Shown here: positions 1 through 64,000 of the stretch, piece by piece
How positions within the stretch are numbered: position 1 is the first letter of the stretch
Layout: every line of letters begins with the position of its first letter
Source of the DNA: Eledone cirrhosa
Taxonomy: Eukaryota
Reading direction: 5' to 3'
Length of the DNA: 64,000 nt
Assembly (NCBI GenBank): GCA_964016885.1
Contig: OZ024743.1
Span: forward strand, 301,072,001-301,136,000
Notes under the pieces: generated by a model
Told to the model about the DNA's origin: nothing
The model's database searches: none
Seen by the model: the letters and a program-made list of their open reading frames with translations, nothing else
Position numbers and translations under genes: made by a program

Positions 1-115
1 ACCATAAATAGCATCACATCTTAAATAGATCAACGGTCAAATTGTCCTACTCCACTACCAAAAATGTACAGCAAAATATAAGTGCCTACTATGCATATAA
101 AAGTTTTAAAAAAAC

Positions 116-682
116 ATGAATATACCACCAACACATCAAACTAACCATAATACTAAAATTAACCGCAACAAACCACCATCTGCTTCACATATAACAAGAC
201 GAATAAATTCCACACCAAATTTGACTAACTCCCCTGATATAATATTCACGAATAGTTGTAACTGTAGAAAGAAACCAAATTGCCCATTAAAAGGAAATTG
301 TCTTATTAATAACATATTATATAAATGTAAACATAGCACTAAGGACTCAACTTATTCATATATAGGAGCTACTTCTAACCAATTTAAAGTAAGATTTAAT
401 ACCCACAAACATAGTTTTAAAAATGCCGCATTAGCTAATACAACATCCTTGGCTGAAATAATTAATAATTATAGAAAAAAGAATATCGATTATAACCTGA
501 CCTGCAGTGTGCTCAAAAGGGCCACCCCTTATCAAAATAAGAGATATGAGTGTAGATTATATTCCCAGGAACTTTTTGAAATAATGAAATCTAAGGATAT
601 CCTATTAAATAAGCCACAAGAATTAATTATATCGTGCAGTCATAGAATTAGAAGAACTTTCAAATATTATAAACCTAATTAA
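116..682 (+). pseudogene. PLE Cys-linker plus GIY-YIG endonuclease fragment
   Basis: Motifs CxC-CPL-C, YxC, YIGxT, R-H typical of PLE endonucleases. Confidence 0.8.
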
Positions 683-1406
683 TATACACCTTACACTTAT
701 ATTTTACAAATTATTATAATTAGTATTTTTAATTTTTAATTTAGTTAACCTATAATTAGTATTTTATTACTGAGAACTTCATAATTATTTCCGTTTTACA
801 GCTCTCTTTTCCTAAAATTAATACCTATAAATATACATATAAACTATTTTAATTTCCTGTTATGAATCTAAATTCCTTGTAGTCTATATAAGTTTGTTAT
901 TTCTCACTAATACATTTCCCCCAACATTATTTTTCCTTCGTTTTTAACAACATTCTTTAATAACATGTAACTCTTATTTATTACATCTATATGAATTAAT
1001 ATAAATGTATCCCTATAATTATACCTATCAATTAAATTAATTTAATTTCTTGTTATAGATCTAAATTCCTTGTGTTTTAAATAAGATTGGTAGTTCTCAC
1101 TAACACATTTACCCTACAATTTATTCTCCTTCGATTTTAACATTAGCATTATTCTTTAATAACATCAAATTTTCGTGTACTTTTCACCGGCTTGACCTCT
1201 TTTCATCCCCAAAGTAATCTTTTCATTCAAAGTATTCTTTCCACTCAAAACTGAAATCTGCATTCCTCTACCCCTAAATTAAATTTCTACTACTACTATT
1301 CTATCAACTTGACCACTTATAACTTTTCTATTGGTCAATTCAAAACCTGTTCCCAAACAGATCTATTATATTAAATCTTTGTTGCTTTATTTTCAATAAA
1401 CAAATA

Positions 1407-1533
1407 TCATTATTTCTGAAGACAGCATATATATGTGTAGGTATGTACATTCCCTCTGATAGTTTGTAAATTTTTTACATAGATATACATGCCAACACAC
1501 ACATATATATCCTAGAAACGATCGTAACGATGA
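1407..1533 (+). ncRNA. Hammerhead motif with long stem II in PLE 3' repeat
   Basis: CTGAAGA(1416-22)...ATATATATGTGT/ACACATATATAT...GAAAC GATC GTA; stem I imperfect. Confidence 0.6.
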
Positions 1534-1585
1534 ATTTGTTTATTATAAGGAACTGTTTCTTTGTTTTTATTCATTATTTTTATTA

Positions 1586-1632
<47 letters not shown>

Positions 1633-3058
1633 TATACACACACACGCACATACACATACAAACACACACACTCACACACACAAACACACACATATATATA
1701 TATATATATTTGTTTGTTTTTGTAGAGTGGTGAGTGTGTGTTTTAGTTTGTATGTCACAGGTCTTTTTGTGGTGGGAAATAAAAAAAACAGTAAAGTATG
1801 AGTGATGGCTATCATACAGAGTATTTTCCAAAAAATACTGATTGAATGCCATCACTGATAAGTTGCTCTGTCTTTTTAATTTGGTAATCAAACAAACTTA
1901 AATGGTATCTAAATAAATACATAAGCATATATGCATATATAGTTGAAAATGAAGAAGCAAAATTCAGGAGGAATTTTATACAATCATATTAGGTTCACGC
2001 TTGCTGGAAGTGGAGGGGGTTTCGACATTTCGGATAGAAGTTCTTTAACAGGGAATTTCGGATGGGGGAAAACAGAAACTCTGAGGGGTATAAAGGAAGG
2101 TTAAGGAAGGAAATAAAAAAAATAAAGAAATAAAAATATAAATTATAAAAAGTAGAAATAAAAATGACTAGCTGGCCCGTCCGGTGGTGGCCGGCTGGCG
2201 GCCGGCGGGGTATATCGGCATTTTAGCTCTTCAGGACGCCCCCTCCACCCCATTGCAAAGATACCGCATGCCCTCCCTAGACCCATTGTCGTTCTGAGTA
2301 CGTATCAAGGGGAGGGGGCTATTGTGGTGACTCATTTCTCACGCGGGAAAAATACCACCACCACCACTGGAATGCTCAAGGACCATAATCACTCGATTCC
2401 GTGCTAAAAGTTACAACTGTAGTGTTGTACCATTAGATTTGCCACAATCTTGCTATTGTCGCACCGGTTGTGAGGGCTTTCTAAAATATCTGATGCAGGC
2501 CTACCGCCAGGCGCTATCCGGCTGTGCTGCTCATTTAATGTACTGACAATTAACGTAGCAAGGTTAATAGTGGTGATTTCGGCTGAATGCGTCAATACGC
2601 TGCTAGATTGTCTTCATGCTCCTCTTTGTTACCAGCATTACCATCACTGACCTATATTTCCCCCTCCAGTAAATATGCCCATCTCTTCTTTTCACGTATG
2701 TCTGGATGAAATGCTAGTGGCAAGTGTGTGGTTTTCAATACGAGGTAAGTTCCTGCACTATCTTCCGACAACGGAGCTAAGTGGGGGAAAGCTATTGTGG
2801 TGACTCAATCATAGTGTGTTTATAATTGTAGTTCACTGCGGCGAGAAGATTCCACCTCACGCACGTGTCGCCAACCCGAAAGGTAACGCCAGCTTGCCTG
2901 ACCCCCTGGACGCGCGTCTAACTCCTCCCTTGGCCATTTGAACCCAATTATCTTTGATATTCGCCTGGCCGCCCTCTGTAACCCTCTGTCACAAGAACAC
3001 ACACACATATATACACACGAACAGACAACGCACACGCACACACATGCATCACACACAT

Positions 3059-3146
<88 letters not shown>

Positions 3147-3299
3147 CCATCAATTGCGCACGAGTGGTGGGGGTTAACGTGCTCTGATGCTGGGTTTGAA
3201 TAGTTTTTAGGATTCCCCGGTTCAGCAGCCAGTAAGTTAAAGAAAATTAATAGTTACAACAATAAAGGCTGAACAGAGAACACATTTTAAAACTAATTT

Positions 3300-4925
3300 T
3301 ACAATAATTTGTACAACGGTAATGGAAATTGCAAGTAGCAGAAAATACATAAATTAAATTGTTAGAACCTCAGAGAACACAATGTTTTTTGTTCGGTCCT
3401 CGGAAACAAAGACGAAGAGATTGTTTCCTGAGCTCACCCTAGAGTATCCTACATTCAATTGACCATGGGAGAAGTATGGTTTTTCCCAGATGGAGGCCAT
3501 CCACTGTTAAGGTTTGACCCAGAGCTTTGTTGATGTTAATCGCGAAGCTTAGACTTAATGGAAACTGAAATCGCTTAAAATCAAAGAGAAAGTCAGCTGG
3601 CAGCAACGGGATGCGAATAATAAATACACCTTCTTCCCTACCAACTTCAGTCATGATTGTGGCTTCAATGACATGACGCAGCATCTGCTTGACTGCAAGT
3701 CTATACCATTCCAGAGCATTAACATTTTCTTCTGTTGGAAAATTGGATCTTGTGGCCAGGCCGGGACTTTTTGGGTGGTATATCAGTAACAATGAGGATA
3801 AGCGGCCTGTACTCTCGTACAGTCGAACTAAATGTAAACAAATCGCTGCGTTGTTAACAACATAAATACAATGTTTGTTTATATTTTGTTTTTCTATTTC
3901 TGTGTTCCGATGTATTCTGCGTTTTTGTATACAAAAATATACCTACACGAATATATATATATATATATATATATATGATTAATTAAAAGTTGGTTAGAAC
4001 CGAAGTCAATGCAGACATGCATCAGACAGGAAGATTTTATAAGGGCAGTGAGATATTATAAGGTGTTATAGCTATGTATCTGTCTAAAAAGACAGAATAA
4101 GAAAGAGAGGAATGTCGTATTATATATATTATATATAATAAAGTACCAGTAATGTACTAGTATAATTGCTGGCCTTGTGCCAAAAGTAGAAATAATTATA
4201 CTTCTTTTTTATACAACTGTAAATAACATGTATATATACGTATAAATACGTATAAAAGAATGCTGCAATAAAATGTAAAAATTAAACTGCCTCTTATTTA
4301 TGATACTAACACTATATATATATATATAAACACACTATATATATATACATATATACACCCACACACAGATAGCGAAATCAGTGTACAGAATGGTTTTCAT
4401 AATGCAGACAGCGAGACATACTGAGATATATTATAACGGCGCGAATTGGCAGTATCGGTAGAGGGTTGTACGCCATGCTGTCTAGCATAGTTACGTCCCT
4501 TTACATTCTGAGGTCAAATCTCTCCGAGGTTAACTTTGCCTTTCATCCTTACGAGGCCGATAAAATAAAGTACCAGTAATGTACTGGGTAATTGCTGGCC
4601 TTGTGCCTAAAGTAGAATCAATTCTAAGGGCGCGACTTTATAGCTATGTATCTATCTAAAAATACAGACTAAGAAAGAGAAAGGAATGTAGTATAAAGGA
4701 TCGCTAACAGGAAGTGTTGACATTTGAACATTTTTAAGAAGTGAATATTTAAATAAACAATAACATATCTTTAATCTTTTAACGAAATTTTGTAGATAAA
4801 AATAGCATTACTTTCTTCCTTGGAAAAAGTTACATCTATGGTGCAAATGTGGTGCCGTTTGGTCCAGCCGTTTGGCGAAACGTTTCTTACATACATACGG
4901 CGGCCAGCTTTATTAATATAGATAG
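3300..4925 (-). mobile_element. Helitron remnant with PIF1-like helicase C-terminal fragment
   Basis: ORF 3439-3792(-) has RIPLLPADFLFDFKRFQFPLSLSFAININKALGQTL, a Helitron/PIF1 motif. Candidate 5' end CTATCTATATTAATAAAGCTGG near 4925. Boundaries uncertain. Confidence 0.7.
4438..4621 (+). mobile_element. tRNA-derived SINE with Meta-like central domain
   Basis: A-box-like TGGCAGTATCGG, B-box-like GGTCAAATCTC, core GCCTTTCATCCTTACGAGGCCGATAAAATAAAGTACCAG. Homologous to 36972-37155. Confidence 0.75.
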
Positions 4926-4986
4926 GGGTATAGGTCCAGTCTGCAGCGCCAGAGTCGATATTATGAGATGGATTCGTTCTGGTTGT

Positions 4987-5032
<46 letters not shown>

Positions 5033-5614
5033 TGTGTGTGTGTGTCGAAGGGGAGAATGCGGGGCTTCAAATAGTTCTCACGGTATATGAAGAGATGGGT
5101 ATTGGTTTAGTGTGTGTACATGTACATCTAAATGTTTGTATATATGTAAATGTAAGTATGTGTGCCTGTCTATGTGAACATTACTATATATGTTTTTTTT
5201 CTGTTGTTTGTGTGTGTATTGGAGAATATGAGTGTATATTATGTTAAGTATTGGTTAGTTGTGATGGGTGAAAATAAGCCCGCGTGTAAAGTTTGAGCGT
5301 GTGTGTGAGAGTATATATGCAGTTATCAATGTTTGTTAGTATATCGGTGTGTGTATGTGTTTTGTCACGTGTGTATGTGATGTATGTGAGTGTGTGTTTC
5401 TGTACATGTGTGTTTATGCGTTAAGTTGGTCCGAAGATCGAATGTGGAACGATGTCAAGGCGGAAGTGACGTTGTGACGCACGCAGTACGGAAGTAGTGT
5501 AGGGGTTTGTGATTGCGGTGGTGGTATGTGTGTAAGGGGATGAGTAGTAGAGTCGGGTGTTGGGAAGCAGGTGGTAGTAAACTAATGTGGTATATATGTA
5601 TACACACACATGCG

Positions 5615-5648
<34 letters not shown>

Positions 5649-7239
5649 GTATATTACTAATGTTCTCGCATTTGAATGATTATTAACAAGACTTAACGAA
5701 GAGGTTAAATGCACAACGTATATTTAATGAGATTGTTAGCGTACAGTGAATAGAATGAAAACATGTGTTACATTTGCTTTAAGTAATATGGTAGAATAAT
5801 GTTAATTGGCGCATCTCCATGTTGCATTTCATTTTCAGTTATTATGAAATTTAATCGATAGTACTTGTTAAAGAATTGTTGCTTAAATGCAAACGTCACA
5901 TGCAAGATAAATTATTCCTTTGGAATATGGTACAAAATGATACACATTTCAAAACGCCAGCATATTTTATCTCCGAAACTGTGCTCTCTTTGTTTTATCT
6001 CATGTTAGAAAAGGACACATAATCACCCACGGTGTAATAAAATATATAATTAGACAACTGATTTTCAATACTGTATTTTTCATTATACAGAAGTGCTTCA
6101 TTAAAGAAATATATTAATGCACGAAGGACATTTAGTGATTTGCATGTCTATGCATATACACCTATATGTTTAGATGAATATGCTGGCTAACTTAACAATG
6201 CGTGTAAATGAAATATGATGTCCAATCTCATTCGCTATTCTTCTTAAAAATAAGGAAAGCTATATTTTGCATTACATTCACTTCACGAAGAATAATATAA
6301 TGATACTTCAATTTAAATGGAACAATTCAATTCATGAAAATAAAAAAAACTAAAAAAAAAACTATCAATTAAATCGCGAATAATTCTAATCGGAGAAAAG
6401 ATTTTGGGAAATAATAGGCTCCTCACATTTTTTGTTGTTGTTGTTTTCACCTCGAAAGAACATGGCCCCAATATTATCTCTTAAATGATTACGTTTCTCA
6501 TGCGCACTTGGCTGTGATTGATAGAAAATATATCGATTTTGAGATATTTAAACAATTTCAATAATTAATTGTACTTTATGTTGTAACGTTTTATCGCAGT
6601 AGGTGGAATTTATACACGGCAAATGCTGTAATTACATTTCTTCTATACAAGAATAATGAAGTAAGGTGAAAATGTATAACAATTCTCATTTGCATATATA
6701 ATTTCGTGGTGTGCTAGTTTTTCTTTCTTCTCGTCTGGTAAAATGACATTTATAAGAAGGGTACAAATAATTCACGTTAATAGTTTGAAATACATTTGCT
6801 TCACAATGGTGAGTTTAACAAAACTAGAATAATTATCGCGAGTGTACTTGAAATAGCGTTTGGATAGTATTTTCAACAGCAAGAGGTTAGTGGCTGTCCA
6901 ATTAATATTTGCGTATATTTTAAAAGTGAAGAGAAAGTAGTAACGAATGTAGATACGATTTCTTTATAAATTGCGCAGCAGTAAAAAGAGTAGTTTCGCA
7001 TAAAAGGAGTAAGGTGTTTCCATTGAAACTAAAGTAATAATTGTATTTGTATGTGCATTGGCATGTATGTTTTTAGCTTGATTAAAACATTTGAAGACCA
7101 GATTGGTGCTGGAGTCGTGTCTAGAACACAAATTTAGAATTCGAGCCAATCATCTGTCAAGATTTGTAACTAGCTGATAATCAATAAAAAAAACATGAAA
7201 ATGCGTCATGTTAAAATTAATATATGAAAAACACGCACG

Positions 7240-7380
<141 letters not shown>

Positions 7381-7389
7381 CAATAAGTT

Positions 7390-8525
7390 ATACAATTATC
7401 AAAGTTGTGTTCAAATAGCAGACAATCGTTTCTTACAAACTCTCGTTTGGGATCATCGGAGTACTATCAATGTTTGCACATATAATTAACCTCCTATTCA
7501 ACTTAACAATAATATAGATACATATAAATTGATGTTGTTAGCAACAGTTTCGTATTTACAGGGTGTAATGAATGTGACATATATTTCCAGAGAATTGTAC
7601 AATACTTGTACAAACATTTAAGTTCAAATTCAAATCAAAATCGAAAGCACGGAGTGGAATACATGAAACAGTTAAAACAAGGGAACAGTCCAAATATTAA
7701 AGATGAATTGGGGAAGCAGTTTTGAGAAAGGAATATATAACAATTCATATGCAGGCGTGTGGATATTGTGACTGAGTAATTAACGATTGAAAATTTAACG
7801 GTGAATCAAATATAGTCTATGGATATGAATTCATTAAGACTAATTTACAATCCATTGCTCTAACTAACTTAAAAAACTCAATAAAAACACCAACTAAAGT
7901 TTATTTCAACATATGTCATCGAAAAGTCTGCAAAAACTGTATATTTCTCAACACACATTAATTCGAACACCATCAACATCCAACAACCACCATAGACTCT
8001 AATACATTAACATATTTGCTTTAACTGCAGTATTTGTTCATCTACTTATTCATCTATATGTGCATGATAGCTTCGCTTGTCTCCCTCTCATGTATATGAC
8101 ATACTCAGTCACAATACCACACGTCTTCATATGAATTGTTATCGCACTCTTCCTTTCTCAAAACCGCTTCTCCAAAGCCTCTTTTATACTTGGACTGTTC
8201 CCTTGTTTTAACTGTTGCATGTATTCCACTCCGTGCTTTTAATTTTGAATTTGATTTTGATTTAATTTTGATTTGAATTTGAACTTGAATGTGTGTACAA
8301 TTATTGTATAATTCTCGTGAAATATATGTCACATCCATTACACTCTGTAAATACGAAACTGTTGCTCACAAAATCAATTTATATGTATCTATATTATTGT
8401 TCAGTTGAATAGGAGGTTAATTATATGTGCAAACATTGATAACGCTCCGATGACCCCAAACGAGAATTTGTAAGAAACGATTGTCAGTTATTAAATCATT
8501 TGAACACAACTTTGATAATTGTATG
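7390..8525. repeat. Inverted repeat, ~385-420-bp arms (7390-7775 / 8104-8525) with ~330-bp spacer
   Basis: For example CAATTATCAAAGTTGTGTTCAAAT vs ATTTGAACACAACTTTGATAATTG, and AAAGCACGGAGTGGAATACATG vs CATGTATTCCACTCCGTGCTTT. Confidence 0.85.
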
Positions 8526-8889
8526 ATAATTGTACAACTGATATTCATACATTGAGCTATTTCCCTTACTGGTAATAAGGGTATTATTAAGAAATTACTA
8601 ACCTTCCTGTTTGTGGTTGTTTATACTATATACATAACTACAAATCGTATTATTATTATTATATATTTATATACATATTTAAAGTATGAGATTAAGTGAA
8701 ACAGTAGGCAGAATGAGGGAGATGTTTAGCATTGAAAATTTCAGTGTGCTCTATCTTTTATTACTTTAATCAACGAATGGTCTTGTAATCAGGTATACAT
8801 CTGGAGATAGGTAAGTAATTCTGGAGTCACGTACCACGTATCTAACGGAATAGTTTAAGTTTATCAAATATAACGATTCTCTAGGGCTG

Positions 8890-8941
<52 letters not shown>

Positions 8942-8961
8942 TTTTGCACTATATATATATA

Positions 8962-11900
8962 TAGTAATAATAATAAATTTGAAGACTAAAATCCAAAGAG
9001 GGGTGATAAGGATAAATATATATCGAATATATATGAACCGTAGATCAAATATTTATTAAAATAACAGATTCGTCTTCCATTCTTCCTCCGGTTGCAACGT
9101 TTTTTGAAATATTCACGTTTGCGTTCACATATTGACTTTGTTAGTTTCAGAAGATCCCGTTAAGGGTGAAAGCAGCGACTCTTTGCTTAAACTTTAATCT
9201 ATTATTTTAAGAAATATTTGCTCTACGGTTCTTATATATTCGATATATATTTATCCTTATCAGCCCTCTTTGGATTTTAGTCTTTAAATTTATTATTATT
9301 ACTATTTGGCTCCCTCGGTTGAGCACTCTATTGACTTATATTCATCATGCAGAAACAACATCTGAATATTTCTAAAAAGAACATACCTGTACCAAGCAGG
9401 AAAACATACCTAAAACTCCTGTTACAGAAATCAAACGCGTTCATTAAAATGTTGCGTTGGCGTGCCTTTTATTTCGATAATCAGGGAGAAGCAGACAACA
9501 AACAGGATGAATTCGGATTTAAAACCTATAATAACCCTCCGAGTAACCCAGCTTTGCTACCCTTCGAAAATGATGTCTTGGAACTCATAGGAAGTATCAA
9601 ATTTCGGAATAGGACCAATTCCTTCTAGCTGGATCGGAAGAACAGAATTCGGTCTATTAAGGATTCTAATGCCGTGCACGTCCATTCCGACAAAACTGGC
9701 AATCTATATCAAGTGGAGCGCAGTACTTACCATCAACTACTACATGATGCTGTAACTAAGGATTACCGTAAAACTAATCGGAGCGTCATTAATGAAATCA
9801 ACCATGCTCGTTTTAAAATCACCTCTGATCTCAACATCCTGGACCGGACTGAACCTCTGGACCCCTTTTCTCCTTATATACCCTGAAGGATCACAAATCC
9901 AATTTTCCGAACAACTCTTCTATTCGGCTTATTAATTCTACGAAGTCCGAATTAGGTAGACTTACTAAAAGGATTCTTGTTAGAATTATACCTGAAATTA
10001 GAAGTTTGGCCCCTCTTGAACTGTGGAACAATTCTTTCGCGGTGATTGATTGGTTCAACGGCATATGCAACAAGGAACATTGCCGTTTTATGCAACAGTG
10101 GTTAAGGATTTCGAAGTTGATGTCATCCTCAATGCCCGTAAGTCGGTGATTAATTTCGACGACTCTATTTGGATTAAAAAATCCAATAGTACCCCATTGG
10201 ACGTGAGTATGGGCGCCAGAGATTCTGCGGAGGTTACTGATCTTATCAGCCTTTTCCTTCTTTTCTCTATCAAGGAAACAATCCCCAACGTGGGCGGTGG
10301 TTTGTATCGTGATGATGATCTTTTGACCATGACTATGTGCGGCCCACGTGCTTACGACAGGTTCAGAAAAGAACTCACAGCCTTCTTTAAATGCGTCAAT
10401 CTCTCCATACAGGTTGAGGCCAATCTCTCTGTCGTTAATTACCTCGACGTTACCCTCAATTTATCGAATGGCTTTTATTATCCGTATAGAAAGCCGAATG
10501 ATACGTTTAATTACATAAGTAAGTTTTCTAACCATCCTGCCAGCATAACCAAGAACCTGGTAAGAAATGTTTCTTTGAGGCTTTCCTGTCTATCTACTAA
10601 CGAGCATATTTTCAACGACCATCCCACATATTACACTGAAGCTCTTGCTCGGAGTGGATTTGTCGATAAGGTAGCATATACAGAGTACGAGAATAGACCT
10701 AGAAGAAATAGATCCCGACGCATTATATGGTATAACCCATCATATAATATGGCGGTGGCCACACCATTAGCTAAGATATTTTTCTCTCCCTTATTATGGT
10801 GCAGTTTCCTCCTACACATACATATAGTAAAATGTTTAATAGAAATACTATTAAAATGTCTTACTCTACGACTCCTAACCTTGCACATAACATCACAGCT
10901 TCAAATTTAGCTAAACTACTTAGCCGTAGGAACACGTGCAACCCTGTTGTTAGTACTAATTGTAATTGGGGGAATCGGGTTGACTGCCCCCTATCCGGGA
11001 AATACCTCTCTAGTAACATTGTTTACAAAACTAAGGTTGAAACACCCACGTCCCGTAGGGCCTACATAGGGTAAGCCGCCAATAGATTCAAGCCGCGTCT
11101 TTACATGCATACTCTCTAAGAAGGAATATGACGTCACTTTCAGCTTATATCTGGAGTCTAAAAGACAACCAAACCCAATATAAGTTACACTGGGAGATCC
11201 TTGCTAGGGCTAGATCGTATAACGGAAATAAAAGACCATGTGACCTCTACGCCGATGAGGCTCTGGAAATAGTCTACGCCAAAGACCACATCTTAAACAA
11301 AAAATCTGAGGCATTTCGGCTTGTAAACATTAATTGCACAGATCTTTCCTGTATTACAGCACCACTTTATACCCTAACGAATAGTACGAACTATACGCGG
11401 ATATTTTACGTCTTGATGTGGTAGCTAAGTATATGTTATGTTTATACCATTACTTATTAGGTATAGGTAAGTATTATTACCTGTATGTTTTATGCAGGTA
11501 CGTATACTTCCTCGTACGTATATTTGATTTTATGTGTTATGGCGTATATATTATATATTCTTGTACATATGTTTTGGTTATGTGCATACGTGAGTTTTGC
11601 GTCTGTGTGAATATGCGCGTTCGTACGTATGTAGGGTGTGTGTATATGTGTACTTCGTGTTTTGGTTAACGAAGTCTCCGAATATATGTGTATTTACATG
11701 TAGGTATGTGTGTGCGCTTGTTATATACGTATTTATTTATTTATATACATTTATTTAATTATATGTATACACGTACACACACACATATATATGTATTAAT
11801 ATATATATTTTTATATATGTTAATGTGTGTATTTGGTGTATACATTCGTATGCGTGCGGGTACAGGCGTTGAGTGGATTCTGTATGTGCGTGTCGGAGTA

Positions 11901-12470
11901 TTTTTTTTTTTTTTCGTGTACGTGCGTGTATTTGTACACCTATGGCGAATTTTTTCGCGTATGCTTGTGTATGTACGTATATGGATGCGTGTATGTATTT
12001 ATTTCAATTACGTCTGGATTTTATTTACTTTATTCTTAACTCTGAAGCCGAGAATCATTCGGTTTCCTAGTTTTAGTCTACGACTTCAGTTATACCATTT
12101 AGTGGTTTTGTCTTTGTGTGCAATTGTTCTCTCCGCTTCACATATGGCGTATTATCTTCGATTTTTCCGTTCATTGCCTGAGAACGACTCTATGAACCAC
12201 CTAATATAATATTTGTCTACGAATTCTTTTATACCATAAACGTGGTTTTGTCTTTGCGTGTATGAGGTGTTATATTCGTTTTTTCCCGTTCTTTGCCAGG
12301 GAACGTTTCCACGAACCAAAGTATCGTATTCCTGTCCTCCTCCGGTTGCAACGTTTTTTGAAATATTCACTTCTGCGTTCACAGATTGACTTTGTTAGTT
12401 TCAGAAGATCCCGTTAAGGGTGAAAACAGCGATTATTTGCTTAAACTTTAATCTGTTATTTTAATAAATA
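8962..12470 (+). mobile_element. Near full-length decayed Penelope-like element with inverted 5' segment and direct terminal repeats
   Basis: LRWRAFYF, DKTGNLY, MGARDSAE, GGLYRDD, VNYLDVTLNL, YRKPN, SNHP, IIWYNP, C-CPL, YIG motifs over frameshifted ORFs 9347-11424. 9083-9215 is repeated directly at 12338-12470. 8962-9070 is inverted to 9195-9305. (TA)n on both sides. Confidence 0.92.
9143..9193 (+). ncRNA. Hammerhead-like motif with CAGAAGA (U4A) core; also 12397-12447 and ~31050-31150
   Basis: AGTTT-CAGAAGA-TCCC gttaa GGGT-GAAAGCA...TGCTT-AAACT. Confidence 0.55.
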
Positions 12471-12593
12471 TATATATATATATTATTAGAAATGTTAGCT
12501 ATCGCCGTATTTTGTCTAAAGAAATTAAAGAAATTATTTAGCCTGATGGTGGGGTTAAGAACCCTCGGAGAAATGGAAAAAGATGAGTATTTA

Positions 12594-12662
12594 CGTACAT
12601 GGGAGTCGAACCCACATCTTTGGTTATCCGGACCACTGTGCTACCATTTACACCAACATATC
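12594..12662 (-). pseudogene. tRNA-like sequence (pseudo-tRNA or SINE head) inside a ~105-bp inverted repeat
   Basis: Minus strand TGGTGTAAATGGTAGCAC-A-GTGGTCCGGATAACCA-AAGAT-GTGGGTTCGACTCCCAT gives D arm, anticodon-like arm and T arm. Acceptor stem poor. Confidence 0.6.
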
Positions 12663-12828
12663 ACCCGTCAAACTCATATTTTTCCATTTCTGCGAGGGTT
12701 CTTAACCCCACTATCAGAGTAAATAATTTCTTTAATTTCTTTAGTCAAAATGCGGCGATAGCTAACATTTCTAAAAAATTCAAATCAACTCGCTATTTCG
12801 AAAATATTCTTACATATATATATATACG

Positions 12829-12863
<35 letters not shown>

Positions 12864-13093
12864 TGTTGCAGAAGTGCAGAAGTAAAGATGCTTGTTCTTG
12901 GATGTTACACTGTAACGTGAAGGTCTTGACCTTCGCATCAGTAGTTTATCCTCGCAACAATTTGGTGATAAGGAGTGCCGGAGAGAAATATATTAATTAA
13001 AAGTAGTACTTCAGCCACATTGATACGTATTTCTGTTACTATGACTCCATAAAATGATCCTAAAATCATGGGCAGCACAAATATATATTTATG

Positions 13094-13165
<72 letters not shown>

Positions 13166-13378
13166 CAGATTGATATATATATATAAAGATTGTGTTTGAT
13201 AGACAGAAACCCAAGTCGCATTTGCTTACCGGGTGGTGTGGAAATCGTTCAATCGAAACAGGGAGAAATTGATTCAGTTGATCCCATCCATTCGTTATGC
13301 AATCTGGTGGTACACACGCACACACACGCACCCACCCACCAAATCACACACACACACAGACACTTACCCCCCCCCCCC

Positions 13379-13429
<51 letters not shown>

Positions 13430-13479
13430 GGTAAACAACCCTTTCGGTTATTTATGACGATGGGATTTGAACCTAGAAA

Positions 13480-13760
13480 TTGTGAAATTCACCAAGTATA
13501 AAGATGAAGGGATATAAATAACTCGAATGTGGATAATGAAAGCAATACCTATAAAAACAGTTGCTCTGGGAATGAACAAAAAAAACACACTGACAATACC
13601 CCAGGACCTACAGATATATACAGCATGCAAAGGATGGGACTACTAGTCACTGCACACATATTACGAAAAGTAAGAAATCAATAGAAACAAGATCAGCAGA
13701 CACTACCCTACACATAGCGAAGGTACACAGTGCGGTGCTCCGTAAAGCAGGAATGTCTCT
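13480..13760 (+). mobile_element. C-terminal remnant of an R4/Dong-like (RLE) non-LTR retrotransposon
   Basis: Hand translation gives ITRMWIMKAIPIKTVALGM and PGPTDIYSMQRMGLLVTAHILRKV, resembling the IPI-GALG...QK-ALLGTAHILRK terminus. Confidence 0.55.
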
Positions 13761-14544
13761 AAGATTAAGGGTTGCCTTAGTGTGTTTGAAAATAAGTAAA
13801 ATAAATAATATTCGATGATTAGTGAACGAGACGTTGTTCCCGTGCCATGAAGCTATCGATAACAATATTTCTCTTTGATGAGGAAAAATAGTAATAAATT
13901 ATAAATTCTTAACCTTTTAGCAAAGTGAAAAGATAAAGCCAAAAAAACGCTGAAAATATAATTTTTCTCATTGACTTTCTTTCTCTCTTGAATTGAAATT
14001 TACCAAAAAAACATTTCGACAGATTGGAAATAGTTGATAAAGATTATATCTCTCTTAAAATGTTGTGCGCACGGCTGACTAGCTAGGTATTTTCATGTCA
14101 ATTAGTCTACCTACCCACTCCCCTTTTATTTTCGCATGTCTAGGATCTCACCGCTAAGAAGGTAATAAATAAAATACATGACATTTACCAGGATTATACC
14201 AGCCATTTGATCCAAGATAACCTCCCCACCTAGATCACAGACCACTTCCGAGAAAAAAACTAGAAAACCACAAACACTGAAAATTTTGTTTGATTTTTTT
14301 GTTTTTTGCTTTGACTGTATGCCCATATATGGACTGTACTCCTTGATAAGTTCAGCTAGATTCCTGCCGTTTCATGACCAGTGATGAGTTCGAATGTAGC
14401 TGTCGAAACGCCCGGAGCTCAGCCGTCGGATGCTGATACTTTTTTATATTAACCCATCTACAACCCCAAGTATCGAGTAGTACTCTGGTGGCTACTGGTC
14501 CACCTGGTATTTTCCACACCTTTTCTGATATATATATATATCAC

Positions 14545-15260
14545 ATAAGAAACGGAGAATCAGTGAGGCGACGAATAAGATTCATTAGACATATTACAAT
14601 CGTTTCTCTGGCGACCAGCTCGAGGCACGATCGATGCAATGATCAAACCTAACCCTGAAATCACAAGATCTTCGGATATGTCTCGATTCTACGACGCAGA
14701 GTTTCCAAAAAAAGAAAAAAAAGAACGTACACATATATTGTATATCCTGCACGGAACAATAGAATGACCTTGGACAAATTGTAGCCATCGATCAGGTAAA
14801 GATGTGAAACACGACCTAAAAGACAGTTTGTGATTTGCAAGAATGTCACTTTTAATTACCACAATATCCATTTAATCATGTAGTTCAACGAAAGAGAGGG
14901 AGTGAAGATGGTAAAACATACGGTCTTTTATGGGATGAACATCGAAGATGCATTCGACAGGAAGACCAGGAAGTACAATGAGGTGGTTGAAAATTATACA
15001 ACTTATAGTATGCGGGCATCCAATTTAGGTATAGATTTAGGGGTCAGAGGATTTGTCCAAACCAAGATTGACTCATGGGTTGTTAACTGGCGGCAAAGTA
15101 AATGAAATACTATTCGAGGACATTATCGGAGGCAGATGAGATAGTGCCTTACTGCATCTAGCTCAAAATATATGATGAGTGGTTCAGTTGACACATCGAG
15201 ATTGATTGAGACGTCTACAACGGATTCACAGCACCAGACTCATCAATATTGAAGAAGGAC
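14545..15260 (+). mobile_element. Decayed restriction-like endonuclease (RLE) non-LTR remnant
   Basis: ORF 14902-15105 NIEDAFDRKTRKYNEVV...GIDLGVRGF resembles the RLE terminal motif (NIE-A-RK-KY...EVG-RGF). Confidence 0.5.
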
Positions 15261-15409
15261 TGACGCGTTGAAGTGGACGGTGTCACAAACTCCGGTTCAC
15301 GGCAGATAATACTAACGTGCACCTATTAAACTACCTACATAGGTCTGGTGATGTAGTGAATGGGCCGAAATACTTACAGAATTACTTCAACACATCTATA
15401 TGAAGCAAC

Positions 15410-15455
<46 letters not shown>

Positions 15456-15676
15456 TCACAACGAAACTTGTATTTAATGGGATTATAATCACATTCGCTC
15501 TTATAAATATCCTGAAATGAACGTCGGAATTACCATATAATTAGGGCACTCGTTGGTAGTCAATTAAGATTTATATTAAGAAGTGCACAAAGCAGCGACA
15601 GTGTATGATGAAATTATCTCTAAATATATACAGAGTAAATAGCAGGGGCTTCAAATATATACATATATATATATAT

Positions 15677-15737
<61 letters not shown>

Positions 15738-15740
<3 letters not shown>

Positions 15741-18520
15741 CTTTCTTTTTATTTGCCACCAGGGCATCAACAGTGGGACAAGTACAAAGGGGGGAGTTTA
15801 CATGCAAAGGCGTCCTCAATATGGAGGAGGCAATAACAAGATATAAAAGTATAAAAATAAAATTAAATATAACAAAATACATTTTGCAACAAAATCCTCA
15901 ATAGGGAGGAGGCGCCTTGGGGGTTCGCACACACCCCCGAAAAGAAGTGTGCAACCCTTCTCCTCAGGAGCACAGAGAGGGGGTGCTCCCTTGATCTTTC
16001 ATATTCCTCACCTATAGTTTGATGTAGAGTGAAGGCCCATTCATACGGGCCATTCTCGCAACTTTCACCCATCTTTCATAAAAACGGCTGGGGTGCAGCA
16101 CCTCTCTCTCCATCCTGATCCTTCTTCCGAAATGATATCGGAAGAAACGGACCAGTTGTTGGCCAGAGAGAAAGGTGCCTGACCTCAGTCCTTTCAGACG
16201 CGTCCTCCATACAACCTCTTTCGCCATGGCTATTACGCACAGAAACACCGCCTCTCCTTCGTTTTTGAAGAGGGGAGGCAGCTTGATGGTTACAATAGAC
16301 TCAGTGGTCAACCGGATCGGTCCTACCCTTGACAGCAGCTGTTCGACATAGCCCCACAGATCGGCAATGCCCGAGCAGTGTACCAATGCGTGTGCGACGG
16401 TTTCCTCGTCGCACACGCATCTGGGACAGATCTTTTTCGAGGGGCCCTACCCGGGCGCCCGTGTCTGTAGAGCCTTTCTTGAACGGGCAGAGCCCTCGGT
16501 AGCATTGCCAGGCCAGGGACCTCTGGAAGTTATCCCTGGGTCCGGGCTGAATGTCCTACCGAACAGGTTGTCCAGTTCGTCTTCCTCCATGCCTAGGGCT
16601 TCTCCGAGGGCGTCGTCGCACCTGCTAACCACTAGCTTTCTATAGAATGACGAGGTGGATTCTCCACTGACAGCCGAGTCCACCTGCCAGAGAGCCGTGA
16701 GCGCCTGGGCACACTCGGTGTGCTAGGCGCCCAGTTTTCTCGGTCTTTGCTTGACCCAGGATTGCAGCTCGGTGAGCGAGACGAATCTGGGAAAGACTCG
16801 CCTCAAAAACGGGGCCCACACCGGTTGACCGGTGAGGAATACCTGGAGGTGCCGTAGCCTTAATGCGTGTTTACGTATCATTAGTCACCGCATCCCCAGC
16901 CCTCCTTTCGAAGGGTGTTGACAGCAGTTGGATCTCCTCACCATAGGAGCCCGCTTCTTCCAAAGGAATTGGCAGTGTGCGCGCCCCATTTTGGCGAGCG
17001 TTTCCCTTGGGCAAGGCACAACGATCAGGCGGTAGTAGATGACGGACGCTATATAAGTGTTCGCCACCTCCGCCCGACCTTTCAGGGACAGTGTGCACTC
17101 GGCCCACTTCTGGGTCAGTGCAAACACCCTGTTCGTTACCTCACCCCAGTTCTTCTCCACCTGGAGGTCTGGTACAAACCAGACCCCGAGCAACTTCACC
17201 GGGACTTCCGTCCAGCGCCCGACGACGACATCGGAGGGCATCGATCTGCCCCTCCACGTGCCGAGTTGCAGACCGAACAACTTGTCCCGGTTCAGCTTAG
17301 CCCCTGTAAACCTTTCGTACTCCTCCAGTAAGGTGCCGATCGCCCCGATTTCCGAGGCCGTCAAAACCATTACTGTTACATCGTCGGCGTAGGCCGCCAC
17401 CGCTTTCCGCAATCCCGGTTCCAACGGGATGCCCTGCAACAACTCCAACTGCCGCAGCAGTGGCTCTAGAGTCATTACATACAGAAGGGAGGAGAGAGGG
17501 CACACTTGTCGGATTGACCGCACGATTTCGAAAGGCTCCGAGAGGTAGCCGTTCACCTTGCCCCTAGAGCAGATGCGGCTGCTGTGCATGGCATTGATCC
17601 AGCCCCTGAAAACGGGTCCGAAGCCTGCCGCCGCTAGCACTGCATCCAGGTAACCATGGTGGACCCTATCGAACGCCTTAGATTGATCCAAGATGATCAA
17701 GGCCCCAACAACGCCGGGTTCGTTCCCAACCCTCTCTATGATGTATCGCATGAGGTGGAGGTTGTCGTGGATGGACCTGGACGGGATAGCACATGTCTGC
17801 GCATCTCCCACCAGGTTGCCCACGTCAAGCGCCAACCTCCTTGCTAGCACCTTGGCCAAAATCTGTAACTCTGTATTTAGCAGAGTTATGGGCCTGAAAT
17901 TATTTATATCGTGCCCCTTGTTCTCGTCCTTCCTCACTAGCGTGACTACGCACTTGGTCACAGCACAGGGAATTCTACCGTTCTGTAGCCAGTTGCAGCA
18001 GACCGCCTCGAGGAGATCGGGGAACTAGTCCGGCATAGCTAGATACAGTTCGTATGGAAGACCATCGTGACCCGGGGATTTGCGTTTGCCGCATTGGCTC
18101 AGCACGTCCTCTATCTCAGCGGCTGAAATCGACTCCTCGCAGGACTTCGCCTCCCTGTCCGAGAGACGCGGCAGTCCGTCGAGGTATGGACCTAAGTCCA
18201 CATCCCCAACCGGCTCCCCGCCCCTTCCGAACAATCCGGAATAGTGCTTTTGAAAAGCCTCGGACATCTGCTTAGGTTCAAGGATCACCCGTCCTTCCTG
18301 GTCTCGCAAAGACTGGATAGTGGATCTGCTCCCTCTTTTGGCTTCTGTCACGCGGGCTCAGCTAACAGCTTTGGTCCGCTCGTTTCCCAGAGCACGTATT
18401 TTGCTTCGAATGATGCAGCCTTCGTGTTTCGCGTCGAAGAACTGGCCCAGGGACGTTCTCGACGCTAGCACTCTGGCCACGTTGCCGCTTCAAATTGCCT
18501 CTTCTACACTATCTACCAGC
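15738..18520 (-). mobile_element. 5'-truncated Tx1/L1-clade LINE (RT plus C-terminal Cys/His motif), disrupted
   Basis: KSPGHDGLPYE, NFRPITLLNTELQILAKVLARRL, LDQSKAFDRV, CPLSSLLY, AYADD, GGLG, C-ETVAHALVHC. AATAAA-type 3' end abuts (GATA)n. Markedly GC-rich. Confidence 0.92.
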
Positions 18521-18682
18521 TCCCTTTCCTTCCTATTTCTATTTCCTTCCTATTTCTATTTAAGGCTATTTCTATTCAAACACACTGACAAACACACCCA
18601 TATATATATATATATATATATATAAATAATTATACACAGGTGGGTATGATTGTGTATAAAAGATTATATTAATAAAAGGAAT

Positions 18683-18821
18683 AAAAACAAGTACTTTCAT
18701 ACTTTCGCTCTCTTCAGGTTCATATTCAGTTGTGACAGTCAAGTTTGTAGAAAAGTTGCAAACTTGACTGTCAACTCTGAATAAGAACCTGAAGATTGCG
18801 AAAGCATGAAAGTACTTCTTC
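18683..18821. ncRNA. Fold-back pair of minimal hammerhead motifs (18683-18723 minus; 18785-18821 plus)
   Basis: GAAC-CTGAAGA-TTGC gaaa GCAT-GAAAG TA CTT, with palindromic AGTACT stem III, in the arms of an inverted repeat. Confidence 0.6.
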
Positions 18822-18984
18822 AATTAACATTTAACATTTAATATCGTACCATACTATTTCATTAGAATATCATTATAATTTCAAAGGATTGTAAATAAAA
18901 CGAGTAAATCAGAAAAAGCTGGAATTCCTTTTATTAATATATATATATAAATATATATGATATATATATATATATATATACATA

Positions 18985-19029
<45 letters not shown>

Positions 19030-19182
19030 CGAAAGAAGTGAGGTTAGCAACCAGGTGGAGCAGAGTACTCGCTACTTTGGGTAATAGAGTGGGTAATAGG
19101 AAAAGGGTCAGAACCGCGACAGCTAGTTCAGAACTAGGTGTCAAAACGACTGGAACTCAGCCGCCGGGGTCCTGACTCTTTT

Positions 19183-19311
<129 letters not shown>

Positions 19312-19687
19312 TATATACAAGTTGGTATAAATCCCTATATGAAAAATCAGGTGAACACAGTGCAGGATATGTTGGAAGAGAGCTTATTCAGTGTAAACAA
19401 AGTTTCATATGCGTATCATGTATGTGCTACCACTGGTAGCGGAGTCGAGTCATGGCCATCATTTTATAATGGAGGAGGCAATTTTAAACATGCTCTTCAT
19501 TAAAGCACGCTCGAACATTTATATGGAATATAAATCTTTATTATCAGCAGTGATATTTGGATTAGAGATATTATACAGTCGTGGCCATGACTTGATACCG
19601 AAACCATGGTAGCACATGCATGTTAAGTGTATATATATATTTCACCTTAGCGGATCCTCAGCTCGTAATATATATATATATATATTA

Positions 19688-19725
19688 CGAGCTGAGGATC
19701 CGCTAAGGTGAAACAATTGTTCTCG
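19688..19725 (+). ncRNA. Minimal type I hammerhead
   Basis: CGAG-CTGAGGA-TCC gctaa GGT-GAAAC AATT GTT-CTCG. Partial inverted copy at ~19641-19670. Confidence 0.7.
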
Positions 19726-19755
19726 GTATGGTGAACTAACTGTTATGTAACCACT

Positions 19756-19855
<100 letters not shown>

Positions 19856-19925
19856 TATGTAGTAATTAGCCATTACTGCATTCAGGATAACTCTAAGCAT
19901 TTCTTGCACAACCTAATAATATATA

Positions 19926-19961
<36 letters not shown>

Positions 19962-20005
19962 TGAAAAAGAACAAAGGAACTATTATGACATTACAACAAG
20001 TTTAT

Positions 20006-20052
20006 TGCCGACAGCCGTTTCGTCCGACCATATGGAGGGACTTTTCAAGGCA
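20006..20052 (-). ncRNA. Hammerhead with U3-A8 core variant
   Basis: Minus strand TGCC-TTGAAAA-GTCC...GGAC-GAAAC GGCT GTC-GGCA. Confidence 0.7.
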
Positions 20053-20706
20053 TATAACATGTGATTGTAAGTTCATTATTTACATCAACGTATCACTTAA
20101 GACTAGCAGTTTGAAATTGTGGTATACATCAGCAGCTCCGCTTGTATATTTGGTGTCTATATTCTAAGGGGGCTCTTTTATATTAGTTGTCGGAATTGGG
20201 GAGTTAAGAGAATTTGAAAAGGGCCTAAGAGTCAGGGATTGAAGGTTAACATTTAGATAATTTATAATTTACGCATTAAAAGTAAAAGACTTGGGATCTC
20301 GTAGAAGCACCTTAAAAAATCCCTCAATAAGTGCATAAAGCTTACAAGCCCCAATAAACTTAACAAACTAGAAGAGATTAAGAGGCTAATAAAATAAAAA
20401 AATAAAGATATATAGTTTCCCTAAAAAAATATAAAGTTTCCTAAGAAGTTCCTTCGAGAGAAAAAACATTTTTTTCGAAAGAAGAAAACTTTCTTCCCCA
20501 GAGATCACGTTAAAAAATTTCAGAAAATTTACGGAGGTTTGATAATCCCTACTAAGTTGAAAGAAACTAATCAAGTAATGGTTAATTCAATAAGCCTTCA
20601 ATAAACCCCTCAGAAAAGGCCCCTTTAATATTTTTAATAGGAACCTCCTCCGAGAGACCCTTCGAAGAATTAACATTTTAGAGAGCCTTTAAGGATATAT
20701 ATAAAC

Positions 20707-20756
<50 letters not shown>

Positions 20757-21066
20757 GCAAAAGTTCTACTTAAAGTTGTTAGGATACAACAAGTAAATAT
20801 TTTTATAACTGATATAAAGCACTCGACAAGTTTTTGGAGTAGATATACGATATTAATAAATGGAAACTATATTTATAAAACCATATTTATTTCATTATAC
20901 ATATTCAGACAAAATACAATATATAACAGTTTTACAAATAGCTTTGACGTACCCTTTAAAATACAACCATTACTTACGGGGATACCATAATTTAATATGG
21001 TATCCCTGAAATATGTATAATGAAATAAATATGGTTTTATAAATATAGTTTCCATTTATTAATATC

Positions 21067-22226
<1,160 letters not shown>

Positions 22227-22620
22227 AGAACACACACACGCACAAACAGATGTGTATACATATTTATCTGTGCATCTGTGTGTTTGTTTGTCTGAGTATA
22301 CATGTGAGCGTTTATGAATGGGTATGACAAGGCACGACAAAATCGAATGCTGCTCTTCATTGTCTATGTATTACCAACGCTGTCTTAGATATTTGATAAA
22401 TAGCTTTCGACAAAATTACATTCGAATATTTACACTGATCGATATGAATGAGTTTCCTTGTCATTGTCGCCAAACAATAATGTAAAAGATTCATGGTAAA
22501 AGAAGACAAAAATATCTGTGTGCGCGTATATGCGATAAAAACAGAAAAATATATGTGTGTAAGTGTATGCATGCATATGTATTTTTTTATATATATATAC
22601 ATAAATACACACACACACAC

Positions 22621-22662
<42 letters not shown>

Positions 22663-22747
22663 GTAGGTCCCGGGTTGAGTCGGGGATAAACACAGTAAGT
22701 AAGGTACTCAATACCTGGCAGAGTAACATTTTTTTATTTTATAGAAG

Positions 22748-22800
22748 AAGCTTCTACAGGACTAGTACTGTTTCATTCAGATGAAATCTTCAGGAAGCTC
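22748..22800 (-). ncRNA. Type I hammerhead in a short PLE-terminal-repeat-like insert
   Basis: Minus strand GAGCTTC-CTGAAGA-TTTC atct GAAT-GAAACAG tactagtc CTGTA-GAAGCTT. Confidence 0.78.
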
Positions 22801-23013
22801 TATATATATATATAGTTATGTAATAAACAACATAAGGCAATTATTTCATTTACCAGTTGTTTCTTAAAAGCAAAAACATTTTGCTTTCAATCATCAGAAT
22901 GAAAAAATCCTGGTGTATTTATCGGCCTTGGATTTTAAAAACAAAAATATAATCTATATGAAAGTGAGGCTGGAAAAGGAAGAAGGAAAGAAAAAAGAAA
23001 AACACACATGCAA

Positions 23014-23048
<35 letters not shown>

Positions 23049-25511
23049 AATAAATATATATATATATACACATAAACTAAGAATGGAGCTATTTAAACAA
23101 CAAGATATATTAGATAAGTATAAATTCAGGATAAAGGTAGCTTAACACATGTCATGTTTTATTTTCAATTTTCCCTACTCAGAATCATAAAGAAGTACTT
23201 TAGTTTCATGACTTTTTTTCTTTAGCAAAGCACGTGATAAATTAGAAGACCGTGTGGTGTGATATTATGCTATTGACTGATACAGGCGTTCTAAATATCT
23301 AATGACGATATTTAGTTGATTACATGGCAATAATTTAATGTTAGATATCTCAACTTGCAATTTAGCTCCATTAAACTCATCGACGTAATTTTTCTCTCGA
23401 ACTAATCTATTTTAATGAGTGTCCTAATCTTTTGTTTTTATTGTATTAGTCTCACAGTGTGAAGTGAGATGGAATTGATTTTTTTTCTTGTATGAATATG
23501 TGTGCAGTCATCTATTAAACCGAATCCTAAATAGCGGTCAGATTATATAGAGAAATATATTTTAAGAATTCAATTTATCTTCTTTATATAAAATGCAGTA
23601 AATATACGATAGACTCCTGTTACATTTTATGTGCGATGCTTTATCTTTTCGCAAAAAATCTCTTTTGAAAGCTCTAATAGCTAACTTAATTACATTTTAG
23701 CAAGTTAGGTGATCAGAGCAATATTATGTAACGGGCAGATAATTAAAATGTTACTTTTACCTATGGCTAGCTGGCACTTAATCATATTGGTTTTTATAAC
23801 GCCTTAATCTTCTTCTATTTGTTAGTCAGATATATTCTGTCATTATTGGTCACTGACCCGAAATTGCTGGGTTTTCCGCCCTTCAATCACATTTCCATCT
23901 TCTCACTTGTTCTTTAACTGCATTGACTCATATAATAGAGTCTTCTCCTCATCTAGGACCAACTCTGTACATCCGTTTCAATAGTTTCTGTTTCGCCTAT
24001 ATTGTATTTACATAAGCGTCCTTCCTTCAACCATTTCTTCATATCTCTTCTTCAACATTTCTTGTAAACATGTTAGTGGTACCATCTTTATTGCAGTAGA
24101 AACAATAATAATAGAATCAAGTTAATTGTCCAAACCGAAATTACCTATCGCAGATTTACAGAATTTCACCCGTGACGTGACCGCTACAATTACTGAGATG
24201 AAAAGCTGTCAAATAACGCTGATCATTAGAAATCATTAGAAAAAACACTGGAAAGCAAAGCTGAGTGCAATGGAAATATAAACAGCGAAGCTTGTACTGG
24301 TGCCAATTTCACAATCTATTACATTCTTAGTTGAATATTAGCTACATATAGCGATAATCCCTGAATCATTTTAAGGACATAGGAATACATTATATATTGT
24401 TAATGTTTCTTAATACATCTCTTGCAGAATTGCTCCTATGGTTTACAATGTAGAGAAAACCGCGCTTAACGTTTCAGGGCATAAAGGTTTCGTTCTTCCA
24501 TGATCTCATATACGTTATACAACAACTTTATAACTCACAAAAAAAATTCTAAAACCCTAATCTTGATTACTGCTATTCACCCAGCCTGCTGAAATAGGTC
24601 CACAGATACATCCAGTCTGTTCACAAGACTGTTACCGCTGATCTTATTATCCATGGACGCTAACTTTACAGGTCGGACAAAATCTGCAGTTCTATGTCAG
24701 TAATCAATTGCCCCTTAATGTGAGAAAATTTGTCAATATAATTTTGAACTTATCAGAAACTTTCCTCAATAATGTGCATAGTCGTCTAGTTAATTTTTAC
24801 ACCTATGGAATACATTCATCTTTATTCTCTTCTATAGGGCGCTTAATATCAGATCACCCTTTTCTTTTTGCGGCCTCTTCATGCACAGTCATGTTCATAT
24901 TTACTTCATGTATAGTTCAGTTAATTTCCCTACATGTTTCTTTTATTTTAATGAACAGCTTTCAATCATATCAAACGCTTCGCAATCCAATACGTACCTC
25001 ATTATTCTATGAGCTTCCTTAATTATCATATATTAGGTTTTACAAATATGCAATCTACATACAATATGCCAGTTTGAAGCACTATACTTAAATAGCACAC
25101 ATGAACAATATTTCGCACAATTAAGGAAACCATGTCATATATTGATATATCTACTTATCTTACATGCAATGAAAGGGTTTCAAAGTTGCTAGGGTTCAAA
25201 GTTCCCATCCCTCGCAGTCAGAAAGCACACTGTCACTCACCACTTCGTATTTCATCATAATCTCTTAAATGTAGCGAAATGCTTTCTTTTACAGAGTCAT
25301 CTCCACGAAATGCGATGGGGCTACGATCACGTCCACCAGCGTCTCCCTTTCTTTATAAAACCCTGCATTATTTCTACGTATATATGTGTAGGCCAAATTT
25401 CGTAGGAATAAAGCCAACTGTGTTTAACTATGGCATTGAGGAACAATCAACATGTTTCTGGATCATTATCCTTCATCAGGACTGCATACCTCTGCCAATT
25501 TGTATATATCT

Positions 25512-26968
25512 ACTAGCAGTGGTACCCGGCGTTGTACGGGATAAGGTATATTGGAACGCGTGCCGCCTTCAGACCTAATCGTGGAAAAACTGCATGCCTG
25601 GACAATATGTAAAGAAAATAAACCGAATACTCTGGTGGCTGGATAATCTATAAGATTTTCCTCGATGAAGCAGGAAAAATGCAGGTTTTCACCTAATGCT
25701 GGCCCTAGGGGATCAAGAAAATTAATTTTTTTTTATGTGCATAATATGCCTTTAAATTTCGGGAAAATCGGCTAGACTTAATGCCTCCAAAAAGCCCTAA
25801 GAAGCTGAAAAAATGAAGCTTTTCACCTAATGTGGGCCCTAGGCCATAACAAAAGTTGGATTTTCTTTCCTTACGGTATGAAGAAAAGACTGACTAATAC
25901 ATAGTTACAATTTCAAGGAAATCGGTCTGACGTAACGTCTCAAAAAATCCCTAAAAATCTTTAAAAACGCAGTTTTTCACCTAACGCGGAACATAGGAGA
26001 TGAAAAAAAGGTAAATTTAATTATGTGCATAACACTCCCTGAAACATAAGTAATACACATGTAAAGTTTGAAAAACATCATTTGGGTACTTCTCGAGTTT
26101 TCTGGATTCAAACTCACACACACACACACACACACACATCCTCGGGGAAGTGACGTAATGCAGGCAGGCAGACATAGAGACAGATATTATAAGGGCGCGA
26201 CGTTATTTGTATGTATCTATCTAAAATGAGAAAGACTAAGAATTATAGAGCGAGATCGCTAAATCCCCTAATGCGGTCTGTAGGGCATTGACAATTTAAT
26301 TTTCTTTCCTCAGAACAGTCCCTGAAACATAAGTATTACATGTGTAAAATTTGAAAACAGTCGGTTTGGTGCTTCTCTACAATACTAAGCGGTAAAATAG
26401 CAACTTTTGTTCTCGTAAAAGCACCTAAGTAAACACACTGAAGCTATTACAGCGATGTTTTTCTTTACCGGCTTTAATTTTTAGTGTTGTGTGAAATATA
26501 TAACCTGAAAACCTGATTTTTGAATCGCAGCAGGGTCGACTTTATTTCACTCGCCCCACTAAAAGTTGGATTTTCTTTGCTCACGGTATGAAGAAGAGAC
26601 TGACTAATGCATAGTTACCGGCTTTCATTTTTAGTGTCGTGTTAAATATATAACCGTCTTAGCTAAGCTTAGTATTACTGACGTAATGCAGACAGTCACA
26701 CATAGAGACAGATAATATATGGGCGCGACGTTATATGTAAGTATCTCTAAAAAGAGAAATACTAAGAATTATAGAGCGAGATCACTAAATCTCTTGATAC
26801 CGTCCCTAGTGAATTTGAAATTTGAAATTTGCTTTGCTCAGAACACACCTTGAAACATAAGTATTACATGTGTAAAGTTTTAAAACAGTTGGTTGGGTGG
26901 TTCTCGAGTTTTAGGGATTCGAATTCACACACACACACAGACAGGAATCCTCAGTTTTATATATATAG
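25512..26968 (-). mobile_element. Non-autonomous Helitron-like element with internal duplications
   Basis: Minus-strand 3' end CCCGTACAACGCCGGG hairpin followed by CTAG, and 5' CTATATATATAAAAC. Duplicated CCTGAAACATAAGTA and GACGTAATGCAG blocks, related to ~4000-4110 and ~4400-4720. Confidence 0.65.
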
Positions 26969-27129
26969 CTATATATATATATTATTATACCTGGGGAGAG
27001 TCATATTGTTGTAATAATATTGCCAGAAATAATAACAGAACACACTCACTGTATCTTTTATATCTCCACAGTTAATTCATTTGGTCCTCAATGTTTATCG
27101 TTGACTGACCAACGGTAAAAAATACAGAT

Positions 27130-29344
27130 ATAAACACATATATATATATAGTCTAACAAAGTTATTTCGCTGCACATCTGCAACATCATCAGTGGTACTA
27201 TTATGTTCCTCCTGTTATATTGTATGTCTACGCCATTTTTATTTTATCTGTTTATTTCTTTATTTATTTTTGTCTTCTTCTCTGCGCATGCGTTGTGTGT
27301 GTGTATTCGCGTTTGGGTGACTGTGTTATGGTTATTGTATTCTATATTAGTTTACTAGTGTGTGTTTATATGTGTGTGTTGTCATTGTGCTTGAGTATAT
27401 ATTTATTTATTTATTTATATTTCTCTTAAGTCAGTATTGTTTGTTTGGTTGTTATTCCATTCATTTTTGTCTGTTTAGCTTTGGCCTTCTAAGCTCTATT
27501 TCTCTTGCCTCTCTGATCTGCTGGGTCATTTCTATGTTTAGATATTATTTTAATTTCTATGTTGTCTATGTTACCGTCATGTTGTTGTCTGGCTTGTTCG
27601 TATATTACTGAACCGTTTTTTTTTTTGTCCTTTTAGTCCTAGTGTTGGTCTATCCTTTCTCATATGCTTCGAGCTGTCTCGCCAATGTATGTTGTTGTCA
27701 TGTTTCTGGAAGTACTCTCTGTACATGTTATGCTATAGACTACATTTCTAGTTTTATAGTTTATCTGGGGGGTTACTTTACATATAACACGTTTCCTATT
27801 AGTACGGTGGGTTTTCTTAAACGGGTATGTTTTGCTGATCAGGGATGTTATGGTAGTTCCTGGCTTTTCTACCACTTTAACCTTTAAGTGGGTCTTTCTC
27901 AGGGCCTTTCTTCACTGGTTAGCTAATATCCTCCAGGGTTAGCGTCCACGAACATGACACTCTGGTATCTCTGTTTGTCGTACCAAGAGGTGGCTTTCCC
28001 TATCTTATGTTTTGTCCTATCTAAGCATGATTTGCTCCTGTATAATGGGCAAATTCCTTTCATATCCAGTTCTATGAGGGTCTTATACTTCTCCGTGGCT
28101 CCTTTGTATACTCTGATTCTCTCTCTTCGCTTGTAGCCAGAGAACTGCAAGCGGTTAATGAAGTGTTGGATGTGTCTTTCCATTTCTGTTGGGTCGCACA
28201 TGCGGGACACGTTCCTTATCACTCGTACCAAGTCTGCTATCAGACTACGAAACTTAGTACTACTGGACATTGCTGAGTTTTTGAGTATCAGGTTTATGGA
28301 GGCCACGAGTTTAGCGTAGTGTGAGTGGAGAATTTGGGCCCTCTCGTCTATAGTGTTAATCCAGATTTCCGTTTCTAATAAAGGTAGTCTATTCTTAGGG
28401 TGTTTGTAAAGGTAGTCGATAGTTACAGTTATACTCTGGTATATGGAGTTAGCTATCTGTTGGATGCTTTCCATTGTGCTACATTCCAAATCATATTTGT
28501 TAGTATTCTCTTGAGGGTGTGTCCTTGTTACTATATTAATATCGTCTACGTAACGAGAGTACATGATGAGGTCTATGGAGCTCTCATCAAGGAGATATTT
28601 GTGTTTCCTTTCCCACCATACCATAACAAGATTGGCAACGTCAACAAAGATGTTGACGCCAATGGATGCTACTACATTTTGGGTGTAAATATTTTTCGTT
28701 GAATTTGAATATAAGGCCCTTTAGGGTAGTTTTAATACTAGTCCATATTGCATGCACGACAATTTTTCTTACCTGATCATTGTTTTGGGGGGTCCGTATG
28801 GCTTCGGTCCACCCAATCCACCTTCCCATGGGAGTCTTTTTTGCCATTGGGGTTATGGTGGGGGGGGGGGGGGGTCTACCTCTTATGGGTCTACTGGGGC
28901 AGAAACGGCTAAGGGCATGGCTGTCTAGGTACTCGGTGACATAGGTAAGTCTACGTAGGAGGCCCAGTTCATCTGTGTCGACGTCGCAGAACGCCACCCC
29001 ACTCTCATTGATCATCACACATTTTTCCAAAGCAAAATCAATGTAAATGGATGGGTACAGTGACACTACGTTCATACTGCCTATTATGCAGTAAGATAGG
29101 TTCTTGTTTTTGTTGCACTCATTGATTCTGCTGAGGAGGTCCACTGTCCTGTCACATACATCGGGGTACATCTTGATTATGGTGCGTATAACCATTGAGA
29201 GGAAGTAGGAGATCCTATAGTTGCTAGCGATATTGGCCCCGCATACAGGTCATGTTGGTGATCCTGTTGTCGGGTCGTCGATTGTCTTATGTTCTTTGCG
29301 GAGCCAATACAAGGGTGTCATGTCACTGTTAGACGCCTGGAAGT

Positions 29345-29345
<1 letters not shown>
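27130..29345 (-). mobile_element. Decayed Penelope-like element of a different subfamily (RYVDD RT, YIGET endonuclease)
   Basis: VVSLYPSI, YSRYVDD, RLPLLETEI, FSGY, NVVYSITC...YIGETARS. Degenerate hammerhead at ~27150-27197. 5' side ends at (TA)n. Confidence 0.85.
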
Positions 29346-29397
<52 letters not shown>

Positions 29398-29456
29398 GCA
29401 GAGAGAAAAAGACGATTATTAGGAAGAAAAATATATTTTAATTGTTCTCTCTTGTT

Positions 29457-29488
<32 letters not shown>

Positions 29489-29491
29489 CAC

Positions 29492-29537
<46 letters not shown>

Positions 29538-29545
29538 ATATATAT

Positions 29546-29604
<59 letters not shown>

Positions 29605-29900
29605 ACACGCTCACGAATTGTGAACGACTATCGGATTGCCACCTACAAAGTTCCTCAGAAGTAGAAGCCCGAGAAGATTATGTTTATAGATCTGCAGTCG
29701 CTGCTGATTAGCTCTCCACGTACATGACGACATTAGTGTGTTCCAAGGAAAAACCCCATTAGAAAGTGTGACGTGCAATGTATTGTCTTGTTCAAGGACA
29801 ACGTACCATAGGGTCCGAGAAGCGAACTCACAACTATGATTGTGAATTCATCTACAAACCACTAACCAATATGCCTACACTAAACACACACACACACGCA

Positions 29901-29982
<82 letters not shown>

Positions 29983-30939
29983 TTAGTGCTTATAAATGAA
30001 AATATAGAAGTTAATGTGAGCAAGAACCCAACAGTATTTCATAATATATAAGTGACTATAACGTCAAAATGGACAATAATTAACGTAGATATGGGAAAAT
30101 AATTCAAACTCAATTCAAAAAAAATCAAGACAGAGATTTTAACCACAGATTTTCCAAGGAAAACACCAATAGAGTCTTAACTCAGAAAATAATATAGTTT
30201 AAATACTCATCCTTCAATTTGGAAAAACTACAAATTCTCTATATAATCTTAAACTTTTCAGTGGTATTAGTCACGGTAGGAATCGTTTCTCAGTAGAGCT
30301 CTACACGAAAACCAAAATTACCACTGCTAAAATATGCCAAAAAGTGAATTTAAAAGCAAGCTAGTTCACCTCGTGCGGAATTATGAAAATAAACACACAT
30401 GGAGAGACATGGCTGGTGACGTCAGAATGAGACGAATGTCTATTTACAAGAAACAGCAGTCAAAAACATTCCGAAAAAACTCTACAAAATGTTAGGAGTT
30501 CAGCAAAATAGCAATATTATCGTGGTTTTTTTCTTAAAAAACCGGGATAGTCACAAATAATTTTAAGCACTCTAGGAAAAATTCCGAGTATATATATAAA
30601 TGAAAGTATATATATATATATATCAGGTATGGTACAAACCAGCTAGAGCAACCAGAGTACTCAATACTTGGGATAGTAGAGTGTGTAATATAAAAAGGTT
30701 CAGGATCCCAACGGCTGAGTTCCGGCCGTTTCGACAACTACATCCGAACTGAACCACCAGTATTCGAAAGGCGGGAATAAAGCTGAGCTCCTGAAGGGGT
30801 ATAGCCCATACATTGACTATTAGCTTTAGGAGATTTGCTAGATTTGCGCCGCGCGAATACTGGCGCTTAGTTTCGGATCTAGATTTCGAGATGGCCGGAG
30901 CTCAGCCGTCGGGGTCCTGAAACTTTGCATATATATATA

Positions 30940-31168
30940 TAGTAGTAATAATTAATTTGAAGACCAAAATAGAAAGAGGGCTCGATAAGGATAAATATAT
31001 ATCAAATATATAAGAACCGTAGAGCAAATATTTATTAAAATAACAGATTAAAGTTTAAGCAAAGAATCGATACTTTCAACCTTAACGGGATCTTCTGAAA
31101 CTCAGAAAATCCCGTTAAGGGTGAAAGCAGCGATTCTTTGCTTAAACTTTAATCTGTTATTTTAATAA

Positions 31169-31175
<7 letters not shown>
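30940..31175. mobile_element. Solo fold-back remnant of the terminal repeat of the 8962-12470 PLE family
   Basis: Matches 8962-9070 and 9143-9215 in both orientations; flanked by (TA)n. Confidence 0.8.
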
Positions 31176-31203
<28 letters not shown>

Positions 31204-31904
31204 TATATATGAAATATATATACGAATCTTTACATGTATATATATATATATATAGGGGAGGGTCATATTTGTGTAATATTGCCAGAAATAATTCTGGCAA
31301 TATTACATAAATATGACCCTCCCCAAGTATAACAATATTTGTTTCCACACACGATTTCATATAAAAAACCTCGCAAAACTAATTCATCGCCGCTATATAT
31401 ATATATATATATATATATAACATGTATATATATATATATATAACAAAGGATTTGTGGTAAGGAACCAAATGGACCATAACGCAATTAGTGTAGTAGAGTG
31501 GGAAATAGGAAACAGTATAACCCCGACGACAGAGCTCAAGCCATTTCGACGGCTATTTCTGGACTAAATTAGAATGTTTAGCCTGGTGAATAAATAGCCA
31601 AACTTTTCAAGGGGGTACTTCCTTATATGGGAAGATTGTAGTTGTCAAGAGGATTGGTTAAAAGTTGTTGTAAACACAAATAAGTCTATCATGGCATTTG
31701 GTGGGAAGTAGGGGTGGCTGAACTTGCCTGTAGAACAATAGGGGAGTGAGTGGAGCGGTCAAGCGTTTAAAGTGATATGTATACATCAGATTCTAAGGAT
31801 AGTGTATGAAGTGTGGGAGGGAGGTTATAGAATAGGTAAATCGAAAGAGAGTAGGAGACAATAAAAGATACTAGAAATAAATAAAATATATATATATATA
31901 TATA

Positions 31905-32197
31905 TATAAAGAAAAAGGGATGAAATCGAAAATGCAACTGAAGTCTTATTTTTTTTTTAAATATATATATTTATTTGGTTCCTTTACCGGTTTCGCAGTT
32001 CTTCTGCTTTTCAAAAGGTGAGTTGAGATGGAGGATCTGTGGTTTTTCTCTGAGAAAAACCACAGACCCTCCATCTCAACTCACCTTTTGAAAAGCAGAA
32101 GAACTGCGAAACCGGTAAAGCAACCAAATAAATATATATATTTTTAAAAAAAATAAGACTTCAGTTGCATTTTCGATTTCATCCCTTTTTCTTTATA
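31905..32197. repeat. ~146-bp-arm near-perfect palindrome carrying two U3-A8 hammerhead motifs (31981-32018 minus, 32084-32121 plus)
   Basis: Centre GGTTTTTCTC-T-GAGAAAAACC. Motif CCTT-TTGAAAA-GCAG aagaa CTGC-GAAAC CG GTA-AAGG. Confidence 0.85.
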
Positions 32198-32276
32198 CTT
32201 CCACTCGTGTAGGACACCTCGGTTATTTTTCATTTTGTAAAAAAAAAATCAAAAAAAAAAAAAAAAAAATCCTCAC

Positions 32277-32315
<39 letters not shown>

Positions 32316-32779
32316 GATAGGTTGAAATGAATAAAGAAATCACAATGCTATCTTACAATTACAGGTTAATAAGTTGAGAATAGAAAAAAAACTTATAGAA
32401 ATTACAAACAGATACAAACTTAAAGGGGTTTTTAACACATCTGCTATAAGTAGTTAGTAAAACGTATTCGGCCAATATTATCTTAAAATAACAGGGGTGG
32501 GGGAACTGATGCTACAAGGCCCGATGGGCTGCATCGGGGTAGGCGAAAGAGGATAGCAGACGTGGAAGAAATAAGGGGTGGAAGGAAGTGGTAGGATAAG
32601 ACAGGGGGAAGAAGGAGACAAAGAGAAAAAGAAAAGAGATACATTTACATATGTAAGCTGGAGTTTCCCCTAATTTATTCGGCAAGTGTGTGTGTGGGGG
32701 GTGGGGTATCAACCGTTGTCTACCCACCCGGGTCATTATAGGGATTGAGGGCGAGGTAAGTCCTACGAAATATGTGTTT

Positions 32780-33005
32780 GCATGCGGTTACTAGTTCATC
32801 TTTCTTGTTTAGGAGTTGGTCCTTCGAAAAAAGCATTTGTAATGTTTCCTCCGAGCATAAGTTACACGGACGCCGTCCTCCCGTGTAAGAGTTAGTTCTG
32901 GACAGTAAGCTTCAAGTGAGATTGTAGGTTATATTGTTATCTTGGAGGTCCCAGATGTGACCCGAAAGTGTAGTGGATTGTCGCCGAACTGGGTTTCGTA
33001 AATTG
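32780..33005 (-). mobile_element. Short PLE endonuclease C-terminal fragment
   Basis: Hand translation STTLSGHIWDLQDNNITYNLT...GRRPCNLCSEETL parallels the other PLE copies. Confidence 0.6.
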
Positions 33006-33549
33006 ACATAATTATGATTATGTCAATTTACAATATAAATATATATATTTGAACAAGCTATATATAGAGTTATACCGAACTAAAATTATGATTGTGTTAT
33101 TATACATTATAAACATATTAGCACAAAACTATATACAGAGATATGCCGAACTATAATTATGATTATCTTATTATACAATATAAACATATTTTCACCAACT
33201 ACATATAGAGATATATACTAAGTATTAATGGGGCAGTATACATTTAGTAAAGGATAACGATTACAATCCTAGATAATATATTCATACATGCATAACTATT
33301 AAATACATAGATATATATAAAAATGTAAACGCATGAATGATCAACAGTTCCAAATAAGGTCCGAAAAATGTACAGGTTTGATATCAAAACTATATTTAAA
33401 TCAGAGATAGAAAAATAAAGGTCTGGATCAAAGTTAATAATATCCCAAAAGCCATAGGTTATGTATATCAACCTGCCAACATGTTCTTAAACAAGTGTCA
33501 ATTCGTTCAAGCGTTGTTTCCATTATAAATGAGTATAAGATAAAGCATT

Positions 33550-36130
33550 ATTAGAGTTTTATAAGCCATTATGATTTATATTTTCAACAGGCTTGGTTGG
33601 TTACTGTTTTTTCCTGACCTTATGTGAGGCTTGGAATGTAGACAAAGCTTTATGGAGGCAGTTTGAGAATAATTCACTTTTTCTGTTAATTTAGTTTTCA
33701 TAATTATTAATTATCAATAGGGTCTCCATTGTACAAAGCGCGGAGTTACTTGATATACTTGAGTTGCGAAAAGCTCCACTATTACAAAGTTTCGTCCAAA
33801 AGATAGAGTATTTTAATTTTTTGTCTTTTAATGACCATATAAGCTGTGATAAAGACGTCGATGATTTCCTATTAGAATTCGAAAATGAGCATTTATGATT
33901 CGCAAATCTAGCCTTAAATATAGAAGAAGTCGATCCTATGTAGTTGTATGTGTTCTAATCAGTTTTTACGATGCATTTATACACCACATTACTGTCCAAA
34001 CAATTATTTTGCAGAGGGCAATCTGGTTTATTTCTACTATTACATTTTGATTTATTATTATTTATGATAACACTACTATTAAAATTATTATGCTGATTCT
34101 GCTTTAGAATTTTACTGTTTATTTTAGCAATGTTTTGGGCCATGTTTATAGTTGTAGATTAAGATAATATAATAGTGTGTCTATTAAAAATGGAATGGTA
34201 TTTATGTTGACTAGGGAAAGAGCTGTCCAAAGCTTTAAAGGATAAGTTTGCTATTGGTGTTCTTACTGTTACGGAAGGAGGGGGGGGGGGGTGTCAACCA
34301 TATAACTGATTTAGTTCTGGTTCTTTTCCTCGATTTGTTCACCGTATAGGTGTTTGAATTATAATTATTAGAATTTCGTTTATATATGCCGTTATTTTTA
34401 TCAGGATTAAGACTTGGATTATTATTATCTATATATTCTATATTATTCTCTTAACCTGCTCTTTTTATCGCTTCATTGTAGTATGCTGCATTATCATCAA
34501 ATACTACTTTATTGGCAGATATTCTATTAATGCGTTATTGCACACTATATGCAATTGCTTTTTTTTACAGAGTTAGGGTGATTGGAATAATAACTAACAT
34601 AATATAAGTTTTCATTGGGCTTATGAAAAGGGTAATAAAAGCCAGAGTTTAAGTTAAAAGTAACATCAAGGAAATTAACTATTTTTTTACCACTTTCTAC
34701 TTCTAACTTCAGGTCATACATTTTAAAGAATTCTATTATACTTTTCTTTACTCTCTTTAGTTCTATATTGTTGTGTTTGACCACCGTAAATAAAATGTCG
34801 TCCCTATATAAACCACCGGTAATCTCCGGCAGTTTTCTATTTATCATATTTAATATGAAAATCCCCAGAAGATCTGTGATTTGCGCTGAATCACATGCCC
34901 CCATAGTGATATCAAAGTTTCTATTACTATCAGAGCGGGTCCAATATTCGTTGTTGAAGTTAATAATAGTTCTTCTAGCTGTTAGTATGATATCAATTTC
35001 ATCCGTGGTTAGATCAGTATAATTATAAGCGTATGATAGTGCCTTATTTAGTAGGTTGGGCGTTATGGAAGAATAGTAGTTTGTTAAATCCATCTGGATG
35101 AATTTATGGTTTTTCTTATCATCTATATTCTTATACCATTCTATGACTTCGTTTGTATCTTTCCACAAGCTCAATTTAGATCTCAATTTAAGAGCAGGTA
35201 GAATTCTATCGATGATGTTTTTACTGATTACTCCAATATCCGATTTGGATGGAGCAATCAGTCTAATTGGTAGGTCTTCCTCGAAGTTTTTTTTTGTGAT
35301 CTTTGAAGTTAATCCGCGGCTGCCTAGGTATAAGTGGCTCAGTTCTTCCTTCTAATCCTATTTATATGCATCCTCATTAATTTCTGTAAGATCTTTAGCC
35401 GGGGCTTTTTTATGATTTTTCCTAAGTTCCTTTAAAATCAAGTTATTATATTCTTCTTTGTTTATCCCATATAAATTATTTGTTTTGTCCGATTTAACCA
35501 ATATTTTGTTAACTTATTTTTATTTCTGTGATTTTTTTCTTTTAGAGTTTAAAGGAATTGGTGACCTATGAAAGGGTTTTTCCTAATTTTAATTTGTTTA
35601 AGTATACCAAGCGTTCGGTTTCAAAATCCTCCAGAAGTTTGTTCTATGGAGGATTCTTTCTTGATTTAAATAAAGATTCGAAATGACTGCTGTTGGTTTT
35701 TCTTTCAGCATCTTTATTTTCGAAATGAAATGCTCGCCATCTCATTCTTCTTATAAAAGAGTTAGTTTGTTCGATAATTTTCCTCATGTATTCCTCATTT
35801 GAAGGTATTGGTATATCCTTGAGGGATGTCGGGAAGTTTAAGAAATCCATATTTATTGAATATGTAATCTATTGTATAGAAAAGCGCTCAACCAACTGGG
35901 AGCAATACATTTTAAAGAGATAAGCAAGATTCAATGAGTACATCAAAGAATGAGTTTTACAGTAGATTGAAAGCACTCTACAGTTAGATATTTTCAAGAG
36001 TTATTAATATTAAATTCAAATATTAATAAAATAGATGTTCTTGTGATCAATTAAATTGTATTATACATATTTCAGACATACTTGAATCAAGTTCAATAGT
36101 ACGTCCTCATCAGATGAAATGAAATGATAC
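33550..36130 (-). mobile_element. Decayed Neptune-like Penelope element
   Basis: SLKDIPIPS, RRMRWRAFHF, DITMGACDSAQ, GGLYRDD, VNFLDVTFNL, SNHP, KPDCPLQNNCL, YIGST. Degenerate hammerhead at ~36055-36120 upstream. Confidence 0.9.
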
Positions 36131-36809
36131 ATGACATACCCTGACATGTTAAATGGTTAAGATTTAATCAAGGTAGTGATTAACTTGTGAGAAAACTAAA
36201 TATGTATACCGTACAAATGAGAACATGTTAAAACGTAATAGAATCTATATAGAGGGTGTGAGTAAGAAAATGATTGCTTTAATGTAACAGTTATAGAGTT
36301 ATTCAAGTTTGAAAGGCTACTGTAGGACTATAGAGGAAGACTATAGATATCTGGAATTATAATTTTTTAGTTTTTAGTTTGAGAATGAAACTGATAGATA
36401 ATTAAAGAGAGAGAGATAGAGGGGGTTAATTTATGCACAAATATTCTTCAGACACATATAAACAGGTATAGCCTTGTCGGTTAAATTTCAAAATATTTAA
36501 TTTATGTTATTTTAGGGTAACGAATCAACATTTTAGGTTTTAAAAGTTGATGGATATTTGTGTTATAAATTTTATAAATTTTATAAATGTGTTAAATTTC
36601 TAAAATTCAAAGTTTTATGAAATCCAATTTAAAGGATTTACTAGGCCCGCGAAAGAAAAATATATACTGTTCAATATTCCGCAAAGGTAATCTTTAACCA
36701 TATTACTTGTAACAGTGTCAACATTTTCGAAATGTATAATTTATGAAGTATTTACAGTTATAATTATCAAGGAATTTATTGTTTTTAGGCATCATATCAT
36801 GTTACCTTA

Positions 36810-36876
36810 TTTTATCTGATGAGAACGCAATTATAGTCCCAGAATGATATTTGTTTTTGAAATGAGCATAATAAAA
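36810..36876 (+). ncRNA. Type I hammerhead; inverted relative at ~38184-38250
   Basis: TTTTAT-CTGATGA-GAAC...GTTTTT-GAAAT GAGC ATA-ATAAAA. Confidence 0.65.
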
Positions 36877-36971
36877 TATATGGAACGTTTTTAACCATCT
36901 ATTACAGTCTTTTATAATGAAACGAGACGTCCGTCTGGGAAGAGATATATTCGATATGTCTCATATGAAAT

Positions 36972-37155
36972 CATTGTTTCTACTTTAGGCACAAGGCCAG
37001 CAATTACCCAGTGCGTTACTGGTTCTTTATTTCATCGACACCGTAAGGATGAAAGGCAAAGTCAACCTCGGCGGGATTTGAACTCAGATCGTAAAGGGAC
37101 GTAACTATGCTGGAAAGCATGGCGTCCGACCCTCTATCGATACTGCCAATCCACC
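36972..37155 (-). mobile_element. tRNA-derived SINE with 14-bp target-site duplication
   Basis: GTCTCATATGAAAT at 36958-36971 and 37156-37169. Empty-site paralog at 37867-37880. Confidence 0.88.
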
Positions 37156-38029
37156 GTCTCATATGAAATAATAAAGCCAATTTTCCACGCAATACCTTTA
37201 GTTAGCACCCCGAACGCATAATTGGGAATATAATCAGTTATTTCCTAATGTTTGTTGAGTGAGTTGCAATTTGGCCGGAATATCGCTAAAAAGCTTTCTC
37301 CGATATTGTATTTATTTATTTACTCTTGGTGCAGCAGAATTGAAATTTCCCGGTATAAGGTTAGGATTTCTTTGTTTATTTTTTATATATGAATATTGAT
37401 TGTTCCTTATATCTCATTCTGTTATTTTGCGCGAGAAAATATCTGTGTGTCATCACATGTTGTACACACATAGATATTTTTTCAATTTCCAATTGAGTTC
37501 TTAGCACGTGGCCTGAATTCCTTTCAGAGTTCATTGTCATGCGCATGTATTGTTTTTTTTTGGCGGTAATTTACTTCCTCATTGTTGAATCAGTTTGAGC
37601 ATTTCTTTAGAACTGCTGTACTGGCAACCTGACAGCTACCTCAGGCACAGATGATGATTATCGCTAAATACTGATGTTGGTTAGATTATCAATATTAGTA
37701 TTATTGGGGCACCCACTGATGAATTATAGGAGCCAACTTGAATATATATATATATATATATATTGATGGTATACAAGCTCCTACATAAATTGGTATAATT
37801 TAACCCAAATTGTAGGAATCCTATAATGAAACGAGACGTCCGTCTGGGAAGAGATGTATTCGATATGTCTCATATGAAATAATACAGCCAATTTTCCACG
37901 CAATACTTTTAGTTAGCACCCCGAACGCATAATTGGGAATATAATCACTTGTTTCCTAATGTTTGTTGAGTGAGTTGGAATTTGGCCGGAGTATCGCTAA
38001 AAAGCTTTCTCCGATATTGTATTTATATA

Positions 38030-38128
<99 letters not shown>

Positions 38129-38752
38129 GTAGTATATATATATATATATAAGAAATTAAAAGATGTTTAAAATGTTCCATATATTTTATAATCCGCATTT
38201 CAAAAACAGATATCATTCTGGGACGATAATTGGGTTCTCATCAGATAAAACAAGATAACATGATGTGATGCCTAAAAACACTTGTGAACAAGAAAGTGTA
38301 CAGTCAACATATTATCGCCCCAGGATGATATTTGTTTTTGAAATGCGCATAATAAAATATATACGGAACTTTTTTAACCATCTTTTAATTTCTTCTATAT
38401 ATACTCCAGTTCTATCAACAGTTGAGTGATACTTATCTGGTATATGCATAATTTTATTGTTCTACAATAAACTCACCTCCTACACACATATATATATGAA
38501 GAATTTTGCTAAACAGATTCAGAAACGAAATATATATATATATATGTATATGTATATATATATATCTAATAACTAGAAATTGATTAACATATAAATAAAC
38601 ATGAATAATCACAGGAGATAATTTTTACAAGTTCGTAAGTACAAATAGCTAGTTATTATAAAATGCTCGGACCTATTCGTTAGAATGTTAGAGCTTATTT
38701 TTCGGGTGATATGGCGCATGTCTTTCTGCCATCATTTTGATTATCTTAATTT

Positions 38753-38839
<87 letters not shown>

Positions 38840-38860
38840 GTATGTATATATATATATATG

Positions 38861-38912
<52 letters not shown>

Positions 38913-38915
<3 letters not shown>

Positions 38916-39808
38916 TAGCATTAAAGCCCGGCGTTGCTCGGGGTCCTTAAGTTACGAAAGTTAGGTTGTACCACCCATTTTATGGCACCACTTTTTTGTC
39001 TGCCAGGCACTGGGTGAATGAACTGCAGACCTGGAAGCACGAGCTGCGCCAGCAGTGACAATTGTAGTTTCGCCTATGGATATTATCTATGTGCAAAAAA
39101 GTGTTGAAATTTATTGTTTCACAGTACTTGCGCAACACGCGCGTAGACGATGCCAGCCGAACAACAGAGCTGCGATGGAGTTGTTCTGCATGGTTGTCTG
39201 TGTGTTTTCTAAATTTAAACAGTAGGGAGGGTTGTGATATGAGGGAGAGTTAGCTGTTGTTTCTAGCAGGTTTAGTGACATCATAGAGGATATGTGTTTT
39301 CTAAATTTAAGACAGTAGGGAGTGTGATATGGGGGAGAGTTAGCTGATGTTTCTAGTAGGTTTAGTGACATCATAGAAGATATGTTTTCTAAATTTAAGA
39401 AAGTAGGGAGGGGTGTTATATGGGGGAGAGTTAGCTGCTGCTTCTAGCAGGTTTAGTAACCTCATAGAGGATATGTGTTTTCTAAATTTAAGACAGTAGG
39501 GAGTCGTGTGAACGGACAGTATCACCATCAAGCTTGCAAAGAGAAAGTAGCAGAGAGTATTAAGTTGTATAGATTTTGAATGTTAGTAGAAAGAGTTCAG
39601 CAGTTTAAATGAGAGAGAAAAATCGTAAAATATTGAGTTTTATCTATTTTTTGCGTAATTGTGGGGGAAATTGAAAAATTATCTGCGTCAAGACGCAATT
39701 GAAGCTATTTCCAATAATAAACTGTAAATTTTAATTGAAGAAATTCTATATCGTATATTTCTATAACGAAGGAGCATGACCACACACTGAGCTTTATAGA
39801 TAATGATA
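38913..39808 (-). mobile_element. Non-autonomous Helitron-like element with internal ~90-bp tandem repeat
   Basis: Plus strand begins TACTAGCATTAAAGCCCGGCGTTGCTCGGG (reverse of hairpin plus CTAG). TTTTCTAAATTTAA...GAGAGTTAGCTG...GTTTAGT unit repeated ~3.3 times at ~39200-39505. Confidence 0.6.
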
Positions 39809-39903
39809 TATATATATAGGAAAGTTATTCAGGGTTGAATAGGAGGTAACCACAGAAAGTAAGGTACTCAATACATAACATAGTATACAAGTTTTAAGAT
39901 AGA

Positions 39904-39959
39904 TGGCATTCAACAGGACTAGAACTGTTTCATTCTTTAGAAATCATCAGGAATCTGGC
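39904..39959 (-). ncRNA. Type I hammerhead (same family as 22748-22800); decayed inverted copy ~52833-52890
   Basis: Minus strand ATTC-CTGATGA-TTTCT aa AGAAT-GAAACAG ttctagtc CTGTT-GAAT. Confidence 0.68.
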
Positions 39960-40391
39960 TGTCAAAAATAAATGTTGTGGTATTTATATATTTTCAGGTG
40001 GAAGGAGAGAGTAGGGAGTGGGATGGGTGGAGGTCATTGGTTGAAAGAAAAGGGAAGTCATTAAAAGATAATTCTTTAAGCCTATAATTTATATTAAGAA
40101 TGACATTTGCAGAAACAAGTCTATACTCAAGTTAACATGGGGTACCACTCCTTATTTTAAAGTTTCTCTTAAGCTAACAATGCCTAGTTTTCAGGTGTCT
40201 ATAAGATGGTTGGGGGTCGGTCATGGTTGATGGATTTAAAGAAAAGGGAAATTCTTTAAAAGCTAATATTTAAAGCTCTACTTAGAGTGACAAAGGCCAA
40301 GAGTATTGTATAAACCAGTTCAAAATATTGGGTGCCTATCATAATTGTCATGTTTCTCTTAAGCTATATGCCAGGTGTCAACAGACACATT

Positions 40392-40465
<74 letters not shown>

Positions 40466-40470
40466 CACAT

Positions 40471-40523
<53 letters not shown>

Positions 40524-40559
40524 TTCATACACACATATATACATAATATTCATATATAT

Positions 40560-40610
<51 letters not shown>

Positions 40611-40611
40611 C

Positions 40612-40861
<250 letters not shown>

Positions 40862-41003
40862 AGTATACGTTGGTTGTATACCAACACCTCAGTATGCAGC
40901 CTGGAACACTCGACGGTGTGCCCATGTTGGTTTGCTTACTCCGGAGTAATGTAAAATAAAGTTAAATAAAAAGTCAAATGTTTAAAATGTAGCTTCGTTT
41001 AAT

Positions 41004-41058
41004 ACTGCTATATATATTTCAGTGACAGCCATTTTTGGCTGTGACCTCTTCAGGCAGT
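41004..41058 (-). ncRNA. Type I hammerhead
   Basis: Minus strand ACTGC-CTGAAGA-GGTCACAGCC aaaaat GGCTGTCACT-GAAAT ATAT ATA-GCAGT. Confidence 0.8.
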
Positions 41059-41600
41059 TTGAATTAGTATGGTATAGACAAGTACATATGTTGTTGAGGT
41101 GTATGATTTTGTCAATACTCTGATATGCCCAGTTCCTGGTTGGCTTGTTATTTCACTGAAAAACTGGAATCATATGAATTCAAATAAACGAATTTCAGTG
41201 TCAAAGGGCCTTTTCTCCTATCATTGGTCATTTATTAGAACATTCCTCATTCTAAGTGTTGTTATTGTTGGAGTCAGCTTAAAAAATTGATAAAGTGGTA
41301 GAAGGGACAAGGTGTTAAAGGAACAAGATAACAAAAAAAGTGTCAAACTTCCCATTGGTCAGTTCTGAAAGCATTCCTCAGTCAGAAGTCTATAGAATTC
41401 TTTCTGGCGTGAGGCTCCCTGTAGTGTTTGTGTTTGCTATTGTTAAGTACATTTGACCTCTACCATTAGTTTGGTAGTTTGTTGGCGTTGTGGTCAGCAT
41501 ATGTCTTGCTGCTGCTGACAATTTAGAAGTATCTGTGTTTGTTTTTTCTTCATCGCTCCTGCCACCATATAATATTTATATATAAAACTAACCTATATTA

Positions 41601-41666
41601 TATTTTATCTGATGAAAGCGCACCATAGTTTGCTCTGGTGTACCTTGAAATATGTTTAATGAAATA
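41601..41666 (+). ncRNA. Hammerhead-like motif in a PLE terminal-repeat fragment
   Basis: TATTTTAT-CTGATGA-AAGCGCACCA...TGGTGTACCTT-GAAATATGTTTA-ATGAAATA; stem III mismatched. Confidence 0.55.
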
Positions 41667-41798
41667 AATATGCTTTTATAAATATAGTTTCCATTTGTTA
41701 ATATATTGTATATTTACTCCAATAATTTGTTGAGTGCTTTATATCAGTTATAAAAAATATTTTTCTTGTTGTATCCCAACAAATTAAATATAACCTCT

Positions 41799-41870
<72 letters not shown>

Positions 41871-42332
41871 GTGTGTGTATATATGTGCATATGTGTATAT
41901 ATGTATATATATATATATGGTGGCTGCCAACTCGTTTTCGAGTACGACCACTACTTTATATCCATGTAGGAGAACCCCTACATATGCGCTGAACGAGTGT
42001 GGCTTTTTAGTCCATCCAGCGACTTGAAAACTTGGCTACAAACACTACACTTGTGACAATTATTGACACATAGTGGTGAGCCCATGGTACCATGTGACGA
42101 CAAGGGCAGAGAGATCTCCAGATATAAAGCAATGCCTGTGCCGTGAAGCTTTTATAGTGAGCAAAGGCACTGCACAAAGCCAGTCCCACTCTGTTAACCA
42201 TGAGGATATTTACCAAAAAGAAGAACAAGTCAACATCATTGGATACCATCGGGGTTGCAGGTGTTATATCAGAGTTTTCCTTCTCCTAGAATTCTGCCTT
42301 GACAAAGGCTAAGGGGTAATCTCTCCTGGTGA

Positions 42333-42422
42333 TTTTGGATGGCCATTGACTCCGAAGAGCTCCTTTGCCCTTTGACAGGTTTTGTCAAAGGGCAAAGGAG
42401 CTCCCAAGAGTCAATGGCCATC

Positions 42423-42427
<5 letters not shown>
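42333..42427. repeat. 95-bp near-perfect hairpin
   Basis: TTTTGGATGGCCATTGACTC...CTTTGACA ggttt TGTCAAAG...GAGTCAATGGCCATCCAAAA. Confidence 0.9.
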
Positions 42428-42491
<64 letters not shown>

Positions 42492-42606
42492 CATACATAT
42501 ATATACATTCACATACATACATATATATGTATACACACACATATATATACACATACATATATATACATATACATAGACACACACATACATATATATATAT
42601 TTATAA

Positions 42607-42657
<51 letters not shown>

Positions 42658-42674
42658 TATATATATATATATAT

Positions 42675-45600
42675 ACAATTAAGTTAAAAATGTACATCCA
42701 CATATGTATACTGAAATACTAGTATGCATATGAATACACACACGTGTACATATGTAGATGTACCGAGTTTTTCACTGGACACTTTACTGTGAGTGTCCAG
42801 CTATTCTGTATGTAAACACACAGACAAACCGGTTTTTAGAGTCATACTGGTTTTCGAGGAAACACCTTTCCTCTATTCTCCAGAAAGCCAGACAAGGAAT
42901 ATTGGACTAGTTTCGATGTTGTTACATCTCATCAGCAACATTTACCTATCTTCCGGCCTTTCTAGAGAATCGTAAAAGCACATATCGTTATATGCTTTTT
43001 CTATGAAAATTAGTAGTGGGCAGACTAATTTGCATAGAGCGTGAGTACATACCGGTTCGGCGGAGACGATAAAAACAAATAACGAAACGAAATTAAATTT
43101 CGTTTCGTTTGTAACTCACTTTTGTATGACTGACGCTTAAACAATTAAGTTAAAAATGTACATCCACATATGTATACTGAAATACTAGTATGCATATGAA
43201 TACACACACGTGTACATATGTAGATGTACCGAGTTTTTCACTGGACACTTTACTGTGAGTGTCCAGCTATTCTGTATGTAAACACACAGACAAACCGGTT
43301 TTTAGAGTCATACTGGTTTTCGAGGAAACACCTTTCCTCTATTCTCCAGAAAGCCAGACAAGGAATATTGGACTAGTTTCGATGTTGTTACATCTCATCA
43401 GCAACATTTACCTATCTTCCGGCCTTTCTAGAGAATCGTAAAAGCACATATCGTTATATGCTTTTTCTATGAAAATTAGTAGTGGGCAGACTAATTTGCA
43501 TAGAGCGTGAGTACATACCGGTTCAGCGGAGACGATAAAAACAAATAACGAAACGAAATTAAATTTCGTTTCGTTTGTAACTCACTTTTGTATGACTGAC
43601 GCTTAAACAATTAAGTTAAAAATGTACATCCACATATGTATACTGAAATACTAGTATGCATATGAATACACACACGTGTACATATGTAGATGTACCGAGT
43701 TTTTCACTGGACACTTTACTGTGAGTGTCCAGCTATTCTGTATGTAAACACACAGACAAACCGGTTTTTAGAGTCATACTGGTTTTCGAGGAAACACCTT
43801 TCCTCTATTCTCCAGAAAGCCAGACAAGGAATATTGGACTAGTTTCGATGTTGTTACATCTCATCAGCAACATTTACCTATCTTCCGGCCTTTCTAGAGA
43901 ATCGTAAAAGCACATATCGTTATATGCTTTTTCTATGAAAATTAGTAGTGGGCAGACTAATTTGCATAGAGCGTGAGTACATACCGGTTCAGCGGAGACG
44001 ATAAAAACAAATAACGAAACGAAATTAAATTTCGTTTCGTTTGTAACTCACTTTTGTATGACTGACGCTTAAACAATTAAGTTAAAAATGTACATCCACA
44101 TATGTATACTGAAATACTAGTATGCATATGAATACACACACGTGTACATATGTAGATGTACCGAGTTTTTCACTGGACACTTTACTGTGAGTGTCCAGCT
44201 ATTCTGTATGTAAACACACAGACAAACCGGTTTTTAGAGTCATACTGGTTTTCGAGGAAACACCTTTCCTCTATTCTCCAGAAAGCCAGACAAGGAATAT
44301 TGGACTAGTTTCGATGTTGTTACATCTCATCAGCAACATTTACCTATCTTCCGGCCTTTCTAGAGAATCGTAAAAGCACATATCGTTATATGCTTTTTCT
44401 ATGAAAATTAGTAGTGGGCAGACTAATTTGCATAGAGCGTGAGTACATACCGGTTCAGCGGAGACGATAAAAACAAATAACGAAACGAAATTAAATTTCG
44501 TTTCGTTTGTAACTCACTTTTGTATGACTGACGCTTAAACAATTAAGTTAAAAATGTACATCCACATTTCTGGAGAATAGAGGAAAGGTGTTTCCTCGAA
44601 AACCAGTATGACTCTAAAAACCGGTTTGTCTGTGTGTTTACATACAGAATAGCTGGACACTCACAGTAAAGTGTCCAGTGAAAAACTCGGTACATCTACA
44701 TATGTACACGTGTGTGTATTCATATGCATACTAGTATTTCAGTATACATATGTGGATGTACATTTTTAACTTAATTGTTTAAGCGTCAGTCATACAAAAG
44801 TGAGTTACAAACGAAACGAAATTTAATTTCGTTTCGTTATTTGTTTTTATCGTCTCCGCTGAACCGGTATGTACTCACGCTCTATGCAAATTAGTCTGCC
44901 CACTACTAATTTTCATAGAAAAAGCATATAACGATATGTGCTTTTACGATTCTCTAGAAAGGCCGGAAGATAGGTAAATGTTGCTGATGAGATGTAACAA
45001 CATCGAAACTAGTCCAATATTCCTTGTCTGGCTTTCTGGAGAATAGAGGAAAGGTGTTTCCTCGAAAACCAGTATGACTCTAAAAACCGGTTTGTCTGTG
45101 TGTTTACATACAGAATAGCTGGACACTCACAGTAAAGTGTCCAGTGAAAAACTCGGTACATCTACATATGTACACGTGTGTGTATTCATATGCATACTAG
45201 TATTTCAGTATACATATGTGGATGTACATTTTTAACTTAATTGTTTAAGCGTCAGTCATACAAAAGTGAGTTACAAACGAAACGAAATTTAATTTCGTTT
45301 CGTTATTTGTTTTTATCGTCTCCGCTGAACCGGTATGTACTCACGCTCTATGCAAATTAGTCTGCCCACTACTAATTTTCATAGAAAAAGCATATAACGA
45401 TATGTGCTTTTACGATTCTCTAGAAAGGCCGGAAGATAGGTAAATGTTGCTGATGAGATGTAACAACATCGAAACTAGTCCAATATTCCTTGTCTGGCTT
45501 TCTGGAGAATAGAGGAAAGGTGTTTCCTCGAAAACCAGTATGACTCTAAAAACCGGTTTGTCTGTGTGTTTACATACAGAATAGCTGGACACTCACAGTA

Positions 45601-48600
45601 AAGTGTCCAGTGAAAAACTCGGTACATCTACATATGTACACGTGTGTGTATTCATATGCATACTAGTATTTCAGTATACATATGTGGATGTACATTTTTA
45701 ACTTAATTGTTTAAGCGTCAGTCATACAAAAGTGAGTTACAAACGAAACGAAATTTAATTTCGTTTCGTTATTTGTTTTTATCGTCTCCGCTGAACCGGT
45801 ATGTACTCACGCTCTATGCAAATTAGTCTGCCCACTACTAATTTTCATAGAAAAAGCATATAACGATATGTGCTTTTACGATTCTCTAGAAAGGCCGGAA
45901 GATAGGTAAATGTTGCTGATGAGATGTAACAACATCGAAACTAGTCCAATATTCCTTGTCTGGCTTTCTGGAGAATAGAGGAAAGGTGTTTCCTCGAAAA
46001 CCAGTATGACTCTAAAAACCGGTTTGTCTGTGTGTTTACATACAGAATAGCTGGACACTCACAGTAAAGTGTCCAGTGAAAAACTCGGTACATCTACATA
46101 TGTACACGTGTGTGTATTCATATGCATACTAGTATTTCAGTATACATATGTGGATGTACATTTTTAACTTAATTGTTTAAGCGTCAGTCATACAAAAGTG
46201 AGTTACAAACGAAACGAAATTTAATTTCGTTTCGTTATTTGTTTTTATCGTCTCCGCTGAACCGGTATGTACTCACGCTCTATGCAAATTAGTCTGCCCA
46301 CTACTAATTTTCATAGAAAAAGCATATAACGATATGTGCTTTTACGATTCTCTAGAAAGGCCGGAAGATAGGTAAATGTTGCTGATGAGATGTAACAACA
46401 TCGAAACTAGTCCAATATTCCTTGTCTGGCTTTCTGGAGAATAGAGGAAAGGTGTTTCCTCGAAAACCAGTATGACTCTAAAAACCGGTTTGTCTGTGTG
46501 TTTACATACAGAATAGCTGGACACTCACAGTAAAGTGTCCAGTGAAAAACTCGGTACATCTACATATGTACACGTGTGTGTATTCATATGCATACTAGTA
46601 TTTCAGTATACATATGTGGATGTACATTTTTAACTTAATTGTTTAAGCGTCAGTCATACAAAAGTGAGTTACAAACGAAACGAAATTTAATTTCGTTTCG
46701 TTATTTGTTTTTATCGTCTCCGCTGAACCGGTATGTACTCACGCTCTATGCAAATTAGTCTGCCCACTACTAATTTTCATAGAAAAAGCATATAACGATA
46801 TGTGCTTTTACGATTCTCTAGAAAGGCCGGAAGATAGGTAAATGTTGCTGATGAGATGTAACAACATCGAAACTAGTCCAATATTCCTTGTCTGGCTTTC
46901 TGGAGAATAGAGGAAAGGTGTTTCCTCGAAAACCAGTATGACTCTAAAAACCGGTTTGTCTGTGTGTTTACATACAGAATAGCTGGACACTCACAGTAAA
47001 GTGTCCAGTGAAAAACTCGGTACATCTACATATGTACACGTGTGTGTATTCATATGCATACTAGTATTTCAGTATACATATGTGGATGTACATTTTTAAC
47101 TTAATTGTTTAAGCGTCAGTCATACAAAAGTGAGTTACAAACGAAACGAAATTTAATTTCGTTTCGTTATTTGTTTTTATCGTCTCCGCTGAACCGGTAT
47201 GTACTCACGCTCTATGCAAATTAGTCTGCCCACTACTAATTTTCATAGAAAAAGCATATAACGATATGTGCTTTTACGATTCTCTAGAAAGGCCGGAAGA
47301 TAGGTAAATGTTGCTGATGAGATGTAACAACATCGAAACTAGTCCAATATTCCTTGTCTGGCTTTCTGGAGAATAGAGGAAAGGTGTTTCCTCGAAAACC
47401 AGTATGACTCTAAAAACCGGTTTGTCTGTGTGTTTACATACAGAATAGCTGGACACTCACAGTAAAGTGTCCAGTGAAAAACTCGGTACATCTACATATG
47501 TACACGTGTGTGTATTCATATGCATACTAGTATTTCAGTATACATATGTGGATGTACATTTTTAACTTAATTGTTTAAGCGTCAGTCATACAAAAGTGAG
47601 TTACAAACGAAACGAAATTTAATTTCGTTTCGTTATTTGTTTTTATCGTCTCCGCCGAACCGGTATGTACTCACGCTCTATGCAAATTAGTCTGCCCACT
47701 ACTAATTTTCATAGAAAAAGCATATAACGATATGTGCTTTTACGATTCTCTAGAAAGGCCGGAAGATAGGTAAATGTTGCTGATGAGATGTAACAACATC
47801 GAAACTAGTCCAATATTCCTTGTCTGGCTTTCTGGAGAATAGAGGAAAGGTGTTTCCTCGAAAACCAGTATGACTCTAAAAACCGGTTTGTCTGTGTGTT
47901 TACATACAGAATAGCTGGACACTCACAGTAAAGTGTCCAGTGAAAAACTCGGTACATCTACATATGTACACGTGTGTGTATTCATATGCATACTAGTATT
48001 TCAGTATACATATGTGGATGTACATTTTTAACTTAATTGTTTAAGCGTCAGTCATACAAAAGTGAGTTACAAACGAAACGGAATTTAATTTCGTTTCGTT
48101 ATTTGTTTTTATCGTCTCCGCTGAACCGGTATGTACTCACGCTCTATGCAAATTAGTCTGCCCACTACTAATTTTCATAGAAAAAGCATATAACGATATG
48201 TGCTTTTACGATTCTCTAGAAAGGCCGGAAGATAGGTAAATGTTGCTGATGAGATGTAACAACATCGAAACTAGTCCAATATTCCTTGTCTGGCTTTCTG
48301 GAGAATAGAGGAAAGGTGTTTCCTCGAAAACCAGTATGACTCTAAAAACCGGTTTGTCTGTGTGTTTACATACAGAATAGCTGGACACTCACAGTAAAGT
48401 GTCCAGTGAAAAACTCGGTACATCTACATATGTACACGTGTGTGTATTCATATGCATACTAGTATTTCAGTATACATATGTGGATGTACATTTTTAACTT
48501 AATTGTTTAAGCGTCAGTCATACAAAAGTGAGTTACAAACGAAACGAAATTTAATTTCGTTTCGTTATTTGTTTTTATCGTCTCCGCTGAACCGGTATGT

Positions 48601-50908
48601 ACTCACGCTCTATGCAAATTAGTCTGCCCACTACTAATTTTCATAGAAAAAGCATATAACGATATGTGCTTTTACGATTCTCTAGAAAGGCCGGAAGATA
48701 GGTAAATGTTGCTGATGAGATGTAACAACATCGAAACTAGTCCAATATTCCTTGTCTGGCCTTCTGGAGAATAGAGGAAAGGTGTTTCCTCGAAAACCAG
48801 TATGACTCTAAAAACCGGTTTGTCTGTGTGTTTACATACAGAATAGCTGGACACTCACAGTAAAGTGTCCAGTGAAAAACTCGGTACATCTACATATGTA
48901 CACGTGTGTGTATTCATATGCATACTAGTATTTCAGTATACATATGTGGATGTACATTTTTAACTTAATTGTTTAAGCGTCAGTCATACAAAAGTGAGTT
49001 ACAAACGAAACGAAATTTAATTTCGTTTCGTTATTTGTTTTTATCGTCTCCGCCGAACCGGTATGTACTCACGCTCTATGCAAATTAGTCTGCCCACTAC
49101 TAATTTTCATAGAAAAAGCATATAACGATATGTGCTTTTACGATTCTCTAGAAAGGCCGGAAGATAGGTAAATGTTGCTGATGAGATGTAACAACATCGA
49201 AACTAGTCCAATATTCCTTGTCTGGCTTTCTGGAGAATAGAGGAAAGGTGTTTCCTCGAAAACCAGTATGACTCTAAAAACCGGTTTGTCTGTGTGTTTA
49301 TATACAGAATAGCTGGACACTCACAGTAAAGTGTCCAGTGAAAAACTCGGTACATCTACATATGTACACGTGTGTGTATTCATATGCATACTAGTATTTC
49401 AGTATACATATGTGGATGTACATTTTTAACTTAATTGTTTAAGCGTCAGTCATACAAAAGTGAGTTACAAACGAAACGGAATTTAATTTCGTTTCGTTAT
49501 TTGTTTTTATCGTCTCCGCTGAACCGGTATGTACTCACGCTCTATGCAAATTAGTCTGCCCACTACTAATTTTCATAGAAAAAGCATATAACGATATGTG
49601 CTTTTACGATTCTCTAGAAAGGCCGGAAGATAGGTAAATGTTGCTGATGAGATGTAACAACATCGAAACTAGTCCAATATTCCTTGTCTGGCTTTCTGGA
49701 GAATAGAGGAAAGGTGTTTCCTCGAAAACCAGTATGACTCTAAAAACCGGTTTGTCTGTGTGTTTACATACAGAATAGCTGGACACTCACAGTAAAGTGT
49801 CCAGTGAAAAACTCGGTACATCTACATATGTACACGTGTGTGTATTCATATGCATACTAGTATTTCAGTATACATATGTGGATGTACATTTTTAACTTAA
49901 TTGTTTAAGCGTCAGTCATACAAAAGTGAGTTACAAACGAAACGAAATTTAATTTCGTTTCGTTATTTGTTTTTATCGTCTCCGCCGAACCGGTATGTAC
50001 TCACGCTCTATGCAAATTAGTCTGCCCACTACTAATTTTCATAGAAAAAGCATATAACGATATGTGCTTTTACGATTCTCTAGAAAGGCCGGAAGATAGG
50101 TAAATGTTGCTGATGAGATGTAACAACATCGAAACTAGTCCAATATTCCTTGTCTGGCTTTCTGGAGAATAGAGGAAAGGTGTTTCCTCGAAAACCAGTA
50201 TGACTCTAAAAACCGGTTTGTCTGTGTGTTTACATACAGAATAGCTGGACACTCACAGTAAAGTGTCCAGTGAAAAACTCGGTACATCTACATATGTACA
50301 CGTGTGTGTATTCATATGCATACTAGTATTTCAGTATACATATGTGGATGTACATTTTTAACTTAATTGTTTAAGCGTCAGTCATACAAAAGTGAGTTAC
50401 AAACGAAACGGAATTTAATTTCGTTTCGTTATTTGTTTTTATCGTCTCCGCTGAACCGGTATGTACTCACGCTCTATGCAAATTAGTCTGCCCACTACTA
50501 ATTTTCATAGAAAAAGCATATAACGATATGTGCTTTTACGATTCTCTAGAAAGGCCGGAAGATAGGTAAATGTTGCTGATGAGATGTAACAACATCGAAA
50601 CTAGTCCAATATTCCTTGTCTGGCTTTCTGGAGAATAGAGGAAAGGTGTTTCCTCGAAAACCAGTATGACTCTAAAAACCGGTTTGTCTGTGTGTTTACA
50701 TACAGAATAGCTGGACACTCACAGTAAAGTGTCCAGTGAAAAACTCGGTACATCTACATATGTACACGTGTGTGTATTCATATGCATACTAGTATTTCAG
50801 TATACATATGTGGATGTACATTTTTAACTTAATTGTTTAAGCGTCAGTCATACAAAAGTGAGTTACAAACGAAACGAAATTTAATTTCGTTTCGTTATTT
50901 GTTTTTAT
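42675..50908. repeat. 466-bp tandem array carrying one hammerhead ribozyme per unit (putative non-LTR retrozyme); left arm ~4.06 units, right arm ~13.6 units in opposite orientation
   Basis: Units start ACAATTAAG at 42675, 43141, 43607, 44073 and 44539 (period 466). Orientation flips at ~44567 and the array runs to 50908. ORF track repeats every 466 nt (4 on +, 13 on -). Both ends abut (TA)n. Confidence 0.97.
44954..45039 (+). ncRNA. Type I hammerhead ribozyme (first of 13 + strand copies at 466-nt spacing; 4 more on - strand in the left arm)
   Basis: AATGTTG-CTGATGA(44984-90)-GATGT aaca ACATC-GAAAC-TA-GTC-CAATATT: canonical core, 5-bp stem II, palindromic ACTAGT stem III, stem I extended by CTAGAAAGGCCGGA/TCTGGCTTTCTGG. 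Predicted cleavage after C45014. Confidence 0.93.
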
Positions 50909-50930
50909 ATATATATATATATATATATAT

Positions 50931-52373
<1,443 letters not shown>

Positions 52374-53053
52374 TGTGTGCATGTGTGTGTGTGTGTGAAT
52401 GTCTGTTGACACATGGAATATAGCTTAAGAGAAATATGACAATAATGATATGAAAGGCGCCCAATATTTTGAACTGGTTTATAGAATTCTCGTGGCCTTT
52501 GTCACTCTAAGTAGTGCTTTAAATATTAGATCTTAAAGAATTTCCCTTTTCTTTAAATCCATCAATCATGACAGACCCCCCAACCATCTTATAGACACCT
52601 GAAATATAGTCATTTAGCTTAAGAGAAACTTAAAAATAAGGAGTGGCACCTCATTCTGAAAATGTTTATAGAGTTCTTTCCGCCTTTGTCACTCTAAATA
52701 TAAATTATAGCCTTAAAGAATTAGCTTTTAATGAATTCCCTTTTCTTTCAACGAATGACCTCCACCCATCCCACTCGCCACCCTCTCCTACCACCTAAAA
52801 AGATATAAAAACCACAACATATATTTTTGGAAAGCCAGATTCTTGCTGATTTCTAAAGAATGAAACAGTTCCAGTCCTGTAGAATATCATCTATATTAAA
52901 ACATATATATATATATATATATGCAAAAGTTTTATTTAAAATTGTTGGGTCACAACGAGTAAATATTTTATAACTGATATAAAAGCACTCAACAGTTTCT
53001 GGAGTAGGTTTACGATATTAAATAAATGGAAACTATATTTATAAAACCATATT

Positions 53054-53119
53054 TATTTCGTTATATATATTTCTGGGATATCATATTAAAAATATGGTAT
53101 GCCTTCCTCAGACAAAATA
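53054..53119 (-). ncRNA. Type I hammerhead in PLE 3' terminal repeat
   Basis: Minus strand TATTTTGT-CTGAGGA-AGGCATACCATATT...AATATGATATCCCA-GAAAT ATAT ATA-ACGAAATA. Confidence 0.72.
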
Positions 53120-55014
53120 CAATACATAAGCTGTTTTATAAATAATTTTGTCATACCTTATAATAATGCAACTTCCATTTAAATAGTTGATTTGGTAGTG
53201 AAATTGTTATGACAGTTATATAGAAAGAAAAACGAAGATGAAAAGAAGAAGATGAAGAGATGTATGTAAATAAAAAAAGAAGAAGATGAAGAGATGTATG
53301 TAAAGAAAAACAACAGAGCGAGATAGAGAGAGAAGGAGATATGGGAGAGAGAAATACATTGAGGAAGTGAAAAAATATAGTAGGCAGCTTTTGGACAGAT
53401 GATCATCGTATATGTGAGAGGTTAAGGAGGGAAGGGATACAGTTAAACTAGCCGACACATAAATCACGTCGAGTGTAGAGGAGAAAAAGAAAGAAAGATG
53501 ATATATTTAAAATATATTAAAAATATATTATGTCTCATCCATTTGAATTATCAATTTTTATGAATTAGGTATTATAATGTAAATATCAGTATTCATGAAT
53601 GAGACACATATCCATAATGTGTGAAAAAATGACCCCATGCTTAGTTTAAAAATTCTTAGGTCTATAAGCAAAATCTGAGATAAAACTTCAAACATAAGTA
53701 TATATGCATTCTCATGAAAAAAGAAAAAAGAGAAAAGAGAAGGTTATCTCAAATTCAAGTTGATAAATATAGACACACATGTGAACCTACGTGATATGCT
53801 CCAAAGATTCTTATATTTCATGAAAATCTTCATTGCGTTACAAAAGATTCCACCCTACATATATTTACATACATATATACATATATATAGACATAACATA
53901 TATAAGATATACATTAACATTTAAAGTAACATTCCTGCCTCAATTGCATGATTATCGATCAAGCATAGAATAGACAACAGATATCAATATTAAAAATTAA
54001 AAACGCCAAGAATATCTTCGTCACTCCACAGAGTATCTAGGGACGCAAGAGAACATAGTATGCCACGCATATCAGTCACATAAAATCAGAATCAAAAGCA
54101 AACAAAACCAAAATTGTTCACCAAGCCTTATTTAGCAGAAATCATTCAAAACTTATTCTACAAATGCTCTTATATTTATTATAGAAGTTTATCCAGCTTA
54201 AAAATTTATTCAAAAGATTGGGAACATCGCCAATTTTAGGGTAGTTTATTTAATCTCATTAATTATATATTCATGCAGAAAGGTTTTAAAAAAAATTGAA
54301 GGAATCGAAATATTTATCGCCAAGTTTCATAAATAGTTAAATATCTTAAGTAAATATACTACATTTTATACTACATTTTAAATTTATATTTATATTTAAA
54401 AGTTGAGTTCAATCTATGTCTGCAGCAGCTGAATAAATTGGTTCGTAAATTAAGGGAATTTTTAGATTTTAGTATAAAGAATAGCTCCTCCGCGCAGAGG
54501 TCACATGTCTCAGAAGAGGAATTAAAAGGAATCCCTTTTGAGACTATATTCCAAACCATCGAATATCCAACTTTATCATGTTTAAGTTGCCAGAGTAAGC
54601 CTGACAGCGATGTTGAAGATTTTTTATTTGGATCCGTGAAAGAATTTTTGTGATTATTATAGCGAAGTTTAAATTCTGTCGAGGTGGAACCAACATAATT
54701 AAAAGAATTTAAATCAGTTTTAACATTACAGTTGTATATTATATTTTTAACTAAGCAATTGTTATTTAGCGGACATTTAGATCTATCTCTACAGTTACAG
54801 TTTTTTACTTGAATATTGTTTAGGCTATTTTCGGTATTTTGGCTAGGTTTTAGATTCCTATTATTTATTCTATTAATATTTTGTGCTAAATTTTTTGTGG
54901 ACGAGTACGTTAATTTTATAGTATGTCTATTGAAAATTGAGTGATACTTATGTGTTCTAGGGAAGCGTTTGTCAAGAGCATTAAAAAATAGTTTAGCGAT
55001 GTGGGTTTTAATGT

Positions 55015-56073
55015 TTAGTGAGAAGGGGGGGGGGGGGCAAACCATATTATATTTCTAGTTCTATTTCTTTTCTGGTTTTTGGAATTATTGTAGTGCTTTC
55101 TATTATAGTTGTTAAAGTTGTTACTGTAATTAAAATTGTTGTTATTTTGGTTAGTTTGTCTATTATCGATGTACATAATGTTATCACTATATCCTGCTCT
55201 AGCTAACGCTTCATTATAATACTGGGCTTTTTCGTCAAAAATATTTTTATTGGAAGAGATTCTAGAGATACGTTTTTGAACAGAGTTCACTATAGTATTT
55301 TTGACAAATCTGGGGTGATTGGAGCTAAAATTGACATAATTCAAGTTTTCATTTAACTTGTGAAATGGATAGTGAAGACATGTGTTGAGATTTAATGTTA
55401 CGTCTAGGAAATTGACTATTCTATGGTTATTCTCAATTTCTATTTTTAGATTAAAGTAATTAAAAAATTGTATAATTTGTTTTCTTTTCTTATTTAGTTC
55501 AGAGTTATTATTTTCAATAAGTAAAAGCATGTCATCTCTATATAAACCTCCGGTAACACCGGGTATTTTCCTATGCAGCGAATTAATTATAAATAGGCCC
55601 ACAAGGTCCGTTACCTGAGCTGAGTCTGATGATCCCATAGTAATGTCGAAATTATTATCTCTATCTGCCCTAGTCCATAGTTGGTTATTAAATTCTATCA
55701 AAGTTTTCCTTGCCGATAATATAATGTGCATTTCATTGCTAGTTAGGTCTGTATGCTTGAATGCGTAATTTAGTGCCTTATTTAGTAGATTAGGGGTAAT
55801 GGATGAATAGTAGTTAGCAATATCTAGTTGAATAAATTTATTATTATTGTTATATTTAATTTCATTAAACCACTCAATGACCTCCCCAGTTCCCTTCCAC
55901 AAGGTCAAGCCAGGTAAACAATTCAAGTCCTTAATTTGCTGTATCACTCTGTCTAGAATGTTCTTGCTAAGTTTACCAAGGTCAGATTTTGATGGTGCAA
56001 TCAACCTGACTGGCAAGTCATTTTCAAAATTTCTCTTGTGATCTTTCATATTGATCTTGGGTTTCCTGGGCAC
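55015..56073 (-). pseudogene. PLE reverse transcriptase domain
   Basis: LDIANYYSSI, ITMGSSDS and YRDD catalytic motifs. Frameshift at a poly-G run near 55025. Confidence 0.88.
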
Positions 56074-56673
56074 GAAAGGTTATGTTTTGTTCTCAATTTC
56101 CAACTCATGCATTATACGTTCAGCCTTATCTGCTACCTTGTACTTTTTCCTTAGTTCTTTCAGTATGAGGCCATTATACATGTCTTTATCCACTCCATAG
56201 AGGTTGTCGGTTTTGTCCGATTTCACCAAGATCTTCTCTGTTCTCTCTCAGCTCGCAATGTTATCCTTAATGCTTTTCAGATATTCCTGGCCATTGAAGT
56301 TTCTCTTAAATCTGACTCCTTGTATGATAGAAATTATATCGTTTTCAAAATCATTCAAAAGTTTGTTGGGGGGTGGATTTTTTTTAGATTTGAAGACTCT
56401 GTCTAGGTCTGAGACATTTTCATTTACATTAGATTTAGATTTATCAAAGTGGAATGCACGCCACCTGATTCTCCTTATAAAGGAGTCTGATTTATCTATT
56501 AGTTGTTTAATAAAGTCCTTGTTTCTAGGTAGAGGTATGTCTTTTAGAGAAGAAGAGATCTTAAAGAATTCCATTTTTTCAGTTATAATATAAAGCACTC
56601 AACGGTATCCCAGAAATATATATAACGAAATAAATATGGTTTTATAAATATAGTTTCCATTTGTTTAATATCG

Positions 56674-56704
<31 letters not shown>

Positions 56705-57223
56705 CAGGAAAGAAGGTTTACATGGTTTGCTATACAAAAAAGTTTTTATTCACATAGTTTACATTTGTTTCACTGAACTGGTCTGTCTAGAGATCGCTAT
56801 CCGCCTAATTTTGCGTCATTCGATCGCCAATACAGAATTATAACCAGTCAGATCTTCGGAGCATGCGAGAATGAAGAAAATACACAGGCAAGAAAAGACA
56901 AGAAAATATGGAGTAGTTATGGCATTCAATTAGAACAATAACAACAACAATTATTACAACAATGCTATCAATAAACTATTTAAGGAGACCCTGACATTAC
57001 TTAGGTGGGCGGTATATACTGTATCTAATGTTACGGCGTGAAAATCAGCTGTCATATGGCAAAAAGTATCGTAGTGTGTATCAATTTTAAATTATAAAGA
57101 TAAGCTAGTTTTTACAGTCTTTCTCTTCATCTTCAACAGTATACATGAGTGGGACCACTGTCAAAGCTCAATAGTTGTAGAGTTAATACAGAGGTTAACG
57201 AATTAATATACGCATATATCTAT

Positions 57224-57274
<51 letters not shown>

Positions 57275-58470
57275 AATATATATACACATATATGTGTACA
57301 TAGACACATACATACACATCAATATTCACTCGTACAAAAATATACATACTTGCAAAGAGAAAAGCGTGCTAATTGTAGTTATGGCAAAAAGAAGGTAAAG
57401 TAACATTGTAGTAGTGAAATGAGAGAAACTAGGATCTAGGATCAAATGATTGCAGCAGCTGAGAAGGAGTAAGATTGTTGGTAGATGAGGTATTTACAGA
57501 CAATTGTGTGGTATAGACTTGTGAAGGAAATAGTATACTTAATGAATATATTTCTGTGGGTAGTAGGTATCCTAATTTAAAGCTATGTTATGTTGGTTCG
57601 ATTCACGGAGGTTTGAATCTTATGAATTTAGTGGCTATTCTATGTCTGCAGAAGATAGATCTTTCTAACTTATTATTAAGTAGCCTTTTAACATTTCTAA
57701 GGATATACAATAGCTCAAGATCACACAGCCCGCAATAGGACATACCTGTACTATAGGTTTTAGCAGCCGACATCTTCGACCAGTTGATAGTGTAGCTAGC
57801 GTTGCTGTCCTTCAATTCCCATATTTTTCTGGCGAGAGTGGTGGAACCCAAAATTGCTCGATTTTTCATTGAGTGCCTGTGCACATACCATCTTTTCTTA
57901 AAAGAACCCGCGGTGGATCCTATGTAATTCCAGGTGGAGTTACCCGAGATGACAGTGCACATGTACACCAGGCTCGAATCGAGACATCTATTCGCCAATG
58001 GGCACCTATCTGGGAGGTGACAGTTGCAGTTTGAGGCGCTATTTTGTGCAGCTTTTACATTCCTATTTAGTACCCTGTTATAAGTGGGTTGTGATATATG
58101 CCCATGGGGTTTTGCTGCTGCGCGTTTGTATGCGCTTGTGGTTGTGATGTTGTGATGAGTTTGTGCTTATGTATAGGTGCAATTGATTTACTTGAGATAT
58201 TTCTGTGGTTGATCTTACGTATGTGTGATTCTATGTTAGCTGCTGTTGAGAAAGAGAGTTTAATAGTAGATCTATTGAGTATTTTGTGATATATATGCGA
58301 GATAGGGAAGTGTTTATCTATTAGTTTAAAGAATGTAGAGGGCAGTCTAGTTTTTATAGAGGAGTTGAATATTGGGTTGAACCATAGGTATTTTCTTTGT
58401 CTGTTTCTTCTATTATTTCTAGGGTTTACGTTATTAGTGTTTTGGCCGTTTACTCTAGGTGTTACAGCAT
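56705..58470 (-). mobile_element. 5'-truncated PLE (endonuclease plus 3' UTR)
   Basis: WFNP motif near 58380, CHLPDRCPLANRCL, VYMC, NYIGSTAGSFKKRW, CGLC. Degenerate long-stem-II hammerhead at ~56755-56865. Confidence 0.82.
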
Positions 58471-58599
58471 ACCCGCAGCATCACTATGAAAACGCCTTGT
58501 TGAGTCAAACCAAGCCAAGCGTTAATATCATCCACTACCTGGAATACCATAACTGGACTTCACCTAAATGGACTGCATTTAACTATTATTTGTTAATCC

Positions 58600-58658
<59 letters not shown>

Positions 58659-58973
58659 CTATAGAGTAAAGCATGTCCAGAGAATTATTTGATAATATAT
58701 ATACATCATCTCTACTCGCAACCAGCATAATTAACCACACAACATATATTATGCTGATTGGGAGTAGAGATGATGTATTTATATTATCAAATAATTCTCT
58801 GGACATGCTTTACTCAATAGTATTTTGGTCTGATTATTTAATTTATTAACTCTCCATTCAGCCACATCGTGGAAAGTTGCCAAAACACATATATACCTGT
58901 CACTTTGTTTAATTGGTGTATGTGTGTATATATATATATATATAAATATATATATATAGATATAGATATATAT

Positions 58974-59012
<39 letters not shown>

Positions 59013-59021
59013 CTTATACAC

Positions 59022-59158
<137 letters not shown>

Positions 59159-59370
59159 TATAACAGATTGAAGTTTAAGCAAAGAACCCCTATGACACAT
59201 ACGCCTGATCAAAACGCATCCAAACTACCACCCAACCACAACAACCTCACTAAACACAGCAGAACTCGAAGCAGACCTGTCACATGTATTCTATACATGT
59301 CGCCACCAATATACCGGGAACCTATATAACCGGGAACCTATATATATATATGTGTATATATGTATATTTG

Positions 59371-59416
<46 letters not shown>

Positions 59417-59544
59417 GTTAGAGAAGCAAAACATTGCTTATTGTGATCCAAATTTTGGTTAAGAAAACCAGTTTCATGGATGGTTTCAACGTACGGTTAG
59501 GGGTAACTCCACAAGTTTGTAAGAATTCCGTTCAATCTTGGAGT

Positions 59545-60330
59545 ATAAAGTATAAAATAGAAAACACACGTAAGCATTAAGAGAAGGATTTTATCCAGGT
59601 ATTTACGACCGTTTCATTGGTAAGTGCAACCTTATATTGCTATACTGCAAATAGCAGCCACTCAATTATAATTGTGGTTCACAGTCCATATTTGCAAAAT
59701 AGTAATTTACACTTGAAATAATTCTTAATATATAGAGAAACACATTTATTTGGAATTGTATTTACTAGTATAGAGAGAGAGGAATCAGAAGGTGAGGTGA
59801 CTAGTATAGAGAGAGAGGAAGGGGGAAAAGGTAGGAAGTAGAGTGACAAACTAAGATGGAGGGAGGGGTAGAGGTGGAAGGATTCCTTGGTCAGTTTTGA
59901 TGGCAGACTTCATGTCGTGGAATGTCGTGAGTTAAAAGGAATTAAATTGATCATAGTGGGAGGGATGGATAGAGAGGGAGAGAGCTGTTCCACATCTTAA
60001 GTTCGAAGAATAAGTTACTCAACAATAAAATCGAGAGATCAATTTATTGTAACCATAGACTCAAAGAGAAGTTTTCGCACTACAAATCGAACCCTTAGCC
60101 TCTTACTACAACTGACAAACTGCATATAATTAGACGTTCTACCCTCTTATTGTATCTAAACCCTTTTAATTACCCACAAATCCAATGCATATATCCCCCT
60201 CTTCTCCCCCAAACCTTCTATTTCTTCGTTTTCTTCCTTCCTTCCCTCCTCTTCTTGGCTATCTTTTCTTTTCTTCTTTCTCACCCCCTTCTTTGCTTTT
60301 ATTTTTGTCATTATTATCTTTATCTTTATT

Positions 60331-60364
<34 letters not shown>

Positions 60365-60826
60365 TATTTATCTCTTTATATCCCCCCCCCCCTCTCTCCA
60401 TCTCTATCCATCCCTCCCACTATGATCAATTTAATTCTCTTTAACTCACTACATTCCACGACATGAAGTCTGCTATCAAAACTGACCAAGGAATTCTTCC
60501 ACCTCTACCCCTCCCTCCATCTCAGTTTGTCACTCTACTTCCTACCTCTTCCCCTTCCTCTCTCTCTATACTAGTCCCCTCACCTTCTGATTCCTCTCTC
60601 TCTATACTAGTAAATACAATTCCAAATAAATGTGTTTCTCTATATATTAAGAATTATTTCAAGTATAACTTACTATTTTGAAAATTTAGACTGTGAACAA
60701 CAATTATAATTGAGTGGCTGATATTTGCAGTATAGCAATATAATGTTGCACTTACCAATGACATGGTCGTAAATACCTGGATAAAATCCTTCTCTTAATC
60801 CTTACCTGTATTTTCTCTTTTATACT
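59545..60826. repeat. Inverted repeat, ~420-bp arms (59545-59975 / 60390-60826)
   Basis: For example TTAAGAGAAGGATTTTATCCAGGTATTTACGACC vs GGTCGTAAATACCTGGATAAAATCCTTCTCTTAA. Confidence 0.85.
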
Positions 60827-61179
60827 ATATATATATATACACACACACAAACATACACATACATGCCCATATGCAGGTACATATGAACACACGTACAAAC
60901 AGCGATATGCATACAAACGAACGGCCACTCATTCAAATACATACAAACATGTATTCGTAAATATACGCATATAAAAAGGCACATAAAAACACCTCTACAA
61001 GCAGAAAATGCAGATACTTATGTAAGCGGTACTTACATAACCATAGTGCCGTGTTTCATGTTGAGGAGGGGTAGGGGTGGGCTGGGAAGGAGGTAAAGGG
61101 TCTATTTTGTCGGCTGGCATTTAAACAAAAAAAAAGTTGAAAAGTGCTGTTAAAGATGAGGGGAAATTAAACTGCATCT

Positions 61180-61936
61180 AACTCTTATTTATCATATCTA
61201 TATGTATTAGTATAATTTTATCAATATAAATATAACCATCAATTAAATTAATTCATATTCTTTTCATAGATGTATTTTTTTCACTAACACTTTAGTCTAC
61301 TTAGATTTTTGCATTTACATTACTATTTTATAACAGCAACTGCTTGTATACCTTTTACTGACCACCTGACCTATTTTCACCCCTAAAATAAGCTTCAATT
61401 ACTACTATTTTAGCATTTGGCCAATTATTAACTTTCTATTGGTTAATTCTAAACCTCTTACCAAACAGACAGAATATATTAGATCTTTGTTGGTTTTATT
61501 CAATGAACAAATACAATTATTTCTGAGGTCAGCATACGACCTATTTTCTTCCCTAAAATAATCCTTCATTCATAATATTCTTTTCCATCAAAAACTGAAA
61601 TCTACCTTCCTCTACCCATAATTTAAGGTTATTCTACTACTATATGACTAACTTGACCCTCACTATCTCTCTATTGGTCAATTCAAAACCTGTTCCCAAA
61701 CAGACCTATTGTATTGAATCTTTGTTTTTTTCAATAAACAAATATCATTATTTCTGAAGACAGCATATATATGTGTAGATATGTATATTCCCTCTGATAG
61801 TTTGTATAAATATTGTACATAGATCTATAGAATATGCATACTAACTCTAACACATATATATCCTAGAAACGATCGTAAAATGATGAATTTTTTTAAATAT
61901 AAAGAACTGTTTCTTTGTTTATTCATTATTTTATTA

Positions 61937-61942
<6 letters not shown>
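61180..61942 (+). mobile_element. 3' UTR/terminal-repeat fragment of the PLE family at 1-1590, with hammerhead at 61745-61886
   Basis: Colinear with ~970-1590. TCATTATTT-CTGAAGA...GAAAC GATC GTA-AAATGATGA. Confidence 0.85.
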
Positions 61943-61979
<37 letters not shown>

Positions 61980-62682
61980 ATGTTGAAAAGGTAACACACT
62001 AGACATATACAGTGCGCTATCAATAAAACAGGGAAAAAACCACCAGTGTATGGAATCTATAAACTGTGATAGGCAGACTATAGACACGATAATTAAAAAT
62101 AAAAATTAAAGCGTAAATAAATACCTCTATAACTATGTAACACACGTATAAATCCAAAGAGATCTGTTTCGCCTGTCATTTGTTGCCAGAAATGGAATAA
62201 ACGGTTCCTCAGCATGTGTAAGGCTATACATTTCAGACAACACTAAGATCATTTTAAAAGGGACTGTCCAGCTACACGTGGGAGAGAGAAGTCACAGCGT
62301 ATTTAAGGGCAGTGAACCAGTGGCCTCTGAGGCACGGGCTGCTAGAAAGGGCAGCCCAAAACCACTCAGAGAAGTGTGCTCAACCAAACAACGAGATAGG
62401 AAAGACTGTTATAAGGAGCGAAATATCACGATAACTTAACGGAGCCACAGAGCCTCGACATTCCCTCGACATTCCCTGTAAATAATGTGCTCAGAGGAGA
62501 AGAAATCCTTAGCGCACTGTATATCTCTAGTGTGTAACCTTTTCAACATATTGTATTTTAAAGATCTCAGGATTTCTTTGCCTTTGAGCACATGATTTAC
62601 AGGGAATGGCGAGGCTCTACGGCTCGGTAAATTTATCGTGATATATATATATATACATATATATATTTATTCATTATTGCTC

Positions 62683-63700
62683 TTCAGGCTATAACAGAGG
62701 AGTTCAAGACCGGCTGCTCATGGGAACTCCTATACGCAGATGACCTAACGCTCATAGCTGAATCAATGGCCGAGCTAGAGAAGAAATTCCAAACATGGAA
62801 GCACGGCCTAGAATCAAAAGGCCTTAAAATTAACATGGCTAAGACTAAAGTTCTAGTTTGTAGGAAAGAAAATAAGGCGCCGGTCCCTTCCGGGAAATGG
62901 CCATGCTCAGTGTGTAGGAAAGGCGTAGGTAGAAACTCCATTTTATGTCCCAAATGCAAAGTATGGGTGCATAAATGATGTAGTGGGATCACAGGTAAGC
63001 TAACTAAGAACACAGATTTTACATGTGGCCGGTGCTCTGGTGCAATAAGTAGCAGCAAGTGCCCACAAAATACTAGCTCTTTCAACTGCGCAGAGGGTTC
63101 TATAGAAATGGTGGACAGCTTCCGTTACCTGGGTGACAAAATCAGCAGTGGGGGAGGGTGCGCCGAAAGTACAGAACTGGATGGAAAAAGTTCAGAGAGT
63201 TTATACCACTATTAGCCGCTAAAGGATTCTCCCTAAAAGTGAAAGGCAGGTTGTATGATGCCTGCATATGAACAGCAATGTTGCATGGCAGTGAGACATG
63301 GGCATTGTGTGCAGAGGATATACGCAGACTAGCGAGGAACGAAGCTTGCATGCTCCGCTGGATGTGTAATAGTAATATACGCGAACGGCAAAGCATAAAC
63401 GAACTAAGGAAAACATTAGAAATAAGAGGGATCAGATGTTGTTTACTCGAGAGAAGGCTACGTTGGTATGGTCACGTGATGCGCATGGAAGACGACAGCT
63501 GTATAACAAAGTGCAGGGCAATAAAGATAGATGGTAGCCACGGAGTAGGCAGACCCAGAAAAACCTGGGACGAGCTGATAAATTCCGACCTCACACACTT
63601 ACACCTCCCCAAGACAATGTCACTGGACCGAGACCTTTGGCGGTACTCAGTAACAGAGAAGACCCGCGTTACCTAAATACAAAGTAAAACCTACTACATT
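62683..63700 (+). mobile_element. 5'-truncated RTE-clade LINE with a Cys-rich insert
   Basis: ELLYADDL, GLKINMAKTKVLV, KWPCSVCRKGVGRNSILCPKCKVWVHK, FRYLG, MLHGSETW, RRLRWYGHVMRM, GRPRKTW. In-frame stops and frameshifts. Confidence 0.88.
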
Positions 63701-63859
63701 CAGTAGGCATCTCTAACAAAATACACCCCCGTCCCACCACCCCCACCCCATCCACACCGCCCCTTTCAATGTGAAGTTATGTTGGTGCCACAAAATCCAG
63801 GCCGAAACAAATGAGATCGTGTAGGTGTCACGAAAAAAAAACAAAAACACACAGTCCTC

Positions 63860-64000
63860 GCTGTAATGTGACCGTGTAGGCAACACGGTAAAAACGTCCC
63901 AGTCCCACACTGTAAATGTGGTTGGTGTTAGGAAGGGCATCCAGCTGTAGAAAACCTGCCAGACAGTCCACGCTGTAATGTTGCCGTGTAGGCAACACGG
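63860..64000 (+). mobile_element. SINE/LINE-tail fragment with V-domain-like motif and a short direct repeat
   Basis: GGTGTTAGGAAGGGCATCCAGCTGTAGAAAAC; ACAGTCC-CGCTGTAATGT-CCGTGTAGGCAACACGG occurs twice. Confidence 0.4.

Follow-up and report, generated by a model that had tools for sequence, protein, structure and literature searches.

Head-to-head insertions with two fixed ends: anatomy pointing to probable PLE retrotransposition of a hammerhead retrozyme of Eledone cirrhosa

Metazoan non-LTR retrozymes, of which axolotl HHR_Amex1 and the newt satellite 2 type are examples, are described in PMC7229834 as non-coding tandem units of 170-400 nt that carry a type I hammerhead with a one-pair palindromic stem III, pair strongly with themselves, have a GC content below 50% and show target duplications of more than 4 bp when these are visible. 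The family reported here is alike in all of these respects, but its unit measures 466 nt. The original prediction of a monomer at or above the usual size is thus borne out against that range, yet not against the 51-972 bp given by Li, Clavereau and Pollet (bioRxiv 10.64898/2026.07.22.740005). Expression and circles have been shown for the retrozymes of PMC7229834; those of the present element are putative.

With regard to the copying enzyme, Penelope-like elements (PLEs) were called "a strong candidate" in PMC7229834, and the preprint of Li, Clavereau and Pollet treats animal retrozymes as non-autonomous PLE passengers, states that the mechanism remains to be elucidated and reports cleavage of one of nine dimers. 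The evidence presented in that preprint is co-occurrence and pLTR homology; ours is insertion anatomy, with no pLTR homology found. In vitro, a PLE reverse transcriptase (RT) starts at two internal sites equal to the tail seen in the genome and elongates each of the two strands of the target, with uncut RNA as the main substrate and cleavage not needed (PMC11167929). The preference of PLEs for (TA)n, their inverted copy and their tail at a single end have also been described (PMC8557442). The PLEs of these studies (PAc/Poseidon in PMC11167929; Naiad, Hydra, Neptune and Nematis in PMC8557442) resemble our retrozyme in their inverted 5'-truncated copy, one-ended tail, tandem copies, two internal RT start sites downstream of the hammerhead, and AT-rich or (TA)n targets, and differ from it in that the retrozyme has no ORF and a tail of ~70 nt as against the 30-40 bp reported (PMC11167929, PMC8557442).

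The main text of PMC7229834 does not describe head-to-head insertions, two fixed priming sites or (TA)n targeting, and that of the 2026 preprint does not treat tails, priming, head-to-head arms or Octopus. Our literature search returned no two-armed, two-end anatomy in a retrozyme and no cephalopod retrozyme, although the supplements of both papers may list such cases. The element class itself is already known; what appears to be new is this anatomy on a retrozyme, and the question that it addresses is which enzyme copies animal retrozymes, and how.

The window array and its hammerheads

The window, by which we mean the whole 64,000-nucleotide stretch of contig OZ024743.1 that was analysed, holds an array with a period of 466 bp at 42675-50908 (Table 1; unit position 1 is window position 45015), with (TA)n at the outer end of each arm. 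Both the period and the coordinates had been predicted correctly, but the array is not the single plain tandem then envisaged: it consists of two head-to-head arms, with four cores on the minus strand and 13 on the plus strand. The inversion of the arms had been overlooked. The predicted near-identity of the units holds, as eight of the 15 full cleavage-to-cleavage units are identical and the 8.2 kb of array contain nine internal mismatches, at four unit positions.

Table 1. Features of the window array (window coordinates).
Feature	Position	Strand	Remark
Type I hammerhead, first plus copy, every 466 bp	44974..45028	+	predicted cleavage after 45014 (GUC); putatively active
Left arm	42675..44567	-	4.07 units, unit position 202 to site B (~230) at outer end
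Right arm	44567..50908	+	13.6 units, unit position 19 to site A (302) at outer end
Head-to-head junction of both arm 5' ends	44567..44567	.	1-nt overlap
(TA)n target, left side	42427..42675	.	
(TA)n target, right side	50906..50930	.	
Single 466-nt monomer between successive cleavage sites	45015..45480	+	predicted branched fold -161.6 kcal/mol, computed z -10.5
Four hammerhead cores of minus arm	42905..44333	-	at 42905, 43371, 43837, 44303
Thirteen hammerhead cores of plus arm	44984..50606	+	
Small hairpin, unit 222-235	45236..45249	+	loop and 3' side hold putative priming site B (227-233)
Long hairpin, unit 262-290, then unpaired U-rich stretch	45276..45316	+	stretch holds putative priming site A (298-303)
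Tail, ~70 nt between B and A	45244..45316	+	at one outer end of insertion only
12-nt box, unit 335-346	45349..45360	+	matches host U6/U6atac/MRP element; putative function
TATA-like element	45393..45398	+	44 nt after box start; putative

The unit has a GC content of ~36% and, read as a circle, no ORF, its longest ATG frame being only 50 aa, which agrees with the absence of a credible ORF noted originally; the RT plus GIY-YIG ORF of an autonomous PLE is not present in it. A Pfam search of eight window frames returned nothing for seven of them, and no LTR-like flanks were seen in the locus alignments. Assignment to a known class, as a protein-free small element belonging to a non-coding type I hammerhead tandem family, is supported.

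Exact hammerhead cores are found in 17/17 window units, each hammerhead combining a 7-bp stem I with an internal loop, a CUGAUGA core, a 4-5-bp stem II, GAAA and a palindromic ACUAGU stem III, and the layout of the core bears out the position predicted for cleavage, after C45014. The minus strand of the unit has no hammerhead core. While the 17 cores are exact, the description of these ribozymes as canonical does not extend to stem III, which is one pair with a palindromic tetraloop; a reading as C-TA-G was rejected, as it would close a 2-nt loop. The scan proposed for verification gave a match to Rfam HH9 at E 8.7e-8, which, like the z score of the monomer fold, exceeds chance expectation, but its 37.3 bits lie below the gathering score of 52, and at gathering level there is no match in the window. 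Hammerheads with a palindromic one-pair stem III reportedly act in pairs, as double hammerheads (PMC7229834, PMC4209133), and since the stem III of the unit is of this dimer type, its RNA should cleave poorly as a monomer. In the computed cofold the dimer comes out only slightly ahead (-18.2 vs 2 x -7.9 kcal/mol).

A sister family (family 2), 61% identical to that of the window (family 1) in pairwise alignment, keeps 104 of 146 aligned base pairs of the fold, 18 of them via changes on both sides, with slid controls at 30-58%. Within the young family 1 the core shows no lower variability than average (0.027 vs 0.022).

Insertion ends across the genome

The dispersed arrays that were expected of a genome-wide search do exist: the genome contains 2,603 exact hammerhead cores, and the family loci are spread over many contigs, 70 of them having been analysed. 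Multi-locus alignments and core counts support a young, dispersed, non-coding type I hammerhead tandem family. Locus counts are among the matches listed, 127 further matches being left out, and exclude secondary clusters, matches shorter than 35 nt or below 88% identity, and two arms that are cut off.

Two arms are present at 47 of the 70 loci, and all 47 run minus-then-plus, i.e. head-to-head. Nearly every visible arm 3' end (110/115) lies at one of two fixed sites ~70 nt apart, site B at unit ~230 (53 arms, ends spanning 227-233) and site A at ~302 (298-303); the two windows together make up 5% of the unit, and neither site coincides with the hammerhead cleavage site. At two-armed loci with both ends visible, one arm ends at A and the other at B in 42/45, in a left/right orientation of 21:21, and A+A or B+B occurs in 0. 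A set chosen by position only, 19 of the first 20 loci on one contig, comprises 12 A+B loci, one other, two cut off and four single-armed; at least five of the 23 single-armed loci carry a 6-13 nt stub of the other site. Arm 5' ends, by comparison, are uniform over the unit (KS p 0.51, n = 116), with seven of 116 at most 10 nt from the cleavage site and about five expected. At least one cleavage site is crossed by 112/122 arms and at least two by 78, and the median arm is 1.2-2.5 units long. Ten further family-1 insertions, outside these counts, mostly fit the two-end rule, and one end (at L129) lies elsewhere.

(TA)n adjoins 98 of the 110 A/B ends. Target duplications, for which 45 loci were examined, are unreadable in pure (TA)n, the window included. 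We restricted the evidence to non-TA cases and set aside a looser "informative" flag (22/45). Unambiguous duplications of 13 and 15 bp (microhomology included) are present at the non-TA sites L066 and L099, and suggestive ones of 12-14 bp at L054, L083, L095 and L096.

The same genome supplies a control in an intact, very young PLE family (1217-aa frame, 4146-bp unit), which has one short and one long end at 14/14 two-armed loci, all in (TA)n, one locus without a right end having been dropped; one-of-each coupling is thus counted here for retrozyme and host PLE alike. Host PLE-type end tails measure 43-100 nt. Family 2 insertions, for their part, end at two hairpins homologous to those of family 1. 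The retrozyme ends and start sites are U-rich, whereas the start sites of described PLEs are AC-rich and the ends of the intact PLE A/C-rich. Inverted arms with a two-site tail are the signature of tail and inversion known from PLEs, in this case borne by a retrozyme, and copying by a PLE RT, as originally proposed, is supported by the inverted arms, the fixed ends, the (TA)n targets, the 13-15-bp duplications and the match to the anatomy of the intact PLE.

We consider it highly probable that this is a non-autonomous non-LTR retrozyme whose copying relies on a PLE enzyme that primes at two coupled sites. Unit transcripts might stem from an internal promoter box of the U6 type, failing which read-through would supply them, and paired hammerheads would cut the multimers to monomers or dimers to be ligated to circles, with uncut multimers as an alternative template. 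As read from the genomic anatomy, a PLE RT/GIY-YIG complex would cut (TA)n in a staggered manner, leaving a ~12-bp duplication, and cDNA would be primed from both DNA ends at two fixed RNA sites, A and B. Both RTs would run through several units and stop at random, and the cDNA ends, joined with little or no overlap, would yield what the anatomy displays, concatemers placed head-to-head of which one end bears the ~70-nt tail; some arrays later grow by duplication. Several points weigh against this reading: the lack of homology to PLEs and the U-rich ends, in-register sharing that is not general, the growth of arrays after insertion, the variability of the hammerhead core and, in earlier work, the preference for uncut RNA (PMC11167929) and the cleavage of just one dimer in nine (2026 preprint). 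The insertions record the footprint of the enzyme at base resolution, with target, stagger, both start sites and one-of-each coupling, and exact predictions for an in vitro assay follow from them. The test for two fixed ends and A+B pairing is applicable to any retrozyme family in any assembly.

The RNA template and the U6-type box

That both arms of an insertion derive from one source is supported: of 60 arms, 27 have their sibling as the strictly closest arm, 26 have it tied for closest and seven are closer to another arm, and private variants are fixed across both arms in 16/47 loci. Unit variants are in register from the 3' ends at L057, L060 and L069. In-register sharing is not general across loci, with 49/71 agreeing at shift 0, 37/63 at shift -2 and 21/32 at shift +2, and the window array does not show it (1/4). 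Blocks of variants that recur, both within the window array and within other long ones, show growth after insertion, and because arrays grow in this way unit number is no measure of RT run length. A linear RNA of 1.6 units with later expansion could yield the window array.

We lean towards a circular RNA template as likely, if by no great measure. Alternatively, and somewhat short of an even chance in our estimate, PLE two-site priming might act on an uncut linear read-through multimer, the ribozyme being slow or incidental and long arrays arising via unequal exchange. The weak stem III and the recurring variant blocks would suit such a template, as would the finding that cleavage is unneeded (PMC11167929), the 4-kb host PLE arrays with at least 13 units within one arm, which are hard to obtain in one RT run, and L069, where two variants are confined, in each arm, to the unit nearest the 3' end and are followed by three units without them, a pattern impossible from a monomer or dimer circle. 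It accounts less readily for the lack of a 5'-end pile-up at any site, for the star-like arrays L042, L093, L054 and L099, in which a private variant is fixed and none recurs, for the variants of L057 and of the minus arm of L061, which follow a period of 2, and for 432G, which is fixed in all 17 window units while the 12 other loci that share the same 29-mer are only 95.4-98.5% identical to the window; the core and stem III, moreover, are kept in family 2. We note that the linear multimer departs from our best explanation only in the processing and RT-run steps.

Newt satellite 2 has an snRNA-type Pol II promoter and the Schistosoma satellite a Pol III promoter, both as cited in PMC2220036, and retrozymes seem to lack promoters according to a review (PMC7761336). 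Our unit is like the two satellites in being a hammerhead repeat with an internal promoter-like element, and differs from them in that its box matches an upstream element of the host U6, U6atac and MRP genes and is absent from U1/U2 (0/8). In the host this element stands at -77 to -79 in five of 12 U6/U6atac/MRP copies (four exact, one with one mismatch), the other seven lacking it there and looking like retro-copies; one U6 gene matches the unit 14-of-14. The box is invariant in family 2, and its PWM scores 19.9 bits with 0/1000 shuffles, for a pattern devised after seeing the unit. The spacing from box start to TATA is off that of the host, at 44 nt in family 1 (degenerate) and 43 nt in family 2 vs 47-49. 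With respect to internal terminators the units fall short, the sense strand holding two T5 and two T4 runs in family 1 and four T4 runs in family 2, and the distal TTAYYTCCCTT element common to host U1/U2/U6 is absent from both units. Transcription would presumably start near 45423-45427, ~55 nt before the next cleavage site, and a functional box would account for strong expression that needs no read-through from host genes.

In a tentative and rather doubtful elaboration, one circle, made by the ribozyme from RNA of its own U6-type promoter, would serve both RT sites of a PLE dimer, which would begin at two fixed points of its structure ~70 nt apart, roll round it and displace each other's cDNA, so that each insertion would be a pair of concatemers placed head-to-head. 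If true, such double rolling-circle twin priming would explain both the spread of animal retrozymes and the PLE inverted copy with its one-ended tail.

Partner element and other routes of insertion

Comparison of the intact PLE 3' region, from one full-length family, with the retrozyme families revealed no homology (best non-TA match 16 nt, E 0.04), a DNA search with the same region gave no match, its words probably being too common, and the 314 kb of flanking sequence contain no further PLE-type end with homology to the unit. This lack of sequence homology to PLEs suggests that the RNA is recognised by its structure, or that the partner has not been sampled. At L041 a retrozyme A arm is joined bluntly and head-to-head to an arm of a sister PLE whose end is the short site, an arrangement in keeping with the rule, and this locus (1/23) is a weak lead to the partner PLE. 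L046 is joined in tandem to a fragment of a different PLE family, and L048, L039, L074 and L076 join unrelated DNA, so that the joins may be deletions. A 5-kb gap inside the L123 array, considered as a partner, proved to be an RTE-type LINE.

A further possibility, which we regard as improbable, is that the unit represents a pLTR that has come loose from an autonomous, unsampled PLE and moves in cis or as truncated copies of that element. Homology of retrozymes to the pLTR is reported for 24/57 Xenopus families (bioRxiv 10.64898/2026.07.22.740005), and the present genome has many insertions of PLE 3' ends that are two-armed and very short. Against this, no fixed junction between unit and PLE frame is shared among the 70 loci, the joins at L041 and L046 are to different families and at different unit positions, the sole long in-array gap is the LINE just mentioned, and the hammerhead of the unit has stems of the loop-loop type, unlike the minimal hammerheads of host PLE-type ends.

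LINE-type twin priming is still less probable. In this scenario one primer would use a defined RNA 3' end, for instance a Pol III stop at the U-run 296-300, together with an internal second primer, and the fall of site A on a T5 run and the presence of a U6-type box are in keeping with it. The L1 version likewise produces an inverted 5' part, a short-overlap join and a target duplication. In L1 twin priming, however, the poly(A) end serves one primer and the position of the other is variable, whereas the retrozyme has two internal sites, both fixed, and is inverted as a rule. A second primer placed by chance microhomology would not stay at B in 53 arms; the A end of family 2 is located beyond the T4 runs of that family, the majority of arms are longer than a unit, the insertions have no poly(A) tails, and the host PLE obeys the same rule.

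A reading as ordinary satellite DNA, or as a fold-back artefact of the assembly, to which the arrays of 30-36 or more units with heterogeneous blocks might point, is refuted in the main, for the family does not consist of few long arrays with arbitrary ends but occupies many contigs with fixed ends, target duplications and short median arms, and the same end rule holds in two other families. The retrozyme may be pictured as a protein-free jumping RNA, spread as head-to-head array pairs through an octopus-like genome.

Two opposed arms of a dispersed retrozyme

The original prediction was of a single tandem array of 17 hammerheads; the 17 exact cores and the 466-bp period stand, but the array is made of two opposed arms, with 13 cores on the plus strand and 4 on the minus strand. 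The units differ at few sites, as had been claimed: of the 15 full units 8 have the same sequence, and the array's 9 internal mismatches are confined to 4 unit positions (numbered from window 45015, the base after the predicted cut, as position 1). The unit holds no ORF longer than 50 aa, in keeping with the predicted lack of a credible frame, nor any hammerhead core on its minus strand, and it folds far more strongly than its shuffles (z -10.5). A profile scan, proposed as a check, agreed in part; Rfam HH9 matches the unit at E 8.7e-8, with 37.3 bits, which is under the HH9 gathering score, and a gathering-level Rfam scan of the window returned no hammerhead and a single tRNA-like match away from the array. 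Stem III consists of one pair and a palindromic tetraloop, and excerpts of PMC7229834 and PMC4209133 describe such hammerheads as cutting poorly as monomers and well as dimers.

The dispersed arrays anticipated from a genome-wide search are indeed there, and 70 loci were analysed. The 30-nt core occurs exactly 2,603 times in the 3.0-Gb assembly (reversed control, 0), and the spread of the first 100 matches over 20 loci suggests, as a rough estimate, some 500 loci. A second, older family (unit ~489 nt, 61% identical to family 1) has a variable internal (TA)n hairpin and the cleavage triplet GUA and is the more abundant; the core, stem III and overall fold are common to both families, and a pattern spanning the two has 13,616 matches. 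More diverged relatives were seen at 74-80%.

Features of the window and of other loci in the same genome (plain numbers are window positions; L and C numbers are loci and contigs)
Feature	Coordinates	Strand	Remarks
466-bp array	42675-44567		Tandem Repeats Finder, 4.1 copies; reverse complement of the next
466-bp array	44567-50908		Tandem Repeats Finder, 13.6 copies
Palindromic insertion	50930-52238		two-armed, nearly perfect; arms 99% complementary
Minimal PLE-type hammerhead of the palindrome	51117	minus	
Minimal PLE-type hammerhead of the palindrome	52137	plus	
Further minimal hammerheads	22897, 36816, 38244, 41053, 41609		
PLE fragments, two or more lineages	110-682, 9853-11424, 27923-29249, 34545-35351, 54371-56598, 57603-58480		RT and GIY-YIG pieces
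Non-LTR RT frame	16012-18357		Pfam RVT_1
RTE-like fragment	62631-63676		named by likeness to L123
tRNA-like match	12591-12660	minus	31.8 bits, marginally above the Rfam gathering score; may be the head of a SINE
90-bp minisatellite	39202-39511		short
71-bp minisatellite	33008-33215		short
Family 2 retrozyme	L103-L122, L052:9330-9830		
RTE-type LINE	L123:2447-7268		insert separating the arms of a retrozyme array; open frame of 1040 aa
Intact-PLE array	L178-L180 (C28:42006241-42063860)		head-to-head; at least 15 copies of the 4146-bp unit (2 minus, 13 plus listed); follows the short/long end rule
Chimeric-looking locus	L041:2974-5027		retrozyme A arm head-to-head with a sister PLE arm ending at the short site

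Two coupled ends and the Penelope-like footprint

The loci comprise the window, 38 taken among the 150 best matches listed, 19 from the first 20 on contig C1, selected by position, and 12 carriers of a window variant. Their arms end 3' at two fixed places: of 115 such ends in view, 57 fall at site A (294-304), 53 at site B (225-237) and 5 elsewhere, and the cleavage site coincides with neither. In the folded unit, site B lies in a small hairpin and site A in an unpaired stretch 3' of a long hairpin. All 47 two-armed loci (of 70) run minus-then-plus, and where both ends are in view (45 loci) 42 combine one A with one B and the other 3 include a single odd end; a pair of like ends never occurs. 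Arm 5' ends are evenly spread round the unit (KS p 0.51), and the 47 arm junctions mostly show 0-3 nt of overlap or gap, the remainder overlapping by up to 25 nt or holding filler of up to 27 nt. (TA)n adjoins 98 of the 110 A/B ends, two insertions outside (TA)n have duplications of 13 and 15 bp with microhomology counted in, and among 23 single-armed loci at least 5 retain a short stub of the opposite site. Family 2 arms end at places homologous to A and B; both ends are clean in 5 of 18 distinct loci, A with B in all five, and several other loci have ambiguous ends inside the unit's own TA run.

An intact host Penelope-like element (PLE; 4146-bp unit, 1217-aa frame) served as positive control, in a sample of 15 adjacent minus/plus pairs from the match listing. 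In 14 of 14 pairs with both ends available, a short end is combined with a long one at a spacing of 43-59 nt, always in (TA)n; other hammerhead-bearing ends in the flanks lie ~58-100 nt apart. For PLEs, PMC8557442 describes an inverted truncated copy, a (TA)n bias and a tail of 30-40 bp that is mostly confined to one end. PMC11167929 shows that the tail spans the interval from one internal RT start site to another and that both target strands are cut and extended, with the protein predicted to be dimeric. Since the retrozyme ends match this rule of short and long end, tail, inversion and (TA)n, the retrozyme bears a PLE footprint, which supports the predicted copying by a PLE RT. The 3' region of the tested intact PLE has no sequence in common with the retrozyme. 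This PLE may belong to Neptune or Nematis, judging from its Cys-rich linker and the account in PMC8557442, and its family gave 7,495 first-look candidates and many open frames of ~1217 aa. The chimeric-looking locus is a single case and a weak lead to the partner PLE. Beside the window array lies a palindromic insertion whose two ends, the long one near 50930 and the short one near 52238, are in (TA)n; the TA run at the long end contains the retrozyme array. A PLE protein from a flank best matches an Octopus vulgaris protein (67%), so that an octopod host is probable.

The element has every sequence-level feature tested of the metazoan non-LTR retrozymes and behaves as a PLE passenger rather than an autonomous PLE. 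As features of the sequence, we regard as established the motif, dispersal, youth, the target and the length of its duplication, the two coupled fixed ends, the randomness of 5' ends and the recurrence of the end rule in a host PLE. Units would be transcribed, cleaved and ligated to circles, and rolling reverse transcription with strand displacement, presumably by a PLE-type enzyme, would follow. The retrozyme class and its PLE link are already in print (PMC7229834 and bioRxiv 2026.07.22.740005), as are tail and inversion for PLEs; a search of main texts, largely from open journals, yielded no description of this anatomy on a retrozyme or of a cephalopod retrozyme.

Source and template of the arms

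The two arms of an insertion usually share a source. Of 60 arms, 27 are strictly nearest to their sibling arm, for 26 the sibling ties with others, and for 7 another arm is nearer; at 16 of 47 loci both arms are fixed for variants that occur at no more than 2 of the 70 loci. Unit-level variants run in register from the 3' ends at L057, L060 and L069 and partly at L061; L052, L098 and the window lack such register.

We lean slightly towards an RNA circle as the template. At least one cleavage site is crossed by 112 of 122 arms and at least two by 78, arm 5' ends pile up at no site, a star-like pattern marks several long arrays (L042, L093, L054, L099), two arms have period-2 patterns, and 432G is present in all 17 window units. 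The 12 other loci with the 432G 29-mer are only 95.4-98.5% identical to the window and are thus not immediate donors. Against a circle, L069 requires a template of several different units, recurring variant blocks indicate that arrays grew later, the core varies at least as much as the remainder of the unit in the young family 1, and a linear RNA of 1.6 units followed by expansion could give the window array.

A promoter-like box

Comparison of the two families shows a 12-mer at unit 335-346 as their longest invariant block. The same octamer-like box stands at -77 to -79, with a TATA at -30, in 5 of 12 host U6/U6atac/MRP copies examined (three U6, RNase MRP and, with one mismatch, U6atac), the others probably being retro-copies; none of 8 U1/U2 promoters carries the box. 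The unit is identical to one U6 gene over 14 of 14 bases, and on a four-gene matrix, a pattern devised after seeing the unit, its site outscores all 1000 shuffles, the family 2 site merely tying with the best. Transcription would be predicted to start at 409-413, just 5' of the hammerhead.

That the box works as a promoter is a tentative reading which we hold somewhat doubtful. The TATA-like element is 4-5 nt closer to the box than in host genes, T4/T5 runs should partly stop Pol III, and the box pairs with a second conserved block as an RNA stem, so that it could instead be an RNA motif. PMC2220036 cites internal promoters in the Schistosoma repeat and newt satellite 2, and PMC7761336 says that retrozymes seem promoter-less.

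Host U1/U2 promoters (L188-L190, L203-L207) carry, near -57, an element different from the box of the U6/U6atac/MRP genes (L191-L193, L196, L197), and a distal pyrimidine-rich element near -260 is common to U1, U2 and some U6. These host elements may be of use in cephalopod small-RNA expression tools.

Follow-up and report, generated by a model that had tools for sequence, protein, structure and literature searches.

A tandem array of 466-bp units that reverses orientation at position 44567 of a 64,000-nucleotide stretch of Eledone cirrhosa DNA (the window) is probably the product of one insertion event in which a Penelope-like reverse transcriptase (RT)/GIY-YIG protein, probably of the TA-targeting Hydra type, acted in trans on a non-autonomous hammerhead retrozyme. 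The two outer 3′ ends of the array lie at two unit-internal sites, A and B, which also bound insertions elsewhere in the genome. Out of 24 two-arm insertions, 23 had one end at site A and the other at site B, and none had A+A or B+B (p = 2.4e-7). Coordinates are listed in Table 1.

Table 1. Array, target tracts, and Penelope-like elements (PLEs) in the window
Feature	Position	Strand	Basis or detail
PLE-A, degenerate Penelope-like element	8961..12471	+	Self-comparison
Left target tract, imperfect (TA)n	42427..42674	.	TRF (period 2) and sequence
Short arm, 4.06 retrozyme units	42675..44567	-	Inner end 202, outer 3′ end 230 (site A)
Head-to-head junction	44567..44567	.	1-nt overlap (T at 44567)
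Long arm, 13.61 units	44567..50908	+	Inner end 19, outer 3′ end 302 (site B)
Minimal type I hammerhead, predicted cut after 45014	44977..45021	+	Rfam, motif, and pairing from sequence
Reference 466-bp unit	45015..45480	+	36.5% GC, no stop-free stretch above 60 aa
72-nt tail between sites A and B (unit 231-302), with long hairpin	50837..50908	+	
Right target tract, (TA)n	50909..50930	.	TRF
Fold-back insertion of a PLE-B-related pLTR, one arm tailed and one untailed	50931..52237	.	Sequence comparison
PLE-B, Hydra-like Penelope element, this copy frameshifted	52925..56675	-	Motifs, ORF comparison

Array, unit, and ribozyme

TRF resolved two 466-bp arrays, each with 99% matches, of 4.1 copies (short arm) and 13.6 copies (long arm). 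Unit position 1 is the first base past the predicted GUC cleavage (window 45015). An earlier note on this DNA had about 4 units meeting about 13.6 opposite units near 44567 with a 1-nt overlap, and the TRF arrays and unit numbering agree with it; the long arm does begin, as it also said, 18 nt past the predicted cleavage position. The tail is present at the end of the long arm only. The orientation switch is confirmed as real by the assembly and by its agreement with the one-end-each rule.

The unit is non-coding and has no LTR-type structure, and the array ends are unit-internal sites on (TA)n; by the sequence criteria set out in PMC7229834 and preprint 10.64898/2026.07.22.740005, it is a non-LTR retrozyme. 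Hammerhead motifs recurred 17 times at 466-bp spacing (13 on the plus strand, 4 on the minus strand), all matched by Rfam RF02275 (36.9 to 37.3 bits, E ~1e-5), scores that do not reach its gathering score of 52. With pairing taken from the sequence, the predicted ribozyme has a 7-bp stem I, a CUGAUGA core, a 5-bp stem II, GAAAC-UA-GUC, and a palindromic minimal stem III. Monomer RNA was predicted to be strongly self-paired (−161.6 kcal/mol; z = −10.5). Allele 432G was carried by all 17 units in the window versus 0 of 205 units elsewhere; it was not found in four sequencing runs (raw X22 reads, 0/235 and 0/85 at two equivalent places), which hints that the window insertion is polymorphic, although contigs cannot prove its absence.

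Small palindromic elements were also seen in the window at 12483-12777, 31905-32197, 19630-19722, and 42332-42428, one of them with a tRNA-like center (Rfam RF00005 at 12591-12660, 31.8 bits). Some of these may be inverted insertions of stump size.

Insertions elsewhere in the genome

A genome search with the unit returned 366 candidates, of which 40 were scored, and 150 of 277 rows were listed. All 38 other places in the listed rows, a second insertion in locus L063, and the window made up a sample of 40 insertions, each selected for at least one full unit at ~99% identity and hence biased to young arrays. Listed copies were 99 to 100% identical and lay on many contigs, with ~1.1 singleton changes per kb among the sampled copies.

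Every one of the 24 two-arm insertions was head-to-head. The other 16 were single-armed, 4 of them with a 9- to 13-nt inverted site-A stub; among the matches listed, eight further arrays had minus-then-plus rows in six. Of the 67 arm 3′ ends, 63 fell at site A (positions 227 to 233, n = 32) or at site B (296 to 303, n = 31), ~72 nt apart in the unit; the remaining 4 were one end at a locus edge (resolved to 233), one internal break, and two exceptions (L055 and L056), L055 being the sole two-arm insertion with an off-site end. The exceptions were a retrozyme arm running from 232 to 124 between TA tracts (L056:4614-5438) and an arm ending at 108 (L055:4705-5300).

Because the outer ends fall at two recurring sites, they are fixed, not permuted. 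The earlier note was right that the outer ends in the window differ in unit position and both run into (TA)n, and the inverted arms and (TA)n flanks that it proposed to look for in other arrays do recur; permuted ends were found neither in the window nor elsewhere, and the random RT start points that it had implied are replaced by fixed ones at sites A and B. It had also treated the inversion as a secondary, 5′-inverted arm, a view contradicted by the site-B arm being the longer in only 13 of 22 insertions; either class can be longer.

TA-rich DNA adjoined 62 of 67 arm ends, versus 458 of 2,925 background flank 20-mers (16%). At L066, in non-TA DNA, an 11- to 13-bp target-site duplication surrounded the whole two-armed insert; the duplication was clear there but not resolvable at the window locus. 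At L034 (5880-6332), an older copy, the long arm was 89% identical to the young unit and the other arm, essentially the tail (229-302), was 98.6% identical, so the tail may be the conserved part.

Junctions between arms

Inner ends were scattered in a manner compatible with a uniform distribution (Rayleigh p ~0.6; KS p = 0.26; n = 46). A post hoc excess at positions 1 to 50 (10/46; p = 0.02) was not seen again in 15 listed contig joints (4/30 versus 3.2 expected). Only 6 of 46 inner ends lay within 25 nt of the cut, versus 5.0 expected, and none lay at it, so that the 18-nt distance in the window looks like chance; the suggested link between junction and ribozyme cut was therefore dropped, ruled out by the uniform inner ends and the non-repeating excess. 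Also rejected was L1-style twin priming on non-overlapping RNA segments, with offsets scattered over ~±220 nt; the arms of L069, which end in one and the same marked unit without being nested, likewise speak against L1-style twin priming on a single RNA.

Of the 24 junctions, 14 had overlaps of 1 to 5 nt, 3 were blunt, and 7 carried inserts of 2 to 27 nt, several of which were copied from the unit. Overlaps of at least 3 nt occurred in 8 of the 17 insert-free junctions, versus 6.3% by chance. Among the matches listed in four sequencing runs, there was no record of an empty (TA)n allele of the window insertion.

Evidence for a single event, and the template

The two arms belonged to the same haplotype class at 23 of 23 loci (shuffled mean, 8.3; maximum, 17), and a rare variant was common to both arms at 9 of 23 (shuffled mean, 0.04). 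Shared class, the recurring two-arm layout, and TA-rich ends uphold the earlier reading that the array, its inverted arm included, entered (TA)n in one PLE-type insertion.

That note had left the template as circular or multimeric, and the variants speak in part for each. A private substitution was fixed in every unit in the window and at L042, L044, L047, L054, L062, L063b, and L069, which fits an origin in a single monomer, such as a circle would provide. Recurrent variants confined to some units were found in 11 of the 22 arms of at least 4 units and were common to both arms at six loci (L060, L069, L052, L057, L061, and the window); at L060 and L069, the same marked unit ends both arms (24A+50A at L069, whose arms are not nested either way). 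Such sharing needs a heterogeneous multimeric template, or later conversion. Multimeric templates are evident at several loci, and repeated copying of one monomeric circle is insufficient there.

Variants stayed linked across the ribozyme cut (312C-271G, three times in the window), in agreement with PMC11167929, where RNA left unprocessed was the chief substrate in vitro. Template switching at site B, suggested by the same linkage in the window, was rejected as a general rule, as L060, L052, and L049 keep variants linked across site B. The site-A arm maps inside the site-B arm in the window and at L052, an arrangement that fold-back would permit as well. A four-unit periodicity of variants at L049 and L050 may reflect later duplication.

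Penelope-like elements as comparators

The earlier note gave PLEs at 8962-12470 and 52925-56675 the same layout as the array, and both do show it. Within PLE-A, 9196-9305 recurs inverted at 8961-9070, and the stretch 9070-9217 is found again at 12324-12471; the inverted arm stops at the counterpart of 9305 and the body at that of 9217, 88 nt apart. PLE-A loci elsewhere had flanks too short for testing the one-end-each rule. Its pLTR (9104-9180 and 12358-12435) has a hammerhead-like motif with an altered core (CAGAAGA versus CUGANGA).

The window copy of PLE-B has its tailed 3′ end at ~52925 and a 70-nt inverted arm (56606-56675, the inverse of 53011-53080) that ends ~86 nt short of the tailed end, with a minimal hammerhead-like motif near 53050-53120, in the pLTR. 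The family is very abundant (67,902 first-look candidates), and a natural 749-aa open reading frame (ORF) occurs in L117 and L087. A motif scan gave RWR for RWK, DKT, a CxCx5C linker, plus a GIY-YIG-like domain at the C terminus, and Atlas matches of 0.96 to 0.98 were to HTH_animal, GIY-YIG, and RVT_1 clusters; the PLE ORFs had no significant Pfam family. From 30 returned PLE-B loci, 19 were sampled, mostly picked for a visible inverted piece. Three were unresolvable, and 15 of the other 16 ended once at each of two sites lying ~88 nt from each other (p = 5e-4), one of them through a short stub; the exception, L118, had both ends tailed. The rule also held for the two window copies and for small additional inserts in L109 and L115. 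The fold-back insertion in the TA tract at the right end of the array (1.24 kb, 98% perfect) obeyed the one-tail rule.

The unit had no similarity to PLE loci L070 to L118 and L120 to L133 at E<1e-3, and its comparison with the rest of the window, including PLE-A, PLE-B, and the other window PLEs, gave only weak TA/CA-rich matches. No autonomous PLE similar to the unit being found in these two families and the window, PLE-B ranks as a comparator, not a proven partner, and we infer the mobilizer of the retrozyme from its footprints.

Further PLE-like and other sequences were noted in passing. Four hammerhead-like motifs at 36113 (-), 36816 (+), 38244 (-), and 41609 (+), none resembling the retrozyme hammerhead, are probably pLTRs of other PLE families. 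An RT-like ORF at 34545-35351 had 66% DNA identity to PLE-B, and two more GIY-YIG-like C-terminal PLE fragments with the CxCx5C linker lay at 110-682 (+) and 57603-58166 (-). Broken RT-like ORFs of another PLE-like type, with a YVDD motif, were seen at 27923-29249 (-), with no Pfam match for the tested part, and a LINE-type RT (PF00078; E = 3e-21) was found in a GC-rich island at 16885-18024 (-). Beside the PLE-B copy in L117, a short-period tandem repeat (L117:1379-3709), probably a minisatellite, has a 777-codon open frame of Cys/Tyr-rich repeats.

Mechanism and alternatives

Under the preferred reading, the endonuclease would nick both strands of (TA)n, and, with uncleaved multimeric (or circular) RNA as template, one 3′-OH would prime RT at site A and the other at site B, so that a single RNP, perhaps a protein dimer, would use each site once. 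Each RT would pass through several units and stop at random; the two cDNAs would overlap in the template and be end-joined, with repair filling in, and unequal exchange afterwards may have added units. Overlap in the template is plausible because PLE RTs are not known to have RNase H. Two-strand priming would yield head-to-head arms without the antisense self-priming of PMC3846280. In vitro, Poseidon PLE protein nicks and extends both target strands, and its RT starts at two internal sites bounding the genomic tail (PMC11167929); no strand difference in RT start site was seen there, which counts against the model, as do the exceptions L118, L055, and L056 and the 16 single-armed insertions. 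Hydra families insert in (TA)n, as described in PMC8557442.

We consider it unlikely that the same PLE machinery worked by a cDNA that snaps back (or an antisense template that self-primes) and is then copied, endonuclease cuts setting both ends. Fold-back has been proposed for Penelope head-to-head palindromes (PMC3846280), and the tail has been ascribed to endonuclease-mediated resolution of an intermediate (PMC8557442), which could also yield one tailed and one untailed end; the junction microhomology fits snap-back, and in the window, L052, and L060, the shorter arm corresponds to part of the longer. Against it, however, stand the arms of L069, a single locus, neither contained in the other unless converted later, the fact that either arm class can be the longer, and junctions that are not palindromic mirror points. 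An RT circling one monomeric circRNA many times from random start points seems slightly less likely again. Circular templates have been proposed (PMC7229834), and both the window allele 432G and the seven further loci with a private substitution in all units are consistent with a single monomer, but the start points are fixed, variants confined to some units recur between arms at six loci, and variants remain linked across the cut. New lineages may still be seeded by a circle, with entry at A and B.

That a short insertion grew by unequal exchange as a DNA-level satellite and was then inverted by recombination is very improbable. The periodicity at L049 and L050 suggests some later duplication, and local amplification is favored in preprint 10.64898/2026.07.22.740005; later inversion nonetheless cannot yield A+B outer ends in 23 of 24 insertions, always head-to-head, and leaves a duplication flanking the whole insert unexplained. 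We give still less credence to an assembly artifact from fold-back chimeric long reads. No record bridging 44567 was found among the matches listed in four runs, but the junction positions (202 versus 19) are not mirrored, the two flanks are different, and the arms differ in variant order; moreover, contigs assembled from three other runs contain 15 listed head-to-head joints, with 5 more outside the listing, and ends joined to TA at 228, 233, and 302, with one joint identical, letter for letter, to the L049 junction.

Twin priming at sites A and B remains our preferred reading of the window array, and whether it extends to all PLE inversions is, in our judgment, evenly balanced. Autonomous and retrozyme inversions alike would then be symmetric twin target-primed RT by one RNP using two mutually exclusive tail-bounding sites; every inverted insertion would have exactly one tailed end, and retrozyme "satellites" would be born as multi-kilobase arrays in a single step. 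If true, the ~75- to 90-nt tail module would become a candidate for the cis signal behind two-strand insertion.

PLEs have been called a "strong candidate" as retrozyme mobilizer (PMC7229834), and the preprint 10.64898/2026.07.22.740005 describes the mobilization mechanism as still to be elucidated, leaning on local amplification; how PLE head-to-head inversions and tails form is named in PMC8557442 as a next task for in vitro work. The family reported here offers direct genomic footprints on what mobilizes animal non-LTR retrozymes and on whether arrays are born whole, and the one-end-each rule is sharp, countable evidence on PLE inversion and tail formation. The retrozyme is also a compact RNA whose two mapped start sites can each be mutated alone in the in vitro assay already established. 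The element class and general architecture are known; the value of the window array lies in mechanistic evidence with a directly testable rule.

Comparison with known systems

L1 twin priming likewise primes cDNA from the two target strands and leaves an inversion whose join shows microhomology, but there the second primer anneals wherever the first cDNA has stopped, a site that varies. In the array, both sites are fixed, and the position of one arm's inner end does not follow that of the other arm's outer end.

Retrozymes, their proposed PLE origin, and PLE inversions, tails, and (TA)n targeting are already published. Among mostly open-access main texts, a literature search found no paper on inverted or two-ended retrozyme insertions or on a strict one-end-each rule. 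The array shares with the animal non-LTR retrozymes of PMC7229834 and preprint 10.64898/2026.07.22.740005 a non-coding unit, repeated in tandem and low in GC, that carries one type I hammerhead, as well as dispersed arrays, and PLEs as proposed mobilizers; inverted arms or fixed ends are not described in the main texts of either. Its hammerhead is of the minimal PLE type, whereas those of PMC7229834 are canonical, and 466 bp is slightly above their 150 to 450 bp. No parental pLTR of the unit came to light among the PLEs compared.

Chlamys elements such as MRC1, non-autonomous PLE dependants covered in PMC8557442, likewise form multicopy head-to-tail insertions; unlike the retrozyme, they are described there as lacking canonical hammerheads, with a 3′ end that resembles the parent and algal hosts. 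The Hydra clade, in the account of PMC8557442, shares (TA)n targeting with the array, and PLE-B, likened to Hydra by motifs, carries motifs of the clade; the retrozyme, in contrast, encodes nothing and is not alignable to PLE-B.

EN+ PLEs, as described in PMC3846280 and PMC8557442, have an inverted 5′ copy and an optional 30- to 40-bp tail. Common to these and the array are head-to-head inversion, two alternative 3′ ends, an AT-rich target, and truncated inner ends. The tail is longer in the retrozyme (~72 nt) and in PLE-A and PLE-B (~88 nt), however, and both arms of the array are multimers of a non-coding unit. Whereas those papers describe the tail as optional or often at one end, it stood at exactly one end in all but one of the two-arm insertions sampled here.

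What the first reader, a model, noticed from the sequence alone, without database searches (positions are those of the whole stretch)
45022..45420. The monomer outside the ribozyme is almost entirely hairpins (viroid-like branched fold)
Seen, in order: GAGGAAA/TTTCCTC; AAACCAG/CCGGTTT; CTGGACACT/AGTGTCCAG; GTACATCTACATATGTACA/TATACATATGTGGATGTAC; AACGAAACGAAATT/AATTTCGTTTCGTT; GCGTCAGTCATA/TATGTACTCACGC; CTATGCAAATTAGT/ACTAATTTTCATAG; AAAAGCA/TGCTTTT. Inference: the unit is selected as a compact, stable structured RNA, as in retrozyme circRNAs. It could also be a dsRNA or small-RNA source.
Basis: partly seen in the sequence, partly recalled or inferred. Interest (0 to 1): 0.7.

Follow-up and report, generated by a model that had tools for sequence, protein, structure and literature searches.

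The report
Hairpin-rich retrozyme with Penelope insertion footprint
The hairpins belong to a 466-base self-cutting-RNA repeat with about 9,500 copies in this animal genome; its fold is kept in a distant sister family, and its insertions end at two fixed internal points, one per side, which is the footprint of Penelope-type jumping genes and likely shows how such RNA circles get copied into DNA.

Summary
The 466-bp unit folds far better than shuffles (z about -8 to -10). Six of the eight listed stems are well supported and two are mis-paired. 'Almost entirely hairpins' overstates it: 68% of bases pair, against 59% in shuffles. The unit carries a type I hammerhead, has no long ORF and has about 9,480 copies, so it is an animal non-LTR retrozyme. 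A second family at 63% identity keeps the same helices, with 13 both-side changes outside the ribozyme, so the fold is selected. New here: 194 of 203 arm 3' ends lie at two internal sites (A, B) 70 nt apart, not at the ribozyme cut. Of 77 readable tail-out two-armed insertions, 71 have one A and one B end; none is A/A or B/B. An autonomous Penelope-like element in the genome shows the same pattern. 5' ends ignore the cut site, and locus-private variants occur in both arms. Best reading: a Penelope-type RT primes both broken (TA)n ends on a structured, probably circular, RNA and copies it round repeatedly. Expression, cleavage, circularity and the partner RT were not shown.

The parts
42672..44567 (-). 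Left arm, 4.1 units; 3' end at site A (unit position 231-233) against (TA)n
44567..50908 (+). Right arm, 13.6 units; 3' end at site B (unit position 302) against (TA)n; joined 5'-to-5' with the left arm at 44567
45015..45480 (+). One 466-nt unit, predicted cut to predicted cut (putative circRNA monomer); unit position 1 = 45015
44949..45044 (+). Type I hammerhead: CUGAUGA 44984-44990, 5-bp stem II, GAAAC, palindromic ACUAGU helix III/loop, predicted cut after GUC at 45014, long extended stem I
   Evidence: stem II A-U/U-A variants 4,120 and 5,239 copies; further both-side changes in family 2
45046..45063 (+). Hairpin GAGGAAA/TTTCCTC
   Evidence: P 0.98; 4 pairs with both-side changes (helix 12)
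45072..45261 (+). Long-range helix 45072-45079:45254-45261 closing the domain that holds site A
   Evidence: 2 both-side changes (helix 2)
45095..45114 (+).
45118..45145 (+). Hairpin CTGGACACT/AGTGTCCAG
   Evidence: P 0.97; 3 both-side changes within family 1, 2 in the two-family alignment
45156..45227 (+). Long AT-rich hairpin just upstream of site A
   Evidence: P 0.89; kept in family 2
45236..45249 (+). Small hairpin holding site A (arm 3' ends mostly at 45242 and 45247); inferred RT start site 1
   Evidence: same place in family 2
45248..45316 (+). 'Tail' between sites A and B, nearly invariant across subfamilies; site B (45316) follows an unpaired U-rich linker; inferred RT start site 2
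45276..45304 (+). 13-bp hairpin AACGAAACGAAAT/ATTTCGTTTCGTT inside the tail
   Evidence: P 0.88; shorter homologue in family 2
45347..45385 (+). Hairpin whose 5' arm holds ATGCAAAT (45350-45357), identical in family 2; possible snRNA-type promoter octamer (motif recalled, untested)
45386..45411 (+). Hairpin AAAAGCA/TGCTTTT
   Evidence: P 0.97; shorter hairpin of other sequence at the same place in family 2
42427..42674 (.). Left (TA)n target flank
50909..50930 (.). Right (TA)n target flank

Best explanation
The hairpins are the conserved fold of an animal non-LTR retrozyme unit whose insertions end at two fixed internal sites, one on each side; the unit is predicted to be cut out by its hammerhead and circularised, and is likely copied into (TA)n by a Penelope-like reverse transcriptase that primes one broken DNA end at site A and the other at site B and would run round the circle. 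Shown: the repeat, the ribozyme motif, fold conservation, copy number, the A/B end rule, target preference, 12-16 bp duplications. Inferred: (1) arrays are transcribed, perhaps from an internal snRNA-type promoter; (2) neighbouring hammerheads cut as dimers through the palindromic helix III and a host ligase closes the monomer; (3) a PLE RT-endonuclease, probably a dimer, binds the structured A-tail-B region, cuts both strands of (TA)n and starts one cDNA at A and one at B; (4) both cDNAs pass the ligation junction repeatedly, stop at random and are joined head-to-head, giving the tail-out two-armed array. The fold would serve stability of the circle and display of the two start sites.
For: Fold. 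Covariation: family 1, 41 units, 97.3% of cells paired, 7 of 149 pairs with both-side changes, 5 outside the ribozyme; families 1+2, 24 of 148 pairs, 13 outside the ribozyme, against 2-7 for slid controls. An independent fold of family-2 unit L239 gives the same helix order: 108 of its 139 pairs lie within 4 columns of a family-1 pair at 63% identity. Stem variants seen in 2 or more units of a locus keep pairing in 47 of 95 cases, one-off variants in 10 of 70, p=2.5e-6. Ends: 194 of 203 at A or B; 71 of 77 readable two-armed insertions are A+B, none A/A or B/B; contigs of public runs show (TA)n loose ends at the same two places. Two internal RT start sites bounding the genomic tail were shown in vitro for a PLE (PMC11167929). 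An autonomous PLE here shows one short and one tailed end in 4 of 4 two-armed copies with both ends visible. 5' ends are uniform round the unit (155 ends, KS p=0.75; 2 within 5 nt of the cut, one a query-edge artefact). 22 locus-private variants in 17 loci occur in both arms, several in every unit.
Against: Nothing here shows transcription, cleavage or a circle. All predicted helices are local, so the fold fits an uncut linear multimer as well as a circle; the PLE studied in vitro used unprocessed RNA and did not need its hammerhead (PMC11167929). The count of pairs with both-side changes is reached by 68 and 102 of 500 shuffles, and two clades give few independent events. Only 1 of 3 family-2 units folded gave the full one-to-one topology as its minimum-energy structure. 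The reverse strand also folds well; the strand test is weak (G-U:A-C 27:16 inherited, 9:17 one-off, p=0.028; inherited alone p=0.13). One-off variants are transversion-rich and may include assembly errors, which inflates that contrast. 150 locus-private variants are in one arm only, and period-2 to -4 patterns in long arms may reflect later tandem duplication. Neither of two PLE families examined shares sequence with the unit.
Confidence: 0.7

Rival explanations
1. Same element and same PLE machinery, but the template is an uncut linear multimeric transcript; long arrays grow afterwards by unequal exchange. The hammerhead would be incidental to mobility.
For: Weak 1-2 bp helix III (PMC4209133). 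A PLE used unprocessed RNA in vitro (PMC11167929). Only 1 of 9 frog retrozyme dimers cleaved in vitro (10.64898/2026.07.22.740005). Periodic and patchy variant patterns in long arms. Uniform 5' ends fit this too.
Against: Hammerhead core and stems are kept with compensatory changes across both families. Some loci have private variants fixed in every unit of both arms, e.g. L113 three A>G in 10 of 10 passes, window 432G in 17 of 17. Circles are documented for coral, mussel and axolotl retrozymes (PMC7229834).
Confidence: 0.2
2. The unit is only the pseudo-LTR or tail end of an autonomous Penelope-like element, and the arrays are its usual truncated tandem-plus-inverted copies.
For: Same tail, inversion, target and hammerhead type as PLEs (PMC8557442). 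Frog retrozymes resemble pLTRs (10.64898/2026.07.22.740005). Earlier finding e1-7908855 ended this way in another genome.
Against: Period is fixed at 464-470 nt in all 78 fetched stretches with a whole unit, with up to 31 consecutive hammerheads in one arm. No ORF of 120 aa or more overlaps the window array. The 5' flanks of 35 unpaired arms share no common upstream sequence apart from two chance repeat matches. All 61 genome hits of the A-site 17-mer with foreign upstream bases read as junctions or variants of the unit (by eye; 30 checked).
Confidence: 0.04
3. An autonomously replicating viroid-like RNA (RNA-to-RNA rolling circle) that has been repeatedly endogenised.
For: Size, branched fold and ribozyme resemble viroid-like RNAs; the minus strand also folds. 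Many closely related subfamilies coexist.
Against: Hammerhead on one strand only. All arms are primed in one polarity at A or B. Thousands of DNA copies can account for RNA supply.
Confidence: 0.04
4. A DNA-level satellite or fold-back element, or a host-selected dsRNA/small-RNA source; the hairpins reflect DNA palindromes.
For: Both strands fold. Tail-out arms form kilobase inverted repeats that could give long dsRNA. One low-depth contig shows 7 T>C changes in the long hairpin, a hint of antisense editing.
Against: Dispersed insertions with RT-type 5' truncation, fixed 3' ends and target duplications. G-U-tolerant and compensatory changes and a conserved ribozyme point to RNA. Longest perfect stem is 13 bp.
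Confidence: 0.02

Closest known systems
Animal non-LTR retrozymes (coral, mussel, axolotl/newt satellite 2; PMC7229834, PMC7761336; vertebrate survey 10.64898/2026.07.22.740005)
   Same: Tandem non-coding units with one type I hammerhead each, GC 36%, highly self-paired predicted circle leaving the hammerhead free to fold, no LTR/PBS/PPT seen, long target duplications, thousands of copies, PLEs in the same genome.
   Different: Unit of 466 nt is above the 170-400 nt of the tested circles but inside the 51-972 bp survey range. The texts I read do not describe tail-out two-armed insertions, fixed internal 3' ends or covariation of the non-ribozyme fold. Circular RNA is not shown here.
Endonuclease-positive Penelope-like elements (PAc of anole, PMC11167929; Neptune/Naiad/Hydra, PMC8557442)
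   Same: Inverted 5'-truncated arm, optional tail at one end, two internal RT start sites, AT-rich or (TA)n target, hammerhead about 230-310 nt upstream of the ends (218-281 nt in the PLE family here).
   Different: No ORF; tail is 70 nt (51 nt in family 2) against 30-40 nt; many identical units per arm; the one-tail rule is strict here (no A/A or B/B) where the paper says 'often'.
Non-autonomous Chlamys elements such as MRC1 (PMC8557442, passage)
   Same: Non-coding PLE passengers with multicopy head-to-tail insertions.
   Different: They resemble their autonomous partner at the 3' end and mostly lack hammerheads; no partner with shared sequence was found here.
Avsunviroidae viroids (recalled)
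   Same: Size, branched fold, hammerhead.
   Different: Ribozyme in one polarity only; DNA copies with a retrotransposition footprint.

Membership tests
Animal non-LTR retrozyme | Type I hammerhead in every repeat unit | tested here: met
   Core in all 17 complete sites of the window array; 9,480 exact core patterns genome-wide. Rfam gathering scan did not call it.
Animal non-LTR retrozyme | Head-to-tail tandem units of a few hundred bp, dispersed | tested here: met
   Period 464-470 nt; many chromosomes.
Animal non-LTR retrozyme | Non-coding, GC under 50%, no LTR/PBS/PPT | tested here: met
   No ORF of 120 aa or more; GC 0.36; ends are (TA)n junctions. PBS/PPT judged by eye only.
Animal non-LTR retrozyme | Highly self-paired predicted circle | tested here: met
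Animal non-LTR retrozyme | Target duplications longer than 4 bp when present | tested here: met
   12-16 bp in 5 informative loci of 54 examined; the rest lie in TA repeats.
Animal non-LTR retrozyme | Self-cleavage of transcripts | not testable with these tools
   Needs in vitro assay.
Animal non-LTR retrozyme | Expressed as linear and circular RNA | not testable with these tools
   Only contigs of runs of unrecorded kind were available.
PLE-mobilised element | Two internal 3' ends bounding a tail; inverted 5' arm; AT-rich target | tested here: met
Autonomous PLE or its pLTR | RT and GIY-YIG ORF linked to the repeat | tested here: not met
   two PLE families share no sequence with the unit. 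The search was not exhaustive.
Avsunviroidae-type viroid | Hammerheads in both polarities, no DNA stage (recalled) | tested here: not met
   One polarity; thousands of DNA copies.

The most novel reading that the evidence does not exclude
A circular ribozyme RNA carries a conserved two-site docking structure; one Penelope-type dimer primes both ends of a (TA)n break in a single concerted step, always one end at each site, and two reverse transcriptases chase each other round the same circle. The arrays would be the first genomic record of twin rolling-circle reverse transcription, and would define a protein-free RNA module that loads a PLE in trans.
Probability: 0.4. Interest if true: 0.78.

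Novelty: new member of a known kind. Interest (0 to 1): 0.55.

Why it matters
How animal retrozymes move is open: a 2020 review says the repeats show no conserved motif pointing to their partner (PMC7761336), and a 2026 preprint links them to PLEs by distribution and pLTR similarity while leaving the mechanism unresolved. Here the insertions themselves carry the PLE footprint, map the two RT start sites to the base on a covariation-supported fold, and show a strict one-site-per-end rule that constrains models of PLE integration (concerted, asymmetric double priming). It gives a short, defined RNA substrate for testing rolling-circle target-primed reverse transcription.

Tried and rejected
Rfam gathering scan: no hammerhead call, only a weak tRNA hit at 12591-12660. 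Sequencing runs: no RNA holder listed; the six holders are contigs of unrecorded kind and say nothing on expression. Partner search: the PLE family of window 54-56 kb (30 loci) and a second PLE family (20 + 8 loci) share no sequence with the unit beyond AT-rich noise (local scores 32-36, shuffle maxima 36-40); a pattern for the A-site 17-mer in foreign context gave only unit junctions; loose ends in contigs revealed no partner. Pfam named only a LINE-type RT among 9 window ORFs and nothing in the 1,217-aa PLE ORF; the PLE label rests on the atlas and recalled motifs. The two arms that seemed to start exactly at the cut (L116, L206) were query-edge artefacts. The listed stems 2 and 6 were rejected. 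An excess of A>G in stems (25 of 90 A) over loops (6 of 56; p=0.02) may be A-to-I editing of the template or selection for G-U pairs; not resolved. Papers PMC308520 and PMC5785218 were not held. Earlier-findings look-ups by place and sequence were empty.

Full report
Setting. The finding lies in a tandem array of a 466-bp unit at 42672-50908, made of a minus-strand arm of 4.1 units and a plus-strand arm of 13.6 units joined at 44567 and flanked by (TA)n. The genome is a 3.0-Gb animal assembly. Each unit holds CTGATGAG-ATGT-AACA-ACAT-CGAAAC-TA-GTC followed by a long complementary stem, on one strand only: a type I hammerhead with a minimal helix III and palindromic loop, the form that cleaves as a dimer in tandem repeats (PMC4209133, passages). 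I number the unit from the predicted cut (position 1 = 45015). No ORF of 120 aa or more overlaps the array.

Observation. The region folds at z -8.2 on the plus strand and -7.1 on the minus strand; the circular unit at z -10.4 and -7.6. Among 88 of 94 eligible background tiles only the centre of a neighbouring inverted repeat was more extreme. Six listed stems have pairing probabilities 0.88-0.98; stems 2 and 6 have 0.16 and 0.17. 68% of positions 31-400 pair, against 59% in shuffles. The hairpins are real, but 'almost entirely' is too strong.

Family. An exact hammerhead-core pattern occurs 9,480 times, 4,120 with an A-U and 5,239 with a compensated U-A pair in stem II. I fetched three sets of loci: 39 closest to the window unit including the window, 51 taken in order along contig C1 from the two pattern lists, and 28 from a junction pattern. 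Overlapping pieces were merged and duplicates dropped (L069, L070, L152, L203, L209). Sets 1 and 2 are biased to loci with a whole unit or a hammerhead. Units are 89-100% identical to the window's.

Selection on the fold. In 41 units, 97.3% of cells pair; 7 of 149 pairs change on both sides, 5 of them outside the ribozyme; 68 of 500 shuffles reach 7 pairs, none reaches the 41 cells. Stem variants present in two or more units of a locus keep pairing in 47 of 95 cases, one-off variants in 10 of 70 (p=2.5e-6), though one-offs may include errors. A distant family turned up beside a PLE (1,234 first-look candidates): 411-431 nt units, 63% identical (264 of 418 aligned positions), z -7.6 to -9.5 in 3 of 9 units folded. 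Unit L239 folds independently into the same series of helices; 108 of its 139 confident pairs lie within 4 columns of a family-1 pair, 58 coincide and 12 of these differ at both bases. L237 and L240 gave partly different minimum-energy folds. On a sequence-only alignment of 8+8 units, 24 of 148 pairs change on both sides, 13 outside the ribozyme, against 2-7 in slid controls; 102 of 500 shuffles reach 24 pairs, none the 150 cells. Two clades give few independent events, but whole hairpins are replaced by different sequence at the same place. Evidence that the plus strand is the selected one is modest (p=0.028); the ribozyme's strand is the stronger argument.

Insertion footprint. Arm 3' ends are not at the ribozyme cut. 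194 of 203 lie at A (unit 224-236, mostly 228 and 233) or B (296-306, mostly 302), followed by (TA)n. Of 79 tail-out two-armed insertions, 77 had both outer ends inside the fetched DNA: 71 are A+B, none A/A or B/B, and 6 have one end elsewhere. One head-out pair in L186 has two A ends and was not counted as such an insertion. Several 'single' arms have a few bases of the opposite end type at their 5' side (by eye). Contigs from public runs show (TA)n loose ends at 45247 and 45316 (these may be the source sample). Five informative loci of 54 have 12-16 bp target duplications. Family 2 ends at the homologous places, 51 nt apart; of about 15 two-armed loci 6 are clean A+B, one reads A/A (an alignment running through TA repeats) and the rest have an eroded end (by eye). 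[quoted passage not shown] A young autonomous family here (ORFs to 1,273 aa; RT, GIY-YIG and HTH_animal look-alikes at 0.97) ends at two points about 50-60 nt apart in (TA)n, one per side in 4 of 4 two-armed copies with both ends visible among 8 fetched. It shares no sequence with the unit, so the partner is unidentified.

Template. 5' ends are spread evenly round the unit (155 ends of sets 1-2, KS p=0.75) with no pile-up at the cut, and arms cross the cut up to 31 times. A cut linear monomer is therefore not the template; it is a circle or an uncut multimer. 22 variants found in only one sampled locus occur in both arms (17 loci), some in every unit; 150 occur in one arm only. Fixed private variants fit a monomer circle. 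Period-2 to -4 patterns (L124, L128, L134, L050) fit oligomeric circles or later duplication. I put the circle at roughly 3 to 1 over the linear multimer, leaning on circles shown for other animal retrozymes (PMC7229834, parts 2-4 of 6).

Structure and function. Site A sits in a small hairpin after the long AT-rich stem, inside a domain closed by helix 58-65:240-247. Site B follows an unpaired U-rich linker after the 13-bp hairpin. Positions 220-302 are nearly invariant across subfamilies. I infer that this region is the RT docking element. ATGCAAAT is identical in both families while its pairing strand differs in part. Newt satellite 2 has an snRNA-type promoter (PMC2220036, passage); that this uses an octamer is recalled, and the role here is untested.

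Comparison and novelty. It meets every sequence-level feature of animal non-LTR retrozymes; cleavage and circular RNA could not be tested. PLE mobilisation was proposed (PMC7229834; PMC7761336, passages) and supported by distribution and pLTR similarity (10.64898/2026.07.22.740005, parts 1-3 of 5 read; 'tail' and 'initiation' do not occur in it; its supplements are closed and could bear on this). Six searches found no paper describing fixed A/B ends or two-armed insertions in retrozymes; the library lacks most subscription papers, and I read no supplements. Verdict: a new member of a known kind, with an unusually clear mechanistic footprint. Interest 0.55.

Noticed in passing
window 50931-52245: A second tail-out two-armed insertion in (TA)n right beside the array: 99% inverted arms meeting at 51626/51627, with about 80 extra bases at the left end only, the same one-sided tail; no ORF of 120 aa.
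   Followed up: partly
L222:2497-3045; L236-L265: Family 2 retrozyme (about 425 nt, 63% identical), older, with the same fold and homologous A/B ends.
   Followed up: yes
window 18717(-)/18789(+), 19661(-)/19692(+), 22793(-), 39950(-), 27192(-): Other hammerhead-like cores, two as inverted pairs between TA runs; 27192 belongs to the pLTR of the PLE at 27.2-29.2 kb.
   Followed up: no
window 110-682, 10050-10910, 34545-35351, 54371-56079, 57603-58480: Fragments of another PLE-like clade (RT plus C-terminal endonuclease by recalled motifs); 67,917 first-look candidates and young 750-aa ORFs in the genome. Pfam has no hit for them.
   Followed up: partly
L266-L273: In the autonomous PLE family the A/B ends lie at the very start of the ORF (MTLPKYNN|ICFD...), as in the anole element.
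   Followed up: partly
L113/L114; run X5 at 45195-45211: Three clustered A>G changes fixed in all units of one locus, and seven T>C changes in one low-depth contig within the long hairpin: possible A-to-I editing of sense and antisense RNA.
   Followed up: partly
G000:C1:5738327-5752443: A 31-hammerhead arm with a roughly three-unit variant rhythm; useful for separating oligomeric templates from later duplication.
   Followed up: partly
runs X4 and X6: Organisms B and C each hold one 495-496 nt contig, i.e. one collapsed circular or tandem unit about 97% identical, at low depth; origin unknown.
   Followed up: no
window 12591-12660 (-): Weak tRNA-like hit (31.8 bits), possibly a SINE head.
   Followed up: no
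window 16012-18024 (-): LINE-type RT fragment, Pfam RVT_1 E 3e-21.
   Followed up: no
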